Assembly (NCBI GenBank): GCA_965262585.1
Contig: OZ253546.1
Coordinates: 1,930,547 to 1,994,546 of the forward strand
DNA length: 64,000 nt
From: Candidatus Poriferihabitaceae bacterium
GTDB lineage: Bacteria > Pseudomonadota > Gammaproteobacteria > Arenicellales > Poriferihabitantaceae
Direction of reading: 5' to 3'
The notes below the pieces were generated by a model. That model saw only the letters and a list, made by a program, of their open reading frames with translations. It searched no databases and was not told the DNA's origin. The position numbers were made by a program, and so were the translations under genes. Positions 1-64,000 of the stretch are shown piece after piece (position 1 is the stretch's first letter; the number at the start of each line of letters is the position of its first letter).

Positions 1-88
1 TCGCTGAGGGTGGACATCAAAATTCGGCGGTGAAGGTGGCTGCCGGTAACACCGGCGGGAGCGCGATTATACGACCAAATGCGGTCGG

Positions 89-886
89 TTAAAGCAACAC
101 GATGGCGGCCATTTGCCGGCCGTATGCCGATTCGCCCCGCCGACAATTTGCGCGGTAACTGAAAAACCGTGCCGGGTCGGCGAAAGTATCATCGGGAAGC
201 ACTTCGAGGGAGACGATACCGGCGTGGGCAAGGCGCATGCGCACATAGCGCGACAGGTCGAAATACTGGTGACCGTGCTGGTTGCCATGCTGGGCATCGG
301 CTTTGCCGCCACCAAAACAGTCCGCGCATGGCAACGGGGAATCTCGTTGGAATCTCGCAAAAAATTCCGCTCCGACTTGGTATGAGGCGAACTGAATCGC
401 CGGGCCGATGGCGCACACGATACGCTGCGGCTGCGCGCCCAACTGAATCATGGTTTCAACCACCGAGTCGGTCACCCCCAGCAACGCGCCCTTCCAACCG
501 GCGTGTGCCGCGCCTATAACCCGCGCCACCGGGTCGGCGAACAACACCGGCGCGCAGTCCGCCGTGGTTATTCCAAGCCCCAGCCCGGGCGTGGCGGTGA
601 CCATACCATCGCCCGCGAATAACTCGGCGGGGTCGGTGTCGGTTTCGATGATGCGAACGCGCTTGCCGTGAACTTGCCGGTTGGTAAAAATTTGCGCGGC
701 ACCCAAATCATCCACCACCCGCCGACGATTGGTCTCCACCGAAGTTTCCAAATCGCCGGAACATCGCCCACAGTTAAGAGACGCAAAAACCCCCGTGGAC
801 ACGCCACCACCCCGGCCATAAAACCCGTGACGAACAAAACCCGGCACTTCAAGCAGCGCACCGGTAAGGCAGGGCAGGGCGGACAT
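89..886 (-). CDS. pgeF: YfiH/PgeF (DUF152, laccase-domain) family protein
   Basis: ORF 89..1024(-). Family-typical motifs are TADCAPVLF, AAHAGWKG and a C-terminal FFSYR. Start moved to the internal Met (MSALPCL) at 886, because the upstream extension looks non-coding. Confidence 0.8.
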   Translation of the reverse strand: MSALPCLTGALLEVPGFVRHGFYGRGGGVSTGVFASLNCGRCSGDLETSVETNRRRVVDDLGAAQIFTNRQVHGKRVRIIETDTDPAELFAGDGMVTATPGLGLGITTADCAPVLFADPVARVIGAAHAGWKGALLGVTDSVVETMIQLGAQPQRIVCAIGPAIQFASYQVGAEFFARFQRDSPLPCADCFGGGKADAQHGNQHGHQYFDLSRYVRMRLAHAGIVSLEVLPDDTFADPARFFSYRANCRRGESAYGRQMAAIVLL

Positions 887-1236
887 CTGTGAAACATAGC
901 AATAATTTGTGGGAATATCTATGTGTTGCGCGAGGTGCGAGGGGACGGGGGGTTGTGCCGGTCCTTGGTAATGCGCGGTTACGCCGAAAAAGCACCACCA
1001 GTCGGGCGCACATGAGAATACCAACGGGCTGATACGGCAATATTTTTTCCTAAACTATGATTTTGCGGTCATCAGAACTTCGCAACTGGCTGCGTAAATG
1101 CCGTGGCATGAAAACACCGAATAAGGCACTATTCGGTATAACTCCCGCTGTTGCACTTGAAGGGCGCATACACGCGCTATAAATGTTGGTGCGGGCGGGA
1201 TAGTATGGGCTGATTATTTGCGTTGTGAGGTAGACG

Positions 1237-2400
1237 GTGGCGGAAACAACTTCGAAGACGGACTCAAAGGCGGTGCCTAAGCGTCCGCAAAAGTCGAAAA
1301 AAACTAGCGGTGGGACGACTCCGTCTCAGGCGCATCGAAAGGGCGTGCGCGAAGCCGCCGGGGGTGGCAAGCCGGGGCGGACGGTCATCGCCGGTGTTGT
1401 CATCATCGTGCTGGTGGTGGCGGGCGGCTATTTGTGGCAGCAGCGTGCGCTGAGTACGCGCATTGAAAGCGACCAACAACTGGCGCGGGTCGACGCTCGA
1501 ATCGGCGGTGTGGAAGAACGTTTGGATGCCGTGCCGACAGACCGCGAGGTGTTTGGTGAGCGATTTGATGAGCGGTTGAGTAACGCCGAAAAAAGTTTCA
1601 ACGAAGGAACCGAAAGGATGCGCGGTGAAATGCAGGTGTTGAACGATTCCGTGGCTGCGTTGCGCGCCGAATTGGGGCGTAGTGTTGGCCGCAGTGGTGA
1701 CCACTGGATTTTGGAAGAGGCCGAACGATTGCTGGTGATCGCCAACCAACACTTGCAGTTATCCGCCGATGGCGAACTCGCCGGTGAGGCGTTGACGCTG
1801 GCTGACGGCCGCCTGCGGCGACTTTCCGATTCCACTTTTGGGCCTGCCCTTGCCCCGGTGCGGGAGATGATCGCCGATGAAATCGCAGCACTCAGCGATG
1901 TGGCAACGGTGGATGTGGCCGGCACGCTGACCGCGCTTTCCGCGCTCGCCCACAGTGTCGGTGACTTGCCGTTGGTTGGCGATGTGCCGCTGACTGATGA
2001 TGCACCGGCGCGCTCTGAGGAGCAGGCCGATGACGATTCGTCGCTGGTGGCGGCTGCCAAAAATTTATTCGCCGATCTCGGTGCGTTGGTGCAGGTCGAA
2101 ACCGATGGTATGCCGACGCCGATATACTCCGCCGAACTGCGCCGGATAATTTTGGAAAAAACCGGATTGATTCTCGAATCTTGCCAACTCGCGTTTCTGA
2201 GCAAGCGGGAGGATGTGTATGCGGCGCGCATGGAGGCGGCGAAAAATCAGGTGGCGGCAAACTTCGACACCGAATCCGCCGAGGTTGGCGCGTGGCTTGC
2301 GCGGTGGGCGGTGTTGGCGGCGGTTTCCCCGCAGGCGGAATTGCCGGATATTTCCGCTTCCCTTCGGGCGTTGCGTGAGGTGATGGACGCCGGGAATTGA
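1237..2400 (+). CDS. hemX: HemX-like membrane protein (basic N-terminus, one TM segment, coiled-coil region)
   Basis: GTG start preceded by GAGG. Lys-rich N-terminus, TM segment VIAGVVIIVLVVAGGYLW and a long helical region. Sits directly upstream of a HemY-like gene, as in hemX-hemY pairs. Confidence 0.6.
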   Translation: MAETTSKTDSKAVPKRPQKSKKTSGGTTPSQAHRKGVREAAGGGKPGRTVIAGVVIIVLVVAGGYLWQQRALSTRIESDQQLARVDARIGGVEERLDAVPTDREVFGERFDERLSNAEKSFNEGTERMRGEMQVLNDSVAALRAELGRSVGRSGDHWILEEAERLLVIANQHLQLSADGELAGEALTLADGRLRRLSDSTFGPALAPVREMIADEIAALSDVATVDVAGTLTALSALAHSVGDLPLVGDVPLTDDAPARSEEQADDDSSLVAAAKNLFADLGALVQVETDGMPTPIYSAELRRIILEKTGLILESCQLAFLSKREDVYAARMEAAKNQVAANFDTESAEVGAWLARWAVLAAVSPQAELPDISASLRALREVMDAGN

Positions 2401-2404
2401 TTCG

Positions 2405-3667
2405 GTGAAACTGATCGTTACCCTCATCATCACCTTCGGGGTGGCCGTTGGCTTCGCGCTGATTGCCATGGAAGACCCCGGCTATGTGGTGCTGGCGCGC
2501 GCGCCCTATACGGTGCGGTTGCCGCTGGCGTTGTTCGTGCTCGGGCTGCTCGCGGCTTTTGCCGTTCTGTACTTGCTGTTCAACTTTATCGCCGCGGTGC
2601 TGCGCGCGCCGCGCACGATGCGTGAATGGCGACACCGGCGCAATCAGATGCACGCGCAAATCCACACTATGCGGGGGTATGCCGACTTGATTGAAGGCGA
2701 CTGGACGAAGGCCGAGAAAAAACTTCTGACCCATCTGCCTCACAATCAAGCGCCGCTCCTCAACTATCTCGGCGCCGCCTATGCAGCCCAGCAGCGCGGC
2801 CATCTGTTGCGTCGGGATCAATACCTTGCCGACGCGCTGGCGGAGCACCCGGAGCAGCGGCTGGCCGTCAACCTGACCTCGGCGCGGCTGCATTATCAGG
2901 CCGGTGAAATCGCCGAGTGCCGGGATGTGCTGGAAAAACTCAGGCGCATGGCACCGAAAAATGTGCCGGCGGCGCGGTTGCTTGCCGATGCGTATCGCCG
3001 GCTGAATGATTGGAATTCACTGGCGGCGTTGATGCCGTCCCTCGCCCGGCTCAAGGCGTTCCCGCCGGAGCAGTTGGCGGCATGGGAAAAGCAGGCTTAT
3101 GAACACTACCTTTCTTCGCCGGCGTTGCTTCAGGGAGACGGCAACCGCTCCGTGGAAGCCTTCAAATCCTTGCCCTCGAATCGGAAAAAAGACCCCGTAG
3201 TCATCGCCGTCTACGCCCGGCAATTGCTCAGGGTGGGGGATCATATACTGGCGGAAAAAACCCTGCGCCTGGCACTCAACCGAGGATGGGATGCAGAACT
3301 CGCCGACCTATACGGCAAAGCCGAAACCGCTTTCACCGATGACCAGATCAAACTCGTCCAGTCGTGGATCAAAAAATACGGCGCCCACGCTGACCTGTCG
3401 CTGGCCCGGTTGTATCGCCGCGACCGGCAGTTGGAGAAAGCCAAAGAGTTATTCAGCCGCGCCATCTCCGGCGGCCACCACGAAGCCTGTGCCGAACTCG
3501 GATCCTTGCTGGAGGAAATGGGCGACAAAGACGCTGCTTTGCTTTGCTACCGCCGGGGTATGGCGGCTTTTAGACCGGAGTCGAGCGACTCTGGGCCGCC
3601 GTCAACCGGAGAGTTGGTTGCGCTGGATGCGAAAGAAGCGGATGTAATGCCAGTGGTGTTGCGCTAG
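2405..3667 (+). CDS. hemY: HemY-like TPR membrane protein
   Basis: N-terminal double-TM HemY_N-like segment (MKLIVTLIITFGVAVGF...APYTVRLPLALFVLGLL), followed by TPR-like helical repeats. Starts 4 nt after the hemX stop. Confidence 0.7.
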   Translation: MKLIVTLIITFGVAVGFALIAMEDPGYVVLARAPYTVRLPLALFVLGLLAAFAVLYLLFNFIAAVLRAPRTMREWRHRRNQMHAQIHTMRGYADLIEGDWTKAEKKLLTHLPHNQAPLLNYLGAAYAAQQRGHLLRRDQYLADALAEHPEQRLAVNLTSARLHYQAGEIAECRDVLEKLRRMAPKNVPAARLLADAYRRLNDWNSLAALMPSLARLKAFPPEQLAAWEKQAYEHYLSSPALLQGDGNRSVEAFKSLPSNRKKDPVVIAVYARQLLRVGDHILAEKTLRLALNRGWDAELADLYGKAETAFTDDQIKLVQSWIKKYGAHADLSLARLYRRDRQLEKAKELFSRAISGGHHEACAELGSLLEEMGDKDAALLCYRRGMAAFRPESSDSGPPSTGELVALDAKEADVMPVVLR

Positions 3668-3706
3668 GCGGCTTGCGCCGCAAAGGAGCAACTTGCGCCG
3701 CTGTGG

Positions 3707-4741
3707 TCAATCCCGTGGTGCGTAAGTAAAGGAGTCGAAGAAGAAACGTTCGGGGTGCATTCCCATTGCGGTGAGGCCATCGCGTACTGCTTCGATCATG
3801 GGAGGGGGCCCGCTGGCATACACGTCTACATCAGCGAAGTGTTTATATGCGGCGAGCACGGCGTCGTGCACCCAGCCGGCGGCGCCGTGCCATTGGTTGG
3901 AGGTGGCTTCGGATAGCACCGGCGTATAGACGAAATTTTTATGTTCTCGCGCCCATTGTTCGGCGAGTTTAGTGAGGTATAAATCCTGCTCGTCACGGGC
4001 TCCCCAGAAGAGGTGAATCTGCTGTTCAGGATGGTCGTTCAGGGCTTGTTGCACCAGCCCCTTGATGGGTGAAAATCCGGTGCCGCCGGCGATCATGATT
4101 ATCGGTCGGTCGGCTTCGGACTGCAGTAGGTAAGTGCCAAAAGGGCCTTCCAAACGCAGCAAGTCGCGCTCGCGCATGGCGTTGAAAACTCTGGGCGTGA
4201 AATGGCCGTCCGGCACATGGCGGATGTGCAATTCCAGCCCTTCATCGATGGCTTGCTGTGGCAGGTTGGCGATGGAAAAACTGCGCCGCTGGCCGTCCTT
4301 CATGATGATGTCGATGTACTGCCCCGGAATGAAATTAAATTCCTGGGATTTGGGCAGTCGCAGGAAAACGCGCATGACATCGTCGGCCAGTTTTTCCAGT
4401 CGCGCCACCCGGCACGGCAACATCTTGATTCGTATATTTTGCCCGGACATAACCTCTTCGACATCGATCACCACGTCCTCAAGGGGAACGGCCTGACACA
4501 ACAACACTTTGCCCTGCGCGATTTCTTCGTCGGTGAGCGTGTCTTGTTCGTATTCCCCGTAGTCCACCTTGCCCGACACCAGCGTTGATTTGCACGCGCC
4601 GCAAACACCGCTGCGGCAGCCGTAGGGAAATATGCGGTTGTCGCGCAACGCCGCGTCGAGGATGGTTTCGCCCGGATGGACGCTGAAGCGGCCGTCGTTG
4701 CGCTGGTTGGTAACTTCGATGGGCATTTTTAAGGGTAACAT
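3707..4741 (-). CDS. 2Fe-2S ferredoxin / FAD-NAD(P)H oxidoreductase fusion (FNR-like; the 'CDP-6-deoxy-delta-3,4-glucoseen reductase' type)
   Basis: Plant-type ferredoxin cysteine motif CRSGVCGACKS...C. The reductase part carries RSFSIAN (FAD) and GGTGFSP (NAD) motifs. Confidence 0.8.
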   Translation of the reverse strand: MLPLKMPIEVTNQRNDGRFSVHPGETILDAALRDNRIFPYGCRSGVCGACKSTLVSGKVDYGEYEQDTLTDEEIAQGKVLLCQAVPLEDVVIDVEEVMSGQNIRIKMLPCRVARLEKLADDVMRVFLRLPKSQEFNFIPGQYIDIIMKDGQRRSFSIANLPQQAIDEGLELHIRHVPDGHFTPRVFNAMRERDLLRLEGPFGTYLLQSEADRPIIMIAGGTGFSPIKGLVQQALNDHPEQQIHLFWGARDEQDLYLTKLAEQWAREHKNFVYTPVLSEATSNQWHGAAGWVHDAVLAAYKHFADVDVYASGPPPMIEAVRDGLTAMGMHPERFFFDSFTYAPRD

Positions 4742-4803
4742 TGGGGCGTTTTGTAAAGCGCGGATTGTACCTGTTTTGTTGGCCCGTATTGTGCCCCGTT
4801 ATC

Positions 4804-5649
4804 ATGCCGGAATTGCCCGAAGTGGAGACCACGCTGAACGGTCTGCGCCCCCGCCTGCTGGGGTCGCGGATTGTGCGGCTGGTGGTGCGCGAGCGGCGGC
4901 TGCGCTGGCCCATCGAAGTGGGTCTTGAGCGCAAAGTCCGCGGTCACACGGTCACCGGCATGCGGCGTCGGGGCAAGTATATGGTGATCGATCTGGAGCG
5001 GGGCGGGCTGCTGGTTCATCTCGGCATGTCGGGTTCGTTCCGGGTGCTGACGCCACGCAATTCTGAAACTGGCGATATGGCCGCCGTCGAAACCGCCGTC
5101 GAAGCGCATGATCATTACGACCTAATCACCGACCGCCACATCATCCGCTACCGCGACCCCCGGCGTTTCGGTTGCTTGCTGTGGGCCGCCGGCGACCCGA
5201 TGCAACACAAACTTATTCGCACCCTCGGCATCGAACCGCTGGAGCCGAGTTTCACCGGAAAGTTTATGCGCCGCGCCGCAAAGGGGCGCAAGTTGGCGGT
5301 GAAAAGTTTGCTGATGGACGGCCGGGTGGTGGTCGGAGTCGGTAACATCTATGCATCCGAAGCACTGTTCGACGCCGGTATTCATCCGGCACGCGGCTGC
5401 CACCGCATTTCCGAAGCGCGTTATCAGCAACTGGTCGAATCGGTGCAAAAAATTCTAAACGCGGCCATCCTGCGCGGCGGCTCAACCATCCGCGACTTCT
5501 CCGGCGTAGACGGACAGTTCGGCTATTTTGAACAACAACTACTGGTATACGGCCGCGAAGGCGAACCGTGCCGCAACTGCAGCGTACACATTCGCAACCT
5601 CACAATCGGCCAACGCTCCACTTTTTATTGCCCGCGATGCCAGCGATAA
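4804..5649 (+). CDS. mutM: Formamidopyrimidine-DNA glycosylase
   Basis: Canonical N-terminus MPELPEVE at ATG 4804. C-terminal zinc finger CxxC...CPRCQ. The ORF-track start at 4741 is an upstream extension. Confidence 0.9.
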   Translation: MPELPEVETTLNGLRPRLLGSRIVRLVVRERRLRWPIEVGLERKVRGHTVTGMRRRGKYMVIDLERGGLLVHLGMSGSFRVLTPRNSETGDMAAVETAVEAHDHYDLITDRHIIRYRDPRRFGCLLWAAGDPMQHKLIRTLGIEPLEPSFTGKFMRRAAKGRKLAVKSLLMDGRVVVGVGNIYASEALFDAGIHPARGCHRISEARYQQLVESVQKILNAAILRGGSTIRDFSGVDGQFGYFEQQLLVYGREGEPCRNCSVHIRNLTIGQRSTFYCPRCQR

Positions 5650-5803
5650 GTTTGTTTTTGATTACATGAGGGACATAAGAGTTGCCAAGTTATCACCGGT
5701 ATATATCGTGCGTTTTTTGCAGTCGCTGTATTATTCATATGCAGATAATAATCCAAAGGCAAATTTTCTGTCATACTATCAGCCCGATTTCACCGAAAAC
5801 GCG

Positions 5804-6715
5804 ATGAAATACGATAACATTCTCGCAACCATCGGCGCGACCCCGGCGGTAAAACTTAACAAACTCGGCGGCGACCTCGATTGTCATTTGTGGGTCAAAC
5901 TCGAATCGTTTAACCCCGGCGGTTCGGTCAAAGATCGTCCGGCGTTGCGCATGATTGAAGACGCCGAGGCCGATGGCCGTCTCAAGCCGGGCGACGCCAT
6001 CGTCGAGCCGACTTCGGGCAACACCGGCATCGGGCTTGCCATGGTCGCAGCGGTCAAGGGCTATCGCGCGATTTTCACTATGGCCGAGGATATGAGCGAG
6101 GAGCGCAAACAGATTTTAAAAGCATATGGCGGCGAGGTGATTTTAACGCCAGCCGACAAGGGAACGGTGGGCGCCATCGAAGTAGCGCGGCAACTGGAAA
6201 AGGAAAAAGGATATTTCTTTGTCGGCCAGCACTACAACCCGTCCAACCCGGCCTCCCACGAGCAAACCGCCGATGAAATCTGGGCGGATTTTGGCGTCAA
6301 TCTGGATGCGGTGGTGTTAACCACCGGCACCGGCGGCACGGTCACCGGGCTCGGCATTCATTTGCGAAAAAAACACCCGGCGGTGCGAATCATCGCCACC
6401 GAACCGGCGGATTCACCGATTCTCTCGCGCGGCATCGCCTGCAAACATAAAATCATGGGCACCGCTCCGGGTTTCATCCCCGACACCCTCGACCAGCATG
6501 CCTACGACGAGGTGATTCAAATCACCACCGAACAAGCCTATACCGCCACCCGCAACCTCGCGCAACAGGAAGGCATTTTCGCCGGTATTTCCTGCGGTGC
6601 CGCCACCCACGGCATGCTCGAAGTCGCCGCCCGTGCCTCGTTCAAAGGCAAAACACTGCTGGCGATTTTGCCGGACACCGGCGAACGATATTTAAGCACC
6701 GATGTTTGGGATTGA
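5804..6715 (+). CDS. Cysteine synthase (O-acetylserine sulfhydrylase, PLP-dependent)
   Basis: Motifs NPGGSVKDR (PLP lysine) and PTSGNTGIGLA. Start set at MKYDNILATIGATP (ATG 5804). I cannot distinguish CysK from CysM by eye. Confidence 0.85.
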   Translation: MKYDNILATIGATPAVKLNKLGGDLDCHLWVKLESFNPGGSVKDRPALRMIEDAEADGRLKPGDAIVEPTSGNTGIGLAMVAAVKGYRAIFTMAEDMSEERKQILKAYGGEVILTPADKGTVGAIEVARQLEKEKGYFFVGQHYNPSNPASHEQTADEIWADFGVNLDAVVLTTGTGGTVTGLGIHLRKKHPAVRIIATEPADSPILSRGIACKHKIMGTAPGFIPDTLDQHAYDEVIQITTEQAYTATRNLAQQEGIFAGISCGAATHGMLEVAARASFKGKTLLAILPDTGERYLSTDVWD

Positions 6716-6834
6716 TGTTTGATGTTATCGAGAGTTCTAACTTGCCCTGTCTTCTGCGACCAAGTCTTCTGCGAAATGCTCGCATCGATACTATATCCGT
6801 GTCGCCACAAACCGCGCAAACCTACAAGGTATAA

Positions 6835-8376
6835 ATGAAAGGAGCAGTGGCCGCCGGTCATCGCCTGACCGCCGAGTCCGCCGCGGAAATTCTGCGCGCC
6901 GGTGGCAACGCTTTTGACGCCGCCATCGGCGGGTTTTTCGCCGCTTGCGTAACCGAGCCGGTGCTGGCTTCCCCGGGCGGCGGCGGGTTTTTGCTTGCCC
7001 GCGACTGCAACGGGCAAAACCGGGTGTTCGATTTCTTTACCCATACGCCCGGTGCCGCGCCCGGTGATGACGCTGATTTCCATCCAGTCACCGTGGATTT
7101 CGGTGCCGTGCTCCAAGAGTTTCACATCGGCTTCGGTTCCTGCGCAGTGCCCGGCACGGTGCGCGGAATGTTCGACGTTCATCGGCGTCTCGCCACTTTG
7201 CCGATGCGGGAATTGATTCAACCGGCAGTGGAACTGGCGAGAAGCGGGGTGGCGGTTAATCCATTTCAATCTTATTTGCTGGAGTTGGTGTCGCCCATCT
7301 ACCGCACCGAATCCGCCCTGCCGCTGTTCGCAAGTTCGAATCATCCGGGCAAACTGATGCAGCCGGGCGATGTTTTTTACAACCCACAACTTGCCGATAT
7401 GTTGGAAGCATTGTCCCGGGAAGGCGAGGCGCTTTTTTACGAGGGCGAAATCGCGGCGCGGATCGTCGAGCAATGCCGACAGGGCGGCTATCTCACCCGT
7501 GAGGATCTGAAAGAATACCGCGTTTGCCGACGCACGCCCCTGGAGATTCCCTACCGAGGGCACCGCCTGATTACCAATCCGGCGCCGAGTGCCGGCGGGC
7601 TGCTCATCGGCTTCGGGCTTGAACTGCTCGGCGGGGTGGATTTTACCGCCGCCGACAAATCGTCTTCGTGGGGCACTGGAGTTCACATCAACACGCTCAT
7701 CGAAACCATGCGCGCGACTTCGGAGGCAAGGAGTCGGCATTTTTGCGATGGCCCGAGCGAAGCGTTATTGAACCCCAAATTACTGGCGCAATACCGCCGC
7801 CGAGTGCTGGGGCGCACCCGCGCCTTCCGGGGAACCACCCACCTCAGCGTTATCGACGCCGACGCAAACATCGCCTCGCTGACCGTCTCCAACGGCGAAG
7901 GTTGCGGGCGGTTGATGGCGGACACCGGGTTCATGTTGAACAACATGCTGGGGGAGGAAGACGTCAGTGGCCCCGGCGGCTTTAATCAGTGGCAACCGAA
8001 TCAGCGGATGTCGTCCATGATGGCGCCCGGCATTCTGTTGGCCGATGACGGAGCGGTAAGCGCGCTGGGATCGGGGGGTTCGAAGCGGATACGAACCGCG
8101 ATCCTGCAGGTGGTCTGCAACCTCGTAGATTTCGATATGGACTTGGAAGCCGCGATCACCGCCCCACGGGTTCATATCGAAACCGACACCCTGCACCGAG
8201 AGCAAAATTTCCCCGCACAAACGGTGCAGTCTCTGGCGCGGGACTTCCCCGACCATCATGTGTTCGAAAAGCCCAATATGTTTTTCGGCGGCGTGCATGT
8301 CGCCCACCTAAACCGCCACGCCCAATTATCAGCAGTCGGCGACCCCCGCCGGGACGGTATCGGTGTAGTGGTTTAA
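6835..8376 (+). CDS. ggt: Gamma-glutamyltransferase family protein
   Basis: GGN(A)FDAA N-terminal motif. Autoprocessing-site-like GTTHLSVID. GSGGS near the C-terminus. Confidence 0.8.
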   Translation: MKGAVAAGHRLTAESAAEILRAGGNAFDAAIGGFFAACVTEPVLASPGGGGFLLARDCNGQNRVFDFFTHTPGAAPGDDADFHPVTVDFGAVLQEFHIGFGSCAVPGTVRGMFDVHRRLATLPMRELIQPAVELARSGVAVNPFQSYLLELVSPIYRTESALPLFASSNHPGKLMQPGDVFYNPQLADMLEALSREGEALFYEGEIAARIVEQCRQGGYLTREDLKEYRVCRRTPLEIPYRGHRLITNPAPSAGGLLIGFGLELLGGVDFTAADKSSSWGTGVHINTLIETMRATSEARSRHFCDGPSEALLNPKLLAQYRRRVLGRTRAFRGTTHLSVIDADANIASLTVSNGEGCGRLMADTGFMLNNMLGEEDVSGPGGFNQWQPNQRMSSMMAPGILLADDGAVSALGSGGSKRIRTAILQVVCNLVDFDMDLEAAITAPRVHIETDTLHREQNFPAQTVQSLARDFPDHHVFEKPNMFFGGVHVAHLNRHAQLSAVGDPRRDGIGVVV

Positions 8377-8396
8377 GGAGCGGCTTGCGGGGGTGA

Positions 8397-9173
8397 TCAG
8401 CAACGGTGCGTGAGGAGGAATTTTTTCAGTGGTGTGAGCACCCGCTCCGGGGCTTCGATTAGGATGGAGTGTTTGAGGTCGTCGAGAATCACTAGTTCGG
8501 CGTTTGGCAGGGCTGAGGCTATCGCCGTGTTCAAACGGGGGTTGCAGGCACCGTCCAGCGCGCCCGTCAGCACCAGGCACGGGCCGGTAATCTCGCCCAG
8601 CCAGGGCTTCATTTCGGTTTCGGCGTAGATTTCGAACACGCTCAAAAAAACTTCCCCGGGGGTGTCGAGCACCTGCCGAATGCGTGCTTCCACGGCATCC
8701 GGCCGGGCGGCGATAAACTCGCCGGTGTACCATCGTTCCACCAACGAGCCGACCACCGCTTCGACGCCACGGGTTCGCATGGCCTCGCCCACCGCCCGCA
8801 GTTTGGCCCGGTCATCGGCGTTCCTTCCCGCCGCCGTGCTCAGCAGCCCCACCGACAACACGCGCTGTGGATAGCGGCGCGCGTAGGCCGGCGCGATCAT
8901 TCCGCCGAGGGAATGCCCGATCACGTGAATGCGGTGATGGCCCAATCGGCGTCGCAGCCCTTCGAGGTCGTCGACGAGTTGCTCGAGCGTGTAAGGCGGC
9001 TCTGCAATCGGGCTTTGGCCGTGGCCGCGCAGGTCGTAACGAACGCAGGTGAAATCCTGCTCCAGACCGGCGATGAGGCCGTCCCACACGGTCTTGCGCG
9101 AGCCGACTCCGTGCACCATGTAAAGCGGCGGCCCGCGTCCGTCTACCCGGTAACTGACTTCCACCGCGCTCAT
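8397..9173 (-). CDS. Alpha/beta-fold hydrolase (3-oxoadipate enol-lactonase-like)
   Basis: HGVG oxyanion motif, nucleophile elbow GHSLGG and a C-terminal His. Its ATG overlaps the stop of the upstream LLM gene (ATGA). Confidence 0.8.
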   Translation of the reverse strand: MSAVEVSYRVDGRGPPLYMVHGVGSRKTVWDGLIAGLEQDFTCVRYDLRGHGQSPIAEPPYTLEQLVDDLEGLRRRLGHHRIHVIGHSLGGMIAPAYARRYPQRVLSVGLLSTAAGRNADDRAKLRAVGEAMRTRGVEAVVGSLVERWYTGEFIAARPDAVEARIRQVLDTPGEVFLSVFEIYAETEMKPWLGEITGPCLVLTGALDGACNPRLNTAIASALPNAELVILDDLKHSILIEAPERVLTPLKKFLLTHRC

Positions 9174-10228
9174 GCCGGGTTTCTGCGAAGCATATCGGCG
9201 GGCCGGGTTTTGCCGATGAAGTGCGGCATGACCTGCTCGGCAAACCGCTGAATGGTTTCCATGGTCTCTTCCTGGCCGACGCCGAAATTGAAATTCAGGA
9301 TGAAGCGGTCGACTCCGGCCTCGGCGTATGGGCTGAGTTGATCGACCATCTCCTCGGCGGTGCAGATATGCAAGTTGCGGGCGGTTTCCTCAATGGAGAC
9401 TTTACGCGGAAGCGGTGCGACCAAGCCGCGCTCAACGATGCCGTCGCCGGTGAACACATTGTCAAACTGGCCGTAATAGCGATGCGCGATTTCGGTTTTG
9501 GCTTTTTTGTCGGCGGCGTCTTTGACCACAAACGCCACCCGCGACAGCGACAGCGTCAATCCTTGTCCGCGCTCGCCGAGCTCCGCTTTGCCGCGATGAA
9601 AGGCGTCGACCTGCTCGCGCATCTGCCGGTGGCTGCCCGACAGCGGCGTGGTCTGGATGTGGAAACCGCGTTTGACGCAGTGATAAATGGCTTCCGGCGC
9701 GAGTACCCCCATCATGATGGGCGGCCCGCCTTTGCGAGACGGGCGCGGCATAATGGTCAGCGCTTCGAAGCGGTAGTACTTGCCGTTCCAGGCGACTTCC
9801 TCTTCGCTGAGCAAGGCTTGCAGCACCGCCAGGGACTCGTCGAATTTCTCGCGGCTGGTTTCCATGGGCACGCCGAGGCGCTCCATCTCAAAGGCAAACG
9901 CGCCACGGCCAACGCCGAGCATCAAGCGGCCGTCGGTGAAAATGTCGGTGCATACCAGTTGGCCGGCGAGAATCCGCATGTCGTGGAGGGGCAGCACAAC
10001 CACGGAAGTCATGATTTTGATGCGCTCCGTCAAGCCGGCGATTTTGACCGCGAACTGCAGCGGTGCCGGCATCAGCAGGATGTTGATCAAGTGGTGCTCG
10101 GTGATGGAAACCGCGTCGAACCCCAGGCGCTCCGCCATCACCGCTTGGTCGATCATGTTTTGATACAGCCGCCTGCCGCCGAGTTCATGGCCGGGATAAT
10201 AGGCCGACAGTTGAACGCTGAAATCCAT
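9170..10228 (-). CDS. LLM-class (luciferase-like) flavin-dependent oxidoreductase
   Basis: N-terminus MDFSVQLSAYYPG...AERLGFDAVSITEHH is typical of bacterial luciferase-like monooxygenases. Confidence 0.8.
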   Translation of the reverse strand: MDFSVQLSAYYPGHELGGRRLYQNMIDQAVMAERLGFDAVSITEHHLINILLMPAPLQFAVKIAGLTERIKIMTSVVVLPLHDMRILAGQLVCTDIFTDGRLMLGVGRGAFAFEMERLGVPMETSREKFDESLAVLQALLSEEEVAWNGKYYRFEALTIMPRPSRKGGPPIMMGVLAPEAIYHCVKRGFHIQTTPLSGSHRQMREQVDAFHRGKAELGERGQGLTLSLSRVAFVVKDAADKKAKTEIAHRYYGQFDNVFTGDGIVERGLVAPLPRKVSIEETARNLHICTAEEMVDQLSPYAEAGVDRFILNFNFGVGQEETMETIQRFAEQVMPHFIGKTRPADMLRRNPA

Positions 10229-10255
10229 GGTGTGCCGAATGGGTGTGGTGGGAAT

Positions 10256-11395
10256 TTAGATGAATGGTAATTCGGTGAGGGATGCGGGGATGTGTCGGCT
10301 TTCTTTTACCACTTGCACCGCATCGCCGGGGGAGAATTCTTGGGCGATTAGGGCAAAGCCGATGTTTCGTTCGAGGCGGCGTGACCAGATGCCGTTGGTC
10401 ATGTCGCCGACTTTGTGGCCGTCGGCGAGAATGTCATACCAAACCGGGTGGGGTTGGGTCGGTTCCGGGTCGGCGAGGATTAGGCCGAGTTGGTGGCGTG
10501 CGATTCCTTGTCGGTGGATTTGGCGGAGGGCTTGAATTCCGATTACCTCGTCTGCAACCTCAAGGTCTACATATTTACCGAGGCGAACCTCGAACGGGTT
10601 GGTGGTGTCGTCGGTGTCGCCGCCCCAGGACAGGAGGCCGCTTTCGATGCGTTCGATGGAGTTGGGGCAGCCGGCGGTAATGTCCCACGGTCGGCCCGCT
10701 TCGTGGACGATGTTCCACAACGCCGTGCCTTGTGCGCCGTCCATGAGGTATATCTCGAACCCGCCCTGCTTGGACCAGCCGGAGCGGGCGAGGATGAGCG
10801 GGATGCCTTCGATATCGGCTTGGCGAAACCAGAAGTATTTGAGTTCCCGCACCCAGTCGCCGAATATCGAGGCGATTACTTCCTCCGCTTTTGGGCCCTG
10901 CACCGCCATGGGCGAGACATCGGGTTCAGTGATGGTGACTTCGAGGCGGCGTTCTGCGGCGATGGCCCGTGCCCAGAAAAGGATGTTGGAATCGGCGATG
11001 GAAAACCAGTATCGGTTCTCATTTACCTTGAGCACGATGGGGTCGTTGATGACGGTGCCGACATGATTACAGAGGGCGATGTATTTTCCCCGTCCGGCAT
11101 CGCATTGGGAAAGATCCCGGGGCGAAAGAATTTGCGCCAGTTGGGCTGCGTCTCGGCCACTGATTTCGACCTGCCGCTGTGCCGCCACATCCCATTGCGA
11201 GACGCCGTTTAGCAGTTGCCAGTATTCTGCTTCGGGATCGCCGTAGCCCGATGGCAACAGCATCTGGTTGTAGGTGGTAAAACTGGCGACGCCCGCGGCC
11301 ACCGTGGCGTCAAAATAGGGCGAGTGGCGCACCCGAGTATGCGGTGTGATCTGAAACATAGTGTTTGGCTTGGTTGACGGGCGGATGATAGCCAT
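10256..11395 (-). CDS. Aminomethyltransferase-fold (GcvT/DmdA-like) THF-dependent demethylase family protein
   Basis: GcvT-family features: SPYFD...FT.YN.MLLP, QWDV...QVEISGRDA, and a C-terminal barrel ending ...PFI. An alternative start is Met at 11359. Confidence 0.7.
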   Translation of the reverse strand: MAIIRPSTKPNTMFQITPHTRVRHSPYFDATVAAGVASFTTYNQMLLPSGYGDPEAEYWQLLNGVSQWDVAAQRQVEISGRDAAQLAQILSPRDLSQCDAGRGKYIALCNHVGTVINDPIVLKVNENRYWFSIADSNILFWARAIAAERRLEVTITEPDVSPMAVQGPKAEEVIASIFGDWVRELKYFWFRQADIEGIPLILARSGWSKQGGFEIYLMDGAQGTALWNIVHEAGRPWDITAGCPNSIERIESGLLSWGGDTDDTTNPFEVRLGKYVDLEVADEVIGIQALRQIHRQGIARHQLGLILADPEPTQPHPVWYDILADGHKVGDMTNGIWSRRLERNIGFALIAQEFSPGDAVQVVKESRHIPASLTELPFI

Positions 11396-11519
11396 CCAAA
11401 GGAACGGCTTGCGCCGGACGTGTTTTACTGGATTCCGCCTACGGGAATGGCGGGTTGAAATAATGCCTACAATAAATACGGTGGCGTGCCACCGTGGGTT
11501 GTTGGTATGACGTTGGTTG

Positions 11520-11596
11520 TGGTCGGGGTGAGAGGATTTGAACCTCCGGCCCCTGCCTCCCGAAGGCAGTGCTCTACCAGGCTGAGCTACACCCCG
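11520..11596 (-). tRNA. tRNA-Pro (anticodon CGG)
   Basis: The reverse complement folds as a cloverleaf: acceptor CGGGGTG/CACCCCG, anticodon loop TTCGGGA, TTCAAAT T-loop, encoded CCA. Confidence 0.85.
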
Positions 11597-11616
11597 ATTA
11601 TGACCTGTTGACTATT

Positions 11617-12660
11617 TCAGTGACCTCGTTGGACGGAAAACTCCGCCAAGTGGATCAGTGCTTCTTTGTACGGTGATTCTTCGATGGCGGCGAGTGCCTC
11701 GATGGCCGCCGCCGCCCGCCGCTTCGCTTGCCCGGCAGTGTACGCCAGCGCGCCGGTGGATTCAACGATGGCGAGGATTTCTCCGATGTTTTCGCGCCCG
11801 CCGTTTTCGATGGCCCGGCGCACCGCTTGTTGCTGTTTCTCGGTGCCGTGGCGGAGCGCGTAGATGAGCGGCAGGGTCGGTTTGCCCTCGGCCAGATCGT
11901 CGCCGGTGTTCTTGCCGAGGTCGCGGCTGTCGGCGTTGTAGTCGAGGATGTCGTCAATCAACTGAAAGGCGGTTCCAAGGCTCAGGCCGTAGGATGCCAA
12001 CGCCGCGCATACCGCAGATTCCCGCTTGCCGAGCACCGCGCCAAGCCGTGCCGCCGATTCAAATAACTTGGCGGTTTTGCGGTGGATGGTTTCGAGGTAT
12101 GCCTGCTCGGTGGTGTCCGGCGAGCGGGTGTTGAGCAACTGCATGACCTCGCCCTCGGCGATTGCGTTGGTGGTCGCCGCAAGGATTCGCATGACTTCCG
12201 GGTTGCCAATCTCCACCATCATCTCGAACGACCGGGAATAAAGAAAATCCCCCACCAGCACGCTGGCCTCGTTGCCCCACACCTGATTGGCGGTGGCCTG
12301 CCCACGGCGCATCGCCGAGGCATCCACTACATCATCGTGCAGCAGGGTGGCGGTGTGAATGAATTCGATGACCGCCGCCAGCAGGATGTGCTCATCGCCC
12401 CGATAGCCGCCGGCTTTGGCGCTCAGCAGCAAAATCAGCGGCCGCAGTCGTTTGCCGCCGCTGTTGATAAGATGCGCTCCCAGCGTACGAATTAGCGGGA
12501 TGTCCGAATTCAGGTGCTGCCGGATTGCGCCATTCACCGCCTCCAGTTCCAGATGTACCGGCGAGGATGCGGATTCCAACAGGTGTTTGGGGTCGGCGGC
12601 CGGGGCGACCGGGGTGTTTGAAACATCGGCGGCGGCGGTGGCCGTAGCGCGGTTTGTCAT
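11617..12660 (-). CDS. ispB: Octaprenyl-diphosphate synthase
   Basis: Two polyprenyl synthase Asp-rich motifs (LLHDDVVD and DDILD). Start at MTNRATAT (ATG 12660). The 753-aa ORF in the track is an artefactual upstream extension running antisense to ilvE. Confidence 0.9.
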   Translation of the reverse strand: MTNRATATAAADVSNTPVAPAADPKHLLESASSPVHLELEAVNGAIRQHLNSDIPLIRTLGAHLINSGGKRLRPLILLLSAKAGGYRGDEHILLAAVIEFIHTATLLHDDVVDASAMRRGQATANQVWGNEASVLVGDFLYSRSFEMMVEIGNPEVMRILAATTNAIAEGEVMQLLNTRSPDTTEQAYLETIHRKTAKLFESAARLGAVLGKRESAVCAALASYGLSLGTAFQLIDDILDYNADSRDLGKNTGDDLAEGKPTLPLIYALRHGTEKQQQAVRRAIENGGRENIGEILAIVESTGALAYTAGQAKRRAAAAIEALAAIEESPYKEALIHLAEFSVQRGH

Positions 12661-12852
12661 TGCGTTGCAGTGGTGGTTGCCGATGGCTATTGTAGCCGAC
12701 CCGGCGCAAATAACGGCCACCGCCGGTCGCGAGTTTTGGTACAATCGCGGCGGGGTGAAATCCAATCTTGTAGAAAACCTGCGGTAGCAAACCTGCGGTA
12801 GCAGACCCGCTGTAGCAAACCCGCTGTAGCAACTAGTAACGGAGTCGGCAAA

Positions 12853-13773
12853 ATGTCGTTCAGTGATCGTGATGGTGTAATCTGGCTTGACGGGGAATTT
12901 GTTCCCTGGCGGGAAGCACAGGTGCATGTGTTGACGCATACCCTGCACTATGGGCTGGGGGTGTTCGAGGGGGTGCGCGCCTATAAAACCGAGCGCGGGA
13001 CGGCGATTTTTCGCCTGCGCGACCATACCGACCGCCTGTTTCGTTCGGCGCATATTCTCAACATGAAAATCCCCTACGATGCCGAAACCTTGATGGAGGT
13101 GCAGCGGCAGGTGGTCAAGGACAACAACCTGACCTCGGCGTATATTCGGCCCATGGCGTTTTACGGCTCCGAGGGAATGGGCATTCGCGCCGACAATTTG
13201 AGCGTGCATGTCACCATCGCCGCGTGGGAGTGGGGCTCCTACCTCGGCGAGGAAAACATGGAAAAAGGCATCCGCGTGCGGGTTTCTTCCTATGCCCGGC
13301 ATCATGTCAACGTCAGCATGTGCCGGGCTAAAGCCAACGGCCACTACATCAATTCCATCCTCGCCCTGCAAGAGGCGGTGGACACCGGCTATGACGAGGC
13401 GTTGCTTTTGGACACCGACGGCTTTGTCATGGAAGGCACCGGCGAGAACCTGTTCATCGTGCGAGACGGCGTGATCTACACCCCGGACTTGACCTCGGCC
13501 CTGGACGGCATCACCCGCAACACGGTGGTGCGACTTATCGAAGACGAGGGGCTGCCGTTGGTGGAAAAACGCATCACCCGCGATGAGGTCTATATCTGCG
13601 ACGAAGCGTTTTTCACCGGCACCGCGGCGGAGGTGACGCCAATCCGTGAACTGGACAACCGCCGCATCGGTGCCGGTGGCCGCGGCCCGGTGACCGAAAA
13701 ACTCCAACGCAGGTTTTTCGACGCCGTGTATGACCGCATACCGGAACGCCGGGAGTGGCTGACTTATGTCTGA
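12853..13773 (+). CDS. ilvE: Branched-chain-amino-acid aminotransferase
   Basis: N-terminus IWLDGEFVPWREAQVHVLTHTLHYGLGVFEGVRAY, and later EGTGENLF. GGAG SD upstream of the ATG. Confidence 0.9.
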   Translation: MSFSDRDGVIWLDGEFVPWREAQVHVLTHTLHYGLGVFEGVRAYKTERGTAIFRLRDHTDRLFRSAHILNMKIPYDAETLMEVQRQVVKDNNLTSAYIRPMAFYGSEGMGIRADNLSVHVTIAAWEWGSYLGEENMEKGIRVRVSSYARHHVNVSMCRAKANGHYINSILALQEAVDTGYDEALLLDTDGFVMEGTGENLFIVRDGVIYTPDLTSALDGITRNTVVRLIEDEGLPLVEKRITRDEVYICDEAFFTGTAAEVTPIRELDNRRIGAGGRGPVTEKLQRRFFDAVYDRIPERREWLTYV

Positions 13774-13996
13774 GCCCGGGCCCAAGACGGACAGCACGGA
13801 CAGCGACCAGCCCAACGCCCGGCAGCGGGTGGAGGTAACCGCCGCCGACCTGCCGTTGCACTGCCCGATGCCCGGCAAGCGGCTTTGGGATTCCCATCCG
13901 CGGGTTTATCTGCCCATCGAAAAAAACGCCGAACAAACCTGCCCTTATTGCGGCACGCGCTACATCCTCGCCGGTGCGGTGGGATCGTCCCACTAA
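13766..13996 (+). CDS. Small zinc-finger (zf-CHCC-like) protein
   Basis: 76 aa with HCP...CPYCGTRY. Overlaps the ilvE stop by 8 nt, which suggests coupling. Confidence 0.55.
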   Translation: MSEPGPKTDSTDSDQPNARQRVEVTAADLPLHCPMPGKRLWDSHPRVYLPIEKNAEQTCPYCGTRYILAGAVGSSH

Positions 13997-14041
13997 CCCC
14001 GGCTTAATGCCCGCCGTCATGCCCGCCGCCGAGTCCGGCCC

Positions 14042-15058
14042 ATGAGCAAGGTGCTGGTGGTGGGGCCTTCTTGGGTCGGCGATATGGTCATGGCCCAAAG
14101 CCTCTTCAAGGTGCTCAAGCAAGTTGCCCCCGGCGACCAAATCACCGTGCTGGCGCAGCCGTGGAGTCGCCCGATTGTGGCGCGCATGCCCGAAGTCGCC
14201 GAGACCGTGGAGTTGCCCGTGGGACACGGCGTGCTTGGGTTGGGGGTGCGGCGGCGGCTCGGGCATACACTCAGGGCGACGCGCTTCGACCGTGCCATCG
14301 TGCTGCCGGGTTCTTTTAAGTCGGCACTGGTGCCGTGGTTCGCTAAAATCCCCCGGCGCACCGGCTATCTCGGCGAGCAACGCTATGGGCTGCTGAACGA
14401 CATCCGCACCCTCGACCGGCGGGCCATGCCCATGAATGTGCAACGCTTTGTGGCTTTGGGGCTGCCGAAATCGGCATCAGCATCGGTGTCGTCATCGGCA
14501 TCTGCACAAATCCCCCATCCGGCGCTGGTGGTGGACCGGGCGCGCGCCGCCGATAGCGCAATGCGTTTTGGGCTTGGAAGCGATGCGCCGGTGGTGGCGC
14601 TTTGTCCCGGCGCCGAGTATGGGCCGGCCAAGCGCTGGCCGATGGAGTATTTTGCCGAGGTCGCCAATCGACAACTGCAACAGGGCCGGCAAGTGTGGCT
14701 GTTCGGCGCCGAAAACGACCGCGAAATCGCCGCGCGCATCAACGATCTTTGCCGGGGACGCTGCGCCGACCTCAGCGGCCGCACCACCCTCGGCGAAGCG
14801 GTTGATCTGATGTCGCTGGCACAGTATGCGGTCACCAACGACTCCGGGCTGATGCATGTTGCCGCCGCCGTCGGCTGCCATGTAATCGCCATTTACGGGT
14901 CATCCAGCGACGCCTTCACCCCGCCGCTCACCGACCGTTGCGACCGCCTCACCCTCGGCCTCCACTGCAGCCCCTGCTTCCAGCGGGAGTGCCCGCTCGG
15001 CCATCTGCATTGCCTCAAAGGGCTGCGTCCGGCGATGGTGCTGGCGATGTTGAAGTGA
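14042..15058 (+). CDS. waaF: ADP-heptose:LPS heptosyltransferase II (GT9)
   Basis: N-terminus KVLVVGPSWVGDMVMAQSLFKVLK, and C-terminal TNDSGLMHVAAA, typical of GT9 heptosyltransferases. Confidence 0.8.
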   Translation: MSKVLVVGPSWVGDMVMAQSLFKVLKQVAPGDQITVLAQPWSRPIVARMPEVAETVELPVGHGVLGLGVRRRLGHTLRATRFDRAIVLPGSFKSALVPWFAKIPRRTGYLGEQRYGLLNDIRTLDRRAMPMNVQRFVALGLPKSASASVSSSASAQIPHPALVVDRARAADSAMRFGLGSDAPVVALCPGAEYGPAKRWPMEYFAEVANRQLQQGRQVWLFGAENDREIAARINDLCRGRCADLSGRTTLGEAVDLMSLAQYAVTNDSGLMHVAAAVGCHVIAIYGSSSDAFTPPLTDRCDRLTLGLHCSPCFQRECPLGHLHCLKGLRPAMVLAMLK

Positions 15059-15137
15059 GGCGTTTGACCCGGCGGGGGCGGGGGTTGGGCGTAACTGCTT
15101 GAAAAGATTACTGGTGCAAAAAAGTTTTGACGAGGCC

Positions 15138-15184
15138 CACATATTGATATAGTATTTGCGATTCGCCACCAGATGTAGTGGTTG
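15138..15184 (+). promoter_or_regulatory. Possible pair of NrdR boxes upstream of nrdJ
   Basis: Two imperfect palindromic 16-mers about three helical turns apart, 150-200 nt upstream of nrdJa. They are CACATATTGATATAGT (15138) and CACCAGATGTAGTGGT(TG) (15167). They resemble the acaCwAtATaTwgtgt consensus. Confidence 0.35.
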
Positions 15185-15334
15185 GCGGGGAAAATCTTTT
15201 GTGGCTAAAACGCGGCGAAAACCGAGGGTTGGCTGGAAAAAGTAATGGAGTTTCTAGTTTTTGACCACGGAGGGCAGAGTACAAAGAGCGCGCAACATTG
15301 ACACGAACCTGCCACAGCGTGAGGAATAAAAAGC

Positions 15335-17473
15335 ATGAAACCGGCCAACGCTATTGCCGATCCAAACACCGAAGACAAGCGGGTCGAACGCTTGGAACTG
15401 CAACCCACCTCGTTGGATATATGGGATAAAAAATACCGCTTGAAAACCATGGACGGCGAGCCGCTGGACGCGGATATTAACGCAACTTATGAGCGAGTCG
15501 CCCGCGCTCTGGCGGATGTTGAAGTTGGCGAACCCGAGAAACGGGAGTGGTATGAAAAATTTGTCTGGGCGTTGCAAAACGGCGCCACCCCCGCCGGACG
15601 CATCATTTCCAACGCCGGTGCGCGGCAACACAAGCCCGCCACCAGCACCATTAATTGCACCGTGTCGCGCACCGTTCCGGATTCCATGGACGGCGTGCTG
15701 GTCTCGGTGCACGAAGCCGGCCTGACCCTGAAGGCCGGTTGCGGCATCGGCTACGAGTTTTCCACCCTGCGCCCCAAAGGCGCTTTCGTCAGCGGCGCCG
15801 GCGCTTACACTTCCGGCCCGCTGTCTTTCATGGACATCTTCGACTCGATGTGTTTCACCGTCTCCTCCGCCGGCGGGCGGCGCGGCGCGCAGATGGGCAC
15901 CTTCGACATCAGCCATCCCGACATCATGGAATTCATCCGCGCCAAACGCGCCAACGGCCGGTTGCGCCAGTTCAACCTGTCGTGCCTGATTACCGATGAG
16001 TTCATGCGGGCGGTCAACGACGATGCCGAGTGGAAATTGTCGTTCCCGGCCACGGCGCGGGAATTTGAAAGCGACGCTCATGAAATCGTGTGGCGTAACT
16101 GGCCCCACGACGCCAACTACATAACCAACGATCTGGGACAGACCGCCTGCCGGGTGTACAGTTCGGTGCCGGCAAAGCGATTGTGGAACGTGATTATGAA
16201 TTCCACCTACGATTACGCCGAGCCGGGGTTCATTCTCATCGACCGCATCAATGAAATGAACAACAACTGGTTCTGCGAAAACATTCGCGCCACCAATCCC
16301 TGCGGCGAGCAACCGCTGCCGCCTTATGGTGCGTGCTTGCTGGGCTCGGTCAACCTGACGAGATTCGTGGAAAATCCGTTTTCAGACGAGGCGCGATTTG
16401 ACTGGGAAAAATACCGTAAAGTGGTTTCCATTTTCTCGCGCATGCTCGACAACGTGGTGGAAGTGAACGAGTTGCCCCTCTCCCCCCAGCGAGACGAAAT
16501 CAACGCCAAGCGTCGGCACGGCATGGGGTTCCTCGGGCTCGGCTCGACGCTCACCATGCTGTGCATGCGATACGGCGACCAAGCATCCCTCGAGTTCACC
16601 GAGCGGGTCGCAAAGGAGATGGCCGTGGTGGGTTGGGAGACCGGCCTGCAACTCGCCCGGGAAAAAGGTTGCGCGCCGATTCTTGAGAAGCAATTCACGG
16701 TGACCACCGAAATGCTGGGACTGCGTCCGGAGATGGCGGCGGACGGCTACAAGGTCGGCGACCAGATCAAGGGCGCGGTGCTGATGGGCCGGTATAGCCG
16801 TTACCTGCAGCAGTTTCCGGCGGAATTGCGGGACGCCATCGCCGAGCAAGGTTGCCGCTATACGCACCACACTTCCATCGCCCCGACCGGCACCATCAGC
16901 CTGTCGCTGGGCAACAACGTCAGCAATGGCATCGAGCCGTCGTTCGCGCATAAGTACAGCCGCAACGTGATTCTCGAAGGCAAAAAATCCAAGCACAAAA
17001 TGGACGTGTATTCCTATGAATTGCTGGCCTATCGGTACTTGGTCAACCCGCAAGCGACGCCGTCCGCCGATGACCCGCGCAATCAGTTGCCCGATTATTT
17101 TGCCGTCGCCGATGACATCACCCCGAGGCAGCATGTGGATGTACAAGCGGCGGCGCAGAAGTGGATCGATTCTTCTATTTCCAAAACCGCCAACGTGCCG
17201 ACCGATTTTGCCTTTGAGGATTTTCAGGACATCTACCAATACGCCTGGGAAAAAGGACTCAAGGGATGCACCACCTTTCGCTTCAACCCGGAGGTGTTTC
17301 AAGGTGTGTTGGTCAAGGATTCGGATCTGGAAAACACCTTCTACCGGTTTGCCATGGACAACGGCGAGAGCATTGAAGTGAGAGGCAACGAAGAGATCGA
17401 ATACGACGGCGAAACCCACACCGCCGCCAATTTATTCGATGCATTGAAAGAAGGCTATTACGGCAGATTCTAG
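15335..17473 (+). CDS. nrdJ: Adenosylcobalamin-dependent (class II) ribonucleotide reductase, large N-terminal part (NrdJa)
   Basis: Class II RNR catalytic motifs: NCTV..., ATNPCGEQPL, TSIAPTGTIS and KTANVP. Confidence 0.9.
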   Translation: MKPANAIADPNTEDKRVERLELQPTSLDIWDKKYRLKTMDGEPLDADINATYERVARALADVEVGEPEKREWYEKFVWALQNGATPAGRIISNAGARQHKPATSTINCTVSRTVPDSMDGVLVSVHEAGLTLKAGCGIGYEFSTLRPKGAFVSGAGAYTSGPLSFMDIFDSMCFTVSSAGGRRGAQMGTFDISHPDIMEFIRAKRANGRLRQFNLSCLITDEFMRAVNDDAEWKLSFPATAREFESDAHEIVWRNWPHDANYITNDLGQTACRVYSSVPAKRLWNVIMNSTYDYAEPGFILIDRINEMNNNWFCENIRATNPCGEQPLPPYGACLLGSVNLTRFVENPFSDEARFDWEKYRKVVSIFSRMLDNVVEVNELPLSPQRDEINAKRRHGMGFLGLGSTLTMLCMRYGDQASLEFTERVAKEMAVVGWETGLQLAREKGCAPILEKQFTVTTEMLGLRPEMAADGYKVGDQIKGAVLMGRYSRYLQQFPAELRDAIAEQGCRYTHHTSIAPTGTISLSLGNNVSNGIEPSFAHKYSRNVILEGKKSKHKMDVYSYELLAYRYLVNPQATPSADDPRNQLPDYFAVADDITPRQHVDVQAAAQKWIDSSISKTANVPTDFAFEDFQDIYQYAWEKGLKGCTTFRFNPEVFQGVLVKDSDLENTFYRFAMDNGESIEVRGNEEIEYDGETHTAANLFDALKEGYYGRF

Positions 17474-17522
17474 GTCGTAACTGCGAACCGCGAACCGTGA
17501 ACATCTGATCAGGAAACCAATC

Positions 17523-18248
17523 ATGAGCACAAAAATTCAACACAAAATTGTCGGCTACGATGTCGTCAAACCCGAAGACAAAGCCGACAAAACCACCGCA
17601 GCCTCCGCCCCCGAAAACCGGAAGGCGAGCAGTCCGATGAGTAATATCATGCACATGCACGAGAAGGTCGAGCGTCCGGAAATGCTCATCGGCAGCACCT
17701 ACAAGATCAAGACCCCGGTGTCCGAACATGCGTTTTACATCACCATCAATGACATCGTGCTCAATCCCGGAACGCCCTATGAAAAGCGTCGCCCCTTCGA
17801 GATGTTTATCAACTCCAAGAACATGGATCATTATCAGTGGATTTCCGCCCTGACCCTGATTGTGTCGGCGGTGTTCCGCAAGGGCGGTGATGTCACTTTC
17901 CTGGTGGAGGAATTGCAAAGCGTGTTCGACCCGAAGGGCGGGTATTTCCGCAAGGGCGGCAAATTCATCCCCTCGCTGGTGGCCGAAATCGGCGACGCCA
18001 TCGAATCCCACCTGAAAATGATCGGCCTCATCGTCTCCCCCGGCCTCGACCAACACCAGCAACGACTCATAGACGAAAAGCGCAAACAGTATGAACAACA
18101 GCAAGCCATCAAAACCGACCCCGACGACCCCGAAGCAAGCACCTTTCCCGAAGGCGCAGAGTTATGCAACAAATGCCTCAACAAAGCCATGATCATCATG
18201 GATAACTGCCTGACCTGCCTGAACTGCGGGGAGAGTAAGTGCAGTTAG
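17523..18248 (+). CDS. nrdJ: Class II ribonucleotide reductase C-terminal part (NrdJb) with a Cys-rich tail
   Basis: Separate ORF 49 nt downstream. GSTYKIKTP...AFYITIND matches the C-terminal core of NrdJ. The tail is CNKC...CLTCLNCGESKC. A split arrangement is known in Pseudomonas. Confidence 0.75.
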   Translation: MSTKIQHKIVGYDVVKPEDKADKTTAASAPENRKASSPMSNIMHMHEKVERPEMLIGSTYKIKTPVSEHAFYITINDIVLNPGTPYEKRRPFEMFINSKNMDHYQWISALTLIVSAVFRKGGDVTFLVEELQSVFDPKGGYFRKGGKFIPSLVAEIGDAIESHLKMIGLIVSPGLDQHQQRLIDEKRKQYEQQQAIKTDPDDPEASTFPEGAELCNKCLNKAMIIMDNCLTCLNCGESKCS

Positions 18249-18281
18249 GGCCGGGCAGTTAGGGCGGCGTTGCAGGAGAGA

Positions 18282-19241
18282 ATGATGGAAAGGCCAATCA
18301 ATATCGCGGCGGAGTTCAGCCTCAACGAACAAGCAGTTTTGTATCATGGAAGTTGTGGGGATATGCTGAAAACGATTCCCGAAAGATCCATTCAGTTGAT
18401 CGTTACCTCGCCGCCTTATAATATCGGCAAAGAATACGAACAAAGGACGAAATTAAGCAATTATATTGAGCAGCAGTCGCGGTTGATTAAAGAATGTGAG
18501 CGCGTTCTTACGGACTCCGGGAGTATCTGTTGGCAGGTGGGTAATTTTGTTGAGAACGGCTCAATTATTCCACTGGATATTGCGCTATATCCGATATTCG
18601 CCGAATTGAACCTCGTTATGCGAAACCGAATTGTTTGGCACTTTGAGCATGGCTTGCACTGCTCGAAGCGCTTTTCCGGGCGATATGAAACGATTATTTG
18701 GTTTACCCGCAAGACCAAGGAATATGTTTTTAATTTGGATCCTGTGAGAGTTCCCCAAAAGTATCCCGCAAAAAAATATTTCAAAGGCCCCAAAGCCGGG
18801 CAGTATTCCTGCAATCCGCTTGGGAAAAACCCCGGCGATGTGTGGGTTGTTCCCAATGTAAAAAACAATCATGTAGAAAAAACCGAACACCCATGCCAAT
18901 ATCCGGTGGAGTTGGTCGAACGCCTTGTTTTGTCAATGACCAACGAAGAGGATTGGGTTTTAGATCCGTTTCTGGGAACCGGAACATCGATTATTGCCGC
19001 CCTCATGCATAACAGGCGGGGTGCCGGTGCGGAAACCGAAGGGAAATATGTGAAGTTGGCAAAAGACCGCATTATAAAAGCCGGCAATGGAACCCTAAAA
19101 ACCAGACCTATGAACAAGCCGGTGTATGATCCTAGGGAGAATGGAAATAAACCCGTCGAAGCACCGTGGAAGAACGGTGAGGATAATGGGGTTGTTCAAT
19201 TAACACTGCTTGGGAAAAGCGCGCAGAGTGAAAATCGTTGA
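18282..19241 (+). CDS. Beta-class DNA methyltransferase (N4-cytosine or N6-adenine), type II R-M
   Basis: Motif IV TSPPYN is N-terminal and motif I DPFLGTGTS is C-terminal, which is the beta-class order. AGGAG sits just upstream of ATG 18282; the track start TTG 18270 is less likely. Confidence 0.85.
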   Translation: MMERPINIAAEFSLNEQAVLYHGSCGDMLKTIPERSIQLIVTSPPYNIGKEYEQRTKLSNYIEQQSRLIKECERVLTDSGSICWQVGNFVENGSIIPLDIALYPIFAELNLVMRNRIVWHFEHGLHCSKRFSGRYETIIWFTRKTKEYVFNLDPVRVPQKYPAKKYFKGPKAGQYSCNPLGKNPGDVWVVPNVKNNHVEKTEHPCQYPVELVERLVLSMTNEEDWVLDPFLGTGTSIIAALMHNRRGAGAETEGKYVKLAKDRIIKAGNGTLKTRPMNKPVYDPRENGNKPVEAPWKNGEDNGVVQLTLLGKSAQSENR

Positions 19242-19839
19242 AACTTATTCGCACTTGAACGGACTCGAATACCTGCTCGTTCATAAACCCAAATTGTGGG
19301 AGGAAGTTAAATCTATTATTAAGAAAGTTGACGGGACATCCTGCAAAACCAAGGTATCAAAAGAAAAAACCAAGGAAGGACGTTTATTGTACAGCCCCAT
19401 AGAAATGAATAAATCCTTCAAGATTCTTTTGGAGGTAAAAAAATGGGAAGAAAATCGTGTCAGTTACTGGGTGACAAAAGATGAAAAATTGATCCGAAAA
19501 ACACTTTCCATGCCACCTGAAGAACAAAAGGAGGCGATTAATCGCGCTGGCTTGTCACCGATACTCAGTTATAACCAAACCGACTATGTCAAGGGCAGGG
19601 TCGCGGTTGAAGTGCAATTTGGTAAATACTCGTTTGTTGCCTACGATATATTCGTAAAACACTTGGCATTTTATGTGCGCGACCAGATCGATGTTGGCAT
19701 CGAAATACTTCCGATGAAAGCACTACAATCACAAATGAGTTCGGGCGTGGCGTATTACGAAGGGGAATTGTATAACGTCATTCGACAGGGAAGGGGGGTA
19801 CCGGCGGTGCCGTTAGTAATCATTGGAATCGAAGTGTGA
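19228..19839 (+). CDS. BglII/BamHI-family type II restriction endonuclease
   Basis: TDYVKGRVAVEVQF gives D-X8-E-V-Q-F, matching the BglII catalytic D84...E93-V-Q95 segment. IEILPMK resembles BamHI IILMPIK. Overlaps the methylase stop. GTG 19228 and TTG 19210 are both possible starts. Confidence 0.65.
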   Translation: MKIVETYSHLNGLEYLLVHKPKLWEEVKSIIKKVDGTSCKTKVSKEKTKEGRLLYSPIEMNKSFKILLEVKKWEENRVSYWVTKDEKLIRKTLSMPPEEQKEAINRAGLSPILSYNQTDYVKGRVAVEVQFGKYSFVAYDIFVKHLAFYVRDQIDVGIEILPMKALQSQMSSGVAYYEGELYNVIRQGRGVPAVPLVIIGIEV

Positions 19840-19851
19840 CTCTACCCCACA

Positions 19852-20493
19852 TCAAGTCTGCGCTTGCAACCGTCCCGGTGACAGCGAGCATTGGCCACGG
19901 TCGGTGTTGGCGACTATTTTGATGCGGAGAATTTCGGATAGTTCGTCGGCGCCGCCGATATAGGTTCCATTGAGCCAGATTTGCGGTACGGTTACCGGGG
20001 TTTTTGGGCCGATGATGGGCTTCACTCTGGCTAGCATTTCGTATAAAGCGCGTGGTTCTTTGACGACATCGTGGTAGGTGTAGTTGGTGCCAACTTGGTC
20101 GAGGTAGCCTTTGGCGCGGGTGCAGTGCGGGCAGGTTGCCTTGCCGAACAGCACATCGCGGGTAACTTTTGATCTCAAGACGTGGGCTTCGATCACCGCC
20201 TGAGTCAGGACGCCTCGGTTTAATGCTTTGCCTTGACTGATGATGCGCCGGTCTACCATGACGATGGGCGCGTGCCAGCCGCCTTTGGGCAGCGGTTTCC
20301 ACCAGTGGCTGAGCCAGTCCAGCATCTCGAGGTGCACCGGAATTCCTTTCAGTTCATTTTCGAAGGTGTCGGTGATGACATCCCCGGTGAGCGAACATTC
20401 GCCGCAGGGAATCGACACCTTGAACGGCCCAAATTCCCCGGCCCAGCGGTAGACGGTCACGTTGACCGGTGGTGTTGTCACGGTTGTACTCAT
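19852..20493 (-). CDS. Glutaredoxin-family protein with two thioredoxin-fold-like halves (CGEC and CPHC)
   Basis: The C-terminal half has CPHC...VPQIWLNGTYIGGADEL, a classic Grx signature. The N-terminal half has CGEC...PIVMVDRRIISQG. Convergent with the R-M pair and close to nrdJ. Confidence 0.6.
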   Translation of the reverse strand: MSTTVTTPPVNVTVYRWAGEFGPFKVSIPCGECSLTGDVITDTFENELKGIPVHLEMLDWLSHWWKPLPKGGWHAPIVMVDRRIISQGKALNRGVLTQAVIEAHVLRSKVTRDVLFGKATCPHCTRAKGYLDQVGTNYTYHDVVKEPRALYEMLARVKPIIGPKTPVTVPQIWLNGTYIGGADELSEILRIKIVANTDRGQCSLSPGRLQAQT

Positions 20494-20704
20494 AATTTTA
20501 TTCGGCTACTTTGATTCAGTCGCCATTCTAAACCAAATCCCCGGTTTTTGCGGATGAAGCCCGGCCCGGTTCCCGCAATGATTCTATCGCACGGCACCGG
20601 GCAGCGGCGCGGGTGCCGTATAATAACCCCGTATCGCCCCCCGGACCCAAGGCGGCGCGATTTGTGCTACCACAATTTTCGCAAACCAAAACGGAAACCA
20701 CCAA

Positions 20705-21682
20705 ATGTTCAGCAAGAAAGACGATCCGGCGCACCATGACCCGGGCGATTCCGTGCGCACGGCGCATAAAATTCACGCCGACAACCTGCGCGTTCTTGGA
20801 ATGCTGGGGCGGGATTACCTCAAGGAAAGAAAAGTCCGGCGGCGGTGGGGGCTGCTTTTCAAGTTTCTGCTGGCTACTTACCTCGGCGCGGCGTTGTTTT
20901 TGTATTACGCACCCGCCGACCAGTGGTTTCCGATGCCGCACACCGCGCTGGTGGAACTCAGCGGCATCATCGGGCCGGAGGCGGAGAGTTCGGATAAAAT
21001 CAATCAAAGCCTGCGCCGGGCGTTTGCGGCCGGTGACGCTGGCGGCGTGGTGCTGAGAATCAACAGTCCCGGCGGGTCGCCGGTGCAGGCCGCGGAAATC
21101 AATGCGGAGATTCGCCGCCTCAAAAAGCAGTATCCCGACAAGCCGTTTTATGCGGTAATCTCGGACATCTGCGCTTCGGGGGGATATTATGTTGCGGTGG
21201 CCGCCGATAAAATTTACGGCAATCCGGCCAGTTTGGTGGGTTCCATCGGCGTGCGCCTGGACGGTTTCGGTTTCGTCGAATCCATGAATAAACTCGGCAT
21301 CGAACGCCGCCTGCTGACCGCCGGGAATAACAAGGCCATGCTCGACCCATTTTCGCCGCAGCAAGGCCATCAAGTGCGGCACGCCCAATCGGTCCTTGAC
21401 CGAATACACCGGCAGTTCATCGACGCGGTCAAGCAGGGGCGGGGCGCGCGCCTTGCCGAACACGCCGACTTGTTCAGCGGCCTGTTCTGGAGCGGGGAAC
21501 AGGCACAAGTGCTTGGGTTGATTGATGAATTTGGCAGCCTCGACGAGGTCGCCCGGAATGTCATTGGCGCTCGCCGGGTGGTGGATTATACCGTGGAGGA
21601 TTCCTGGCTGGAGCAGTTCCCGGTGTGGTTGGGCGCCGCGATTTCCCGGATGCTGACGCACGGCAATTTTGTCCTGAAATGA
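20705..21682 (+). CDS. sppA: Signal peptide peptidase SppA, 36K type (S49)
   Basis: LRINSPGGSPV and the Ser-nucleophile region ASGGYYVA, with an N-terminal TM segment. Confidence 0.85.
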   Translation: MFSKKDDPAHHDPGDSVRTAHKIHADNLRVLGMLGRDYLKERKVRRRWGLLFKFLLATYLGAALFLYYAPADQWFPMPHTALVELSGIIGPEAESSDKINQSLRRAFAAGDAGGVVLRINSPGGSPVQAAEINAEIRRLKKQYPDKPFYAVISDICASGGYYVAVAADKIYGNPASLVGSIGVRLDGFGFVESMNKLGIERRLLTAGNNKAMLDPFSPQQGHQVRHAQSVLDRIHRQFIDAVKQGRGARLAEHADLFSGLFWSGEQAQVLGLIDEFGSLDEVARNVIGARRVVDYTVEDSWLEQFPVWLGAAISRMLTHGNFVLK

Positions 21683-21722
21683 AAAATCATACCGGCATCG
21701 TCGGCGTACATAGTTCGTTTTT

Positions 21723-23009
21723 ATGAGCACACATCCAAACAACACCGTCTCCGATGCCCGCGCGCTGGCGGCGTTTTCGGTGGGCGCGTTATTTTTCGCT
21801 CTGGCTTTCGTGCAGCGGGTTGCGCCGAGCGTCATGACCACCGAGTTGATGCGCGACTTTGCGGTGGGCGGGGCGGCGCTGGGTACGCTCTCGGGCTGGT
21901 ACTTTTACGCCTACGCCAGCATACAACTGCCGGTCGGCATGCTCAACGACCGTTTCGGCCCGCGCAAACTGATGAGCGTTGCGGTGGCGGTGTGCGCCGT
22001 CGGTTCGTTCGGTTTCGCCCTTAGTGAATCGGTGCTGGCGGCTTCCTTTTTCCGCGCCATGGTTGGCGCCTCGGTGGCGTTCGCCTTTGTCGGCACGCTG
22101 ACCATCGCTGGCTACTGGTTTGCCCCGGCGCGCTTTGCGATGCTGGCGGGAATGGTGCAGAGCATCGGCATGTGCGGCGCCATGCTCGGACAAGCACCGC
22201 TGCGCTACGCAGTGGAGCAATTCGGCTGGCGCACCGCGGTCGGCTCCATGGGCGTGGCGGCGGCGCTGCTGGCGGTGCTGATATTTTATGTGGTGCCGCG
22301 CCGCCCGCAGAACCACGAAGCACACGACCACGAACCGCAGTCACTCGCCGCCGGCATGCTCTCGGTGGTCACCAATCCCCAGAGTTGGGCATGCGCCGGA
22401 ATCGGTTTTGGCATGACCGCCATCATGCTCGCTTTCTCCGGGCTGTGGGCGGTGCCGTGGCTCAACAGCGTTCACGACTATCCGGTCTCACGCGCCGCCT
22501 GGGTGGCGTCGCTATTGTTCTTTGGCTGGGCCCTCGGCGCGCCGGTGATGGGCTGGCTGTCCGACCACACCGGCAAACGCAAGCCGGTGTTGTTGATTGG
22601 AATCCTCTGCAACACGCTGATTTTTTCGGTGGTGTTGTTTGGCGGCTTCAGCGCGCTGCCGGTCATGGCATTTTTGTTTTTCATACTCGGCATCAGCGGC
22701 TCGATGATGACCGTGGCTTTCGGCTCCATGCGCGAAGTCAATTCGCCACGCCACAGTTCGACCGCCATGGGTCTGGTCAATATGTGCGTGGTTGGTTCCG
22801 GGGCGGTGATGCAACCGTTGATCGGCTGGATGCTGGACCTCAACTGGGACGGACAAATCGTAGCAGGCGCGCGCATCTACGGCGCCGACGCCTACACCAC
22901 CGCATTCAGCGTCCTGATTGGCTCCAATCTGCTGGCGCTGGTGTGCATCCTGCTGCTACGCGAAACCTACTGCCGCCCGCTGGCGGAGTTGGATAGTAAG
23001 GCAAGGTAG
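21723..23009 (+). CDS. MFS transporter
   Basis: About 12 hydrophobic segments. MFS loop motif GMLNDRFGPRK between TM2 and TM3. Confidence 0.8.
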   Translation: MSTHPNNTVSDARALAAFSVGALFFALAFVQRVAPSVMTTELMRDFAVGGAALGTLSGWYFYAYASIQLPVGMLNDRFGPRKLMSVAVAVCAVGSFGFALSESVLAASFFRAMVGASVAFAFVGTLTIAGYWFAPARFAMLAGMVQSIGMCGAMLGQAPLRYAVEQFGWRTAVGSMGVAAALLAVLIFYVVPRRPQNHEAHDHEPQSLAAGMLSVVTNPQSWACAGIGFGMTAIMLAFSGLWAVPWLNSVHDYPVSRAAWVASLLFFGWALGAPVMGWLSDHTGKRKPVLLIGILCNTLIFSVVLFGGFSALPVMAFLFFILGISGSMMTVAFGSMREVNSPRHSSTAMGLVNMCVVGSGAVMQPLIGWMLDLNWDGQIVAGARIYGADAYTTAFSVLIGSNLLALVCILLLRETYCRPLAELDSKAR

Positions 23010-23062
23010 GCGACGTCCCATTTGGTTCTATGCGCGGCTATAAAAAAACACACTACTGAAAA

Positions 23063-24571
23063 TCATTCCACCGTCAGCACGCGAATCAAATTGGTGCTGC
23101 CGGCTTGGTGGGAACTGCCTGCGGTCAGGATTACCAGATCGCCGGGTGCCACATAGCCGAGTTCTCCGGCGCGTGACATGGCGAATTGGAGTTTGTCTTC
23201 ATCGGTGCCGGCGGCGGCGTAATGGATGGCGTGCACCCCCCAGTTTAGGGCCAGTCGGCGAACCACCTGTGGCGATGAGGTGATTGCCAGAATGGGGCTT
23301 TCCGGGCGGTATTTGGAAATCAGCCGCGAGGTGCGGCCGGTCTCGGTCAGCGCCAGAATGGCGGCGGCGTTCAGGTGGTTGGCCATGGTGATGGCGGCCT
23401 GGGCCACGGCTTCGGTGACTTCGTCGGAAGGGTTCGGGTTGATCTGCTGGAGGTAGCCGTATTGCTTTAGCCCGGCTTCCGCTTCGATGGTCAGGGCCAC
23501 CATGGTGCGCACCGCTTCCACCGGACGCAACCCGGCGGCGGTTTCACCGGATAACATGACCGCCGAGGTGCCGTCAAAAATGGCGTTGGCGACGTCGGAG
23601 ACCTCGGCGCGGGTCGGGCGCGGGTTGCGCTCCATGGAATCCAACATCTGAGTGGCGGTGATAACCGGTTTGCCGTTGGAGACGGTGGCGCGGATGATGC
23701 GTTTTTGGATGGTGGGGCCTTTGCCCATCTCCAGTTCCACCCCCAAATCGCCGCGCGCTACCATGATGCCGTTGGCGGCGGCGATGATGCCGTCGATGTT
23801 GTCCACGCCGGCGCGGTTTTCAATTTTAGCGATGATCGGAATGTCGGCGCCGAGTTCCTTCAGTTGCGCATGTAGCGCGCGGATTTCACCGGCGTTGCGT
23901 ATGAACGAGGCGGCGATATATTCCACTTCATTGGCGACGGCGAATTCGATCTCGCGGGAATCGTCGGGCGCGAGGCGTTCATATGCATCGCTGTTGTCCG
24001 GCAGGTTGACGCCCTTGCTGTCGCGCAGAACGCCGCCGCATTCGACCCGGCATTGAATATCCCGGCCGCTTGCTTTGGTGACGATGAGTTCGATCTGCCC
24101 ATCGTCAATCATCACCCGATCGCCGGTTTTGAGGTGGCCGGAAAGGTCGGGGTGGGTGGTGGATACGCCGTGCTCGTCGCCGCAGCGGCCGTCTCCGTAT
24201 AACGAATAAACTTGGTTTCGTTCCAGCAGAAGTTTGCCCTTCTCCAGTTTGCCGGTGCGGATTTCCCGGCCACGGGTGTCCACCATGATCGCCACCGTGG
24301 CGTCCAGCGACTGCGCCGCCCGGCGGATGCGTTGCAGGGTGTCGGCGTGGGACTCGGTGCTGCCGTGGGACATGTTGAGCCGGGCGACGTTCATACCGGC
24401 GGCAATCATCTCCCGCAGCGTTTCGTCGTTGTCGCAGGCCGGGCCGATGGTAGCGATGACCTTGGTCTTTCTAAATTTTTGGCGGGGCTTCAGCGTGGAA
24501 TTCCGTTGCGAGGATGTTGCGGGATTATAGTATGATGCGCAGCACAAACCCACACCTGCTGCATACTTCAT
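23063..24571 (-). CDS. pyk: Pyruvate kinase
   Basis: KTKVIATIGPA, NVARLNMSHG, MVARGDLGVE and the C-terminal regulatory domain. The start is uncertain: ATG 24571 gives an unusually long N-terminus. Confidence 0.85.
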   Translation of the reverse strand: MKYAAGVGLCCASYYNPATSSQRNSTLKPRQKFRKTKVIATIGPACDNDETLREMIAAGMNVARLNMSHGSTESHADTLQRIRRAAQSLDATVAIMVDTRGREIRTGKLEKGKLLLERNQVYSLYGDGRCGDEHGVSTTHPDLSGHLKTGDRVMIDDGQIELIVTKASGRDIQCRVECGGVLRDSKGVNLPDNSDAYERLAPDDSREIEFAVANEVEYIAASFIRNAGEIRALHAQLKELGADIPIIAKIENRAGVDNIDGIIAAANGIMVARGDLGVELEMGKGPTIQKRIIRATVSNGKPVITATQMLDSMERNPRPTRAEVSDVANAIFDGTSAVMLSGETAAGLRPVEAVRTMVALTIEAEAGLKQYGYLQQINPNPSDEVTEAVAQAAITMANHLNAAAILALTETGRTSRLISKYRPESPILAITSSPQVVRRLALNWGVHAIHYAAAGTDEDKLQFAMSRAGELGYVAPGDLVILTAGSSHQAGSTNLIRVLTVE

Positions 24572-25652
24572 GGCGCAAAAAATGACCAAGGGAAGGCGCT
24601 GGTTCTACCTCCTGTTCCCCCTGCTGTGCTTCTTCGTATTCGCCTGGCCGCCATACCGGCTGGCCGGCTGGTATTGGCCGGAGGGCTCGGCTATCGGTCT
24701 GGAATACGCGGTGCTGATCTGGCTATTCGCCACCACCGCCCTGTGGTATTCGTTCCGCAGCCCGAACATGCGGATACGCTATGTCATGGTGCATTGGATG
24801 GGCGTCAGTTTCATTCTCTTCGTCTTGACGCTGGCATACGAGGTGATGCGCGTGGTTGCGCCGGTGGACGACCACGCTGCGGTGCCGTGGATTCTCGGCA
24901 TCGCCACGCTGTTGGTGGTACTGGCGGTGATCGCATCCCACTTTCTGAGCGTTAAATACCTCGAATTCGGTTCCGAAAAAATTACCCGGCCACACCGCAT
25001 CGTGCAGATCAGCGACGTCCACATCGGCTCGCGACAGGGCGGCTACCTGACCCGGATCGTCAACCGCATCAATCTACTGAAGCCGGATGTGGTGGTCATC
25101 ACCGGCGATCTGGTGGACTCCGCAGCGGTTGGCCACGATGAACTCAAATGCCTCAAGCGGCTGTCCGCCCGGACTTTGTTTAGCATCGGCAATCATGAAC
25201 GCTATGCCGATCTCGACAAGGTGCTCGCCCTGCTGACCGAACTGGGAGTCGAGTCGCTGCGCCAGCGTCGGGTCATCGCCGGTGAACTGCAGGTTATCGG
25301 CATTGATGATGCCGACGAGCATGATCAGGTGGCTTGCATGCTGCCGACCATTCAAGATCGCAGCGATCATTACACCGTGCTTTTGTATCACCGGCCGCTG
25401 GGCTGGGAGGCGGCGGTGGAGCACGGTGTGGATTTAATGCTCAGCGGGCACACCCACAACGGGCAGATTTTTCCGTTCAACCTGCTGGTGAAGCGCCAAT
25501 TCCGCCGCATCAGCGGGTTATACAGCGAAGGCGGCGGGCATCTCTATGTTTCGCCGGGCACCGGCACCTGGGGGCCGCTCATGCGCCTCGGTTCGTTTAA
25601 TGAAATTACTTGCATCGATGTAATGCCAATCACATCGCCGACATCGTTATAG
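24570..25652 (+). CDS. Membrane-anchored metallophosphoesterase (YaeI-like)
   Basis: N-terminal TM segments, then the calcineurin-like motifs SDVHIG, GDLVD, GNHE and GHTHNG. An alternative start is ATG 24582. Confidence 0.8.
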   Translation: MAQKMTKGRRWFYLLFPLLCFFVFAWPPYRLAGWYWPEGSAIGLEYAVLIWLFATTALWYSFRSPNMRIRYVMVHWMGVSFILFVLTLAYEVMRVVAPVDDHAAVPWILGIATLLVVLAVIASHFLSVKYLEFGSEKITRPHRIVQISDVHIGSRQGGYLTRIVNRINLLKPDVVVITGDLVDSAAVGHDELKCLKRLSARTLFSIGNHERYADLDKVLALLTELGVESLRQRRVIAGELQVIGIDDADEHDQVACMLPTIQDRSDHYTVLLYHRPLGWEAAVEHGVDLMLSGHTHNGQIFPFNLLVKRQFRRISGLYSEGGGHLYVSPGTGTWGPLMRLGSFNEITCIDVMPITSPTSL

Positions 25653-25676
25653 GCACCGTTATAGCCGACGCCACGC

Positions 25677-26321
25677 TCACTCCGGCAACGGAATTTCCTT
25701 TGTCGTGGCGTTGGGTGCGGCAGGCACTTGGTATCCCCGAAGCACCGCCGGGCGGGCGGCGATGGCACGATACCAGCGTTCGACATTGGGGTATTCCGCA
25801 AAATCGATTCCCTGCCATTCGAAGCGCGAAATCCACGGCCACGAAGCGATGTCGGCGACCGAGTATTCCCCGGCCAGATATTCACGATGCGCCAGTCGCT
25901 CATCCATGACATCGTATAAACGTTGCGCTTCAATGGCGTAGCGTTTTTCCGCGTAGTCGCTGGTCCCCCGGTTGTAGTGAAGGAAGTGGTGGGCTTGGCC
26001 GAGCATTGGGCCGAGCCCGCCCATTTGAAACATCAGCCATTCCATCGTCCGCCAGCGAGCGGCCTCGTCCGTGGGCAGGAAGCGACCGCTTTTTTCGGCG
26101 AGATACAGCAAAATGGCGCCGGACTCCATCATCGTCCTGCCGTTGTCGTGGTCGACGATGGCGGGAATTTTGTTGTTGGGACTGATTTTCAGAAAATCGT
26201 CATGGAACTGCTGGTCGTTGCCGATGTCGATCGCATGCACCGTATACGGCAGTTCGATTTCCTCCAGCATAATGGAAACCTTTCGCCCGTTGGGCGTGCT
26301 CCAAGTGTACAGATCAATCAA
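25677..26321 (-). CDS. yfcG: Nu-class glutathione S-transferase (YfcG-like)
   Basis: Near-colinear with E. coli YfcG as I remember it: IDLY..TPNG.K, ISPNNKIPAIVDH, ESGAILLYLAEK and GGLGPMLGQ.HHF. TTG start at 26321 with GGAGG upstream. Confidence 0.8.
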   Translation of the reverse strand: MIDLYTWSTPNGRKVSIMLEEIELPYTVHAIDIGNDQQFHDDFLKISPNNKIPAIVDHDNGRTMMESGAILLYLAEKSGRFLPTDEAARWRTMEWLMFQMGGLGPMLGQAHHFLHYNRGTSDYAEKRYAIEAQRLYDVMDERLAHREYLAGEYSVADIASWPWISRFEWQGIDFAEYPNVERWYRAIAARPAVLRGYQVPAAPNATTKEIPLPE

Positions 26322-26516
26322 CGGTGGCCTCCGGGGATGGCGAATTTTTCGGGGGAGTGCGGGAACGCAAGGGCTGATTGTGGCACAAGCCGCACAGTGT
26401 CGGCGCAAATTTCGCATAAATTTCTAGGCAAGCGGCCTGACTTTATGCGGCGGTTTCGTGGTATCTTATGGTATCTTTATATCCCATATTTCGGCAACCA
26501 CCCAGCAGGCTGCGCT

Positions 26517-27038
26517 ATGAATAACACCACAATACTCCAAACCGCCAAAGCGGTCGTCAGTTGGGCGATCACGCTCTGGATATGCAAGGTATTCCTCACA
26601 TCCTTGCCCTATAAATTCTCCGGCCACCCGGACACCCAACACATCTTCGGCACCATCGGCGAATGGCTGAAAGGAATTCTGGGGCAGGGCCTCGGCGCAT
26701 GGTTCATCGATTCCGGCGCCTATCTGGTGGGCAGTTTCGAACTCCTGACCTCGCTGGTGCTGCTGTTGCCGGCGTTGCTTTGGGTCATCGCCAAAGTCGG
26801 CTTAGGCGACTTGGGTGCGCGGGCACGCTTCCACGGAGTCGGCGGACTCATGGCCGCGGGGGTGATGTCCGGCGCGGTGTTTTTCCATTTATTCACTCCG
26901 CTGGGAGTGGAGGTTTTGCACCAGGGCAAGAGCGACGGCGGTTCGCTGTTTTACGCCGCGGTTTCCATCCTGGTGCTTGGCCTCGCGCTATTCGTGATCA
27001 ACGTCGGGGACTTAATGAAAACAAGGGGCGAACGATAA
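26517..27038 (+). CDS. Small integral membrane protein (DoxX-like?)
   Basis: 173 aa with four hydrophobic segments. Start at ATG 26517; the longer track ORF (25923) runs antisense to the GST gene. Confidence 0.5.
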   Translation: MNNTTILQTAKAVVSWAITLWICKVFLTSLPYKFSGHPDTQHIFGTIGEWLKGILGQGLGAWFIDSGAYLVGSFELLTSLVLLLPALLWVIAKVGLGDLGARARFHGVGGLMAAGVMSGAVFFHLFTPLGVEVLHQGKSDGGSLFYAAVSILVLGLALFVINVGDLMKTRGER

Positions 27039-27111
27039 GCATTTTTCTCGCCCCAGACGCCCCACAATTCCCGGTGTCGGCCATTGGCCACAGTTTCTAT
27101 GAAGGTGGCCG

Positions 27112-27945
27112 ATGAAGGTGACCAGCGTAATGGTGATCGTCTATATTTCCTGCTGTATTCGCATTGCCACCCGGCCGTGTAAATACTTTCAGTTAAACGC
27201 GCCGTTTTTCGACACCGAGAAGGGGATTTTCTCCAAGATCGACATCGACCGCCTGATACCATCGGCCTGGCGGCTGGCTCAGGCGTACGATGATGGCGCA
27301 CGAATGCCGGATCGTTATCCGGTGTTCGTCAAACCGGAATGGAGTCAGAACGCCAAAGGCGTATACCGCGCCGCCGATGCCGTCGAATTGCGCCGTATCC
27401 GCGAAAAAATCAGCGGGTCGCGGGTCAGATATATGCTTCAGGAAGGCGCCGTGGAGGCCAACGAATACGAGATTTTTTCCATTAGTCACCACCACGATCC
27501 GAAGCGATGGGCGGTGCTCACCATAACCCAAGCGTGCAACTCCGCCGAACTCCACCCGGTCAACAGCATCTATAATCCCAACACCCACTACCGCGAAATC
27601 ACCGCTTCATTTTCCGCCGCGCAACTCGTTCAACTGTGGGCGCTGGTGTGCCGCATCGGTCGATTTGGAATATCCAGAGTCAGCGTGCGCGCCGATTCCA
27701 TCGACGACCTGTTGCGCGGGAAGTTTCATGTCATCGAAGTCAATTTATTTCTGCCCATGCCCATTCACCTGCTCGACCGGCGCAACTCGCGCATGGATAT
27801 TCTGCGTTTCGTGGCATCCGGCATGATGCGCCTCGCCCTGGCCACCAAATACCGCGACAAAACTCCCGACAAACCGATATTCATCAAGAGCATGTTATAC
27901 AACCGCAGCAGCGGCTTGCTCAATTTCCTGAGGGCGCAATTTTGA
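27112..27945 (+). CDS. Putative ATP-grasp fold protein
   Basis: YPVFVKPEWSQNAKGVY resembles the ATP-grasp Lys loop, and FHVIEVNLFLPMP resembles the E-x-N Mg site. There is no other recognisable family signature. Confidence 0.5.
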   Translation: MKVTSVMVIVYISCCIRIATRPCKYFQLNAPFFDTEKGIFSKIDIDRLIPSAWRLAQAYDDGARMPDRYPVFVKPEWSQNAKGVYRAADAVELRRIREKISGSRVRYMLQEGAVEANEYEIFSISHHHDPKRWAVLTITQACNSAELHPVNSIYNPNTHYREITASFSAAQLVQLWALVCRIGRFGISRVSVRADSIDDLLRGKFHVIEVNLFLPMPIHLLDRRNSRMDILRFVASGMMRLALATKYRDKTPDKPIFIKSMLYNRSSGLLNFLRAQF

Positions 27946-28850
27946 GAAAACTGAATGCGTGGCTTTACCACTTGCTCAGCGCGCGTTACATGCACGGCTG
28001 CACCAGTTACAACACCCTGCTGGTCCGCAAGAATTGCCGCTCAAAAGCGCAAGGGCGGGAAGTGTTTGCGCGCAACGACGTCCCCCACGCTCGCGGCATG
28101 ATTTTTTTGTTGCCGTGGAAGGTGCGCGAGTTTGTCCGTGAGCACGGCTTTCCGGTGGTGGTAAAACCCAATGTAAGCGGCTATTCCCGTGGCAGTTATT
28201 TTCCCATCAACAATTTCCGCGAATTGTGGCGTGGGATATTGCTAGCCAAGGTGTGGTGGCCGACCACGGTAATCGAGCAATACCTCGCCGGCGCCAACTA
28301 CCGCGTGCTGACCACCGGCGAACACTTGGTTTCGGTGATCCGGCGTTATCCGCCATTCGTCATCGGCAACGGCAGCGACAGCATCAGCGCCCTCATCGAT
28401 GAAGAAAACCTCGTGCGCGCGCGCATGAAACTGCACCCGACCATTTATCCCATCCGCAAGAGTGAACAGGTGATCGCCCACCTGAAAAAACAAAACATGG
28501 GATTGGATTCGGTGCCGGAAAAAGATTGCCAAGTGGAACTGTTCCACCGCGTTGCGTTGGCTCCGGGGGGCGTGGTGGAGATCATCGACCAGCGCACCAT
28601 CCCGCAAGATAACGTCGAATTATTCACCGCCGTGGTGAAAATGTTCGACGCCAACCTACTCGGCATCGATGTTATTTTTGAGAAGGGAATCGAGACTAGT
28701 TACAAAGAGCAGAAATGCATATTCATCGAGGTCAACTCCCGGCCCTACGCCGAAATGCACCACTTCCCGCGCTACGGAAAAGTCGAAGATTTATCCGTCC
28801 ACTACGCCGAACTTGAGCAACTCGACATTCCCGACAAGGATATTTTTTAG
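27942..28850 (+). CDS. Stand-alone ATP-grasp ligase resembling the cyanophycin-synthetase (CphA) ATP-grasp domain
   Basis: FPVVVKPNVSGYSRGSYF, YRVLTTGEHLVSVIRRYPPFVIGNGSDSISALIDEEN and IFIEVNSRPY are colinear with the CphA/RimK-type core. The TTG start overlaps the upstream stop (TTTGA). An alternative start is ATG 27990. Confidence 0.7.
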   Translation: MRKLNAWLYHLLSARYMHGCTSYNTLLVRKNCRSKAQGREVFARNDVPHARGMIFLLPWKVREFVREHGFPVVVKPNVSGYSRGSYFPINNFRELWRGILLAKVWWPTTVIEQYLAGANYRVLTTGEHLVSVIRRYPPFVIGNGSDSISALIDEENLVRARMKLHPTIYPIRKSEQVIAHLKKQNMGLDSVPEKDCQVELFHRVALAPGGVVEIIDQRTIPQDNVELFTAVVKMFDANLLGIDVIFEKGIETSYKEQKCIFIEVNSRPYAEMHHFPRYGKVEDLSVHYAELEQLDIPDKDIF

Positions 28851-28860
28851 GACGTTTTTG

Positions 28861-30027
28861 ATGGGACACCACTCGCGAATTTTTTATCTATACCTGGGTC
28901 TGCACTCGCTGCTCATCGGGATTTTCCCGTTTTTTATTCCGGTGTATCTGTGGAAGGAAGGCTACAACCTCGGCGAGTTGTCGATTTTTATCGCCATCGC
29001 CGGGTTCGGTTTTTGTCTGGGGCTGTGGGTCTGGGACCGGTTGCGGCTGAAAATCGACCTGAGTTCGATGATTGTGCTATCGCTGCTTCTGGAGATGCTA
29101 CTGCTGCTCAACGTGTACATCCTCAACATGGACATGACGCTGTCGGTGCTGGTGTCGCTGGGGATTTGTTACGGCGTTTACAACTGTTTTTTCTGGACCA
29201 CCCAGCGCGCGCTGTTTTTTGAAATCATCGAGCCGGCCAATTCCGGCCGCAAATACGGCAACTTCCAAATATTCGTCGGCGCGCTCCTCCAAATCGGCAT
29301 CCTGCTCGGCGGGTTGCTGCTGGAGCGCGCAGGCTTCGTCTATATCGTGGTGCTGTCGGCGGTCGCCGCAGTCGCCGGATTCATGGTTTTGCTGGTCAAC
29401 AAACCCGAATACCCCGACACCCTCAACCATACCGAAGCCCTGGGCTTGCGCGAGGTACTCAAATTCACCGATAAAGACGCCTCGCGACCGATTTTTATCC
29501 TCGACGGCATTTATCTTTTTCTGGAAAGTTTTTTCTGGTTACTTTCGCTATTTCTCATCGCCCATGAAAGTTTCACCCGACTGGGCATCATGATAATGGC
29601 GCTGGCGGTGATTTTCGGCATCCTGTTTTACCTGCTCAAAAACACCATCGACCGGCTCGGCAGAAAACCGATGTATCAGTTAGCGGTGGTGCTATACGCC
29701 CTCTCGTGGGTATTGCGCGCACTGACCGATGACAAAGCATCGCTGGAATTGCTGTTCATCCTGCTGGTGGCGATCACCTTCAACACCTCGATATTCCGAT
29801 TGGTAATGAACAAACGTTTTTATGACATCGCAAAACTCACCCTCTCACACCGCTATCTGGTACTCAAAAGTTACTATTCCCAAGCCGCCATTTTTGTCCT
29901 ATTCCTGCTATTCGGCTGGGCGGTATTACACTTTGAATACGATGCCACAGTGCTAACCCCAATCTACTGGGCCGCCGCCCTGGTTGCACCGGTGTACTTA
30001 ATCTACGGCGCAAAACGCTATCGTTGA
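28861..30027 (+). CDS. MFS-type permease
   Basis: 388 aa and very hydrophobic, with about 10-12 TM segments. ATG 28861 lies 10 nt after the upstream stop. Confidence 0.65.
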   Translation: MGHHSRIFYLYLGLHSLLIGIFPFFIPVYLWKEGYNLGELSIFIAIAGFGFCLGLWVWDRLRLKIDLSSMIVLSLLLEMLLLLNVYILNMDMTLSVLVSLGICYGVYNCFFWTTQRALFFEIIEPANSGRKYGNFQIFVGALLQIGILLGGLLLERAGFVYIVVLSAVAAVAGFMVLLVNKPEYPDTLNHTEALGLREVLKFTDKDASRPIFILDGIYLFLESFFWLLSLFLIAHESFTRLGIMIMALAVIFGILFYLLKNTIDRLGRKPMYQLAVVLYALSWVLRALTDDKASLELLFILLVAITFNTSIFRLVMNKRFYDIAKLTLSHRYLVLKSYYSQAAIFVLFLLFGWAVLHFEYDATVLTPIYWAAALVAPVYLIYGAKRYR

Positions 30028-30044
30028 ATTGCCCCCGGCGGGAC

Positions 30045-31436
30045 TCAATGCGCCAACGCCAAATCGGCGGCAATGGCGAAACCGATTCCTTCGGTGCTTT
30101 GTTCGGCGATTTTGAAGGTCATAATGCCGACCAAATTTCCCTCGTTATCGAATAATCCGCCCCCCGAAGAACCCGGCGAAATGGCCGCATCGGTTTGGAT
30201 ATAGCGCGTGCCGTCAAGCGTCCGCAGTTGCGAAACAAGCCCGGACGAAAGCGATAAATCGTACCCTTGCGGCGCCCCCAGACCATACACATCCTCGCCC
30301 ACCGTGAGGGTGTCATAACGCCGCACCGCCGCCGGCACACCCCACAAACCGTCCACATCCAACAAGCAAAAATCTTTCGCCACATCAGCACGGCGAATAC
30401 TGGCGGAAAAACTGCGCTCGGTATCCGCCCGGCGACCAACCGATTTATACACGGCAATCTCGCCGCCCTCATCAACCACATGGCAATTAGTCGCCACGAC
30501 ATTCGGGCGAATGATGACACCGCTGCCCTGCCCATCGCCATTGATCACAACCACCACCGAACGCCAAGCATTCTCAAACACTTTCGCGGCAATATTCACC
30601 GCTTTGGGCGCAACGGCAATGGCGATTTGCTCGCCGATGGTGGGCTTTTCCGTGGCTTGTTCCACACGATCATCAATCGCTTTCAACCGCCGCGCCGCCT
30701 CTTTCTGCGCGGCACGGATTTCGCTTTGTGATAGATACTCTCGCCAATTCTTCTTCCGCAAACTATCAGCGGCGAGTTCCTCGCCATTTGCTTTGGCGAT
30801 GGAATACCAAATATAGGCTTCATACTCATCCGTGATAACGCCTTCGCCGTTCCAGTATGAAACACCCAAATTATATTGCGCGCTTGCATATCCTTGTTCG
30901 GCCGATTTTCGAAACCACCGCACCGCCTCGCGCTGGTCTTTGACGATGCCTTTGCCGTTCGAGCATGCCAAGCCGAAATTAAGTTGCGCACCCGCTTGCC
31001 CTTGCTCCGCTGCTTTTCGAAACCACTGCACCGCTTTGTGCCGGTCTTTGGCGATTCCTTCGCCGGTCCAGTATGCGATGCCCAAATTATATTGCGCGTC
31101 AGCCAGATATTGTTCCGCTGATTTTTGATACCACTGCACCGCTTCGTGTTGGTCTTTAGCGATTCCTTCGCCGTTCCAGTATGCAACGCCCAAATTATTT
31201 TGCGCTTTCGCAAGACCCTGTTCTGCTGCTTTTCGAAACCACTGAATCGCTTCGTGCTGGTTTTCGGCTACGCCTTCGCCGAACCAGTATGCGGCACCCA
31301 AATTAAATTGCGCATTCGCATCCCCCCGCTCCGCTTTCGCACGCAATTCCTTGCTTGAAGTTTGCGCGCCCGAGAAGGGTGCCATCATCCGCGCCAAAGC
31401 GGCCACGAGCAACCCACGAAGTATTTGCATTTTCAT
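30045..31436 (-). CDS. Secreted Sel1-repeat protein fused to a C-terminal trypsin-like (S1/Trypsin_2) serine protease domain
   Basis: Signal peptide, then about 5 Sel1 repeats (GEGIAKD..EAV.W..KAAEQG...AQ.NLG.AY). Next comes the module EYEAYIWYSIAKANG...SEIRAAQKEAARRL. The protease domain has a His (TNCHVV), Asp (DFCLLDV), Ser (GSSGGG) triad. Confidence 0.8.
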   Translation of the reverse strand: MKMQILRGLLVAALARMMAPFSGAQTSSKELRAKAERGDANAQFNLGAAYWFGEGVAENQHEAIQWFRKAAEQGLAKAQNNLGVAYWNGEGIAKDQHEAVQWYQKSAEQYLADAQYNLGIAYWTGEGIAKDRHKAVQWFRKAAEQGQAGAQLNFGLACSNGKGIVKDQREAVRWFRKSAEQGYASAQYNLGVSYWNGEGVITDEYEAYIWYSIAKANGEELAADSLRKKNWREYLSQSEIRAAQKEAARRLKAIDDRVEQATEKPTIGEQIAIAVAPKAVNIAAKVFENAWRSVVVVINGDGQGSGVIIRPNVVATNCHVVDEGGEIAVYKSVGRRADTERSFSASIRRADVAKDFCLLDVDGLWGVPAAVRRYDTLTVGEDVYGLGAPQGYDLSLSSGLVSQLRTLDGTRYIQTDAAISPGSSGGGLFDNEGNLVGIMTFKIAEQSTEGIGFAIAADLALAH

Positions 31437-31460
31437 TTTTCTTCCAAGTCCCGAAAAAAA

Positions 31461-31539
31461 TTATCCCACAAATATCAAAATCCAGAGCAATACGATTTGG
31501 ATGCTGTTGACTAGTCGCCAGCCAGTCGGCGTTCTCGTG
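31461..31539 (-). repeat. Relic copy of the 3' end of the DUF4149-like gene (original at 33927..34060)
   Basis: TTATCCCACAAATATCAAAATCC[A/C]GAGCAATACGATTTGGATGCTGTTGAC is almost identical to 33927..33977, followed by homology to 34028..34055 after a roughly 50-bp deletion. Confidence 0.75.
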
Positions 31540-31579
31540 GGGTGCGGCGGCGATGGCAATATGCACATCGCCGACGGGT

Positions 31580-32911
31580 TTATTCTACGCCCTTGTCAAT
31601 CTCATCCAACCGCCGCGCCGCCTCTTTCAGCGCAGCACGGATTTCGCTTTGCGATAGACGCTCTCGCCAATTCTTACGTAAGACATCAGAGGCGCGTTCA
31701 TCGCCACTTGCCTTGGCGATGGAAAACCAGATATAGGCTTCATATTTATCTGTGATAACGCCTTCGCCGGTCTCGTATGCAACACCCAGATTATTTTGTG
31801 CGCTTGCATGTCCTTGTTCCGCCGATTTTCGATACCACCGCACCGCCTCGCGCTGGTCTTTGGCCGTGCCTTCGCCGAAGTCATATGCAACACCCAAATT
31901 ATATTGTGCGTTCACATGTCCTTGTTCCGCTGCTTTTCGAAACCACAGCACCGCCTTGCGCTGGTCTTTGGCAATGCCATAGCCGAACCAGTATGCGTGG
32001 CCCAAAGAAAATTGCGCGTCCGCATACCCCTGTTCCGCTGCTTTTCGAAACCACCGCACCGCCTCGCGCTGGTCTTTGTCGATGCCTTCGCCGCGCCGGT
32101 ATGCGTTGCCCAAAGAAAATTGCGCAACCGCAAGCCCTTGTTCCGCTGCTTTTCGATACCATCGTACTGCCTCGCGATGGTCTTCGGCGATGCCTTCGCC
32201 GTGATCATATGCTGAGCCCAAAATAAATTGCGCTCCCGCAATCCCTTGTTCCGCCGATTTTCGATACCACCGCACCGCCTCACGTTCGTCTTTAGCGGTG
32301 CCTTCGCCGAACCGGTATGCGAAGCCCAAAACAAATTGCGCGTTTGCATATCCTTGTTCCGCCGCTTTTCGATACCACCGCACCGCCTCACGCTGGTCTT
32401 TGTCGATGCCTTCGCCGTGATCATATGCTGAGCCCAAAATAAATTGCGCTCCCGCAATCCCTTGTTCCGCTGCTTTTCGATACCACCGCACCGCCTCACG
32501 CTGGTCTTTGTCGATGCCTTCGCCGTTCCAGTATGCGTTGCCCAAGTTATGTTGCGCTCCCGCATTCCCTTGTTCCGCCGCTTTTCGAAACCACCGCACT
32601 GCCTCACGCTGGTCTTTGGCGATGCCTTCGCCGGTCGAGTATGCGTAGCCCAAATCAAATTGCGCTTTCGCAAGCCCTTGTTCCGCTGCTTTTCGAAGCC
32701 ACCGCACCGCTTCGCGTTGATCTTTGCCGATCTTCTCTCCGCCGGACCAGTATATAGTGCCCATAGCATATTGTGCACTCGCACTCCCTCGCTCCGCCAA
32801 TGCACGAAGTTCATCAATTATTGAATTTTGCGCAACCGAAACAGGCACCATCATCGCCATCAAAACGACCACAACTAACATCCGAAACATCTTCATTTCA
32901 TTTTTCTCCAA
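31580..32911 (-). CDS. Secreted Sel1-repeat protein (about 10 tandem 36-aa repeats)
   Basis: Signal peptide, then a regular 108-bp / 36-aa periodicity (GEGI.KDQREAVRWYRKAAEQG.A.AQF.LG.AY). Shares the C-terminal module KYEAYIWFSIAKASG...SEIRAALKEAARRL. Confidence 0.85.
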   Translation of the reverse strand: MEKNEMKMFRMLVVVVLMAMMVPVSVAQNSIIDELRALAERGSASAQYAMGTIYWSGGEKIGKDQREAVRWLRKAAEQGLAKAQFDLGYAYSTGEGIAKDQREAVRWFRKAAEQGNAGAQHNLGNAYWNGEGIDKDQREAVRWYRKAAEQGIAGAQFILGSAYDHGEGIDKDQREAVRWYRKAAEQGYANAQFVLGFAYRFGEGTAKDEREAVRWYRKSAEQGIAGAQFILGSAYDHGEGIAEDHREAVRWYRKAAEQGLAVAQFSLGNAYRRGEGIDKDQREAVRWFRKAAEQGYADAQFSLGHAYWFGYGIAKDQRKAVLWFRKAAEQGHVNAQYNLGVAYDFGEGTAKDQREAVRWYRKSAEQGHASAQNNLGVAYETGEGVITDKYEAYIWFSIAKASGDERASDVLRKNWRERLSQSEIRAALKEAARRLDEIDKGVE

Positions 32912-32924
32912 GTTCTAAAAAAAC

Positions 32925-32976
32925 CTACTCCACAAATATCAAAATCCCGAGCAATACGATTTGTTTGTGGAGTTTA
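32925..32976 (-). repeat. Second relic copy of the DUF4149-like gene 3' end
   Basis: CTCCACAAATATCAAAATCCCGAGCAATACGATTTGTTTGTGGAGTTTA matches 33931..33970 joined to 33988..34002, with an internal deletion between two GATTTG sites. Confidence 0.7.
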
Positions 32977-33004
32977 GGGTCACCAGTGGCGAGTTTTCCG
33001 TGGC

Positions 33005-33898
33005 TTACTCGACGCGCTTGCCAATTTCCTCCAACCGCCGCGCCGCTTCTTTCTGCGCGGCGCGGATTTTACTTTGCGATAGATACTTTTGCCAATTAGC
33101 CTCACGCAATTTATCAGCGGCGGGTTCAATGCCGTTTGCCTTGGCGATGGAAAACCAGATATAGGCTTCATACTCATCCGCGATAGTGCCTGCGCCGTTC
33201 CAATATAAAGCACCCAAATTAAATTGCGCAGCAGCATGCCCTTGTTCCGCCGCTTTTCGAAACCACCGCCTCGCCTCGGGCTGGTTTTTGGTGATGCCTT
33301 CGCCGGTTAAGTATGCGGCACCCAAATTAAATTGCGCGCCTGTATGTCCTTGTTCTGCTGCTTTTCGATACCATCGCACCGCCTCACGCTGGTTTTTAGT
33401 GATGCCTTCGCCGTTCGAGTATGCATTGGCCAAATTAAATTGCGCTTCCGCAAGCCCTTGCTCGGCTGATTTTCGAAACCATCGCACTGCCTCGCGTTGG
33501 TCTTCGGCGATGCCTTCGCCTAAGTTATATGCGATGCCCAAATTATATTGCGCTTTCATATTCCCTTGTTCGGCTACTTTTCGAAACCATCGCACCGCCT
33601 CGTGCGGGTTTTTGGCAATGCCTTCGCCGCGACCATATGCGATGCCCAAAGTAAGTTGCGCATCCGTATGCCCTTGTTCTGCCGCTTTTCGGAACCACCG
33701 CACCGACTCGCGCTGGTTTTTGGCAACGCCTTCGCCGTTTAAGTATGCAGCACCCAAATAAAATTGCGCTTCTGCATCCCCCCGCTCTGCTTCCGCACGC
33801 AGAGCCTCGATTTCCTCGCTTGAAGTTTGCGTGTCCGAGAAGGGCGCAATTATCCGCTTCAAAGCAGTAGCCACCACACGAGATATCGGTCTTTTCAT
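33005..33898 (-). CDS. Sel1-repeat protein (about 6 repeats)
   Basis: Same repeat consensus and the same C-terminal module (EYEAYIWFSIAKANG...SKIRAAQKEAARRLEEIGKRVE). Confidence 0.85.
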   Translation of the reverse strand: MKRPISRVVATALKRIIAPFSDTQTSSEEIEALRAEAERGDAEAQFYLGAAYLNGEGVAKNQRESVRWFRKAAEQGHTDAQLTLGIAYGRGEGIAKNPHEAVRWFRKVAEQGNMKAQYNLGIAYNLGEGIAEDQREAVRWFRKSAEQGLAEAQFNLANAYSNGEGITKNQREAVRWYRKAAEQGHTGAQFNLGAAYLTGEGITKNQPEARRWFRKAAEQGHAAAQFNLGALYWNGAGTIADEYEAYIWFSIAKANGIEPAADKLREANWQKYLSQSKIRAAQKEAARRLEEIGKRVE

Positions 33899-33926
33899 TT
33901 TTTGTTATTCCAAGTCTCGAAACAAG

Positions 33927-34334
33927 TTATCCCACAAATATCAAAATCCCGAGCAATACGATTTGGATGCTGTTGACGAGGACGCTTTGTTTGTGGAGTT
34001 TATCGAACTGGGCTTTGTCTTGGGGGGAGTCGCTGGCCAGCCAGCGTTCTCGTGCGCCGGTTATTTTGGGGTTGAGTATCTGCCGCGCATACAGGTAGCC
34101 GCACAGCACGAGGCCCATGAGCATGAACGCCGGCGAGCGGTTGTATAGGGCGACCAGCATGCCGATGCCGGACAGGGTGATGCCCCACAGGTAGAATCGC
34201 GGGAACAGGTCGTTCAAATACCGCCCGGCGTTTTCGGCGTCGAGTAGTTTATGCACGGACGGCGCCACCAGCACGGCAAAAAACACCATGGAGCCGAAGA
34301 GTAAGGCCGAGATGAGGGAGAGTGGAGTGATCAT
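33927..34334 (-). CDS. Small 4-TM membrane protein (DUF4149/TMEM205-like)
   Basis: 135 aa with four hydrophobic segments. Its 3' end is the source of the relic copies at 31461 and 32925. Confidence 0.55.
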   Translation of the reverse strand: MITPLSLISALLFGSMVFFAVLVAPSVHKLLDAENAGRYLNDLFPRFYLWGITLSGIGMLVALYNRSPAFMLMGLVLCGYLYARQILNPKITGARERWLASDSPQDKAQFDKLHKQSVLVNSIQIVLLGILIFVG

Positions 34335-34472
34335 TGTGGGTTACGATAAAGTAGGCACGATGGTGCGGCGGGTGTCTTCGCTACCATAGTATCGTTCGGC
34401 GGTTGAACCAGTCTCAAGTATAGCCGATTGATAGCGTGGTAGGGCAGCCGGGATTGTTTAACTGGATTCCCT

Positions 34473-35500
34473 GAATTCACAAACGAAGCGCAACACTCTG
34501 CTACGGTATTACCATGGGAAATCACTACAAACAGATCACCCTTGAAGAGCGCTGTGAAATGGCCTACTTACTCACCAAGGGACACTCACTCCGACAAATC
34601 GCGGCAGCTCTGGATCGCGCGCCATCTACGGTGTCGCGAGAACTGAATCGCAATGGCTCTGCAACCAAGGGCTACGAGAAAGACTATGCCGACCTGAAAG
34701 CCCGGGCGCGGCGATGGCAAGGCTCTATGCTGGACCGCGATGAGGTGCTGCGCGAGGAAGTTTTGGATTTGCTCAAACACGACTGGTCGCCCCAACAGGT
34801 GTCCGCCGGACTTGCCCGAAAGCACCAGCGGCCAGTCATTTCCTACGAAACCATCTACCGCTTCGTCTATGCCCAAATTGCTCGTAAAAAAGAATATCCA
34901 TGGCGCCATTATCTGCCCCAAGCCCGATCAAAACGAAGCCGCCGCCGGCACAAACTGAACGGCAAAGCACCCGCTATATCCCAACGCCGGCCACTCTCTG
35001 AGCGGCCAGACACCGCCACCGACCGACAAACCCCCGGTCATTGGGAAGCCGACCTGATGCTGTTTAGCGCCTACGGTCAAGCCTTGCTGGTTGTCCAAGA
35101 ACGGCACTCCCGCCTGCTGCTCGCGGCGCGCCCCGCCGGCAAATCCGCGGCGCCCATCGCCGAACTTATCGGCGACCTGCTGGCACCGCTGCCACCCACA
35201 TGGCGGCAAACCATTACCTTCGATAACGGCACTGAATTCGCCCGCCATTACCACCTCCATGCCCTCGGTATTGAGACCTTTTTCTGCGACATCAGAGCGC
35301 CCTGGCAAAAGGGCGGTGTTGAAAATTCCATCGGTCGCTTGCGCCGGAACTTGCCCCGAAAAACCGACCTGAAAACCCTCTCAGATGAGCACTTTACACG
35401 CATCATACAAGCGCATAATAATACCCCCCGAAAGTGCCTCGGCTATCAAACTCCCGCCGAGGTTTTTAGAAACCATGTGTTGCGCTTCAAATGTGAATGT
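34473..35500 (+). mobile_element. IS30-family insertion sequence
   Basis: Terminal inverted repeats are ATTCACAAACGAAGCGCAACAC (34475..34496) and GTGTTGCGCTTCAAATGTGAAT (35477..35498), matching at about 19 of 22 positions. They enclose one IS30-type transposase ORF. Confidence 0.75.
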
Positions 35501-35524
35501 GCATTCCCGCTTTCGCGGGAATGA
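34514..35524 (+). CDS. IS30-family transposase
   Basis: N-terminal HTH (LTKGHSLRQIAAALDRAPSTVSRELNRN). DDE region (HWEADL...TFDNGTEF...PWQKGGVEN). The ORF reads through the right IR and stops in flanking REP DNA. Confidence 0.85.
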   Translation: MGNHYKQITLEERCEMAYLLTKGHSLRQIAAALDRAPSTVSRELNRNGSATKGYEKDYADLKARARRWQGSMLDRDEVLREEVLDLLKHDWSPQQVSAGLARKHQRPVISYETIYRFVYAQIARKKEYPWRHYLPQARSKRSRRRHKLNGKAPAISQRRPLSERPDTATDRQTPGHWEADLMLFSAYGQALLVVQERHSRLLLAARPAGKSAAPIAELIGDLLAPLPPTWRQTITFDNGTEFARHYHLHALGIETFFCDIRAPWQKGGVENSIGRLRRNLPRKTDLKTLSDEHFTRIIQAHNNTPRKCLGYQTPAEVFRNHVLRFKCECAFPLSRE

Positions 35525-35545
35525 CGACGAGTGGGGCTACGATTG

Positions 35546-36277
35546 CTATCGGTGTGCGAATAATTGGTCGAGGAAATTGATGAACCAGGCGTGTTGGTCG
35601 GTGTCGTGGCGGGTTGCCAGTGCATTTTGTTGGGGGCGGGTTTGTGCGCCGGGGGAATCAAAAAAAGCCCATTCGGAATCTTGCCAGCGGTGGAAAATTT
35701 CTTCGGTGACCTCGGGATGAAACTGCACTGCGTAGGTGGATGGGCCGTGCCGGAACGCCTGATTGGGGCAACTTTCACCGCTCGCCAGCAGGGTTGCTCC
35801 GGACGGCAAGTCGAACTGATAAAAGTGCGCTTGAGTAACATACAGCGGCTGCGGCATCCAGGATTGACCGTGCGCGGTCGGGGTGATTCGATAATAGCCG
35901 AACTCACATTTCCCATCGTCCATCGGGGCAACCTTCGCGCCCAGGGCATGGGCGATCAGTTGCGCGCCGAGGCAGATGCCGAGTAGCGGAATCCCGTGCG
36001 CGTGGCAGTGGCTAATCCAGGCAATCTCATCATGCAGAAACGGATACTTTTCCATCTCATCGACGTTGTGGGTGCCGCCGTATATCACGCTCCCGGCCAG
36101 GTCGTCTGCGGGGTCGCCGGACAAATCGCCAAGAGCGTCACCGTTCACCGGATAGCACCGCTCCAATTCATAGCCCCGTTTTTCGAGATGAGTGCTGACG
36201 CGATCGTCCGGCGGATTTTCATGGTGGTCGACGAGGACGATGCGCCCGCCGGTTTTTTGCGGTGTTGCTTGATGCAT
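35546..36277 (-). CDS. Class I glutamine amidotransferase (GMP-synthase-like GATase domain)
   Basis: Nucleophile elbow LGICLGAQL. HPE motif near the C-terminus (FHPEVT). Confidence 0.8.
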   Translation of the reverse strand: MHQATPQKTGGRIVLVDHHENPPDDRVSTHLEKRGYELERCYPVNGDALGDLSGDPADDLAGSVIYGGTHNVDEMEKYPFLHDEIAWISHCHAHGIPLLGICLGAQLIAHALGAKVAPMDDGKCEFGYYRITPTAHGQSWMPQPLYVTQAHFYQFDLPSGATLLASGESCPNQAFRHGPSTYAVQFHPEVTEEIFHRWQDSEWAFFDSPGAQTRPQQNALATRHDTDQHAWFINFLDQLFAHR

Positions 36278-36301
36278 GATTTTGTTCTGGGGCGGTGGCG
36301 G

Positions 36302-36595
36302 TTACTCCTGGGAGTCGGTGGTATGGAAACCCGCCGGTGCTTGGCCGTAACCGCCTGTGCCTTCGCCGAAGAAAAATCCGCTCATGTGTTTTTCCACTTG
36401 TTCCAGCGTGCTCGGGTCGGAGGTGTTGAGGCCGTTCTCATTGATGATGGCGGTCAGGCGCGTCAGCCACTGCAGCCAGCCGGGCTTCGATACATTCTCG
36501 AATACCCGTTGACCCAGTTCCCCGGGCCACGGCGGGGAGTCGAGGGCTTCGGCTTGCTGATTCAGTACGACGCAGTGCACGGTTCTGGGCGGCAT
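36302..36595 (-). CDS. yggX: Fe(2+)-trafficking / oxidative-damage protection protein YggX
   Basis: Colinear with YggX: V.C..L...AE.LD..P.PGELG.R....SK..W..W......INE..LN. Confidence 0.85.
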   Translation of the reverse strand: MPPRTVHCVVLNQQAEALDSPPWPGELGQRVFENVSKPGWLQWLTRLTAIINENGLNTSDPSTLEQVEKHMSGFFFGEGTGGYGQAPAGFHTTDSQE

Positions 36596-36713
36596 TTCAT
36601 ATTCACGGGTTGGAATCGATGCCGATTATAACCAATATTCCGCTCTATTATCTTGGCCCATCATCCCGCCCCATTCCGGTTGCGGTATACTGGCGCAAAC
36701 CACCTCGCCATCC

Positions 36714-37550
36714 GTGCCTTCAATGAAACCATTATTCTCCATTCGCCCGGCCGTTTATCTCGCCGCGCTTGGGTTGTTGTTGTTCGGCGGGCGCGCGCTG
36801 CTTGCGGATGAGGGCTTCGATTACTGGCGGCACACCAACCCGGATTCGGTGGCCGCTGTGGATCACGCGCCGTGGAACGATTTACTGTCGCGCAATGTCC
36901 GCATCAGCGAGGACGGCGTCAACCGCTTCCCCTATCAATCCATCGCCCCTCAAGACCGCGCCCGGTTGGATGCGTATATCGCAATGCTGGAAGAAGTCGC
37001 GGTGACCGATTTGGCCGCCGAGGTACAGTTGGCTTACTGGATCAACTTGTATAACGCCATCACCATACGGGTGATTCTCGATCACTACCCGGTGGATAGC
37101 ATCCGCGATATTCGTTTTGTATGGCATACCCGTGGGCCGTGGAAGAAAGAACTGGCGACTGTCGAGGGGCGGGCGCTCAGTTTGGATGACATTGAGCACC
37201 GCATCGTGCGCCCGATTTTTGGCGACAACCGGGTGCACTACGCGCTCAACTGCGCCTCTATCGGTTGCCCGAACTTGCAGCCGCTCGCGTATACCCGCGA
37301 CAACTTGGATGAATTGCTGGAGACCGCGGCCCGTGAGTACATCAATAATCCCAGAGGAGTGCGTTTTGATGATGACGACGAGTTGATCGTTTCCAGTTTG
37401 TTTAAATGGTATGCGGAAGATTTTGGGCAAGACCAGCGGCAGGTCATCGCACATCTCAAGCAATACGCACAACCGCCACTGCGCAAGCAACTGGAGCGTG
37501 CCGATGAAATAGACGAGTTTTTTTATGACTGGTCGTTGAATGACGGCTGA
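36714..37550 (+). CDS. DUF547 domain protein with signal peptide
   Basis: YWINLYNAITIRVILDHYP...HYALNCASIGCPNL is typical of DUF547. Confidence 0.7.
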   Translation: MPSMKPLFSIRPAVYLAALGLLLFGGRALLADEGFDYWRHTNPDSVAAVDHAPWNDLLSRNVRISEDGVNRFPYQSIAPQDRARLDAYIAMLEEVAVTDLAAEVQLAYWINLYNAITIRVILDHYPVDSIRDIRFVWHTRGPWKKELATVEGRALSLDDIEHRIVRPIFGDNRVHYALNCASIGCPNLQPLAYTRDNLDELLETAAREYINNPRGVRFDDDDELIVSSLFKWYAEDFGQDQRQVIAHLKQYAQPPLRKQLERADEIDEFFYDWSLNDG

Positions 37551-37561
37551 GCGGTGAACCG

Positions 37562-38245
37562 GTGATCCATCAACGCTTCGTTACCGTGATAATTCCGGCC
37601 CTCAACGAAGCCGCTTCCATCGAGCAGGTGCTTCGAGAAATCCCCCCCGGCATTGATCGCGTTATCGTCGTCGACAATGGTTGCAGCGATGACACCGCTG
37701 CGTTGGCGCAGGCTTGTGGTGCCACCGTGGTATGGGAACCGATGACCGGTTATGGCGCCGCGTGTCAGGCTGGCATCAAGCAGGCTGGCGGGGATTTAAT
37801 CGCGTTCATGGATGCCGATTACAGCGATTATCCCGCAGACCTCGATAAGGTCGTCGAGCCGGTCGCCGCCGGACGGGCTGATCTGGTAATCGGCGCCAGA
37901 GTTCCGCAGCATTCATCGGCGTTGCCGCCGCACCAGCGATTCGGCAACTGGCTGCTCTGTCATATAATCGCTTTGCTATACGGCGTCCGTTTCACCGATC
38001 TCGGACCGATGCGTTGTATCCGCCGTGATGCGCTCGAGCGGATGCAGATGATTGACCGAGATTATGGCTGGACTGTAGAGATGCAACTGAAAGCGGCGCG
38101 CATGGGGCTCAGCGTCATCGAAGTGCCGGTGTATTGCCGCAAGCGTATCGGCAAATCCAAAATCTCCGGCACCATCCGCGGCTCGCTGGGGGCCGCTTGC
38201 AAGATTTTTTATTGGATCTTGAAATTGTCGATACGGAAACGCTAG
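37562..38245 (+). CDS. Family 2 glycosyltransferase (polyprenyl-phosphate sugar synthase / DPM1-like)
   Basis: VIIPALNE...VDNGCSDDT...MDADYSD (DxD). Short and soluble, typical of Ppm1/ArnC-like enzymes. Confidence 0.8.
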   Translation: MIHQRFVTVIIPALNEAASIEQVLREIPPGIDRVIVVDNGCSDDTAALAQACGATVVWEPMTGYGAACQAGIKQAGGDLIAFMDADYSDYPADLDKVVEPVAAGRADLVIGARVPQHSSALPPHQRFGNWLLCHIIALLYGVRFTDLGPMRCIRRDALERMQMIDRDYGWTVEMQLKAARMGLSVIEVPVYCRKRIGKSKISGTIRGSLGAACKIFYWILKLSIRKR

Positions 38246-38277
38246 GGATTTTTGTGACGGGTTTTTAACAGGGTTTT

Positions 38278-39603
38278 TTAACAGGGTTTTTTAACTAGAT
38301 ATCGCCAGCCATCCACGCCGAGTGCCGCCGCCACCACAACCAGTTGAGTGTAATACGCCCACGACGCTATCTCGTAGGCGTCGAGGCCGGATTCCATATA
38401 GTTCAACCCGGATACATAAGAAAGCGGCACGGCGATTGCCAATGCCCACGGCCAAACCTGCGGGCGCAGTACGGCAAAGGGCAGCAGCCAGATTACATAC
38501 CACGGATTGACCACCGGGGACAGCAACAGGAACACGCCGAACACCCATTCCCCCCGTGCGAAAAAATCGGGTGATTTTTGCCGCGCCCGGCGAACGAAAT
38601 AAAACAACCACCACAAGCCGAACAAGGTGTAGCAGATGACCCGCGCTGGCAGGTCGCCGAAAAATCCGGTTATGGGCAGGAACAAGCCGGGGTTGAATTG
38701 CCATTGCCGCAAAAATACGCCGAGCACGGCAAGGTCGGTTGCGCCCTGCAGCAGGAAGGGCAAGTACAAAAGTGCCACAATCGCGGCGCATAACAACCAG
38801 TAACGCCGCGCCAACCGCCACAACAAGAACGGCAACATCAAGACCGCGAAGACCTTTGCGGCGCATGCCATCGCCATCAAGACGACGGCGACCAGCGGGT
38901 TGAGTTTGCGCAGGTGAAACGCCGCCACCACCAGCAACACGCCGATAATATCCGGGTGGGCGGTGAAACTGATTTCTTTGACGACCAGCGGACACCATGC
39001 GTATAGCAAGACATAACGGGCCGGCGCATGGCGGCACAGCAATAGGATCAGCGCGACATCAAACAGCGACAGAGTTAGTTGCAGGGCTTTGACGTTTACC
39101 GGCGCCACCAAGTGCAACGCGGCGAACACATATTGCAGTAGCGGGCCGTAAATGGTCGGCAGATGCGGGTTGTTGACTCGGCTTAGCAGAATCTGACATT
39201 CGGTTGGCAGGGGATTACCGGCGAACATCGACTCCGGTGAAACGCCGAAGGGGGTTCCCGTGGCGACAAAAACGCAGCCGTCGAGCAGATACCGAAAATA
39301 GTCGTCTTCCAATATCGGTGTGCCGTAAATGCCGATGGCACGGAAGATGATCGCCCACAGGATGACCGCGCCATAGGTGATTTCTCGGTTGCGCAAAGCA
39401 CACCAAAACCAGTAGCCGAACATCACTATGGCAATATAAAAATGCGCGCCGAGAAAGGCGAAGACACCGACCCGCCCGGGCAGGTTGGATAACCAAGCGA
39501 GATACAGGTAGCCCAGCGCGCAGCCGCCCCCCGCCACCGCCGTCCATACCGCATCGGCGGAGGGCAAACGGCGGAAAACCGACCGAAATATGCCCTCGGT
39601 CAT
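38278..39603 (-). CDS. Polytopic GT-C-type membrane glycosyltransferase (DUF2029/GT87-like)
   Basis: 441 aa with at least 10 TM segments. Periplasmic-loop acidic motif ILEDDYFRY and NPHLPTIYGPLLQ resemble polyprenyl-phosphate-mannose-dependent mannosyltransferases. Confidence 0.55.
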   Translation of the reverse strand: MTEGIFRSVFRRLPSADAVWTAVAGGGCALGYLYLAWLSNLPGRVGVFAFLGAHFYIAIVMFGYWFWCALRNREITYGAVILWAIIFRAIGIYGTPILEDDYFRYLLDGCVFVATGTPFGVSPESMFAGNPLPTECQILLSRVNNPHLPTIYGPLLQYVFAALHLVAPVNVKALQLTLSLFDVALILLLCRHAPARYVLLYAWCPLVVKEISFTAHPDIIGVLLVVAAFHLRKLNPLVAVVLMAMACAAKVFAVLMLPFLLWRLARRYWLLCAAIVALLYLPFLLQGATDLAVLGVFLRQWQFNPGLFLPITGFFGDLPARVICYTLFGLWWLFYFVRRARQKSPDFFARGEWVFGVFLLLSPVVNPWYVIWLLPFAVLRPQVWPWALAIAVPLSYVSGLNYMESGLDAYEIASWAYYTQLVVVAAALGVDGWRYLVKKPC

Positions 39604-39703
39604 GGCGACAGGGGCTGGTTATAGACGCGCATGCAGGCTATAGTCACGGAACCTCGCCGAAAAAAACAGGTCATTGGCGCATATCGATTATCAGGTGATT
39701 ACG

Positions 39704-40228
39704 ATGAAAAAGATAACGTTTATTCTATTGTGTTTGTTGCTGACGGGTAGCCTTGCGCTTGCCTCCGGCGGCGGTTCTGGTGGCAGTAGCGGCGGCGGTT
39801 CTGGTGGCAGTTCCGGCGGCGGTTCCGGTGGCAGTTCTGGTGGCGGTTCCGGTGGCAGTTCTGGCGGCGGTTCCGGCGGCGGTTCCGGCGGTAGTTCCGG
39901 TGGCGGTTCCGGCGGTAGTTCCGGTGGCAGTTCCGGCGGTAGTTCTGGCGGTAGTTCTGGCGGCAGTTCCGGCGGCAGTAGCGGCGGCAGTTCTGGCGGC
40001 GGTGGCGGGGGAACTGCGGCCCAATCCGGCAACTACGACATTGGCAAGGCGGTGTTCTTCTCAAAACTACACTGCGATGCCTGCCCGCTGTCCAATCTTG
40101 AACTGGACGAGTCGGCGGTATCTTCTATCCTGCCGTCGCTAAAATCCGGCGGCGACCTCGGTAAATTGTTAAGTTACCGGGAAAGGTATGCGGTTAGATA
40201 CTTTCTCAAAAGACGGTTTAATCTGTGA
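39704..40228 (+). CDS. Secreted protein: signal peptide, a roughly 85-aa (Gly-Gly-Ser)n tract, then a roughly 70-aa C-terminal domain with CDAC
   Basis: AGGTGA SD upstream of ATG 39704. Signal peptide MKKITFILLCLLLTGSLALA|S. The tail GKAVFFSKLHCDACP looks like a cytochrome-c motif with Pro in place of His. Confidence 0.6.
   Translation: MKKITFILLCLLLTGSLALASGGGSGGSSGGGSGGSSGGGSGGSSGGGSGGSSGGGSGGGSGGSSGGGSGGSSGGSSGGSSGGSSGGSSGGSSGGSSGGGGGGTAAQSGNYDIGKAVFFSKLHCDACPLSNLELDESAVSSILPSLKSGGDLGKLLSYRERYAVRYFLKRRFNL
39765..40011 (+). repeat. Coding microsatellite-like tandem repeat (GGC GGC/GGT AGT/TCT units, 12-15 nt periodicity)
   Basis: About 250 bp composed almost only of GGCGGYAGTTCYGGYGGC variants. 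It produces spurious repeat ORFs in other frames and on both strands. Confidence 0.9.
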
Positions 40229-40273
40229 GAGTGTATTGCCGCTGTGTTTGCCTTGAGTGTTCAGGCTAAATAA

Positions 40274-41065
40274 TCAGGCGGTAGCGGCGATGCGTTTATG
40301 CAGTTCCTCTTGTTGTTCACGCCACGCCAACGCCGCGGGATCGAGGTCGCAACTCGCCGGGGTTTCCGTTTCGTAGTACTGAAAGCGGTCTTCGCCGCGC
40401 ACCAATAGCGCGCTGAAGCCCGGCAGTTTGGTCTGGCGCACATGGGGGGCGATGTATTGGATGTTGAGGCCGATGCGCCGGTCGCCGCTGCGGTTGGGCA
40501 GAGAGGAATGCAGAGTCCAGCCGTGGTGAAAGGACGCCTGACCCGGTTTGAGCGGGCAATATACGGCATCCGATTCGTTCACCTGACGCACCTTCTGACT
40601 TTGGAACAGCACGTTGTTTTCATCCGCCTCGGAAATGTCGTGCTCCCGACGCCCGGCGGCATGACTGCCGGGGATCATGCGCATACAACCGCTTTTTTCA
40701 TCGGCCATCGACAACGCCAACCACACCGACACCTGATCGTCGCAGTCGAGTCCCCAGTAAGTAAGGTCTTGATGCCAACTGACATGCGCCGGGGTGTGCG
40801 CTTCCTTGATGATGTAGGTGGTGTTGTATAACAAGATATCCGGCCCAAGAATTTGCTCCGCGATGTCGAGCATCCCAGGGTGAGTCGCCAGTTCCCAGGG
40901 GGAGCGCAAAATGGTGTGCATCTTGGCCATGTAGTGGGCCGGCCCGATGTGCTGTTCGGCATCTTCCACGCTGCGGCGGTGCGCCACGGCTTGTTCCTCG
41001 TTGAGGATGTCCAGCGGGGATAAAAACCCCAGTTGCTGGTAATCGCTTTTCAGATTGGCGGGCAT
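40274..41065 (-). CDS. Phytanoyl-CoA dioxygenase (PhyH) family Fe(II)/2-oxoglutarate oxygenase
   Basis: HxD (WHQDLTYW) and a distal His (ASFHHGWTLHSS). Start at MPANLKSDY (ATG 41065) with GAGGA SD. Confidence 0.8.
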   Translation of the reverse strand: MPANLKSDYQQLGFLSPLDILNEEQAVAHRRSVEDAEQHIGPAHYMAKMHTILRSPWELATHPGMLDIAEQILGPDILLYNTTYIIKEAHTPAHVSWHQDLTYWGLDCDDQVSVWLALSMADEKSGCMRMIPGSHAAGRREHDISEADENNVLFQSQKVRQVNESDAVYCPLKPGQASFHHGWTLHSSLPNRSGDRRIGLNIQYIAPHVRQTKLPGFSALLVRGEDRFQYYETETPASCDLDPAALAWREQQEELHKRIAATA

Positions 41066-41207
41066 ATGGAATCCTCGCGGGATGGTTGGTGAAAATCCTA
41101 GCACAGAAAGGAGTAAGTCAATCAGAATTTGCCCCGGCGAAAGGTTTCCCCGGCGGGGATTCCGATACAATTACTGGCCTTTTTATCCGTATTGAGTGCG
41201 TTCAGCG

Positions 41208-41786
41208 ATGCCCGAAAAAACAACATGCCCGTGGTGCGGAGACGACCCGCTATACCGGGAATACCACGACCGGGAATGGGGCGTGCCGCTTCACGATGAT
41301 TTGCGGTTGTTCGAGATGCTATGTCTCGAAGGCGCGCAAGCCGGGTTGAGTTGGATTACCATTCTGAAAAAGCGCGAGCAATACCGTGCGGCGTTCGATC
41401 ACTTCGACGCGGTAAAAATGGCGCGTTACAACAAGCGAAAAATCACCGCGCTGCTGAATAACCCCGGCATCGTTCGCAACCAACTCAAGGTCAACGGATT
41501 TGTCAACAATGCGCGCGCGTATTTACGGCTGCTCGATTCGGGAAGTACATTGGATGAATATTTATGGGAATATGTCGACGGCGTGCCGGTGCAGAATGCA
41601 TGGCGGTTGCCTACGGATGTTCCGGCCACCACGCCGTTGTCGGAGCAACTTGCCAAAGACTTAAAGAAAAAAGGCTTCACTTTCGTCGGCAATACCATTT
41701 GTTACGCCTTTATGCAGGCGGTCGGTTTGGTCAACGATCATCTTACCGACTGCTATCGCTACCGCCAACTGGGCGGCGCGAAGTGA
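41208..41786 (+). CDS. tag: DNA-3-methyladenine glycosylase I
   Basis: CPWCGDDPLYREYHDREWGVP...EGAQAGLSW is the canonical Tag N-terminus. Confidence 0.9.
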   Translation: MPEKTTCPWCGDDPLYREYHDREWGVPLHDDLRLFEMLCLEGAQAGLSWITILKKREQYRAAFDHFDAVKMARYNKRKITALLNNPGIVRNQLKVNGFVNNARAYLRLLDSGSTLDEYLWEYVDGVPVQNAWRLPTDVPATTPLSEQLAKDLKKKGFTFVGNTICYAFMQAVGLVNDHLTDCYRYRQLGGAK

Positions 41787-41793
41787 GCGTGAA

Positions 41794-42738
41794 GTGAGCG
41801 TGAAGAGCAGCGCATCGAAGCCGACACAAACCACGCCCGCATCCGCGCTGCCGTATATCCTGGTGCTGTTGTGCGGAGTGGTTTGGGGTATGACTTTTTC
41901 CCTCGCGCGCATCGCCACCTCGGGGTCGGGGCATCCGGTCGGGCTGGCATTTTGGCAAGCATTCGGCGGCGGTTTGGTGCTGCTCGTTTTCTGTTGGTCA
42001 CGACGCCGTTGGCCGAAGTTGAATGGCACCAACTTCAGGCATTCCTGCGTAATCGCATTCGTCGGCACGGCGGTACCCGGCACGCTTTATTTTTACGCCG
42101 CGCCGAATGTACCCGCTGGCGTACTCGCGATCACCGTGGCATTGGTGCCGATGCTGACCTATGCGATCTCGTGGCCGCTCGGCATAGACCACTTCGGGCG
42201 GCGGCGTTTGTGCGGAATCCTGATGGGATTCATCGCCATCGTTTTTTTAGTCGCGCCCGACACCAGTTTGCCCGACCCGTCCATGGCGCGTTGGTTGATC
42301 CTGCCATTGATCGCTTCGATTTTTTACACCATCGAAAACATCTATGTCGATGTGTGCATTCCGCACGATTCCGACCTGGTCGGGCTGCTGACCGGCGCAT
42401 TGATGATCGCGGCGCTGATGCTAGCACCGGTGATGTATTTCGAGGACGCGTTCTACCCGATCAACTGGCCGCTGGATGATGTCGAACTCGCGCTTTTGTC
42501 GATGATGGCGATCAGCAGCGTCGCCTATCTGATGTTTTTATATGTGGTAAAAATGGCGGGCGCGGTGTTCGCCAGCATGGCCGGTTATGTCATCACCATC
42601 GCCGGGGTGTTCTGGGGTCTGGTGTTCTTCGCCGAACGACATTCGCTCTGGGTATGGGCGGCGTTAGTATTGATGCTACTCGGCATGCTCCTGGTCACCC
42701 CCCGCCGCCGCACCCCAGACCTCGGCGCGCACGGCTGA
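41794..42738 (+). CDS. DMT-superfamily (EamA-like) transporter
   Basis: 10-TM profile with two EamA-like halves. GTG start lies inside a short tandem duplication. Confidence 0.75.
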   Translation: MSVKSSASKPTQTTPASALPYILVLLCGVVWGMTFSLARIATSGSGHPVGLAFWQAFGGGLVLLVFCWSRRRWPKLNGTNFRHSCVIAFVGTAVPGTLYFYAAPNVPAGVLAITVALVPMLTYAISWPLGIDHFGRRRLCGILMGFIAIVFLVAPDTSLPDPSMARWLILPLIASIFYTIENIYVDVCIPHDSDLVGLLTGALMIAALMLAPVMYFEDAFYPINWPLDDVELALLSMMAISSVAYLMFLYVVKMAGAVFASMAGYVITIAGVFWGLVFFAERHSLWVWAALVLMLLGMLLVTPRRRTPDLGAHG

Positions 42739-42769
42739 GCGCGTTATTTCGCCGCGTTATTTCACCGCG

Positions 42770-44683
42770 TTACTTCACCAGCAACTTATTAATTCGCTTA
42801 ACATAATCACCCGGGTCTTTGAGCGTTGCGCCTTCCGCTAGTGCGGCGTGGTCGAACAACACATTGGCCCACTCTTCGATCAAGTCACCCTCGGCGTCGA
42901 TCTGTTTGACAATGGCGTGCTGCGGGTTGATTTCTAAAATCGGTTTGCTGTCCGGTGCGTCCTGGCCGATGGCTTGCAAAATGCGCGCCATGTTGCCGCC
43001 GATGTCGTGGCTGTCGGCCACCAGACAAGCGGGCGAATCCACCAGTCGGTTGGAAATCCGCACTTCTTTAACCTTATCTTCAAGCACCGACTTGATTTTG
43101 TCCACCAGCGGTTTCATCCGCGCCGATTGCGGGTCGGCTTTTTCTTCACTGTCTTCGGCGGGGCTTTTTTCGCCCGTCAGTTCACCGATATCGAGGTCGC
43201 CTTTGGCAATCGATTGCAGTGGTTTTTCCTGATAACTGTTCAGGTGGCCGACCACCCATTCGTCAACCGAATCGGATAGCAATAACACCTCGATGTCGTT
43301 CTTGCGGAACACCTCGAGATGTGGAGACGATTTCGCCCCCGCGTGGCTGTCGGCGGTCACATAGTAAATCGCTTTTTGTTTTTCCGGCATCCGGGTGAGA
43401 TAATCTTCAAGCGAGACACTTTGCGTGTCGTCGTCCACATGCGTGGAAGCGAAACGCAACAGTTTGGCGAGCGCGTCTTTGTTTTCAGAATCCTCGATCA
43501 TCCCTTCCTTAATCACGCGACCGTATTCTTTCCACAACGCCGCATATGCATCGCTGTCGTTGGCGGCGATTTTTTTCAGTTCGTTCAGAACTTTTTTGAC
43601 CGAAGCGGCGCGGATTTTGTCGATCTGTTTGTTTTGCTGCAGAAATTCCCGCGACACATTCAACGGCAGGTCGGCGGAATCCACCAAGCCGCGCACGAAA
43701 CGCAGGTAATTCGGCATTAATTGCTTGGCATCCTCGGCGATGAAAATCCGCCGCACATAAAGTTTGATGCCATGCCGTTGCTCGCGATCCCACAAATCGA
43801 ACGGCGCCTTCGATGGGATGTAGAACAACGAGATATACTCCATTTTCCCTTCAACCCGGTTGTGTAGCGTGACCGCCGGCGGCTGCGAATCATAGGTAAG
43901 CGCGGTATACAAAGCGTTATATTCATCGGCGGAAATCTCGGTTTTTGGACGCGCCCACAACGCCGATCCATCGTTGACGGTTTCCCATTGCGCTTCCTGT
44001 CCGGCAATTTCCTTTCCATCGTCATCGCGCTCCAGTTCCTTTTGCATTTGGATTGGCAGCGAGATGTGATCGGAATATTTTCCGATGATGGAGCGCAGGC
44101 GATAATGCTCCCTAAATTCCTTTTGCTCGGGTTTCAGTTTGAGGATGATTTCGGTGCCACGCTCGCGCCGCTCGATGGTTTCAAGGGTGTATTCGCCGCT
44201 GCCGTCGGAGACCCATTTAACCCCTTCAGATTCCGGCGTTCCGGCGCGGCGCGTCAGCAGCGTAACTTCCCCGGCCACCAGAAAAGCCGAATAAAACCCG
44301 ACCCCGAACTGGCCGATGAACGAACTGTCGCGCGCTTCATCTTTGCTCATCTGTTCGATGAATTGGCGCGTGCCGGAGCGGGCGATGGTGCCGATATTCT
44401 CGATCACTTCATCGTGACTCATGCCGATGCCGTTGTCGCGAATGGTGATGGTTTTTTTCTTGTCGTCGATGTCGATCCAAATGCCGAGTGCTTGGTCGTC
44501 TTCGTATAAGTTTTTGTCGGTCAGCGCCAAAAACCGCAGCCGGTCGCAGGCATCCGAAGCATTGGAAATCAACTCACGCAGAAAAATTTCCTTGTTGCTG
44601 TAGAGCGAATGGATGATGAGGTGCAGCAGTTGCTGAACCTCGGTTTGAAACGCATGGGTTTCAACGGCGGTTTTGACGGTCAT
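42770..44683 (-). CDS. htpG: Molecular chaperone HtpG (Hsp90)
   Basis: FQTEVQQLLHLIIHSLYSNKEIFLRELISNASDA and GQFGVGFYS. Start at MTVKTAVETHAF (ATG 44683). Confidence 0.95.
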   Translation of the reverse strand: MTVKTAVETHAFQTEVQQLLHLIIHSLYSNKEIFLRELISNASDACDRLRFLALTDKNLYEDDQALGIWIDIDDKKKTITIRDNGIGMSHDEVIENIGTIARSGTRQFIEQMSKDEARDSSFIGQFGVGFYSAFLVAGEVTLLTRRAGTPESEGVKWVSDGSGEYTLETIERRERGTEIILKLKPEQKEFREHYRLRSIIGKYSDHISLPIQMQKELERDDDGKEIAGQEAQWETVNDGSALWARPKTEISADEYNALYTALTYDSQPPAVTLHNRVEGKMEYISLFYIPSKAPFDLWDREQRHGIKLYVRRIFIAEDAKQLMPNYLRFVRGLVDSADLPLNVSREFLQQNKQIDKIRAASVKKVLNELKKIAANDSDAYAALWKEYGRVIKEGMIEDSENKDALAKLLRFASTHVDDDTQSVSLEDYLTRMPEKQKAIYYVTADSHAGAKSSPHLEVFRKNDIEVLLLSDSVDEWVVGHLNSYQEKPLQSIAKGDLDIGELTGEKSPAEDSEEKADPQSARMKPLVDKIKSVLEDKVKEVRISNRLVDSPACLVADSHDIGGNMARILQAIGQDAPDSKPILEINPQHAIVKQIDAEGDLIEEWANVLFDHAALAEGATLKDPGDYVKRINKLLVK

Positions 44684-44731
44684 AATAATGGTCGGTGCAG
44701 GTTGGAGTGATAATTCGAGCAAACGCGGAAA

Positions 44732-44758
44732 AAATGGGGATGCCACGCCGATTTTCAA
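44732..44758 (-). promoter_or_regulatory. Sigma-32 (RpoH) heat-shock promoter of htpG
   Basis: The minus strand reads gTTGAAA-13 nt-CCCCATTT, matching the TTGAAA-N13/14-CCCCATNT consensus. It lies about 45 nt upstream of the htpG ATG. Confidence 0.65.
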
Positions 44759-44789
44759 CCCCCACGGCGGCCAAATGACGACCTTGCGA

Positions 44790-45400
44790 TAGCCGACTCC
44801 CCAGGCCCGTCATTCTCGCGAAAGCGGGAATCCAGTACAACATGTCCTGCGACAGCCGACTCCTTATTAGCCTTCTGGATTCCCGATACGATGAAAAATA
44901 TGGTCGCTGGCGCTCCCTATTTTTCTATCGTTCGGGAATGACGCACTTTTGATATTCCTCGTTTGTCGATGAGGACTCCCAGATCGTCATTCTCGTGCCG
45001 CCAAGTCGTTATTTCCGCGACAGCGGGAATAACGACTTGGGGGACACGGGAATCCAGTGAAACATGCCGGCGACAGCCGACTCCCTACGCCGTTATTCTC
45101 GCGCAACTGGAATCCAGTACAACATGTCCTGCGAGATCCGACTCATTATTAGCCTTCTGGATTCCCGATACGATGAAAAATATGGTCGCTGGCGCTCCCT
45201 ATTTTTCTATCGTTCGAGAATGACGCACTTTTGATATTCCTCGTTTGTCGATGAGGACTCCCAGATCGTCATTCTCGTGCCCCCAAGTCGTTATTTCCGC
45301 GACAGCGGGAATGACGACTTGGGGGACACGGGAATCCAGTGAAACAAGTCCGGCGACAGCCGCTCCTTATAATAACCGGCTCCGGCGGGCATTTAATCGC
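44790..45400. repeat. Array of REP-like hairpin modules (left array), including a roughly 282-bp tandem duplication
   Basis: Three modules recur. One is CGTCATTCTCGCGAAAGCGGGAATCCAG. The second is a roughly 62-bp hairpin, ATTCCCGATACGATGAAAAATA..TATTTTTCTATCGTTCGGGAAT. The third is a roughly 40-bp hairpin, CCAAGTCGTTATTTCCGCGACAGCGGGAATAACGACTTGG. Segment 44868.. repeats at 45148... Confidence 0.85.
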
Positions 45401-45410
45401 GATTTGTGGC

Positions 45411-45440
45411 TTGACTATCCGGCAATCGCTTCAATATAAT
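45411..45440 (+). promoter_or_regulatory. Near-consensus sigma-70 promoter of the autotransporter gene
   Basis: TTGACT (45411), an 18-nt spacer, then TATAAT (45435). GAGGA SD lies about 9 nt before ATG 45502. Confidence 0.55.
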
Positions 45441-45501
45441 GGCTGAGACTTTGTATTTGTGGAAACCTTTCAACGGCGCATTATTACGAGGAACATTTAC
45501 C

Positions 45502-48500
45502 ATGAACTATCACAGCACAATCAATAACATGAATTCCCCTGACGGCCTGTCGTCCGTCCCCTTTAATTCGGGGGGGGGGGGGGGGGCAATAGTGCTCGGC
45601 GTTTCGGCGTTGCGCTACTGATTGGATTTACTCTTTTCCTCGGCTGGTCGATAGAGGCCAGTGCACAGGAAGCCGTCAGACTACCAAATCCGAGTGGAGT
45701 CGGTGCCAACCCCAACACGAACTTCATCGTTCTGTACTACCCGACTAACCAGGCGATTACCCCCCTGACCCTGCCGACGGGCAGCGGCGGCTCCGCCCCT
45801 TTGACCTACAGTATATTTCATGTTAACACCGGAGCCACAGGCATATACGACCAGTTGGGGCTGACCTTTAACCCGACCACCCGCGTTCTGTCCGGCACGC
45901 CGACCACGGCTACCTCCGGCCCGACACCCGCAGATGGTTTTCCAGCCGGCTATGGTGCGTCTGACGGAACCGGAAGTTCACAAGCCTTCGCCTTGATACA
46001 AATGTTTGTCTTCATCTGCGAAGCCGGGAAAGAGGGAAACATCAGCGGCACAGTTCCTTGCTATGTTGATTTGGCTGTATCGACGTTGTCCGATGTGAAC
46101 TATGTCGCCGGTCAGGCGATTACCCCCCTGACCCTGCCGGAGGCCACCGGCGGCAGCGTAAACATCTCCCCCACAATCGTCACCCAACGGACTTATACAT
46201 TGGCACCGTTGCCGGATGGCCTGACCTTTGACGCAACTACCCGCGTCTTATCCGGCACGCCGACCACGGCCGGCAACATCACTCCGGTATACGGAGTGAC
46301 CGACACCCTAAGCGGGAGAACACTAACCCCGACCGCTTCTTTCACCGCCACGGTAGGAGCCGGGTTGGGCGCGTCTGCGCCGGGTGCTCAAACCTATCCG
46401 CGCAACGCGGCGATCACCGCTTTGACCTTGCCGGAAGCGGCCGGCGGCACAGGTCCGTATACCTACACTCTGACCGGGCCGAGCGGTGGTAATTTGCCAG
46501 CCGGATTGGCTTTTGCCACAGGCACCCGCATTCTGTCCGGCACGCCGACCACGGCAGGCGTCACCGAGTTGACCTACACCGCCACCGATGCGAACAGCAT
46601 CATGGACACGGCGACCTTCACAGTGACCATCACTACAACGATGTTCACCGATACGGTATCTGATCCGACCTATGTCATAAATGAGGCGGTCAATTTGACT
46701 TTGCCGGGAGCGGTTGGCGGCACAGGTTCGTATACCTACACCCTGACCGGGCCGAGCGGTGGTAACTTGCCGGTCGGATTGGCTTTTGCCACAGGCACCC
46801 GCATTCTGTCCGGCACGCCGACCACGGCCGGCAACACCGTGTTGACCTACACCGCCACCGATTCGGTCGGCAACAGCGACCCTGCGACCTTCACAGTGAC
46901 CATCACTACAACGATGTTCACCGAGATGGTGGCTAATCAAACCTATACTATAGATAGGGCGGTCAATTTGACTTTGCCGGGAGCGGTTGGCGGCACAGGT
47001 TCGTATACCTACACCCTGACCGGGCCGAGCGGTGCTGCCTTGCCAACCGGATTGGCTTTTGCCACAGGCACCCGCATTTTGTCCGGCACGCCGACCACGG
47101 CCGGCGTCACCGTGTTGACCTACACCGCCACCGATGCGAACAGCAACAGCGACACGATGACCTTTACCGTCACAGTAGCCGAGCCCGCCTCCGGCCCGGA
47201 CCCTGAAGATATCAGGGCCATCAACGAGGTATTTATCTCCGAATTGGCGACCACCATGACCGGCCAGACTTCGGGCGCCATCACACAACGCATCGCGCAA
47301 ACCAGATCCGGTAGTGGCGGCGGCGTAACCCTTGCAGGCCAGTCTTCTTTTGCTGACTTGGCGACTACCCATGGCAAATCTCTAACCGAAGGCACGAGTG
47401 ATATGAAATCCATGCTGAACGGTTCCGGGTTTGCGTTGCCGTTGAATGCAGTGGGAGGTGGTATTGGCGTGTATTCACCGGCTTTTTGGGGCAGTGGTGG
47501 GTATGAAGAGATTTCTGGTGAGAGTGATCTCACTGACGGCAAACTGGATTGGGACGGCGATGTCTCGAGTTTTTCGGTGGGGGTGGATGCGCACCTACGC
47601 AATAATTTGCTGGGCGGTGTGGCGATAACGCGCAACGAGGCGGATTTGGAATACGATGTTACCAACGATGATGACAAAAGCGACTACGAATTGACCATGA
47701 CCAGCGTCAATCCGTATCTGGGTTGGAGAGTCGGGCAGTTAGACTTTTGGGCCACGGTTGGCTACGGCACCGGTGATTTGGATACCACCGACATCGACAG
47801 CGATGTGGACATGCGATCCTTCGCCGGTGGCGGTGGCGGCCAAATAATGGCACTCGGCAATGGCGGCACCTTGCGTCTCAAAGGCGAAGTCTCGCAAACC
47901 TGGGTAAATGTGGACGCCGACCGCGCAAACAATATTCGCTCGCTGGATGTGGACGTCAACCGAGTTCGAGTATCGCTGGAAGCACGCCAGCCCTGGGCGA
48001 TAAGCCACGCCACCAAATTGCAATCCACCCTGGAAGTAGGCGCGCGCCATGACGGCGGCGACGGCGAAACCGGCACCGGACTTGAATTGAATGCCGGTCT
48101 TCGCTATCACACTCAGAGGCTGACGCTGGAAGGCAATATCCACACCCTGCTAGGCCGTGAAGACTACGACGAATGGGGCATAAGCGGCACCATCATCCTG
48201 CAATCTGGCAAAGATGGACAGGGTTTGTCGCTAAGTCTAAGCCCCGGCTACGGCGAGGCTGGCGATCGCAAGTTGTGGGATAACGGCCTGCCGGAAGACA
48301 GCATCGCTGAGACTGATTACGAAATGCGCCTAAACACCCGCATTGGCTATGGCATATCCGCTCCTCATGGTTGGGATGGAATGCTAACCCCATACAGCGA
48401 AATGACCCTCGGCACCACCAACAGTTACCGCTTCGGCATCGGTTGGGAAATTAACCGCTATGGTTTGGATTTGGTTGGGGAACATCGTCAAGGTGGTGAG

Positions 48501-48536
48501 AATGCTGCTTTGGTTAAGGGTGAGGTGCGGTTTTAG
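45502..48536 (+). CDS. He_PIG/cadherin-like-repeat autotransporter (type Va), frameshifted at a poly-G tract in this assembly (predicted phase-variable, OFF)
   Basis: ATG 45502 (frame 1) runs into G17 at 45570..45586 and stops at 45621. Frame 0 after the tract encodes a signal peptide, ..RRFGVALLIGFTLFLGWSIEASA|QE. This is followed by 5 repeats of the type LTLP..GGTG.YTYTL...LSGTPTTAG...TATD, and a beta-barrel ending ...VKGEVRF. The first canonical in-frame start after the tract is TTG 45801, which lies inside repeat 1. Confidence 0.75.
45570..45586 (+). repeat. Homopolymeric G17 tract inside the 5' coding region
   Basis: Counted directly: the last base of block 45561-70, all of block 45571-80, and the first six bases of block 45581-90. 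G18 or G15 would join the upstream ATG frame to the main ORF. Confidence 0.95.
46389..47180 (+). repeat. Three near-identical tandem coding repeats (276, 273 and about 243+ bp) in the passenger domain
   Basis: Units start at 46389, 46665 and 46938. Long identical runs occur, e.g. GGCGGCACAGGTTCGTATACCTACACCCTGACCGGGCCGAGCGGTG and GCTTTTGCCACAGGCACCCGCATT.TGTCCGGCACGCCGACCACGGC. Confidence 0.85.
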
Positions 48537-48544
48537 ATTCCCTC

Positions 48545-49200
48545 TCGTCATCCGCAAACGAGGAATATCAAAAGTGCGTCATTCTCGAACGATAGAAAAA
48601 TAGGGAGCGCCAGCGACCATATTTTTCATCGTCCCCCAGATCGTCATTCCCGAACGATAGAAAAATAAGGAGCGCCAGCGACTATATTTTTCATCGTATC
48701 GGGAATCCAGAAGGCCAATAAGGAGTCGGCTGTCGCCGGCATGTTTTACTGGATTCCCGCTTTCGCGAGAATGACGGCGAGAGGAGCGGCTATCGCCGGA
48801 CATGTTTTACTGGATTCCCGTGTCCCCCAACTCGTCATTCCCGCTGTCGCGGAAATAACGACTTGGCGGCACGAGAATGACGGCCCTGGGGAGTCGGCTA
48901 TCGCAAGGTCGTCATTCTCGAACGATAGAAAAATAAGGAGCGCCAGCGACTATATTTTTCATCGTATCGGGAATCCAGAAAGCCAAATAAGGAGTCGGCT
49001 GTCGCAGGAATGACGGCCCTGGGGAGTCGGCTATCGCAAGGTCGTCATTCCCGAACGATAGAAAAATAGGGAGCGCCAGCGACCTTATTTTTCATCGTAT
49101 CGGGAATCCAGTGAAACAATCCCGACTCAGCCGGACCTTATATAAGGAGCGGCTTACGTCGTTTCGGACAGGCACGGGGGCCTGTCCCTACGAGGGCGGA
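48545..49200. repeat. Array of REP-like hairpin modules (right array), inverted relative to the left array
   Basis: 48555..48603 is the exact reverse complement of 45199..45247 (49 bp). 48637..48900 aligns to the reverse complement of 44761..44942 with few mismatches. Ends with the hairpin GGACAGGCACGGGGGCCTGTCC (49170..49191). Confidence 0.85.
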
Positions 49201-49276
49201 ACGGACAAAACTTCAATACCCATCCGTGCTTTAATATCATCCACAGGGCAATAGGGGGGTGGGCGCAGACGGTTCA

Positions 49277-49305
49277 TTGACGGCGGCGGCCAATATCCGT
49301 ATAGT
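49277..49305 (+). promoter_or_regulatory. Sigma-70 promoter of the tRNA operon
   Basis: TTGACG, a 17-nt spacer, then TATAGT, followed by a GC-rich discriminator (TTGCGGCC). About 70 nt upstream of tRNA-Pro. Confidence 0.55.
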
Positions 49306-49374
49306 TTGCGGCCTTGGCCGTGGTCGAAGCCGATACAATTCGGTGTTTATTGCGGCTAGTATCGGAGCCAGTAT

Positions 49375-49451
49375 CGGGGTATAGCGCAGCCTGGTAGCGC
49401 GCCTGCTTTGGGAGCAGGATGTCGGGAGTTCAAATCTCTCTACCCCGACCA
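49375..49451 (+). tRNA. tRNA-Pro (anticodon UGG)
   Basis: Cloverleaf with acceptor CGGGGTA/TACCCCG, anticodon loop TTTGGGA and an encoded CCA. Confidence 0.85.
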
Positions 49452-49468
49452 ATTTTCGCTTATTCGTT

Positions 49469-49545
49469 GCGCCCGTAGCTCAACCGGATAGAGCAACGGC
49501 CTTCTAAGCCGTAGGTTACAGGTTCGAATCCTGTCGGGCGCGCCA
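49469..49545 (+). tRNA. tRNA-Arg (anticodon UCU)
   Basis: Acceptor GCGCCCG/CGGGCGC, anticodon loop CTTCTAA, TTCGAAT T-loop and CCA. Confidence 0.85.
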
Positions 49546-49633
49546 TGCGCATTGGCGGTTTCTGCGCAGATTCTCGTATACAATATATGGCGGGAATCGA
49601 GATTGCGGAAGCAAACTCGAATCGAAAGAATAT

Positions 49634-49710
49634 GGTGAGCGTAGCTCAGTTGGTAGAGCCCCGGATTGTGATTCCGGTCGTCGTGGGTTCGAGTCCCATC
49701 GTTCACCCCA
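49634..49710 (+). tRNA. tRNA-His (anticodon GUG)
   Basis: Extra 5' G(-1), anticodon loop TTGTGAT, TTCGAGT T-loop and CCA. Confidence 0.85.
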
Positions 49711-49733
49711 AGTTTTTTTCGGCGGATTATGAC

Positions 49734-49810
<77 letters not shown>

Positions 49811-49847
49811 GTTATTCGGCGAATATACGGTGTAGAAATATTTGTGT

Positions 49848-49932
<85 letters not shown>

Positions 49933-50004
49933 TTCGCAGGGCGTCGAATGAGCGTTTGATTTGATAAATTTAAGCGAGGTGCCGCGAATGCGGCGGTGGG
50001 CATA

Positions 50005-51321
50005 ATGCAAATATCGGTTGAAAAAATCGGCGCCATCGAGCGGCGGGTGACGGTGTCGATCCCCGGCGACGAGGTTGGCAGGGAAATCGCCAAGCGTCTG
50101 CGCGAGGTCGCCAAGCACAAGCGCATTGACGGATTCCGCCCCGGCAAAGCACCGCAAAACCTGATCGAAAAACGCTACGGCGCGCAGGTGACCGGCGAGG
50201 TCGTCAACGAAACCATCAACTCCAGTTACCGCCGGGCACTGAGCAAGGAAGAGATCGTGCCGGCTGGTCTGGTGTCCATCGAACCCAAGCCGTTTGTCGC
50301 GGGCGACGATCTGCAATATGTCGCCACCATCGAGTTGTATCCCGAAATTCCCTCGCCGACTCTGGCCGGGCGGACCATCGAAAAACCGGTATGCGCGGTT
50401 ACCGACGAAGATATTGCGCGCACCCTCGAAGACATCCGCAAACGCCACGCCGATTTCGTCGCCAAAGACACCGACAAGGAAGGAAAATCCCAACACGGCG
50501 ACCGCCTGACCATCGATTTTGTCGGCAAGATAGACGGCCAACCGTTCACCGGCGGATCGGCGGACGGGCATCAATTCGTGCTCGGAGAAGGGCATGTGTT
50601 CGAGGGTTTTGAAACCGAATTGCTCGCGGTTGCGGTTGGTGATTCCAAGCAAATAGCGATCACTTTTCCCGAGGATTATCCGGGTGCCGATATCGCCGGC
50701 AAGGCGGCTGAATTTGCGGTCACGGTGACCTCGGTGGAGCGGCGAATCTTGCCGGAATTGGATAATGCGTTCGCTGAAAAACTCGGCATTGCCGAAGGCG
50801 GTATGGAAAAAATGCGCAAGGAAATCGTGGTCAGTTTGAATCGTGAGTTGGCGACTCGGCTGCGCACGGTGATTCGTGCGCGGGTGATGAATGAGTTGAT
50901 CGCGGTCAATCCAATCGAGGCGCCGAAATCGCTGGTGGATTCCGAAATCGAACGGCGGGTGTCATCGGTTAAGGAACGGATGGATGCGCTCGATGCGCCG
51001 CAGCAGGAAGGCGTGCGCGAGCGTTTTGCCGTCGAGGCGCGCGAGCAGGTAACCCTCGGATTGATCGCACGCGAGATCATCGAAAAATCTGAAATGAAGG
51101 CCGACTCGGCACTGGTTCGGGAACGAATCGAGGAGATGGCGAGCGGCTATGATGACGGCGAGGCGATGATTAACTGGTATTATTCCGACCCGGAGCGGTT
51201 GCGGCAGGTCGAATCGATAGCGTTGGACGAGCAAGTGGTGGCGCGCATGTTGGAAACCGCCACCGTTACCGAAAAAAAGGTATCATTGCAGGAATTGATG
51301 AACCCACGCGGCGATTTCTGA
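50005..51321 (+). CDS. tig: Trigger factor
   Basis: [20 protein letters not shown]..., FKBP-type PPIase middle domain. Conserved position upstream of clpP. Confidence 0.9.
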
Positions 51322-51389
51322 GTCACCAGTTGTCCATTTCGCCGTTATCCGTTTTTTTTATCCCTACTCAATCACACAAATTCAACCCC

Positions 51390-52013
51390 ATGCCAACCGA
51401 CCAACCCTTGCCTCCGCGCAACTTGAATCAGATTCCGATGGTGGTCGAGACCACCGGCCGCGGCGAACGCGCATATGATATTTATTCCCGGCTGCTCAAG
51501 GAGCGGGTGGTGTTTTTGGTCGGGCAGTTCGAGGATCAGATGGCCAACCTCATCGTCGCCCAACTACTATTCCTCGAATCGGAAAATCCGGAAAAAGATA
51601 TTTCTTTGTATATCAACAGCCCCGGCGGAATGGTTTCATCGGGCCTCGCGATCTACGACACCATGCAGTTCATCCGCCCCGATGTCAGCACCGTGTGCAT
51701 CGGTCAGGCGGCCAGTATGGGAGCGGTGATTCTGGCCGGCGGCGCGCCGAAAAAACGCCACGCGCTGCCCCATTCCAGGGTGATGATTCACCAGCCCATG
51801 GGCGGTTCCCAGGGTCAGGCGTCCGACATTGAAATCCACACCCGGGAAATCCTCGGCGCACGGGAAAAACTCAACCGTATTTTCGTCGAGCACACCGGCC
51901 AGCCCATCGACCGAATCCAGCAAGATACCGACCGCGATTATTTCCTGAGCGCCGCCGAGGCCACCGAATACGGCATTATTGACTCGGTGTTGAGCAAGCG
52001 CGAAGGAGCGTGA
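51390..52013 (+). CDS. clpP: ATP-dependent Clp protease proteolytic subunit
   Basis: [20 protein letters not shown], active-site GQAASMGA and HQP. Start at MPTDQ (ATG 51390). Confidence 0.95.
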
Positions 52014-52101
52014 GTAACCAAATAACGCACAAATAAAGGTTGAAAAAAACCGGCAAACCCTGCAATCTTGGGGTCTGTTCCGTAATCGCGCCTATCATTA
52101 A

Positions 52102-53385
52102 ATGCCTGAAGATAGCCCTACCAAGAGCGAAAAACCCCTGTATTGCTCGTTCTGCGGCAAGAGTCAGCACGAAGTACGCAAGTTGATCGCCGGTCCGTCG
52201 GTGTTCATCTGCAACGAATGCGTCGATCTGTGCAACGACATCATCCGTGAGGAAACCGGCGATGATGGGAATGCCGAGGCACGTGCCAGCGGGTTCCCCA
52301 CCCCTCCGGAAATTCACGCCATCTTGGATGAATATGTCATCGGCCAGCAGAACGCCAAAAAGACGCTTTCGGTGGCGGTCTACAACCACTACAAGCGCAT
52401 CGAAAACGAAGAAGCGGTGGGCGAGGTGGATATTTCCAAGAGCAACATCCTGCTCATCGGCCCCACCGGTTCGGGCAAGACGCTGCTGGCGGAGACTCTG
52501 GCGCGACAACTCAACGTCCCCTTCACCATCGCCGACGCCACCACGCTCACCGAAGCCGGTTATGTCGGCGAGGATGTCGAGAACATCATTCAGAAACTTC
52601 TGCAAACCTGCGACTACGAGATCGAAAAAGCCCAGATCGGAATCGTCTATATCGATGAGATCGATAAAATCTCACGCAAAGCCGACAACCCGTCCATCAC
52701 CAGGGACGTCTCCGGCGAAGGGGTGCAGCAGGCATTGCTGAAGTTAATTGAAGGAACCGTCGCATCCATCCCGCCTCAGGGCGGACGCAAGCATCCCCAG
52801 CAAGAATTCCTGCAGGTGGATACCCGCAACATTCTGTTCATCTGCGGCGGTGCTTTCGCCGGTATGGAAAAAGTGATTCAGGAGCGCACCGAAAAATCCG
52901 GCATCGGCTTCGGCGCCGACATCCGGGAAAAATCTGCCGATGAACGCGCCAACGAGTTGCTCCAGGATCTGGAGCCCGAGGATCTCATTAAGTATGGCTT
53001 GATCCCGGAATTTATTGGCCGCCTGCCGGTGGTGGCGATCCTCGAAGAGTTGGACGAGGACTCACTCATCCGGATTCTGACCGAGCCGCGCAATGCGCTC
53101 ACCAAACAATACGCCAAACTCCTCAAACTGGAGGGCGTCGACCTGGAGTTCCGTGCCGAAGCGTTGCGCCGGGTCGCCAAAAAGGCCATGGAGCGCAAGG
53201 CCGGCGCCCGTGGCTTGCGGTCGATTCTCGAAAGCGCCCTGATGGAAACCATGTACGAGTTGCCGTCCATCCACGGAATCAAGAAGGTGATCGTGGACGA
53301 GTCGGTCATCACCGAGGGTTCGCGGCCGCTGTATGTCTACGAGGAAGATAAGGAAAAACGCTCTGCGGGGGCTTCTTCTTCCTGA
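52102..53385 (+). CDS. clpX: ATP-dependent Clp protease ATP-binding subunit ClpX
   Basis: Zinc-binding [11 protein letters not shown]...CNEC. Walker [12 protein letters not shown]-type loop. Confidence 0.95.
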
Positions 53386-53462
53386 TTCAACGGCTTGGCG
53401 ACCCGCTACGAACCGAGTTGCTGCTGTGATATGCTCGTTGAAACATACTTGAAACATGCTTA

Positions 53463-53490
53463 TTGAAATGGCCGGTCGGCGGCCTTACTT
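53463..53490 (+). promoter_or_regulatory. Possible sigma-32 promoter of lon
   Basis: TTGAAA-14 nt-CCTTACTT, a partial match to CCCCATNT. It is the last of three TTGAAA hexamers (53438, 53449, 53463), about 60 nt upstream of the lon ATG. Confidence 0.35.
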
Positions 53491-53552
53491 TTAAGTATCT
53501 GGCCCGGTCGCCATTATCCAGTTACCGCTTTTACCCTTACGGAGCCCCGTTC

Positions 53553-55979
53553 ATGCCTGACCCTATCCAGCCCCCCATCATCGACCTGCCAGTGCTGCCG
53601 TTGCGGGATGTGGTGGTCTTTCCCCATATGGTGATCCCGCTGTTTGTCGGTCGTGCGCGCTCCATCAAGGCGTTGGAGGCGGCGATGAAAGAGGGCAAGA
53701 ATATCTTGCTGGTGGCGCAAAAGGACGCCTCCCAGGATTCTCCCAACCCCACCGATATCTACCGGGTTGGTACCGTCGCCTCCATCTTGCAAATGCTCAA
53801 GATGCCCGACGGTACGGTCAAGGTGCTGGTGGAAGGGGAACAGCGGGCGAGCATCATTCGCTTTACCCACGAGCCGGACGATGACGAAATCGGGTTTTCC
53901 TGTGAGGCGCAGCCGGTGGATGACGATTATGAATCCTCCCGCGAATCCGAAGTGCTGGTGCGCGCGGTGTCCGCCGAATTTGAAAAATATATCAAACTCA
54001 ATCCCAAAATTCCGCCGGAGATTTTGACTTCCCTCGCCGGTATCGAACACCCCGGGCGAGTCGGCGACACCATCGCCGCGCATCTCAATCTCAAAAACGA
54101 AGCCAAGCAGAAGATTCTGGAACTGCTCATTCCCGCGGAGCGCCTCGAGCATATTCTCGGCGTTATGGATTTGGAGATCGACCTGCTGCAGGTGGAAAAA
54201 CAGATTCGCACCCGGGTCAAAAAGCAGATGGAAAAAAGCCAGCGCGAGTATTACCTGAACGAGCAGATGAAGGCCATTCAGAAAGAACTGGGGGATATGG
54301 AAGACGTGCCCAACGAGACCGACGAACTGGCGAAGAAGATCGCCGATTCCGGCATGTCCAAAGAAGCCCTGGAGAAAGCCGAGAGCGAACTTAAAAAACT
54401 GAAAATGATGTCGCCGATGTCAGCCGAGGCGACCGTGGTGCGCAACTACATCGACTGGTTGCTGGCGGTGCCGTGGAAAAAGCAAAGCCGCACATACAAG
54501 GATTTAGCCAAGGCCCAAAAAATACTCGACGATGACCATTACGGCCTTGAAAAGGTCAAAGACCGCATCCTCGAATATCTGGCGGTGCAGCAGCGAGTGA
54601 AAAAATCAAAGGCGGCGATACTGTGTTTGGTGGGCCCCCCCGGAGTCGGCAAGACCTCCCTCGGCCAATCCATCGCGCGCGCCACCAACCGCAAATTCCT
54701 GCGCATGTCCCTGGGCGGGGTGCGCGATGAAGCGGAAATCCGCGGCCACCGGCGAACTTATATCGGCTCAATGCCGGGCAAGGTCATTCAGAATCTCGCC
54801 AAGGGCAAAACCCGCAACCCGCTGTTCATGCTCGACGAAGTGGATAAAATGTCCATGGATTTTCGCGGCGACCCGTCCTCGGCGTTGCTCGAGGTGCTCG
54901 ACCCGGAGCAAAACCACACCTTCGGCGATCACTATCTGGAAGTCGATTACGATCTCTCCGATGTGATGTTTATCGCCACCGCCAACACCCTCAACATCCC
55001 CAGCCCGCTGCTCGACCGCATGGAAGTGATTCGAATTTCCGGCTACACCGAAGAAGAAAAATGCGAAATCGCCGACCGCTACCTGTTGCCGAAACAGCGC
55101 ATCAACAATGGCTTGAAAGAAAGTGAAGTCAGCGTAAGCGCCAAAGCCATAAAGGAAATCATCGCGTCTTGGACCCGCGAAGCGGGGGTGCGCAACCTGG
55201 AGCGGGAGATCGCGAAAATTTTCCGTAAAGTGGTGAAAGAATTTTTGCTCAACAAGAAAAAGAAAACCGTCCACATCACCCCGGCGCGTCTGGAGAAATA
55301 TCTCGGGGTCAAAAAATACCGCCACAACGGTGTCGAACAGGAAAACAAGGTCGGTCAGGTGACCGGGCTGGCGTGGACCGAAGCGGGCGGTGAGTTGTTG
55401 CGCATAGAAACCGTGGTCATGCCCGGCAAGGGCAAGCACGTATACACCGGCAAACTCGGCAATGTCATGCAGGAATCCATCACCGCCGCCATCAGCGTGG
55501 TCAGAAGCCACAGCGTGCAATGGGGCATCACCGCGGATTTCCATCAAAACCGGGACATCCACATCCACGTTCCCGATGGCGCGACTCCGAAGGACGGGCC
55601 GAGCGCCGGTATCGGTATGTGCATCGCCATCACTTCGGCCCTGACCGGAATCCCGGTATGGGCGAACATCGCCATGACCGGGGAAATCACCTTGCGCGGC
55701 GAAGTGCTGCCCATCGGTGGGCTCAAGGAAAAATTGCTCGCCGCCCACCGCGCCGGTTTGAAAACGGTGTTGATCCCCCACGAGAATTCCCCCGAACTGC
55801 AGGAGATTCCGGAAAAAATTCGCCGCGAACTCGATATCAAACCGGTGAAATGGATTGACGAAGTGATCGAGTTGGCCCTTGAAACGACACCTCACGCCAA
55901 AACCGAACCGGGCAAATCGGCAACAAAAAGCCGGCGCAGTAAAAAAGAACAAACCGGATCCAACCTAACCGCTCACTAG
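53553..55979 (+). CDS. lon: Lon protease
   Basis: [23 protein letters not shown], Walker A GPPGVGKT, and catalytic Ser in PKDGPSAG. Start at MPDPIQPP (ATG 53553). Confidence 0.95.
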
Positions 55980-56294
55980 CCCGAACTCGTGTGTGACGAT
56001 GAAACGGGTTCCGGGTTGCGCGGTTGACTTGGGTAAATTCTTTTTATATCATACAGTTACGCTAAAAAGTATTCCTGAAATATAGAAATGGCGCAGATTT
56101 CACACCCGCCTCGCCGAAAAAATGCCGAGGCAATTTTTAATAAATGCCTACAAAATGAGGTTGCTTTTACCCTCTCGCTTTTATTATGATTGCCGGGTTG
56201 CAAAGGCGCGGGCATGAGTGAATCTGCTTCCAAGTGCGCCATTAGGTTAAGTTAATTTCATTCATCAAACTCCAAGTAACGAGGAACCAGTACT

Positions 56295-56567
56295 ATGAAT
56301 AAAGCTGAATTGATTGAGACAGTTGCATCGCGTGCAGAACTGACAAAAAGCGATGCATCGAGCGCAGTGGAAGCCGTATTTGACGCCATCACAAAAACCT
56401 TATCCAGTCGTGGCACGGTTTCACTGATCGGATTCGGAACTTTTTCCACCAGCGACCGCGCAGCGCGCACCGGACGCAATCCGCGCACCGGGGAGACCAT
56501 CAACATCGTGGCCACCTGTGTGCCTAAATTCAAGGCCGGCAAAAGCCTGAAGGAAGCCGTAAACTAG
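56295..56567 (+). CDS. hupB: DNA-binding protein HU-beta
   Basis: MNKAELIE...GFGTFSTSDRAARTGRNPRTGE.I.I is the canonical HU sequence. Confidence 0.95.
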   Translation: MNKAELIETVASRAELTKSDASSAVEAVFDAITKTLSSRGTVSLIGFGTFSTSDRAARTGRNPRTGETINIVATCVPKFKAGKSLKEAVN

Positions 56568-56579
56568 CGCGCCTTTTCC

Positions 56580-56655
56580 GGGCGCTTAGCTCAGTTGGTA
56601 GAGCGTCGCCCTTACAAGGCGAAAGTCGCAGGTTCGAGCCCTGCAGCGCCCACCA
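56580..56655 (+). tRNA. tRNA-Val (anticodon UAC)
   Basis: Acceptor GGGCGCT/AGCGCCC, anticodon loop CTTACAA and CCA. Confidence 0.85.
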
Positions 56656-56663
56656 TCGTTATA

Positions 56664-56740
56664 GGAGCGGTAGTTCAGTTGGTTAGAATACCGGCCTGTC
56701 ACGCCGGGGGTCGCGGGTTCGAGTCCCGTCCGCTCCGCCA
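56664..56740 (+). tRNA. tRNA-Asp (anticodon GUC)
   Basis: Acceptor GGAGCGG/CCGCTCC, anticodon loop CTGTCAC and CCA. Confidence 0.85.
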
Positions 56741-56750
56741 TACCCAAAAA

Positions 56751-56781
56751 TGCGAGACCGACGTGTCTCGCATTTTTTTTT
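56751..56781 (+). terminator. Rho-independent terminator after tRNA-Asp
   Basis: Stem TGCGAGAC / GTCTCGCA with a 5-nt loop (CGACG), followed by T9. Confidence 0.75.
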
Positions 56782-56866
56782 ACTGGCATCCGCCAACCGG
56801 GATTAGGTATAATTCCCGCAACACAACAGCGCAATCTATGCCTTACCCAACACTCGAGAAAATTCC

Positions 56867-58804
56867 ATGTTAACGCAAATTCGAGAACGGGCCACAGGCT
56901 GGCTGGCCTGGGTGATCGTCGTTTTGATTACCATCCCATTCGCACTGTGGGGAATCCAGTCGTACTTCGAGAATTCCTCGGGCGCCCCGGTGGCGACCGT
57001 GAACGGCGAAGAAATCCCCCTGTACGATTTTCAGAACGAACTGTCTCGGCAGCGTCGGATACCCGTCCCGCAGGCTGACGGTAGTCTGAAGATGGGGGGG
57101 CCGGATGATCCCGCCATGCGCGCCGAGGTGGTCGAATCGATGATTAGAAACCGGCTGGTAACCCAATACGTGCGCGAGCACAATTACCGCCTCTCCGACG
57201 ACGGACTCAAACAGCGCATCGAAAGCGAATCGTCGTTTTTGCGAGACGGCAAGTTTGATCCGGCCCTATACCGCGACCTGCTGCGATCCAACGGGCTCAC
57301 CCCCCAATCCTACGAAGCCACCACGCGGCAAAACGCAGCCGCTCAACAACTGGTCTCTTCGCTGATCGATTCATCCTTCGCAACCGAGCAGGAAATGAAC
57401 CGTCTGCTTGCCCTGCAAACGCAAACGCGAAAAACCGACTATATGATTTTGCCGGCCAACCGCTTCGAAGATGAAATCGACATCGACGATGCCGAAGCCG
57501 AACAATACTACCGCGACAATTTATCCGCCTACGAAGCACCGGCGCGTATGAAAGTGAACTACATCGAACTCAGCGTTGAAAATCTGGCGCAAGGAGTCGA
57601 GCCTTCGGACGCGGAAATCAGCGATACCTATGAACAAAGTAGCGAACGCTACAAGCACGCCGAGATCCGCAAGGCCAGCCATATCTTGTTCAACACCGAG
57701 TCTTCCGAGAGCGACGCCGAGCGCGATGAAATCCTAGCCCGCGCCGAAGAGGTGCTGGTCGAAGCGCAGGCCGGTGCCGACTTTGCTGATTTGGCGGCGC
57801 GCCATTCCGATGATCCCGGCTCCAAAGAAAAGGGCGGCGACCTCGGCGTGGTAGCCCGCGGCCAGATGGTGCCGCCGTTTGAAGAGGCGGTGTTCGACAT
57901 GACCGATGGTGAAATCCGCGGGCCCATTGAAACCCGTTTCGGTTATCACATCATCAAGTTGACGGAGTTGACCGAAGAACAACAGAAGTCCCTGCAGGAA
58001 GTGCGCGAGGAAGTGGCCGTGGAAGCCCGACGCATTCAAGCCGAGAACCAATTCGCCGAACTGGGCGAAGCATTTCGGAATTTGGTGTTTGAGGATCCGG
58101 AGAGTCTCGCCTCGGCGGCGGATGAAATCGGGATGACCATCCAACAGAGCGACTGGTTCACCCAAAGCAGCGGCGATGGAGTGCTCGCCGAAGCGCCGGT
58201 CAGGGATGCGGCGTTTGGCGAGGACGTGCTCAACGACGACTTAAACAGCCCCGCCATCGAACTCGGATTCGACCGGATGGTGGCGGTTCGCAAGGCGGAC
58301 TACGAAGCGGCACACCCGAAGTCCTTTGAGGAAGTGCGAGACGAAATCAAACAACACCTAAAATTTCGCCAATCAAGCGAACAGACCAGGGAATTGGGGG
58401 GGAAACTGGTGGCCGATCTGAACGCCGCGCAACTCGGTTGGGACGATCTTCCGGCGCAGCAGAAACTGGAGATTGAGGCGCTGGCCGAGCGTCGAGACGA
58501 AGTGCCGGAAAATCTGGCGGCGCTGGGAGAGGCGGTGTTTTCCCTTCCCACGCCGGCCCCCGAAACGGTGGTATACAACGGCGTTTCCCTCAGCAACGGC
58601 GACTATGCAATCTACGCACTCAAAGAAGTGGCGCGGGGAACCCCGGAGGATGCCGATGAATCCCGGCGCACCGCTCTTCGAGAGCAGTTGTTGGCGCGAG
58701 ACGGCAGCGGAATGTATCAGCGGTTGCAGGATATGATCCGGCAAGGCGCGGATGTCACCATCGACCGCCAGCAGATCGAAAATCCGCCCAGTGCTTTTCA
58801 GTAA
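56867..58804 (+). CDS. ppiD: Periplasmic chaperone / peptidyl-prolyl isomerase PpiD
   Basis: N-terminal anchor WLAWVIVVLITIPFALWG. Parvulin domain (ASHILF...GGDLG...FGYHIIKL). Conserved position after hupB. Confidence 0.9.
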   Translation: MLTQIRERATGWLAWVIVVLITIPFALWGIQSYFENSSGAPVATVNGEEIPLYDFQNELSRQRRIPVPQADGSLKMGGPDDPAMRAEVVESMIRNRLVTQYVREHNYRLSDDGLKQRIESESSFLRDGKFDPALYRDLLRSNGLTPQSYEATTRQNAAAQQLVSSLIDSSFATEQEMNRLLALQTQTRKTDYMILPANRFEDEIDIDDAEAEQYYRDNLSAYEAPARMKVNYIELSVENLAQGVEPSDAEISDTYEQSSERYKHAEIRKASHILFNTESSESDAERDEILARAEEVLVEAQAGADFADLAARHSDDPGSKEKGGDLGVVARGQMVPPFEEAVFDMTDGEIRGPIETRFGYHIIKLTELTEEQQKSLQEVREEVAVEARRIQAENQFAELGEAFRNLVFEDPESLASAADEIGMTIQQSDWFTQSSGDGVLAEAPVRDAAFGEDVLNDDLNSPAIELGFDRMVAVRKADYEAAHPKSFEEVRDEIKQHLKFRQSSEQTRELGGKLVADLNAAQLGWDDLPAQQKLEIEALAERRDEVPENLAALGEAVFSLPTPAPETVVYNGVSLSNGDYAIYALKEVARGTPEDADESRRTALREQLLARDGSGMYQRLQDMIRQGADVTIDRQQIENPPSAFQ

Positions 58805-58831
58805 TTTGCCAGCGACCTTACTAACGACCTT

Positions 58832-59893
58832 TTAGGTCGCCGTTTCGCACACCGACCAGGAAATCGTCTCCCCGGCCCGCAAGGGGACGAGTTCATCCCC
58901 GTCTCCCAGCGGCCAGACATCCGCAACCCGCCAGGGTTTTTTCTCCAGCGTTAATTTTTCCCGGTTGCGCTCGAGGCCGTAAAAGTCGGCGCCATAATGA
59001 CTGGCAAACCCTTCGAGTTTGTCCAACGCTTCCATGCCTTCGAACACCTCGGCATACAATTCCACCGCCGCATGGGCCGAATAGATTCCGGCGCAACCGC
59101 AGTCGCTCTCTTTGCTTCGCTTGCTATGGGGGGCGCTGTCGGTTCCCAGAAAAAAGGACCGGTCGCCGCCGGTGGCAGCCACCAGCAACGCCCGCCGGTG
59201 TCGCTCGCGTTTGAGCACCGGCAGGCAATAGGTATGCGGACGGATCCCGCCGCGAAACATCTCGTTGCGGTTGAACATCAGGTGATGCGCCGTCAGAGTC
59301 GCCGCGACCTTGTCCCCCGCTTGTTGGACAAATTGTACGCCCTGCTCGGTGGTCACATGTTCAAGGACGATCTTGAGTTCCGGGAGTTCCCGTTGCAAAG
59401 GATCGAGAACCTGTTCGATGAACACCGCCTCGCGGTCGAACACATCGACTTGGGGATCGGTTACTTCCCCATGCACCTGCAGCACCACGCCGTGTTCCGC
59501 CATGGCTTCGAGCACGGGCATCACCTTGCTGATTCGAGTTACCCCATGCTGCGAGTTAGTGGTGGCGCCGGCGGGATAGAGTTTGAAGGCGATGATGCGC
59601 GCTTGCTGCGCGGCCTCGCGCACTTCATCACGGCGAGTGTAGTCGGTCAAGTATAGCGACAGCAGCGGACAAAACGCGGTGTCGGGCGGCAACGCCGCCA
59701 TGATCTCGGCGCGGTAGTCCAATGCCTGAGCGACGGTGACGATGGGCGGCGACAGGTTGGGCATCACCCCGGCGCGACCAAAGCGAGCGGCGGTGTGCCG
59801 CACCACGGCGGCCATGATCCCGCCCCTGCGCAGGTGTACATGCCAGTCATCGGGCCGGGTGATGGTCAGACTTGCGTTGATTGTTTTGCCCAT
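58832..59893 (-). CDS. pyrC: Dihydroorotase (homodimeric type)
   Basis: RPDDWHVHLR metal site, MPNL, KLYPAGATTNS, and FLGTDSAPH. Confidence 0.9.
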   Translation of the reverse strand: MGKTINASLTITRPDDWHVHLRRGGIMAAVVRHTAARFGRAGVMPNLSPPIVTVAQALDYRAEIMAALPPDTAFCPLLSLYLTDYTRRDEVREAAQQARIIAFKLYPAGATTNSQHGVTRISKVMPVLEAMAEHGVVLQVHGEVTDPQVDVFDREAVFIEQVLDPLQRELPELKIVLEHVTTEQGVQFVQQAGDKVAATLTAHHLMFNRNEMFRGGIRPHTYCLPVLKRERHRRALLVAATGGDRSFFLGTDSAPHSKRSKESDCGCAGIYSAHAAVELYAEVFEGMEALDKLEGFASHYGADFYGLERNREKLTLEKKPWRVADVWPLGDGDELVPLRAGETISWSVCETAT

Positions 59894-59908
59894 GGTCGCA
59901 TTATAGTT

Positions 59909-62122
59909 TTAAAACATATCCATGGGATCTACATCGATAGACCATCTCGCCCGCCGGGATCTTGGATCGTTTTCCATGGATTGGAGCCATCCGCGCAGCA
60001 GGTGGTGTAATTGGCGGCGATGGCCGCTGCGCACCATCAACTGGGCGCGGTAGCGGCCGGCCAGTTTTTCCATGGGGGAAATCACCGCATCCATGATTTG
60101 CACCTGATCGAAAGCGCCCTGATTGAGCATTCGCTTTCCCACCTCGGCGGTGTGCCGAAGAAATTTCAGCGCGGCGGTTTGTAGCGTGGATTCGGCACGC
60201 CACAACGCGATGTGGCTGAACGGCGGGTAATGGGCGGCGCGCCGCTCGGCAAGACAATGGTTTGCAAAACGCTCAAAATCATGTTGGCGCAGGTATTGCA
60301 AGGTTTGGTTGTCCGGGTGCGCGCTCTGGATCAGCACTTCCCCCGGCGTCTGATGGCGTCCGGCACGCCCCGATACCTGCATCAACTGCTGGAACAAGTA
60401 TTCCGGGGCGCGAAAATCGATGCTGTATAAACCCTGATCGGAGTTCACCACCCCCACCAGCGTGACCCCGGAAAAATCGTGGCCCTTGGCGATCAACTGA
60501 GTGCCGATGATGATGTCCGTTTCACCGTTGCGGATGGCTTCGAGTTCTAGTTCCAGTTGATGTTGGCTGGTAATCCGGTCGCGGTCGAGGCGACAGATAC
60601 GCGCTTCGGGAAATTTTTCCCGGAGACATTGCTCCAGCCGTTGGGTGCCGGCACCGGCCAGAAAAAGTCGCTCCCCGCAAGAACCGCACACCATCTCGGC
60701 GATGCCGCTGCGCCCGCAGTGGTGGCAACGAAATTGTTCGGTATCCCGGTGGTAGGTGAGGCGTGCATCGCAGCGATCGCAAGCCGCCTGCCAGCCGCAA
60801 TGGTGGCATTGGGCAACGGGCGCAAATCCGCGCCGGTTGAGGAACACGATGGACTGCTCGCCGTTGCCCAGCCGTTGTTGGATGGCCTGCAGCAGGGGCA
60901 TGGAGAAGCCGTCAAAGGGGCGGTGTTTCCTGAGGTCGATGAACTCGATTCGCGGCAGGGTGGCGGTGCCGGTGCGGCTTTCGAGAACCAGCAGTTGGTG
61001 TTTGCCGCGCTGTGCGTTGTGGCGGGTTTCCATTGACGGCGTGGCCGAGCCGAGCACCACCGGAATATTTTCCAAACTGGCGCGCTTTATCGCCAGATCC
61101 CGCGCGTGGTAGCGGAAGCCGTCCTGCTGCTTATAGGAAATATCGTGTTCTTCGTCCACCACAATCAGGCCCGGGAATTTGAGCGGCGTGAAGACCGCCG
61201 AGCGAGTGCCGAGCACGGCCACCGCATGGCCTTCCCGCGCCAGCCACCAAGCGCGGTAGCGTTCGCCGCCGGACAACGCTGAGTGCAACACGCACACCCC
61301 GTCTCCCAACCGCTCCCGCACCCGCGATACCAGTTGCGGCGTGAGGGCGATCTCCGGCACCAGTATCAGCACCTGCGCGCCACCGGCGATGCAATGTTGC
61401 GCCGCCTCCAGATAGACCTCGGTTTTGCCGCTGCCGGTGATGCCGTGCAGCAGGAATGAACCGAAGCGCCCGGCGCATCCGGCGATGGCCTCCACCGCCT
61501 GTTGCTGTTGCGGGTTGAGTTTCACCGGGCTGGGAGATGGGGGCATTGCCGGGGCTGCCGCCGCCGGGCGCAGGGCGGTTTCAATCAGCCCTTTTTCCCG
61601 CAGACGCCGCAACGCATCGCCGCCGGCCGGGAATAGTTTGGCGAGTGCCGCACCATCCACCCAGCCGGCCCCGACAAGGTGGCGGTAGATGCGTGCTTGC
61701 AAGGGCGCGCGGCTGAGGGAACGGTGGGTTTCGGACTCCCCGGAAGGTTGGTCGAGGGCGCAAATAAACCGACTGCTGGTCGGGTCGGCGAGGGATTTGC
61801 CTTTGCGCAGGGCTGCCGGCAGGGCGGTTTGCAACGCCTCGCCCAGCGGATGATGATAGTAATCCGCCGCCCAGATCAGCAAATCCAGCAGGGGTTCGCC
61901 AAACACGTTTTCCCCATCCAGCACCTCGCCGATAGACTTCAGCCGGCGCGCGCCTTCGGGCGGGTGATTGGAGACCACAACCCCGGTGGCGGTGCGGCCA
62001 CCGAAGGGCACCTTTACCCGGCTCCCCGGCGGCAGGGGATCGCCGTCCCAGCGATAGTCGAACAAGCGTCTGAGCGGCACCGGAACGGCCACTTGCACCA
62101 CACGCTTTCGCTCACCGGGCAT
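59909..62122 (-). CDS. priA: Primosomal protein N' (replication restart helicase)
   Basis: Walker A GITGSGKTEVY, DEEH box, and Cys-rich insertion CHHCG...CDRC...CHHCG...CGSCG. Confidence 0.95.
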   Translation of the reverse strand: MPGERKRVVQVAVPVPLRRLFDYRWDGDPLPPGSRVKVPFGGRTATGVVVSNHPPEGARRLKSIGEVLDGENVFGEPLLDLLIWAADYYHHPLGEALQTALPAALRKGKSLADPTSSRFICALDQPSGESETHRSLSRAPLQARIYRHLVGAGWVDGAALAKLFPAGGDALRRLREKGLIETALRPAAAAPAMPPSPSPVKLNPQQQQAVEAIAGCAGRFGSFLLHGITGSGKTEVYLEAAQHCIAGGAQVLILVPEIALTPQLVSRVRERLGDGVCVLHSALSGGERYRAWWLAREGHAVAVLGTRSAVFTPLKFPGLIVVDEEHDISYKQQDGFRYHARDLAIKRASLENIPVVLGSATPSMETRHNAQRGKHQLLVLESRTGTATLPRIEFIDLRKHRPFDGFSMPLLQAIQQRLGNGEQSIVFLNRRGFAPVAQCHHCGWQAACDRCDARLTYHRDTEQFRCHHCGRSGIAEMVCGSCGERLFLAGAGTQRLEQCLREKFPEARICRLDRDRITSQHQLELELEAIRNGETDIIIGTQLIAKGHDFSGVTLVGVVNSDQGLYSIDFRAPEYLFQQLMQVSGRAGRHQTPGEVLIQSAHPDNQTLQYLRQHDFERFANHCLAERRAAHYPPFSHIALWRAESTLQTAALKFLRHTAEVGKRMLNQGAFDQVQIMDAVISPMEKLAGRYRAQLMVRSGHRRQLHHLLRGWLQSMENDPRSRRARWSIDVDPMDMF

Positions 62123-62177
62123 TGGGTCGGCGATGGAGAATGGCGTCGTTGTCGGCCCGGGGGTTACTCACAGAATC

Positions 62178-62198
62178 TGTGGATAACTCTGTGCATAA
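62178..62198 (-). promoter_or_regulatory. Two adjacent DnaA-box matches upstream of priA
   Basis: The minus strand reads TTATGCACA-gag-TTATCCACA. Both fit TTATNCACA, and one is the perfect consensus. They lie 55-75 nt upstream of the priA ATG. Confidence 0.5.
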
Positions 62199-62369
62199 AC
62201 ACTCCGGGTTTGTTGCCTCAAAATCATTTCGAGGGTCAAAGCGAGCATTGCTTAAAATTTGACCAAAATAAGAATAATATAATAAAAACAAAAGGTTATA
62301 CCTGTAAAGTAAGGCGTGAAAACAGACATGAATGCTAAAGTGCGCGAAATGTGACGGCCTCGGGAAAAA

Positions 62370-62378
62370 TGTGAATAA
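62370..62378 (-). promoter_or_regulatory. Third DnaA-box match
   Basis: The minus strand reads TTATTCACA, in the same orientation as the other two. It lies on the other side of an AT-rich tract (about 62250..62310). Confidence 0.4.
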
Positions 62379-62522
62379 CTTTTCCATCACGCAAGCCCGG
62401 CGTGCCGGTAGTGGCCGGTAGTGGCTATCTAAAAATTGGTTAATCAAGCGGTTAGATGGTTTTGTTTTGGTTGATGTAGAAACAAGCGGCGTAAATATTC
62501 CCCGCCCCGGCCACGCTTCGGA

Positions 62523-63071
62523 TCACACAATGTCCTCCACCGTCACCGAAAAATTCCCGGACTTTCGTTCCACCAGATAGCGCTCCAGAGTCAGGCGGAT
62601 GACCCGAAAAGCGATGTCCTCCCAGGGAATTTCCAGTTCCTCGAACAACCGCACCTCGAGGCTTTCCGCCCCCGCTGCGAATTGGTCCTCGCCGATGAGT
62701 TGGGCAAGGAATATTACATACACCTGATTGACATGAGGCAGGTTGTAGATGCCGTAGAGTTGTTGCCCGGCGATCTCGGCGCACGCCTCTTCTCTGGTTT
62801 CCCGGGCGGCGGCGTGCTGAATGGTTTCGCCGTTTTCCATAAAACCCGCGGGCAGCGTCCACAGCCCCTTGCGCGGCTCAATCGCCCGCCGACATAGCAA
62901 TATCCGCTCCCCCCACACCGGAATGCAACCACACACCACCTTCGGATTCTGATAATGAATCTGCCCACACGCATCACACACATGGCGGCTACGGTTGTCG
63001 CCCTCCGGTATCAACAACGAAACATTCTCGCCGCAGTGGTTGCAATGGTTAATAGACATCGAATCAGGCAT
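62523..63071 (-). CDS. NUDIX hydrolase with N-terminal zinc ribbon
   Basis: CNHCG...CDACG zinc ribbon. Nudix box GFMENGETIQHAAARETREEA. Confidence 0.85.
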   Translation of the reverse strand: MPDSMSINHCNHCGENVSLLIPEGDNRSRHVCDACGQIHYQNPKVVCGCIPVWGERILLCRRAIEPRKGLWTLPAGFMENGETIQHAAARETREEACAEIAGQQLYGIYNLPHVNQVYVIFLAQLIGEDQFAAGAESLEVRLFEELEIPWEDIAFRVIRLTLERYLVERKSGNFSVTVEDIV

Positions 63072-63224
63072 AAAGCAATCATAGCCGTTTTCAAGCGAAC
63101 GGGGTAGCCGAGTGTTATTGCGCTAGGCGCGAGGGGGGATTGGGGTTGCGCTAGGCGCGTGTGGTTAGGGGTGGTTTTGTGGGAGACGGGGGATTGTGCC
63201 GGTTTTTGGTGATGAGCGGCTACG

Positions 63225-63330
63225 CCGCACATGTCTTACTGGATTCCAGTTGCGCGGGAATGACGAATTGAAATAATTTCCCCGTCATCTCCCGTAGGGA
63301 CAGGCCCCTGTGCCTGTCCGAATCTGCGCA
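63225..63330. repeat. REP-like modules, same family as at 44790..45400 and 48545..49200
   Basis: CATGTCTTACTGGATTCCAGTTGCGCGGGAATGACG plus the hairpin GGACAGGCCCCTGTGCCTGTCC. The latter is the inverted counterpart of 49170..49191. Confidence 0.8.
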
Positions 63331-63369
63331 AGCCGCTTCCTTATGCCTTGTTTCCATAACCAGCGCCGG

Positions 63370-64000
63370 TTAGCCGATTGCCGGAACTTCTCCATGACGC
63401 CGATTGGATCGTCGGCTTGGCGGTATTGTGGTTTGGGTGGGGGTGGCCGGGCTGTGTTTTGCGATGCTTGCGGCAACCGGTGCTTTGGTCGCTCCGGCAG
63501 TTGGTGATTCAGATCGCATCACCACCGGGGCGGGAGGTGGATCGGCCGGTTGCTTGCTTTCTTGCGCCGGTTGTTGCGGTTGTTGCTGCGGCGTTGGTTT
63601 TTTATCGGCGGCGGTTGTGCGTTGGCTGGTCGGTGGTTTTTGCGCCCGCCCGCGACCGGGGCTTTCCCGTTCCTTGCGCCGTGAGCGAGACGCCGGTGGC
63701 CTTACAATAGCCTGCAACAACGCCGGTTCCACATCCCGGCGTGGCAGTGCGTGGCCGATGTTTTCCTCGATGTCCATGATGGAATACGCATAGCGTTCGC
63801 ACACAAAACTGATTGCTTCGCCACTGGCGCCGGCGCGGGCGGTGCGTCCGATGCGGTGAATGTAGTCGTCGGCGTCCTGGGGCAGGTCAAAATTGTACAC
63901 ATGGCTGACATCCGGGATGTGCAGGCCGCGCGCGGCTACATCGGTGGCCACCAACACGTTGCGTTCGCCGCGTTTGAAGGAATCGAGGAGCCGTTCCCGT
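63370..64000 (-). CDS. rhlB: ATP-dependent RNA helicase RhlB (C-terminal part; the gene continues beyond the window)
   Basis: [50 protein letters not shown] (DEAD-box motifs V and VI), plus an Arg/Pro-rich tail as in RhlB. The reading frame stays open to the window edge. Confidence 0.85.

What the first reader, a model, noticed from the sequence alone, without database searches (positions are those of the whole stretch)
27112..30027. Orphan operon of two different ATP-grasp ligases plus an MFS permease: candidate small peptide or amide-product pathway
Three tightly packed genes are involved: a stop/start overlap (TTTGA) and then a 10-nt gap. The second encodes a stand-alone domain colinear with the ATP-grasp core of cyanophycin synthetase and RimK-type ligases (VVVKPNVSGYSRG..., PPFVIGNGSDSISALIDEEN, IFIEVNSRPY). 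The first has only the minimal ATP-grasp hallmarks (PVFVKPEWSQNAKGVY, HVIEVNLFLPMP). The third is a 388-aa MFS-like permease. Two sequential ATP-dependent carboxylate-amine ligases with a dedicated exporter or importer is the logic of dipeptide, osmolyte or poly-amino-acid pathways. The set lacks the GNAT, amidotransferase or Mur-ligase partners of the known NAGGN, cyanophycin or poly-gamma-glutamate systems. The product is therefore not predictable from known clusters.
Basis: inference. Interest (0 to 1): 0.58.

Follow-up and report, generated by a model that had tools for sequence, protein, structure and literature searches.

The report
Conserved two-ligase plus transporter cassette
Two different ATP-driven amide-bond enzymes, a membrane transporter and a small four-helix membrane protein form a tightly conserved but unstudied gene set in scattered marine bacteria; it most likely makes and exports an unknown small peptide-like compound and is mislabelled "cyanophycin synthetase" in databases.

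Summary

- **Gene 1:** a predicted ATP-grasp fold, Ddl-like but without the N-domain, in a small family that has no Pfam model.
- **Gene 2:** homologous only to the G (ATP-grasp) core of cyanophycin synthetase. It keeps the catalytic residues but lacks the N and M domains and the Asp-recognition Asn.
- **Gene 3:** an MFS transporter.

The triad is conserved as a unit. Gene 2 follows gene 1 in 80 of 80 fetched loci. A transporter follows in 71 of 72 loci with room (69 MFS, 2 EamA). Natural gene1–gene2 fusion proteins exist.

The unit is larger than reported. A DoxX-like 4-helix membrane gene (26517–27038) sits directly upstream, and its strict orthologues occur only in cassette-bearing genomes. 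All 10 cassette-bearing genomes in a 400-genome sample also encode a secreted YHS one-Cys (seleno)protein, against 14% overall.

The product is unknown. A small, exported amide or peptide tied to periplasmic redox or metal chemistry is the best reading. Cyanophycin, RimK, GshF, NAGGN and aminolipid-tailoring readings failed their tests.

Other agents in this scan had already found the same cassette in other genomes. I found no paper describing it.

The parts
26517..27038 (+). c3: 173-aa, 4-helix DoxX-like membrane protein, a fourth member of the cassette. Invariant polar residues are Y32 K33 H37 D39 T40 H124 E132 H135 S139 D140.
   Evidence: An alignment of 18 orthologues has 64% mean column identity. 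The gene lies directly upstream of gene 1 in most of the 58 loci that carry it within 7 kb. Strict orthologues (E<=1e-38) occur in 7 of 401 sampled Gammaproteobacteria, all of them cassette-bearing. The AF2 model has pLDDT 93 and is all-helical. No Pfam family matches at E<0.01. Atlas features point to 'putative DoxX family' at 0.91. The best, and weak, fold match is NACHO/TMEM35A.
27112..27945 (+). g1: 277-aa divergent ATP-grasp ligase, Ddl-like, without a pre-ATP-grasp N-domain. It has a short hydrophobic N-terminal helix, KPEW (K74) and the E209-x-N211 Mg motif.
   Evidence: Only sub-threshold Pfam hits were found (Dala_Dala_lig_C, E 0.021). The AF2 model has pLDDT 83 and pTM 0.82. Foldseek top hits are D-Ala-D-Ala ligases, VanA and synapsin (E 1e-8, prob 1.00, about 225 columns). 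A profile search of PDB sequences returns only ATP-grasp enzymes. There are 56 invariant columns across 23 homologues. The family is small: 243 representatives at E<=1e-3 among 1.84 billion proteins.
27942..28850 (+). g2: 302-aa stand-alone ATP-grasp ligase homologous to the G-domain core of cyanophycin synthetase and the GshF ATP-grasp module. The catalytic set is K75, R121, R135, D243, E263, N265.
   Evidence: TIGR02068 positions 209-462 match at E 1e-40 but with 139 bits against a cutoff of 850. The profile against PDB hits CphA1 7wac residues 219-474 at E 2e-33, and also CphA2 and GshF. Residues were mapped using PMC9427784. All 20 aligned orthologues are 302 aa with no gaps. There are 1039 homologues, which NCBI names 'cyanophycin synthetase' or 'hypothetical'.
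28861..30027 (+). g3: 388-aa MFS transporter, with two motif-A-like loops (WDRLRLK and DRLGRK).
   Evidence: Pfam MFS_1 matches at E 1e-14 with 54.5 bits, above the 33.4 cutoff. The Atlas nearest clusters are all MFS_1. The gene follows g2 in 69 of 72 loci with room, and an EamA/DMT transporter replaces it in L073 and L077.

Best explanation
This is a four-gene cassette: a DoxX-like membrane protein, ATP-grasp ligase g1, ATP-grasp ligase g2 and an MFS transporter. The two ligases work as one two-module machine. Each activates a carboxylate as an acyl-phosphate and joins it to an amine, so two amide bonds are made in succession. The result would be a small product, probably a di- or tripeptide-like and probably acidic. 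The MFS then exports it; in two loci an EamA transporter takes that role. In the periplasm or membrane the product is functionally connected with the DoxX-like protein and with a secreted YHS-domain protein that carries one conserved Cys (Sec in some relatives). That connection points to a redox or metal-handling role.

Shown here: gene structure, folds and families, retention of catalytic residues, conservation of the unit, fusion of g1 with g2, transporter swapping, and co-occurrence with c3 and YHS.

Inferred only: sequential action, direction of transport, and chemistry of the product.
For: - **Unit conservation:** g2 follows g1 in 80 of 80 loci. MFS follows in 69 of 72 loci with room, and EamA in 2 more. 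Divergence of the three proteins is correlated (Spearman 0.84-0.89).
- **Fusions:** single proteins P0281 (581 aa) and P0287 (576 aa) carry g1 followed by g2, with 47-50% identity to g2.
- **g1:** it has an ATP-grasp fold with invariant K74, R193, E209 and N211.
- **g2:** it keeps the counterparts of CphA1 K261, R309, R323, D431, E450 and N452.
- **Acidic substrate:** the pocket-facing invariant residues of g2 are Arg-rich (R83, R121, R135, R203, R267, R277), which would suit anionic substrates.
- **Export:** the swap for an EamA transporter (TIGR00950 'carboxylate/amino acid/amine transporter') favours a small soluble exported molecule.
- **c3 co-occurrence:** strict c3 orthologues occur only in cassette-bearing genomes, 7 of 10 against 0 of 391.
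- **YHS co-occurrence:** the YHS (seleno)protein family NF041384 is in 10 of 10 cassette-bearing genomes against 46 of 390 others. It lies within 7 kb in 31 of 80 loci.
- **Redox neighbours:** a VTT-fused CxxxxC pyridine-nucleotide disulfide reductase sits between c3 and g1 in 4 loci, and a stand-alone glutathione-reductase-like one sits downstream in a fifth. A DinB-like gene occurs in 8 loci and a TANGO2-like gene in 4. A 1-Cys peroxiredoxin lies beside the unlinked YHS gene in the window's genome and beside the unlinked c3 gene in G291.
Against: - No substrate, product or activity has been observed.
- MFS proteins can import as well as export.
- Both ligases lack the N-terminal domain that helps bind the substrate in classical ATP-grasp enzymes, so their substrates could be unusual.
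- In this genome the YHS, DinB-like and TANGO2-like genes are unlinked from the cassette.
- c3 was not found in 3 of 10 cassette-bearing genomes.
- One locus (L020) has no adjacent transporter.
- g1 has a hydrophobic N-terminal helix and a distant relative fused to a DedA/VTT membrane domain (P0391). That leaves a membrane-bound (lipid) substrate open.
- Co-occurrence counts come from related genomes and are not independent.
Confidence: 0.5

Rival explanations
1. Low-molecular-weight thiol variant. This is a sharper form of the best explanation. The ligases build or extend a cysteine-containing peptide, glutathione-like or built on glutathione or gamma-Glu-Cys. The peptide is exported as a periplasmic redox buffer for the YHS Cys/Sec protein and the DoxX-like protein, and a dedicated disulfide reductase recycles it.
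For: g2 carries Tyr/Phe at the P-loop position, as reported for GshF, not the His267 of CphA1. GshF's ATP-grasp module is among its closest solved relatives. A CxxxxC disulfide reductase is inserted in the operon in 4 loci, and a glutathione-reductase-like gene lies beside a fifth. DinB-fold genes follow the cassette in 8 loci. A 1-Cys peroxiredoxin lies beside the unlinked YHS gene in the window's genome and beside the unlinked c3 gene in G291. The YHS family has Sec forms (GxU) according to PMC13188914.
Against: No cysteine-specific feature can be read from the sequences. The genome already has canonical gshA and gshB. The redox neighbours are limited to certain lineages. c3 has no conserved cysteine.
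Confidence: 0.2
2. Membrane-lipid head-group tailoring. The ligases add amino acids to the free carboxylate of a membrane lipid (an aminolipid or similar), and the MFS flips the lipid. Earlier notes of this scan proposed this for the related YHS-DoxX-DinB-TANGO2-DedA::ATP-grasp cassettes.
For: g1 has a short hydrophobic N-terminal helix. A distant g1 relative is fused to a DedA/VTT membrane domain (P0391). Colwellia-type loci carry the same YHS, DoxX, DinB and TANGO2 neighbours. c3 is a membrane protein.
Against: The OlsB/OlsF/GlsB-type N-acyltransferase domain (PF13444) was found in only 3 of 10 cassette-bearing genomes. It was not found in the window's single-contig, 97.6%-complete genome. 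No acyltransferase recurs among the 80 loci. The N-terminal helix of g1 is about 15 residues and carries charged residues in many homologues. An EamA amino-acid/metabolite-type transporter can replace the MFS.
Confidence: 0.12
3. Protein or peptide tailing. As RimK does on ribosomal protein S6, the ligases add residues to the C-terminus or a side chain of a protein or a ribosomal peptide.
For: The CphA G domain and RimK extend peptide C-termini. g2 has weak RimK-family similarity (PF08443 17.9 bits, TIGR00768 22.5 bits).
Against: All RimK scores are below their cutoffs. There is no conserved small ORF and no room for one in the tightly packed loci. No cassette protein has a conserved acidic C-terminus. 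A dedicated small-molecule transporter is an odd partner for a protein modifier.
Confidence: 0.08
4. Uptake and conjugation or salvage. The MFS imports an external compound, and the two ligases then amidate it or incorporate it.
For: The direction of MFS transport cannot be read from sequence. Many hosts are symbionts of sponges, Osedax worms or bryozoans that live on host-derived compounds.
Against: EamA/DMT proteins, which substitute for the MFS in 2 loci, are mostly exporters; that is general knowledge and was not tested here. No catabolic or hydrolytic partner is conserved.
Confidence: 0.08
5. A cyanophycin-like polyamide synthetase, as the database name suggests.
For: g2 is homologous to the CphA1/CphA2 G domain (E 1e-40 and 2e-33). 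NCBI names many orthologues 'cyanophycin synthetase'.
Against: g2 scores 139 bits against the 850-bit cutoff of TIGR02068. It has no N domain and no Mur-ligase M domain. Asn394, which binds the Asp beta-carboxylate, is Ala/Ser here. The P-loop His267 is Tyr/Phe. Glu215 has no aligned counterpart. An MFS cannot move a polymer, which is my inference.
Confidence: 0.02

Closest known systems
Cyanophycin synthetase CphA1/CphA2, G (ATP-grasp) domain (PDB 7wac, 7lg5, 7ta5, 8fxh)
   Same: g2 aligns over CphA1 residues 219-474. It keeps the ATP-binding Lys, the acyl-phosphate and oxyanion Arg309, Arg323 and the Mg ligands Asp431, Glu450 and Asn452. The expected chemistry is the same: ATP-dependent addition of an amine to a backbone carboxylate.
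   Different: g2 is only 302 aa. It has no N domain, no M (MurE-like) domain and no aligned Glu215. Asn394 is replaced by Ala/Ser and His267 by Tyr/Phe. It scores far below the family cutoff. It is always paired with a second, unrelated ATP-grasp and a transporter.
GshF (bifunctional glutamate-cysteine ligase / glutathione synthetase), ATP-grasp module (PDB 3ln6, 3ln7)
   Same: It is the next-closest solved relative of g2 (E 1e-22). It has the same Tyr/Phe type of P-loop residue (per PMC9427784). It makes the second amide bond of a tripeptide.
   Different: There is no glutamate-cysteine ligase domain here. NF002688 scores 85.5 bits against a cutoff of 425. The genome has separate gshA and gshB genes.
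D-alanine-D-alanine ligase / VanA family
   Same: These are the best fold matches for g1 (Foldseek E 1e-8) and its only sequence-level matches. The KP Lys and the E-x-N Mg motif are shared.
   Different: g1 lacks the roughly 100-residue N-terminal domain. It is about 15% identical, all scores are below family cutoffs, and it has its own invariant N-terminal PCKYFQLN segment.
L-amino-acid-ligase plus exporter pairs, such as BacD/BacE of bacilysin (recalled from memory, not tested)
   Same: The logic is the same: an ATP-grasp ligase makes a small peptide, and a co-encoded MFS protein exports it.
   Different: This cassette has two ligases of different ATP-grasp clades and no precursor-tailoring genes. 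It also has DoxX-like and YHS partners that those clusters lack.
YHS-DoxX-DinB-TANGO2-(DedA::)ATP-grasp cassettes noted elsewhere in this scan (e1-5198989, e1-4348622 and others; undescribed in the literature)
   Same: The YHS, DoxX-like, DinB-like and TANGO2-like neighbours are shared in Colwellia-type loci. A VTT/DedA::ATP-grasp protein is a distant g1 relative (P0391, E 7e-7).
   Different: This cassette has a second, CphA-G-type ligase and a dedicated MFS or EamA transporter. It shows no link to aminolipid synthase genes.

Membership tests
ATP-grasp superfamily (g1) | ATP-grasp fold (central and C-terminal domains) | tested here: met
   The AF2 model has pLDDT 83. More than 400 Foldseek PDB matches reach E<=1e-3. 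The top ones are Ddl, VanA and synapsin, at prob 1.00 and TMq about 0.5.
ATP-grasp superfamily (g1) | Conserved phosphate-binding Lys and E-x-N Mg2+ ligands | tested here: met
   K74 (VKPEW), E209 and N211 (IEVN) are invariant in 23 homologues. K74 aligns to the VanA KP strand. The Pfam Dala_Dala_lig_C alignment spans residues 68-211.
ATP-grasp superfamily (g1) | N-terminal pre-ATP-grasp (substrate) domain | tested here: not met
   Only about 60 residues precede the KP strand. Foldseek alignments cover about 225 of about 320 Ddl columns. This domain is typical of the superfamily but not obligatory.
ATP-grasp superfamily (g1, g2) | ATP-dependent carboxylate-amine ligase activity | not testable with these tools
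   This needs an enzyme assay.
Cyanophycin synthetase CphA1 (g2) | N + G + M three-domain architecture, and the TIGR02068 cutoff | tested here: not met
   Only model positions 209-462 of 862 match, with 139 bits against a cutoff of 850. The protein is 302 aa, whereas CphA1 is about 880 aa.
Cyanophycin synthetase CphA1 (g2) | Residues for Asp and cyanophycin recognition (Asn394, Glu215, P-loop His267) | tested here: not met
   Asn394 aligns to A205 (Ala/Ser) and His267 to Y81 (Tyr/Phe). Glu215 lies outside the alignable region.
Cyanophycin synthetase CphA1 (g2) | Catalytic core of the G domain (Lys261, Arg309, Asp431, Glu450) | tested here: met
   K75, R121, D243 and E263 are invariant in 20 orthologues.
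RimK (ribosomal protein S6 glutamylation) | Score above the family threshold (TIGR00768 or PF08443) | tested here: not met
   TIGR00768 scores 22.5 bits against 143.4, and PF08443 scores 17.9 against 21.
NAGGN synthetase Ngg | GNAT + ATP-grasp fusion, TIGR03103 cutoff, AsnO partner | tested here: not met
   TIGR03103 scores 64.5 bits against 569, and only the ATP-grasp part matches. No GNAT or amidotransferase gene is conserved beside the cassette.
GshF / GshB glutathione synthesis | Family threshold and GCL partner domain | tested here: not met
   NF002688 scores 85.5 bits against 425. Canonical gshA and gshB lie elsewhere in the genome.
Major facilitator superfamily (g3) | Pfam MFS_1 gathering threshold | tested here: met
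   It scores 54.5 bits against 33.4.
DoxX family (c3) | Match to PF07681/PF13564 or a DoxX-type fold | tested here: inconclusive
   There is no Pfam hit at E<0.01. Atlas features score 0.91 to 'putative DoxX family' clusters. Foldseek finds nothing below E 0.1. The best TMt (0.51) is NACHO/TMEM35A, which I recall from memory to be a DoxX-family protein.
Aminolipid (ornithine/glycine lipid) tailoring cassette | Co-occurrence with an OlsB/OlsF/GlsB N-acyltransferase (PF13444) | tested here: not met
   PF13444 was found in 3 of 10 cassette-bearing genomes and not in the window's genome.

The most novel reading that the evidence does not exclude
The cassette makes a previously unknown low-molecular-weight peptide cofactor, possibly a thiol. 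The cofactor is exported to the periplasm of marine bacteria. There it works with a one-Cys/Sec YHS protein and a DoxX-like membrane protein as a new envelope redox or metal-buffering system. In some lineages a dedicated membrane-anchored disulfide reductase recycles it.
Probability: 0.2. Interest if true: 0.8.

Novelty: new variant of a known kind. Interest (0 to 1): 0.55.

Why it matters
More than a thousand database proteins of the g2 type are called "cyanophycin synthetase" or "hypothetical". The g1 family has no model at all.

The two always travel together with a transporter, are sometimes fused, and are tied to DoxX-like and YHS Cys/Sec proteins. That defines a testable, undescribed small-molecule pathway. 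It is found in sponge, Osedax and bryozoan symbionts and in sea-ice and deep-sea genera (Colwellia, Psychromonas, Polaribacter).

Cultured hosts exist, so the product can be sought directly. Identifying it would correct a widespread misannotation. It could also give a first function to the YHS (seleno)protein family and to this DoxX-like family.

Tried and rejected
- **The look-up of encoding contigs:** I took gene contexts from the search for related loci and the genome search instead.
- **Literature:** searches for ATP-grasp with cyanophycin synthetase and Colwellia, with YHS domain, with DoxX, and for amidoligases found nothing on this cassette.
- **Riboswitch or RNA motif:** no Rfam match at E<=1 in 25500-30400.
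- **Promoter and terminator scan:** no more sites than in shuffled sequence.
- **c3 structure:** the c3 profile against PDB sequences gave no meaningful hit, and the fold search found nothing below E 0.1.
- **Transporter subfamily:** the Atlas search gave only generic MFS_1.
- **Context of the fused g1-g2 proteins:** a metagenome scan with P0281 found no locus. I did not use the permitted second scan.
- **Cyanophycin, RimK, NAGGN and GshF membership:** rejected on cutoffs and residues.
- **Aminolipid reading, a lead from earlier scan notes:** rejected for this cassette on the absence of PF13444.
- **Sec forms of the neighbouring YHS genes:** none found. All intact copies near the cassette read GGYC.
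- **g1 as a transmembrane protein:** not supported. The N-terminal helix is short and often carries charged residues.
Full report
**Observation**

- g1 is at 27112-27945 (277 aa).
- g2 is at 27942-28850 (302 aa), with a TTG start that overlaps the g1 stop in TTTGA.
- g3 is at 28861-30027 (388 aa), after a 10-nt gap.

All quoted motifs are present. The TTG start of g2 is supported by a gapless 302-residue alignment of 20 orthologues that all begin at this point.

**What the three proteins are**

*g1.* Sequence searches give only sub-threshold ATP-grasp matches (Dala_Dala_lig_C at E 0.021). Every PDB profile hit is a D-Ala-D-Ala ligase, VanA or an L-amino-acid ligase.
- An AlphaFold2 model built on 23 homologues is confident (pLDDT 83, pTM 0.82).
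- Foldseek places it among D-Ala-D-Ala ligases, VanA and synapsin (E 1e-8, prob 1.00).
- Only about 60 residues precede the KP strand, so the classical N-terminal domain is missing.
- K74, R193, E209 and N211 are invariant, which is what an active enzyme would need.

*g2.* It is homologous to the G-domain core of cyanophycin synthetase (TIGR02068 positions 209-462 at E 1e-40; PDB 7wac residues 219-474 at E 2e-33). It is also related to CphA2 and to the ATP-grasp module of GshF. I mapped residues using the TeCphA1 study (PMC9427784).
- Kept: the counterparts of Lys261, Arg309, Arg323, Asp431, Glu450 and Asn452, which are K75, R121, R135, D243, E263 and N265.
- Changed: Asn394, which holds the beta-carboxylate of the incoming aspartate, is Ala/Ser.
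- Changed: the P-loop His267 is Tyr/Phe, the state that paper reports for GshF.
- Not alignable: Glu215.
- Absent: the N and M domains.
- All named-family scores are far below cutoff: CphA 139 of 850 bits, GshF 85 of 425, Ngg 64 of 569 and RimK 22 of 143.

The two ligases are unrelated beyond the KP strand (hhalign probability 2%).

*g3.* It passes the MFS_1 threshold.

**Conservation of the unit**

A scan of one genome per species returned 80 loci that encode a g1 relative.
- g2 follows g1 in 80 of 80 loci.
- Among the 72 loci with at least 1.25 kb after g2, 69 have the MFS next. Two (L073, L077) have an EamA/DMT transporter in its place, and one (L020) has no transporter there.
- Identities of the three proteins to the window copies rise and fall together (Spearman 0.84-0.89).

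The hosts fall into three groups:
- Sponge-associated Arenicellales, namely Ca. Poriferihabitaceae and Ca. Spongiihabitans. The window's genome is closest to the former, at 78-87% identity.
- Other Gammaproteobacteria: Colwellia, Psychromonas, Osedax symbionts, Nitrincola, Bermanella, Hahellaceae and Granulosicoccaceae.
- Flavobacteria: Polaribacter and Urechidicola.

In an even sample of 400 Gammaproteobacteria the g1 family occurs in only 10 genomes, the window's own among them, from 8 families. A profile search of 1.84 billion representative proteins finds only 243 relatives at E<=1e-3.

**Fusion proteins**

Two of those representatives, P0281 (581 aa) and P0287 (576 aa), are g1 followed by g2 in a single chain, with 47-50% identity to g2. 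P0262 is a third protein that begins the same way. Such fusions are strong evidence that the two ligases act together.

**The unit is larger than reported**

I clustered the flanking ORFs of all 80 loci. A 4-helix membrane protein of about 165 aa (c3; window 26517-27038, 73 nt upstream of g1) is present in 58 loci. It usually lies directly upstream of g1. In the Flavobacteria-type loci it lies downstream on the other strand.
- c3 is highly conserved, with invariant His, Asp, Glu, Tyr and Lys residues.
- It models at pLDDT 93.
- It looks DoxX-like by language-model features, but it has no Pfam match and no significant fold match.
- Strict c3 orthologues (E<=1e-38) were found in 7 of the 401 sampled genomes, and all 7 carry the cassette. 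In two of them c3 is unlinked from the cassette.

A secreted 150-aa YHS-domain protein of the NCBIfam family "YHS domain-containing (seleno)protein" (NF041384, 164 bits against a cutoff of 70, motif GGYC) lies within 7 kb in 31 loci.
- In the class-wide sample the family occurs in 56 of 400 genomes. One of the 56 is G039, an unpublished genome that contributes only a weak hit.
- It occurs in all 10 cassette-bearing genomes. These kin are not independent, so this is a strong association, not a formal probability.
- The window's genome has two such genes, both outside the window.
- YHS plus DoxX-like pairs also exist without the ligases, for example in G253.

Lineage-limited neighbours share a redox theme:
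- A DinB-like gene follows the cassette in 8 loci, and a TANGO2-like gene in 4.
- A VTT/DedA-fused pyridine-nucleotide disulfide oxidoreductase with an intact CxxxxC motif sits between c3 and g1 in 4 Oceanospirillales loci. A glutathione-reductase-like gene lies beside a fifth locus.
- A 1-Cys peroxiredoxin lies next to the second YHS gene of this genome and next to the unlinked c3 gene of G291.
- The window's genome also encodes unlinked DinB-like and TANGO2-like genes, and canonical gshA and gshB.

**Mechanism**

My preferred reading is this. g1 and g2 form a two-module ATP-grasp machine, and each makes one amide bond through an acyl-phosphate. The product would be a small, probably anionic di- or tripeptide-like compound. 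The invariant Arg-rich pocket of g2 suggests the negative charge. The co-encoded transporter exports the product. Replacement of the MFS by an EamA protein of the carboxylate/amino-acid/amine type favours a small soluble exported molecule. The obligate genomic tie to c3 and to the periplasmic one-Cys YHS protein suggests the product acts in the envelope, in redox or metal chemistry.

Sequential action, export and the product's chemistry are all inferred. None has been shown.

**Rivals**

- *Thiol peptide.* This is a sharper version of the reading above and is attractive but unproven.
- *Lipid head-group tailoring.* Earlier notes of this scan suggested it for related YHS-DoxX-DinB-TANGO2-DedA::ATP-grasp cassettes. 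Some support exists, because a DedA/VTT::ATP-grasp protein is a distant g1 relative (P0391). However, the OlsB/OlsF/GlsB acyltransferase domain occurs in only 3 of 10 cassette-bearing genomes and not in this closed genome. The N-terminal helix of g1 is short and often carries charged residues.
- *Protein tailing, import-and-conjugation, and cyanophycin-like polymer synthesis.* These are less likely, for the reasons given under each rival.

**Novelty and earlier work**

I found no paper describing the cassette. NCBI labels g2 orthologues "cyanophycin synthetase" and g1 orthologues "hypothetical".

Other agents in this scan had already met the same cassette in other genomes and reached similar conclusions (e1-4220477, e1-4496427, e1-5179393). 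I repeated their main claims on this window and its relatives. New here:
- the g1-g2 fusions;
- the class-wide co-occurrence counts;
- the residue mapping onto TeCphA1;
- the negative test of the aminolipid link.

Noticed in passing
P0281, P0287 (representative-library proteins): The natural g1-g2 fusion proteins carry Trp at many positions where Gly is invariant (4 and 9 of 14 checked). They have 3.3-4.3% W but only 1.6-2.6% G. This is the pattern expected if UGA means Gly (table 25, Gracilibacteria/Absconditabacteria) and the genes were translated with UGA read as Trp. If so, the cassette also occurs, in fused form, in reduced-genome candidate-phyla bacteria.
   Followed up: partly
L054 (CAXMOZ010000205.1, labelled uncultured Acidimicrobiia): The gene order around the cassette is the same as in the Polaribacter and Urechidicola loci L055 and L061 (PntA/PntB, HlyIII-like, and so on). 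The contig is probably a mis-binned Flavobacteriaceae contig and not evidence for the cassette in Actinomycetota. Its YHS gene is interrupted by a stop.
   Followed up: partly
L066:4339-6504, L069:1077-3242, L072:4570-6735, L075:4575-6740: A 721-aa fusion of a VTT/DedA membrane domain with a class-I pyridine-nucleotide disulfide oxidoreductase (GDCLNYGC) is inserted between the DoxX-like gene and g1 in Nitrincola, Osedax-symbiont and Oceanospirillaceae loci.
   Followed up: partly
L082 (G000:C1:1719691-1723047) and L084 (G291:C18): A 1-Cys peroxiredoxin gene lies next to the second YHS gene of the window's genome. Another lies next to the unlinked DoxX-like c3 gene of another cassette-bearing genome.
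   Followed up: no
L083:2878-5118 (G335:C36): A c3-like DoxX-type domain forms the N-terminus of a 746-aa protein that also has FG-GAP repeats and an UnbV/ASPIC domain.
   Followed up: no
window 30045-33898: Homologues of the three Sel1-repeat genes downstream of the cassette were found in only one of the 80 related loci (L002). The upstream neighbours (pyruvate kinase and a metallophosphoesterase) are shared with about 30 loci. G+C falls from about 0.60 to about 0.53 across 27000-34000. The cassette therefore looks older at this site than the Sel1/IS30 block.
   Followed up: partly
L086:4078-5097 (G253:C15): A YHS gene plus a DoxX-like gene stand alone behind an AraC-type regulator and before a PhoD phosphatase, with no ligases. 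The YHS/DoxX pair is therefore a module of its own, to which the ligase-transporter set is added in some lineages.
   Followed up: partly

Follow-up and report, generated by a model that had tools for sequence, protein, structure and literature searches.

NTS/dRS3 repeat arrays, and how they relate to variable surface antigens, have been studied almost solely in pathogenic Neisseria. Their role has been under debate for 25 years, and it was not until 2025 that a cognate nuclease was described. This enzyme, SsnA, is a single-stranded DNA (ssDNA) nuclease of the Ssn family (GIY-YIG, cd10448) that is paired with the NTS/dRS3 repeats, and NTS-like repeats and Ssn homologues also occur well outside Neisseria (Nat Commun 2025, PMC11893778). 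Several features of that system recur in the genome studied here, namely a 20-bp palindrome, ATTCCC-N8-GGGAAT, with directional flanks CGTC...CYRG; hundreds of copies grouped round particular genes ('NTS-gene-NTS'); and a gene for a ~95-aa single-domain GIY-YIG protein that is itself flanked by the repeats. The host, however, is a sponge-symbiont gammaproteobacterium (Ca. Poriferihabitaceae/Arenicellales).

The arrays also resemble the Neisseria intergenic mosaic elements (NIMEs; Parkhill 2000; Bentley 2007, PMC1797815), in which dRS3-type palindromes alternate with 50-150-bp repeat units. Both are intergenic, lie beside variable surface-protein genes, differ in length and content by locus, receive IS insertions and are proposed recombination substrates. 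According to Bentley 2007 (PMC1797815), NIME-type arrays had not been observed outside Neisseria. In contrast to NIMEs, which draw on >100 RS families, the arrays here are tandem strings, strictly of one polarity and built from a few module types (B, E, C and D), and the flanked cassette has, by comparison with relatives, demonstrably been copied to new conserved intergenic sites. The REP/BIME and REPIN-RAYT systems of E. coli and Pseudomonas (Bertels & Rainey) share extragenic palindromes, mosaic arrays with successive hairpins alternating in orientation, a preference for gene 3' ends and a single-copy 'domesticated' nuclease gene flanked by its own repeats, but no Y1 transposase (PF01797) is present here and the repeat-flanked gene encodes a GIY-YIG nuclease. 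As in the phase-variable autotransporters of Neisseria and Haemophilus (such as NalP and MspA), the reading frame depends on a homopolymer tract in the 5' coding region, each of several paralogues has a tract of its own, and dRS3-type repeats lie nearby.

The window, a stretch of 64,000 nucleotides, holds one such autotransporter gene, and the locus is probably a recently amplified poly-G He_PIG autotransporter cassette, embedded on both sides in NTS/dRS3-type arrays and linked to an Ssn-type nuclease. We take the array repeats to be 'Ssn-related motifs', laid out like Neisseria intergenic mosaic elements. The features are as follows.

42770..44683, minus strand: htpG (Hsp90), the conserved left neighbour (Pfam HSP90, E=2e-128)
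44774..45367, plus strand: left repeat array, of one polarity, module order D-B-E-C-(degenerate NTS-like 20-mer)-B-E-C
44812-44831: 20-bp dRS3/NTS-type palindrome of the left array (ATTCTC variant), within a forward NTS match from 44808
44879-44939 and 45161-45221: two 61-bp hairpins of the left array
44989-45053 and 45271-45335: two nested 65-bp hairpins of the left array
45368..45501, plus strand: cassette promoter and leader, read directly from the sequence (TTGACT 45411-45416, 18-nt spacer, TATAAT 45435-45440)
45502..48536, plus strand: autotransporter gene, with its ATG at 45502
45570..45586, plus strand: poly-G tract of 17 G in the 5' coding region
48545..49200, minus strand: right repeat array, of polarity opposite to the left, modules e-b'-b-c-b-d-b
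48646-48706, 48914-48974 and 49047-49107: 61-bp hairpins of the right array
48753-48772: NTS palindrome of the right array, within a reverse NTS match from 48749
48814-48878: nested hairpin of the right array
49165-49196: copy of a second short hairpin family in the right array
49375..49932, plus strand: tRNA-Pro(tgg)/Arg(tct)/His(gtg)/Lys(ctt)/Leu(tag) cluster, the conserved right neighbour, followed by tig as the next gene

The right array opens with ATTCCC immediately 3' of the autotransporter stop codon. A repeat search returned 12 inverted pairs of 45-101 nt, at 90-98% identity, between 44774-45367 and 48545-49111, which is far above the chance expectation for random sequence. The preliminary description had reported inverted hairpin arrays around the gene, and these are real: the identity of 45199..45247 with the reverse complement of 48555..48603 is exact (49/49) and forms part of a longer exact match of 78 nt (45170-45247 versus 48555-48632), and 44786-44942 matches the reverse complement of 48643-48796 at 93% over 157 nt. 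The left array also contains the 282-bp duplication noted earlier (238 nt at 97% identity, spacing 282). It does not point to special activity at this locus, however, since it is an ordinary B-E-C array unit found genome-wide, with copies elsewhere that are 91-97% identical.

Array sequence totals 68,175 bp in 162 blast clusters, ~2.6% of the 2.6-Mb genome, and comprises ~261 B and ~206 C modules in 96 arrays, all of them intergenic and the longest 2.6 kb. The modules are palindromes with ATTCCC...GGGAAT ends. ATTCCC-N8-GGGAAT, a perfect 6+2 bp palindrome by inspection, has 77 exact copies, compared with 0 for six control hexamer palindromes, and ATTCCC-N49-GGGAAT has 196. The directional 28-nt NTS consensus published for Neisseria, CGTCATTCCCGCGMAVGCGGGAATCYRG (PMC11893778), is matched exactly at 17 sites, at 100 with <=1 mismatch and at 151 with <=2, and its reversed-pattern control has 0 matches. 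The short module form fits the Neisseria NTS/dRS3 consensus. The dominant modules differ from the Neisseria NTS in being 61-bp and nested 65-bp hairpins, but retain ATTCCCG...CGGGAAT ends and CGTC/CCAG flanks. Polarity is uniform in 85/85 multi-module arrays. Of the neighbouring array pairs <=6 kb apart, 21 are inverted and 8 direct (21/29, p=0.024), and the inverted ones flank genes of all kinds; an inverted array pair around a gene is therefore a common arrangement in this genome, a local norm and not a locus-specific switch. Genes bracketed singly on both sides by arrays are mostly autotransporters. The preliminary description had set these arrays apart from scattered REPs and had named genome-wide abundance of the modules as an argument against its own reading. 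The modules are indeed abundant, inverted pairs around genes are common, and the arrays of this locus are ordinary members of the 96-array family.

The GIY-YIG domain (PF01541) is matched at 1795222-1795443 and 1796014-1796235 of the genome. The two matches belong to a tandem pair of 98-aa single-domain proteins with 99% mutual identity (genes within 1795165-1796250), which score 63 bits over positions 2-77 of the 78-position model and in which no other domain was found. NTS copies at 1794814, 1795606 and 1796398 interleave with the two genes. Residues Y9, Y20 and E67 are spaced identically to Y6, Y17 and E64 of SsnA, the residues mutated in the SsnA study (PMC11893778). A PDB search returned only distant UPF0213 proteins, and NCBIfam nothing specific. 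Size, domain, residue spacing and the hallmark of flanking repeats assign the proteins as putatively Ssn-type. The system differs from Neisseria SsnA in its tandemly duplicated nuclease gene, and cleavage of the array repeats by the protein is putative, suggested by its family membership. Repeat-flanked GIY-YIG genes are also present in relatives G004, G011, G002, G017 and G034, and homologues in the unrelated genomes G154 and G318 carry the same 20-mer on both sides, that in G352 on one side. Within the genus, nuclease and repeat are both present in 5 genomes, both absent in 5 and discordant in 2. In a 400-genome sample of the class, a homologue (E<=1e-12) was found in 20/39 motif-rich genomes versus 72/360 others (OR 4.2, p=6.5e-5). 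The enzyme-repeat link is not exclusive, because about half of the motif-rich genomes are without a homologue and the Neisseria repeat has been ascribed to RAYT (Bertels and Rainey). The RAYT suggested in the preliminary description gave 0 matches in this genome (Y1 HUH transposase, PF01797), while the control search was positive in 6/14 reference genomes; the associated enzyme appears instead to be the Ssn-type GIY-YIG nuclease.

The autotransporter consists of a leader (MNYHSTINN...), the G17 tract, a signal peptide, four He_PIG Ig-like repeats and a beta-barrel. Its reading frame is off at G17 and would be on at G15, G18 or G21, and the paralogues described below have G22, C19 and G12 at the equivalent position. 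We infer that the gene is phase-variable and that its expression is switched by the poly-G tract and not by inversion. An array lies <=120 bp 3' of the stop codon in 17/21 beta-domain (autotransporter) genes, against a background of 171/1804 genes (9.5%) with an array <=400 bp from the 3' end (OR 45, p=8e-15), these gene calls being approximate (longest-ORF method). In sampled regions of the relative G011, 4/6 autotransporter genes likewise have an array 3' of the stop. The association could partly reflect hitch-hiking in expansion of the gene family, and the array-linked autotransporters include paralogues sharing only 33-46% identity.

In >20 related sponge-symbiont genomes, htpG lies 230-450 bp from tRNA-Pro, and the interval contains neither an autotransporter gene nor arrays; the 4.4-kb array-gene-array block is therefore derived, inserted between htpG and the tRNA operon, in keeping with the discrete unit proposed earlier. 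HtpG orthologues share 70-83% identity across all relatives. Both divergent promoters flanking the insertion are intact in the window, and that of the tRNA cluster (TTGACG...TATAGT, ~49277-49315) was compared with the relatives. The cassette idea also gained ground, as the same architecture occurs at three other loci of the genome (2581.9-2585.2k, 621.3-624.5k and 797.6-800.5k). The four paralogous cassettes have in common the promoter, the poly-G tract and the array junctions. By blastn, the paralogues are 88-97% identical in promoter and leader and 91-94% at the 3' end, while the passenger is a mosaic of 51-98% identity per 100 nt; the best match in other species of the genus reaches 41-45% only. 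The cassette thus appears to have been recently copied and amplified. A second copy separates recR from a 556-aa gene, and these two adjoin in 7/11 genus relatives. Two cassette copies are thereby seen, against many relatives, inserted between otherwise adjacent conserved genes, and they offer a natural test case of whether such arrays help surface-protein genes to be copied and exchanged. ATTCCC...GGGAAT arrays, a repeat-flanked Ssn-type nuclease and homopolymer-switched autotransporters co-occur in an uncultured marine sponge symbiont, which suggests convergence on one 'contingency locus' design among host-associated bacteria of very different lifestyles.

In the explanation we favor, an Ssn nuclease system would spread and maintain the arrays, in a proposed RAYT/REP-like role. 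The arrays would supply portable homology, through which copies of whole cassettes could reach new intergenic sites and paralogues could swap passenger segments. If SsnA of N. meningitidis is a guide, the nuclease may cut repeat-bearing ssDNA and so modulate recombination at the flanked genes. The inverted array orientation would be the surviving arrangement, because a gene between direct repeats would be deleted, whereas inverted repeats could do no more than flip a self-contained unit. Insertion of a cassette with inverted arms would not follow from a simple double crossover into a single-polarity array. Ssn/NTS might itself move array-flanked cassettes, with ssDNA cut at the directional hairpins on both sides and the 'NTS-gene-NTS' unit freed and pasted intergenically, a step that we regard as unlikely. 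If it took place, Ssn/NTS would be more than a restriction-like brake on transformation: a mobile system that carries cargo and builds up a repertoire of phase-variable adhesins in a sponge symbiont.

The preliminary description had envisaged an invertible cassette, in which the arrays recombine and 45250-48550 flips. This is very improbable as a means of switching surface-protein expression, whether regulated or frequent: the promoter (45411-45440), the leader and the poly-G tract all lie within the segment and would travel with the gene, so that its own expression signals would be unchanged by a flip. Although the homology is sufficient for RecA (78 nt exact, ~600 bp at 90-98%) and the inverted arrangement is repeated at the paralogue loci, inverted neighbors are the genome-wide norm, and the G17 tract already serves as a working switch. 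Between htpG and the tRNAs the autotransporter is the sole gene, with no integrase, invertase or recombinase ORF. A Hin/Fim/Piv-type switch was rejected, there being no recombinase gene nearby, a promoter inside the segment and no IS110/Piv family protein in the genome. A tRNA-targeted genomic island was rejected as well, and the earlier hot-spot argument does not fit: the block sits upstream of the tRNA-Pro promoter rather than at the 3' end of a tRNA and is without an integrase.

The arrays could also be selfish repeats only, MITE/REP-like parasites of tolerant intergenic DNA with no role in movement or recombination, linked to autotransporters through hitch-hiking in duplications. Arrays do lie beside many unrelated genes, in 31 convergent, 51 tandem and 14 divergent intergenic regions; module identity of 93-97% genome-wide suggests recent spread; a 68-nt hairpin is shared at 100% identity with a species whose HtpG reaches only 81%; and a selfish NTS-ssn-NTS origin was raised in the Ssn paper (PMC11893778). 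Recent hitch-hiking nevertheless fits poorly with a 45-fold enrichment at autotransporter 3' ends that extends to the 33-46% paralogues and to another species, the singly bracketed genes are mainly autotransporters, and the homologous Neisseria system measurably changes transformation (PMC11893778). We therefore consider this account unlikely. Another reading places the role of the arrays at the RNA level, as terminators, insulators or mRNA-stabilising 3' hairpins for strongly expressed autotransporters that would shield the htpG and tRNA promoters. Roles of this type belong to E. coli REP elements. Here, the first hairpin follows the stop codon by 4-120 bp in the 17 autotransporter genes and by 34-48 bp in G011, gene 3' ends are favored (an array <=400 bp from the 3' end of 171 genes versus the 5' end of 112; 31 convergent versus 14 divergent settings), and the DNA folds are very stable (61-nt module, -18.9 kcal/mol, z=-4.5; 65-nt module, -34.3 kcal/mol, z=-7.9). 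On inspection, however, no T run follows the stems, an Rfam search gave no match, lengths of up to 2.6 kb go far beyond what a terminator needs, and arrays lie upstream of promoters too, as the left array does. As the sole function we judge it most improbable, slightly more so than inversion; such a role would be compatible with the Ssn-linked cassette explanation, not exclusive of it.

The autotransporters themselves depart from those of Neisseria and Haemophilus in their passenger, made of He_PIG Ig-like repeats, in the great length of their tracts (12-29 nt) and in the size of the family, with 21 beta-domain loci in the 2.6-Mb genome and 10-60 in congeners.

The autotransporter cassette and its flanking arrays occupy the following positions in the window.

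42770-44683, minus strand: htpG
44774-45367: left repeat array, 594 bp
45411-45440: promoter, TTGACT-18 nt-TATAAT
45502-48536: autotransporter ORF, starting with ATG at 45502; past the G17 tract it continues in another frame, as an open frame of 982 codons reaching 48536
45570-45586: G17 tract
48545 to about 49200: right repeat array, beginning after the autotransporter stop codon
49375-49932: five tRNA genes (Pro, Arg, His, Lys, Leu), then tig and clpP

The two arrays are inverted relative to each other. The 49 of 49 inverted match reported in the preliminary description is exact, and the exact stretch grows to 78 nt (45170-45247 versus 48555-48632). A repeat search returned inverted pairs of 45-101 nt with 90-98% identity, and the observation therefore stands. 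Its interpretation, a mobilisable or invertible surface-protein cassette at a tRNA hot spot, is partly supported and is discussed below.

Four modules were defined in the arrays, B (98 nt), E (41 nt), C (101 nt) and D (52 nt). These are palindromes with ends ATTCCC(G)...(C)GGGAAT and sizes of 20 bp (N8), 61 bp (N49) and, nested, 65 bp (N53), and computed folds indicate strong folding as single-stranded DNA. By its published definition the neisserial repeat dRS3, which separates repeat units in neisserial intergenic mosaic element (NIME) arrays, is ATTCCC-N8-GGGAAT (PMC1797815). This 20-mer occurs 77 times in the source genome (G000), compared with 0 for control palindromes. About half of dRS3 copies were redefined in 2025 as the directional 28-nt Neisseria Transformation Sequence (NTS), CGTCATTCCCGCGMAVGCGGGAATCYRG (PMC11893778). 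Matches to the NTS consensus in G000 number 17 exact, 100 at one mismatch or fewer and 151 at two or fewer, while the reversed pattern gives 0; in the window they read forward from 44808 and reverse from 48749. The long hairpins of B and C retain the CGTC and CCAG flanks and, as in BIMEs, hairpin orientation alternates from one to the next within an array. On these sequence features, the arrays are NIME-like and built of NTS/dRS3-type, Ssn-related repeats. They are of a known kind; the host lineage is new, and extended hairpin variants are present. An attC/integron-like reading, with co-oriented hairpins after ORFs, was dropped because no ORFs lie between hairpins in the arrays. An Rfam scan of 44600-49400 at E≤1 gave no match, and blastn with the left array gave one trivial 41-nt match to plasmids and none to phages. 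Within a class sample of 400 genomes, the 20-mer was enriched (at least 10 copies; controls 0-1) in about 40, from many families. The form ATTCCCGC-N4-GCGGGAAT reaches 10-175 copies in ~10% of these 400 Gammaproteobacteria, again in many families; the dRS3-type palindrome is therefore much more widespread than Neisseria papers from the 2000s would suggest.

G000 is a single contig of 2.60 Mb with 55.9% G+C. The window arrays, blasted against it, covered 68 kb in 162 clusters, many of them bigger than the window arrays. The module scan found ~261 B and ~206 C copies with mean identities of 93-97%, grouped in 96 arrays. Polarity was uniform in all 85 of 85 multi-module arrays, each built of B-(E)-C-(D) units in tandem, and any pair of arrays is therefore either fully direct or fully inverted. 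The 282-bp tandem duplication noted in the left array is real (97%), but represents the ordinary B-E-C period, copies of which are equally similar elsewhere (91-97%). Neighbouring arrays at most 6 kb apart with at least one gene between them were inverted in 21 cases and direct in 8 (p=0.024). This surplus would be explained most simply if genes between direct repeats get lost. The arrays are not special to this locus, as the modules are abundant enough that inverted brackets around a gene are essentially expected. Array polarity in G000 had no bias by replichore and only a weak tendency relative to flanking gene direction (31 antisense, 20 sense). The cumulative GC skew is lowest at ~1.89 Mb and highest at ~0.14 Mb. 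The replichores implied by these positions are very unequal, about 0.85 and 1.75 Mb, and may reflect large rearrangements.

The 68-nt core of the B hairpin is 100% identical in many copies in the relative G004 (for example C1:258787-258856), although HtpG of G004 is only 81% identical, and is 90-94% identical in another species (G011). This identity across species suggests that the repeat is strongly constrained, has spread recently or has been transferred. Two other elements were observed at or near repeats of this type. A second short hairpin family, GGACAGGCACGGGGGCCTGTCC, lies at 49165-49196 on the outer edge of the right array and recurs at about 60 other genomic sites, often adjoining other arrays. 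Four copies of an IS30-family element, at least 99.5% identical (window 34455-35530; G000 964355-965428, 266793-267864 and 2466239-2467311), all sit at one point of an NTS-type repeat, ...CTGGATTCCC / IS / ATTCCCGCnnnCGCGGGAATGACG, which indicates that the element targets the palindrome with strict specificity. A preference for near-palindromic hot spots is known for the IS30 family (PMC9333248).

In Neisseria, the 94-aa single-domain GIY-YIG protein SsnA binds the NTS as a single-stranded DNA hairpin, cleaves just upstream of it and reduces transformation with NTS-bearing DNA (PMC11893778). According to the same paper, ssnA genes are typically flanked by the repeat, and many phyla have related repeats and Ssn homologues. 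Searches of G000 for the REP-associated tyrosine transposase raised in the preliminary description (PF01797) and for IS110/Piv (PF01548) found none, with controls working in both. A GIY-YIG search found two 98-aa single-domain proteins, 99% identical (1795165-1795458 and 1795957-1796250). Their genes, within G000 C1:1794708-1796850, are two tandem copies in a 792-bp repeat unit, interleaved with NTS copies and separated by arrays of 4 or 5 modules. In the proteins, Y9, Y20 and E67 are spaced exactly like the residues that were mutated in SsnA. Across the class sample, homologues were present in 20 of 39 motif-rich genomes versus 72 of 360 others (OR 4.2, p=6.5e-5). The homologue has ATTCCCGC....GCGGGAAT on both sides within 15-50 bp in two class-sample genomes (G154, G318) and on one side in a third (G352). 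Within the genus, five genomes have both nuclease and repeat and five have neither, and in two fragmentary genomes the two disagree; the nuclease gene is again motif-flanked in these relatives. Domain, residue spacing and flanking repeats together mark the 98-aa protein as a putative Ssn-type nuclease. PDB and NCBIfam gave no informative match to it, and WD40 matches were spurious multi-domain noise. The genome also has a ComEC competence-channel gene (PF03772, 2328218-2329060 in a 916-aa frame), bracketed by inverted arrays (C1:2325824-2330422), and its presence leaves natural transformation possible.

Comparison with sponge-associated Gammaproteobacteria (Candidatus Poriferihabitaceae / Arenicellales / Ca. 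Spongiihabitans) marks the block in the window as a derived insertion. More than 20 relatives have EamA, htpG, then the divergent tRNA-Pro...Leu, tig and clpP. Their gap from htpG to tRNA-Pro measures 230-450 bp, and no autotransporter gene or array sequence was found in it. In the window the 4.4-kb block occupies this space, with the htpG sigma-32 promoter and the tRNA promoter both intact. Close paralogue cassettes lie at 2581.9-2585.2k, 621.3-624.5k and 797.6-800.5k of G000. They are 88-97% identical to the window copy over the promoter, leader and poly-G region and 91-94% at the 3′ end, with a mosaic passenger. Junctions are common to the paralogues, with the C module immediately next to the promoter and ATTCCC after the stop codon. 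The 797.6k copy has the promoter homology but no upstream array by module scan. At 2581k the cassette is flanked by recR and a 556-aa gene, which are direct neighbours in 7 of 11 congeners; a supposed splitting of grpE and dnaK by the 621-624k paralogue proved wrong on inspection. The autotransporter search among genome contigs found no related locus, and neither it nor a search with HtpG turned up a further assembly of this organism. Other species of the genus give best matches of only 41-45% identity, which places the cassette expansion within this lineage.

By these comparisons, new intergenic sites have received copies of the array-gene-array unit at least twice, and the description as a mobilisable cassette is therefore partly right. 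Because its arms are inverted, such a segment could not have entered a single-polarity array by a plain double crossover, and another step must be assumed. Insertion may have proceeded via array-primed ectopic recombination or repair or, alternatively, via an Ssn-dependent step. The tRNA hot-spot argument does not apply, because the insertion sits upstream of the operon promoter and no integrase lies between htpG and the tRNAs. Inversion of the block would not switch autotransporter expression, since promoter and poly-G tract both lie inside the segment.

The link between arrays and autotransporters extends across the genome. Of 21 beta-domain loci found by tblastn in G000, 17 have an array beginning 1-120 bp past the stop codon, versus 171 of 1804 approximate genes within 400 bp (OR 45, p=8e-15), and the enrichment takes in paralogues only 33-46% identical. 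Single genes with arrays on both sides are mostly autotransporters. In G011, with other hairpin subfamilies, an array follows the stop codon in 4 of 6 autotransporter genes of the sampled regions. The remaining interest of the locus is this tight coupling of arrays to a phase-variable autotransporter family, together with the demonstrable copy-and-insert history of the cassette.

The encoded protein has four He_PIG Ig-like repeats and an autotransporter beta-domain. Its passenger contains three in-frame 273-bp tandem repeats (46421-47239) that encode He_PIG domains, with 74-87% identity to the first copy, and alignment gaps show that repeat number varies between paralogues. The reading frame is broken at 17 G; in-frame lengths would be 15, 18 or 21 G. 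Homopolymer tracts 9-29 nt long number 14 in G000, and autotransporter genes carry at least seven of them in their 5′ region. In the assembly, each of the four close cassettes has a tract length that puts it out of frame (G17 at 45570-45586; G22, C19 and G12 at G000 2582138, 624282 and 797797); long-read consensus tract lengths may be unreliable. A more distant paralogue (G000 453628-458568) has the same leader without a homopolymer tract. The congeners G001, G005, G010 and G011 have 10-60 He_PIG autotransporter loci each, some in open frames of 10,000-15,000 codons. Set against genome sizes of 2.3-3.1 Mb, this adhesin repertoire is very large.

Follow-up and report, generated by a model that had tools for sequence, protein, structure and literature searches.

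A variable poly-G tract between the leader and body of a predicted autotransporter gene in an uncultured gammaproteobacterium is a probable slipped-strand phase switch

Nearly all documented examples of slipped-strand phase variation come from animal pathogens, the remainder from a few commensals of the gut. In Campylobacter jejuni the autotransporter CapA corresponds to Cj0628/Cj0629, split by a G tract. Poly-G contingency loci have been surveyed across the genus Campylobacter (PMC6321876). In Neisseria meningitidis the autotransporter genes nalP and mspA (products NalP and MspA) carry poly-C tracts of 6-15 nucleotides within their coding sequences, and immunoblotting showed NalP to be ON with 7, 10 or 13 C residues (PMC3723659). 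In Bifidobacterium breve UCC2003 the sortase-dependent pilus clusters carry a G-tract switch in their first pilin gene, and there the deposited tract length differs from that of the real population (PMC9187656).

The window (the whole 64-kb stretch of DNA analysed here) contains a gene that would extend this logic to an uncultured marine gammaproteobacterial lineage and across a whole family of Ig-like surface proteins. Based on its sequence and that of related copies, we consider it probable (roughly three chances in four) that a hypermutable poly-G tract, placed within the coding sequence of an N-terminal extension of the signal peptide, controls whether the protein is made. Several features are shared with NalP and MspA: type V autotransporters with an intragenic homopolymer for (here proposed) ON/OFF control, a tract length that varies between strains, one length class in three in frame, and flanking repeats, which in Neisseria mediate recombination or deletion (PMC3723659). 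However, the tracts described here span 16-29 nt rather than 6-15 nt, the passenger is built of He_PIG Ig-like repeats and shares no sequence homology with the serine protease passengers of Neisseria, and the cassettes form a family of near-identical members in a marine gammaproteobacterium that is uncultured, whereas the Neisseria genes are single ones in a human pathogen. The Bifidobacterium pilin system also places its poly-G between an ORF encoding a Sec signal and an ORF encoding the body of the protein, the second lacking its own translation start, and it shares the GC-rich, non-pathogenic, host-associated setting. It differs in its Gram-positive host, its LPXTG pilins (here an outer-membrane autotransporter) and its tracts of 10-12 nt; moreover, length heterogeneity was measured directly there, whereas here it is inferred by comparing assemblies. 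As in C. jejuni, intragenic poly-G splits surface-protein genes into two annotated ORFs, and many loci per genome allow combinatorial variation, but in the AT-rich Campylobacter the tracts are ~8-13 G and lie in genes unrelated to one another, whereas here the promoter-leader-tract cassette of one family has been copied to several loci of a 57% GC genome. A literature search found no paper combining He_PIG with an autotransporter, and none on phase variation in sponge symbionts. The mechanism itself is textbook; what is new is the lineage of the host and the family of genes, and the tracts are unusually long and present in several paralogues. The modest claim of novelty made in an initial annotation of this DNA was a fair one.

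The gene and its expression signals lie on the forward strand of the window. A sigma-70-type promoter (TTGACT-18-TATAAT, 45411..45440) agrees with the consensus at 11 of 12 positions and is the best candidate within 44700..49400. It is followed by a Shine-Dalgarno sequence (GAGGA, 45488..45492) located 9 nt 5′ of the start codon ATG 45502, which opens an N-terminal leader (MNYHSTINNMNSPDGLSSVPFNS, 45502..45569, frame 0) that would extend the signal peptide. The leader frame runs for 68 nt up to an uninterrupted G17 homopolymer (45570..45586), which would encode poly-Gly if read in frame, and ends at a stop codon at 45619..45621. Relative to ATG 45502, the body of the gene is read in the +2 (= -1) phase, in a frame that is open from 45567 to 48536 and whose earliest ATG, GTG or TTG is TTG 45801. 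Changing the tract to G18 or G15 fuses the two frames into one ORF of 1011 aa. No other G/C run in the window exceeds 7, the next longest after G17 being exactly 7; the chance expectation of runs of 17 or more is ~5e-5. The initial annotation had described this arrangement of promoter, GAGGA, interrupted leader frame and displaced body, with a fusion product of about 1011 aa, and all of its checkable details proved correct.

The body of the gene encodes a putative signal peptide, recognized by inspection from its RR n-region, from a hydrophobic core of 17 residues and from a predicted cleavage site after ASA and before QE; its core (NSARRFGVALLIGFTLFLGWSIEASA) spans 45588..45665 in frame +2, and the predicted mature N terminus is QEAVRLPNPSGVGANPNTNF.... 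This putative N-terminal Sec signal peptide is joined to the protein only at in-phase tract lengths. The SARRFG motif raised the question of a Tat signal, but no NCBIfam or Pfam model matched, and the signal was therefore left as Sec-type. The passenger domain and a following linker occupy 45666..47483 (+), with four He_PIG repeats (9.5e-38) and a HYR repeat; three tandem 273-nt units lie inside it (46421..47239), and a profile built from the family matched repeat modules of SraP, an adhesin in the PDB. The final segment, 47484..48536 (+), comprises an Autotransporter beta-domain (PF03797, matched over 47484..48077), with further barrel sequence as far as the stop codon. The PF03797 match (E = 4.5e-11) exceeded the cutoff of 26 bits with a score of 43.4, but extended over profile positions 1-209 of 255 only. 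An AF2 model of the last 388 aa showed an all-beta, barrel-like fold with a mean pLDDT of 70, and the best Foldseek matches to it included the beta-domains of EstA, EspP and BrkA; the fragment, which was cut after a putative linker helix, contains ~18 beta elements over ~350 residues and gave TM-scores of only 0.4-0.65 against 12-strand barrels, the classical type Va barrel being one of 12 strands that encloses the linker helix. PDB sequence searches returned no match to the barrel, the family profile giving passenger-type matches only, so that the barrel assignment is based on Pfam and the fold search. The window protein terminates in ...VKGEVRF, and the motif V(K/R)GE(V/I)RF is found in 9/9 copies, all of which end in ...RF and so have the C-terminal aromatic residue of classical (type Va) autotransporters. 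Taken together, the domain content makes it likely that this adhesin-like gene encodes a type V autotransporter whose passenger consists of Ig-like He_PIG repeats, and that its product would be exported and function at the cell surface.

The window gene was compared with the DNA of eight related copies, which occupy four chromosomal loci and come from a single metagenome assembly (ERZ26695902), where they lie on five contigs. Including the window, the nine tracts measure G16, 17, 19, 19, 21, 23, 27, 28 and 29, with the caveat that the ERZ26695902 contig names (coverage, _c/_l) look long-read and that homopolymer lengths in such assemblies may err by one base. At the window's own locus, htpG-gene-tig, G17 stands against G27 and G28 in two sister strains, a difference of 10-11 nt within htpG and tig flanks that are 98.1-98.5% identical among the three strains over ~3.3 kb with zero gaps. 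The recR/SBP locus carries G16, G29 and G23, and the hrcA/ABC-F locus G21 and G19. Lengths deduced from proteins only are ~G22 (P0004) and ~G19 (P0007), both for paralogues from the window's own genome, and ~G25 (P0124, ON). Across 80 kb of the related loci no G/C run apart from the eight tracts reaches 8.

Two of the nine DNA copies are ON (L001 with G19 and L005 with G21), while the +1 phase accounts for three and +2 for four. This near-even spread agrees with fast random switching, and would likewise agree with a DNA phase of little consequence. In-frame proteins with the N terminus MNYHNTINN...GGGGGGNSARRFG were also found, and three ON proteins, P0003, P0122 and P0124, contain the leader as part of one continuous frame. 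Irrespective of phase, an uninterrupted ORF of 982-1002 codons is present in 9/9 copies, including the seven that are out of phase. The 190-nt cassette of promoter, Shine-Dalgarno and leader is ~97-100% identical in all copies; the promoter hexamers are the same in 9/9 tract-bearing copies, GAGGA is kept in every copy, and none of the eight relatives lacks the segment from ATG to tract. With sister strains showing tracts of G16 to G29 and every one of the three phases, the tract is very probably a slipped-strand ON/OFF switch. The phase switch proposed in the initial annotation thus gains support from the tract lengths, phases and intact ORFs of its relatives, and those of its refuting conditions that could be examined all turned out in favour of the switch, although reversible switching within a clone is still an inference.

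A tract-less paralogue of 1647 aa provides an internal reference for the start site. The tract-less paralogues P0012/P0013 (L009) have the same promoter hexamers and spacing, only GGG at the site of the tract, and a leader (MSNHSKINKLNSADSPLATPVQG) homologous to that of the window gene and in frame to RRRFG. Because the 1647-aa paralogue reads the same leader directly into the signal peptide, ATG 45502 is taken to be the true start. The public gene call for the window copy (P0001, 911 aa, 45801..48536, +) begins at TTG 45801 and lacks a signal peptide, and is therefore considered an annotation artefact of the OFF phase. Two further starts are unlikely: a CTG/TTG at 45539 in the +1 frame ('MTACRPSPLIR...', adopted by some database calls) and a TTG at the edge of the tract ('MGGGGGGGGGNS...' in L002). 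Neither is preceded by a Shine-Dalgarno sequence, suggesting that both are probably gene-caller rescues. Public gene calls for the family are wrong in most copies, being either truncated without a signal peptide or begun at TTG/CTG in the wrong frame, and annotation pipelines and pangenome analyses will consequently misjudge these genes.

In the proposed mechanism, the conserved TTGACT-18-TATAAT promoter would drive transcription and translation would begin at ATG 45502. When the sum of the preceding C and the G-run equals 1 mod 3 (G18, G15, G21...), the ribosome would pass from the leader through poly-Gly into NSARRFG... and continue in the same frame over signal peptide, passenger and barrel, and the protein would be exported (ON). 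In the other two phases translation would end after 29-43 codons and, as the body has neither its own start codon nor its own signal peptide, nothing should reach the surface (OFF). Slipped-strand mispairing during replication would alter tract length reversibly and at high frequency, and each of the several paralogous cassettes in the genome would act as an independent stochastic switch. OFF here describes the assembled sequence, and the true modal tract length may differ from 17. Tracts of 16-29 nt exceed the classical ones in length, and the OFF state could leak if they proved too unstable or if RNA polymerase or ribosomes slipped on them too readily.

This last point borders on an alternative that we regard as unlikely, in which RNA polymerase slips on the tract, or the ribosome on its GGG.GGG codons, so that each copy yields some full-length protein and the tract merely sets its level. 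The RNA-DNA hybrid is ~9 bp, a length that 16-29 nt far exceeds; the window body lies in the -1 (+2) frame, exactly the shift required; poly-G should permit perfect re-pairing of tRNA-Gly; and roughly equal phases (2:3:4) are expected under weak selection on DNA phase. Against this, the fold of the sequence after the tract is no better than that of shuffles (z = -1.34), arguing against a stimulatory RNA structure, and programmed ribosomal frameshifting with a downstream stimulator was rejected on the same result. In E. coli, G/C runs slip less than A/T runs. Transcriptional slippage in bacteria does have a precedent, but the documented cases are long A/T runs (PMC1088944), and in the closest tested case, the Bifidobacterium pilin G-tract, the authors conclude that DNA tract length governs pilus expression (PMC9187656). 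Recoding would in any event be compatible with a DNA switch, and would only make OFF leaky.

If instead the real tract were G18 (or G15), the gene would be intact and expressed and the frameshift an assembly artefact. A one-base error would be enough, long G runs are the hardest sequence on every platform, the related contigs resemble long-read metagenome assemblies, and the literature cautions about deposited G-tract lengths (PMC9187656). Yet errors of ±1 can yield neither G17 versus G27/G28 at one locus nor a family range of 16-29, so that, even with its exact length in this copy left aside, the tract is a genuine polymorphism; in addition, ON, +1 and +2 phases occur side by side on contigs at 330-415x coverage. 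We therefore regard a miscall as improbable, and if true it would alter the ON/OFF state of this copy rather than the nature of the element. Decay of a redundant paralogue, with a tract of no regulatory role, is very improbable indeed. The gene is out of frame, its public annotation is a truncated product without a signal peptide (P0001), and with several paralogues present the loss of one would be tolerable. However, stops and further frameshifts number zero over the 982-1002 codons of every copy, the ~97-100% conservation extends to promoter, Shine-Dalgarno and leader, and the sole lesion always falls at the same hypermutable site, where a one- or two-base change reverses it.

Returning to the phase switch, we tentatively suggest, at odds a little short of even, that the tract is one component of a combinatorial surface-variation system, uniting phase variation with antigenic mosaicism, in an uncultured and probably host-associated gammaproteobacterium. 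Such a system may comprise at least 4 or 5 paralogous He_PIG autotransporter cassettes per ~2.6 Mb genome, every cassette may have the same promoter and leader, its own poly-G of 16-29 nt and brackets of inverted modular repeats, and passenger segments may be swapped between paralogues by gene conversion. More weakly, the idea may extend to distant He_PIG relatives whose N termini are poly-Gly or poly-Pro, among them P0010, P0069 and P0098. If true, phase and antigenic variation of Ig-like adhesins would occur outside the classical pathogens. Confirmation of the switch would imply that hedging of the surface display, whether against phage, grazers or recognition by a host, extends to bacteria of environmental or symbiotic habit, and would make tract length a simple marker for tracking switching in metagenomic reads.

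Beyond this set of relatives, scans with the protein pattern and with the exact 33-nt leader found no match in the GTDB representatives, a set without this lineage, the leader pattern had no match in JGI metagenome contigs, and the 92-aa N terminus as sole query gave no matches. A gammaproteobacterial host, as initially annotated, is plausible, the named neighbours of ClpX being uncultured Gammaproteobacteria, Acidiferrobacterales and Ca. Spongiihabitans; the GC content of the window is 57%.

Finally, the gene is bracketed by repeats. Upstream lies a modular array (44786..45366, +) with a unit of ~282 nt in 2.1 copies and the ends CTGGATTCCCG...CGGGAATCCAG; downstream (48542..49111, -) the same modular repeat is inverted, with arms of up to 101 nt that are 95% complementary to the upstream array. 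An invertible-element switch was rejected because the promoter lies inside the inverted repeats and would invert along with the gene. A REP-like palindrome prompted a search for uptake sequences, which identified no Neisseria-type DUS and a single chance 9-mer match to USS. Eukaryote-like Sel1-repeat genes are present in the neighbourhood. The ~282-nt modular repeat brackets every family member in L001-L009.

An unbroken run of 17 G residues (G17; 45570..45586, plus strand) was read from the sequence 45200..46100. Upstream of it, a consensus scan of 44700..49400 returned TTGACT-18-TATAAT (45411..45440, plus strand; 11 of 12 positions matched) as the top promoter-like site. This is followed on the same strand by a Shine-Dalgarno sequence (GAGGA, 45488..45492) and an ATG start codon at 45502, from which the frame reaches the tract after 68 nt and, by three-frame translation, terminates at a stop codon at 45619..45621. 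The +2 frame is stop-free from 45567 to 48536, encodes directly 3′ of the tract a predicted signal peptide (NSARRFGVALLIGFTLFLGWSIEASA|QE), and has TTG 45801 as its earliest ATG, GTG or TTG codon. Replacing G17 with either G18 or G15 gives a single fused product of 1011 aa. The initial annotation had described this arrangement, from promoter to a fusion of roughly 1011 aa, and every element of it was recovered here. Apart from this tract, G/C runs in the window reach at most 7 nt, and ~5e-5 runs of at least 17 are expected from base composition; G17 is not a chance feature.

The initial annotation had placed a He_PIG passenger and a beta-barrel in the long frame, and Pfam detected both: four He_PIG stretches (9.5e-38) together with HYR, and an Autotransporter beta-domain (PF03797; 43.4 bits against a cutoff of 26, covering profile positions 1-209 of 255 only). 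An AlphaFold2 model of the C-terminal 388 aa (47370..48533), built on a 32-sequence alignment, is all-beta and barrel-like with a mean pLDDT of 70, and the beta-domains of EstA, EspP and BrkA are among its top PDB matches. The model has ~18 beta elements over ~350 residues compared with 12 in classical type Va, so the barrel may exceed the classical 12-strand form in size or have diverged from it. The family profile also matches repeat modules of the staphylococcal adhesin SraP, which fits an adhesin-like passenger.

Nine related loci were fetched as DNA, eight with a tract and one (L009, a 1647-aa paralogue) without. All derive from a single ENA metagenome assembly (ERZ26695902; five contigs at ~13-415x coverage, including a circular one of 2,636,100 nt). 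Four contigs carry a ClpX with 100% identity to that of the window and therefore represent co-occurring strains of one species; among named sequences, those closest to this ClpX are from uncultured Gammaproteobacteria, Acidiferrobacterales and Ca. Spongiihabitans (79%). At the locus of the window, between htpG and tig, the tract is G17 (+2 phase) in the window, G27 (+2) in L002 and G28 (+1) in L004. Thus tract length, which the initial annotation had proposed comparing among related genomes, differs by 10-11 nt here, and the htpG and tig flanks are 98.1-98.5% identical to those of L002 and L004 with zero gaps over ~3.3 kb. Elsewhere, the tract is G19 and ON at aceK/aceE (L001); G16 (+1), G29 (+2) and G23 (+2) at recR/SBP (L003, L006 and L007); and G21 (ON) and G19 (+1) at hrcA-DUF1285/ABC-F (L005 and L008). 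In 80 kb of related loci the eight tracts of L001-L008 are the only G/C runs of at least 8.

Promoter, Shine-Dalgarno sequence and leader are ~97-100% identical in all nine tract-bearing copies (the window plus eight), such that the ATG-to-tract segment, whose absence from orthologues had been named as counter-evidence to a switch, is retained throughout. The post-tract ORF is likewise unbroken in 9/9 copies (982-1002 codons, C-terminal V(K/R)GE(V/I)RF). The tract-less L009 has the promoter hexamers and spacing of the family and a homologous leader, with only 'cagggtttg' at the tract site, indicating that ATG 45502 is the ancestral start. From this comparison, the tract seems to have expanded from a few G residues within an N-terminal extension of the signal peptide.

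With the fused protein as query, a database search recovered P0001, the public gene call at this locus (911 aa, starting at TTG 45801, without a signal peptide), which is an annotation artefact, and a tight family with 75-86% identity on a few large contigs. A contig of 2,601,700 nt bears both P0001 and family members; therefore the genome of the window has several paralogues (P0004, P0007, P0009, P0012). Three proteins (P0003, P0122, P0124) have the N terminus MNYHNTINNMSSPDGLSSVPFN(W/S)GGGGGG(G..)NSARRFG..., running from the leader through poly-Gly into NSARRFG; judged by sequence, they are the in-frame products that had been predicted. P0002 begins 'MGGGGGGGGGNSARRFG', seven entries are N-terminally truncated gene calls (P0005, P0006, P0008, P0009, P0011, P0121, P0123), and P0012 and P0013 (~1647 aa) open with MSNHSKINKLNSADSPLATPVQGLRRRFGVSLL..., a homologous leader fused to the signal peptide without poly-Gly. 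The N terminus of P0004 and P0007 ('MTACRPSPLIRGGGGGG...') is the leader read in the +1 frame. Both of these proteins, from the window's own genome, were called from a +1-frame start at the position of 45539 ('MTACRPSPLIRGGG...'), which is CTG in the window and TTG in L005 and L006 (TTG ACG GCC...). No Shine-Dalgarno sequence precedes this CTG/TTG; if the TTG were used, two of three phases would be productive in copies that have it. Separately, in distant He_PIG surface proteins on other contigs (P0010, P0069, P0098) the N terminus resembles a homopolymer (…REGGGGGGGRPMPYH…, …TPPPPPPPPPPPRTFGSPMNSPRARRW…, …VAPPPPPPPQNS…), either immediately ahead of the signal peptide or within it, a hint of recurrent poly-G/poly-C tracts at this site across the wider He_PIG family.

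Taken as sequence comparison, the locus bears the standard signatures of a simple-sequence contingency locus: the hypermutable repeat is sited where its length determines the reading frame, tract lengths are polymorphic among near-identical strains, ON and OFF alleles co-occur, and OFF alleles are otherwise undamaged. The length polymorphism, the mixture of ON and OFF alleles and the intact OFF bodies support the slipped-strand phase switch proposed in the initial annotation, and slipped-strand mispairing is most likely the mechanism. During replication it would change tract length and so decide whether translation begun at ATG 45502 continues into the signal peptide, with one of three phases being productive; the +2 phase would yield a peptide of 39 aa, with no protein exported. 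The assembled copy is in the +2 phase, in agreement with the OFF state that had been claimed. However, the assemblies look long-read metagenomic and the deposited homopolymer length may differ from the real population, as was observed for G-tracts in Bifidobacterium (PMC9187656), so that "OFF" describes the assembly and not necessarily the cells.

Pure miscalling is not able to explain G17 versus G27/G28 at one locus, so it bears on whether the window copy is ON or OFF but leaves the kind of element unchanged. A pseudogene is contradicted by the conserved promoter and by bodies that are intact in all nine copies. A serious complement to a DNA switch is leaky recoding, where RNA polymerase or ribosomes may slip on 16-29 G residues: the window copy requires precisely a -1 shift, and the near-even phases (ON:+1:+2 = 2:3:4) are compatible with weak selection on DNA phase, although there is no stimulatory RNA structure 3′ of the tract (z = -1.34) and the cases of bacterial slippage on record involve A/T runs (PMC1088944).

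Phase switching by this mechanism is itself established. The meningococcal autotransporters NalP and MspA have poly-C tracts with ON lengths confirmed by immunoblot (PMC3723659), in Bifidobacterium breve pilins a G-tract lies between the Sec signal and the body of the protein (PMC9187656), and a published survey covers the Campylobacter poly-G phasome (PMC6321876). What stands out here is tract length, the paralogous family and the lineage. At 16-29 nt, compared with 6-15 nt in NalP/MspA, the tracts are of unusual length, several paralogues share by sequence one promoter-leader-tract cassette, and the literature searched holds no record of phase variation in this uncultured lineage.

Each family member, in the window and in L001-L009, is bracketed on both flanks by arrays of one ~240-280-nt modular repeat, which has ends CTGGATTCCCG/CGGGAATCCAG and an internal 46-nt palindrome. 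The upstream array (44786..45366 in the window) is direct and the downstream array (48542..49111) is inverted, with arms that reach 101 nt at 95% complementarity; orientation is reversed in L009. The 11-mer end of the repeat occurs only beside the autotransporter gene in the 64-kb window. An inversion switch acting through these repeats is not plausible because the inverted arms enclose the promoter, and the repeats are probably MITE/REP-like recombination substrates. Compared with L002, L003 and L004, the gene body (45588..48536) is a mosaic: over ORF nt ~1050-1800 it shows 100% identity to L003, a paralogue at another locus, but only ~91% to L002, the orthologue by position. In addition, L003 and L006 share the recR locus and carry different N-terminal passenger modules. 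These patterns suggest gene conversion between cassettes.

The cassette is flanked by conserved housekeeping genes and occupies the same place in three strains, with htpG upstream (42770..44758, minus strand) and, downstream, a tRNA cluster (Pro, Arg, His, Lys, Leu; 49375..49932) followed by tig, clpP, clpX and lon (49996..55979). Three adjacent Sel1-repeat genes (5, 10 and 6 repeats; 108-nt period) lie on the minus strand at 30045..33898, and the first of them also encodes a fused trypsin-like peptidase domain. Repeat proteins of the "eukaryote-like" Sel1/TPR class are a typical feature of host-associated bacteria. Finally, 19.8 copies of a 12-nt tandem repeat (TCCGGCGGCAGT; 39764..40000) within an ORF (39674..40228) encode an SGGS-type low-complexity stretch, and as the repeat is in-frame its length may vary without a frame shift.
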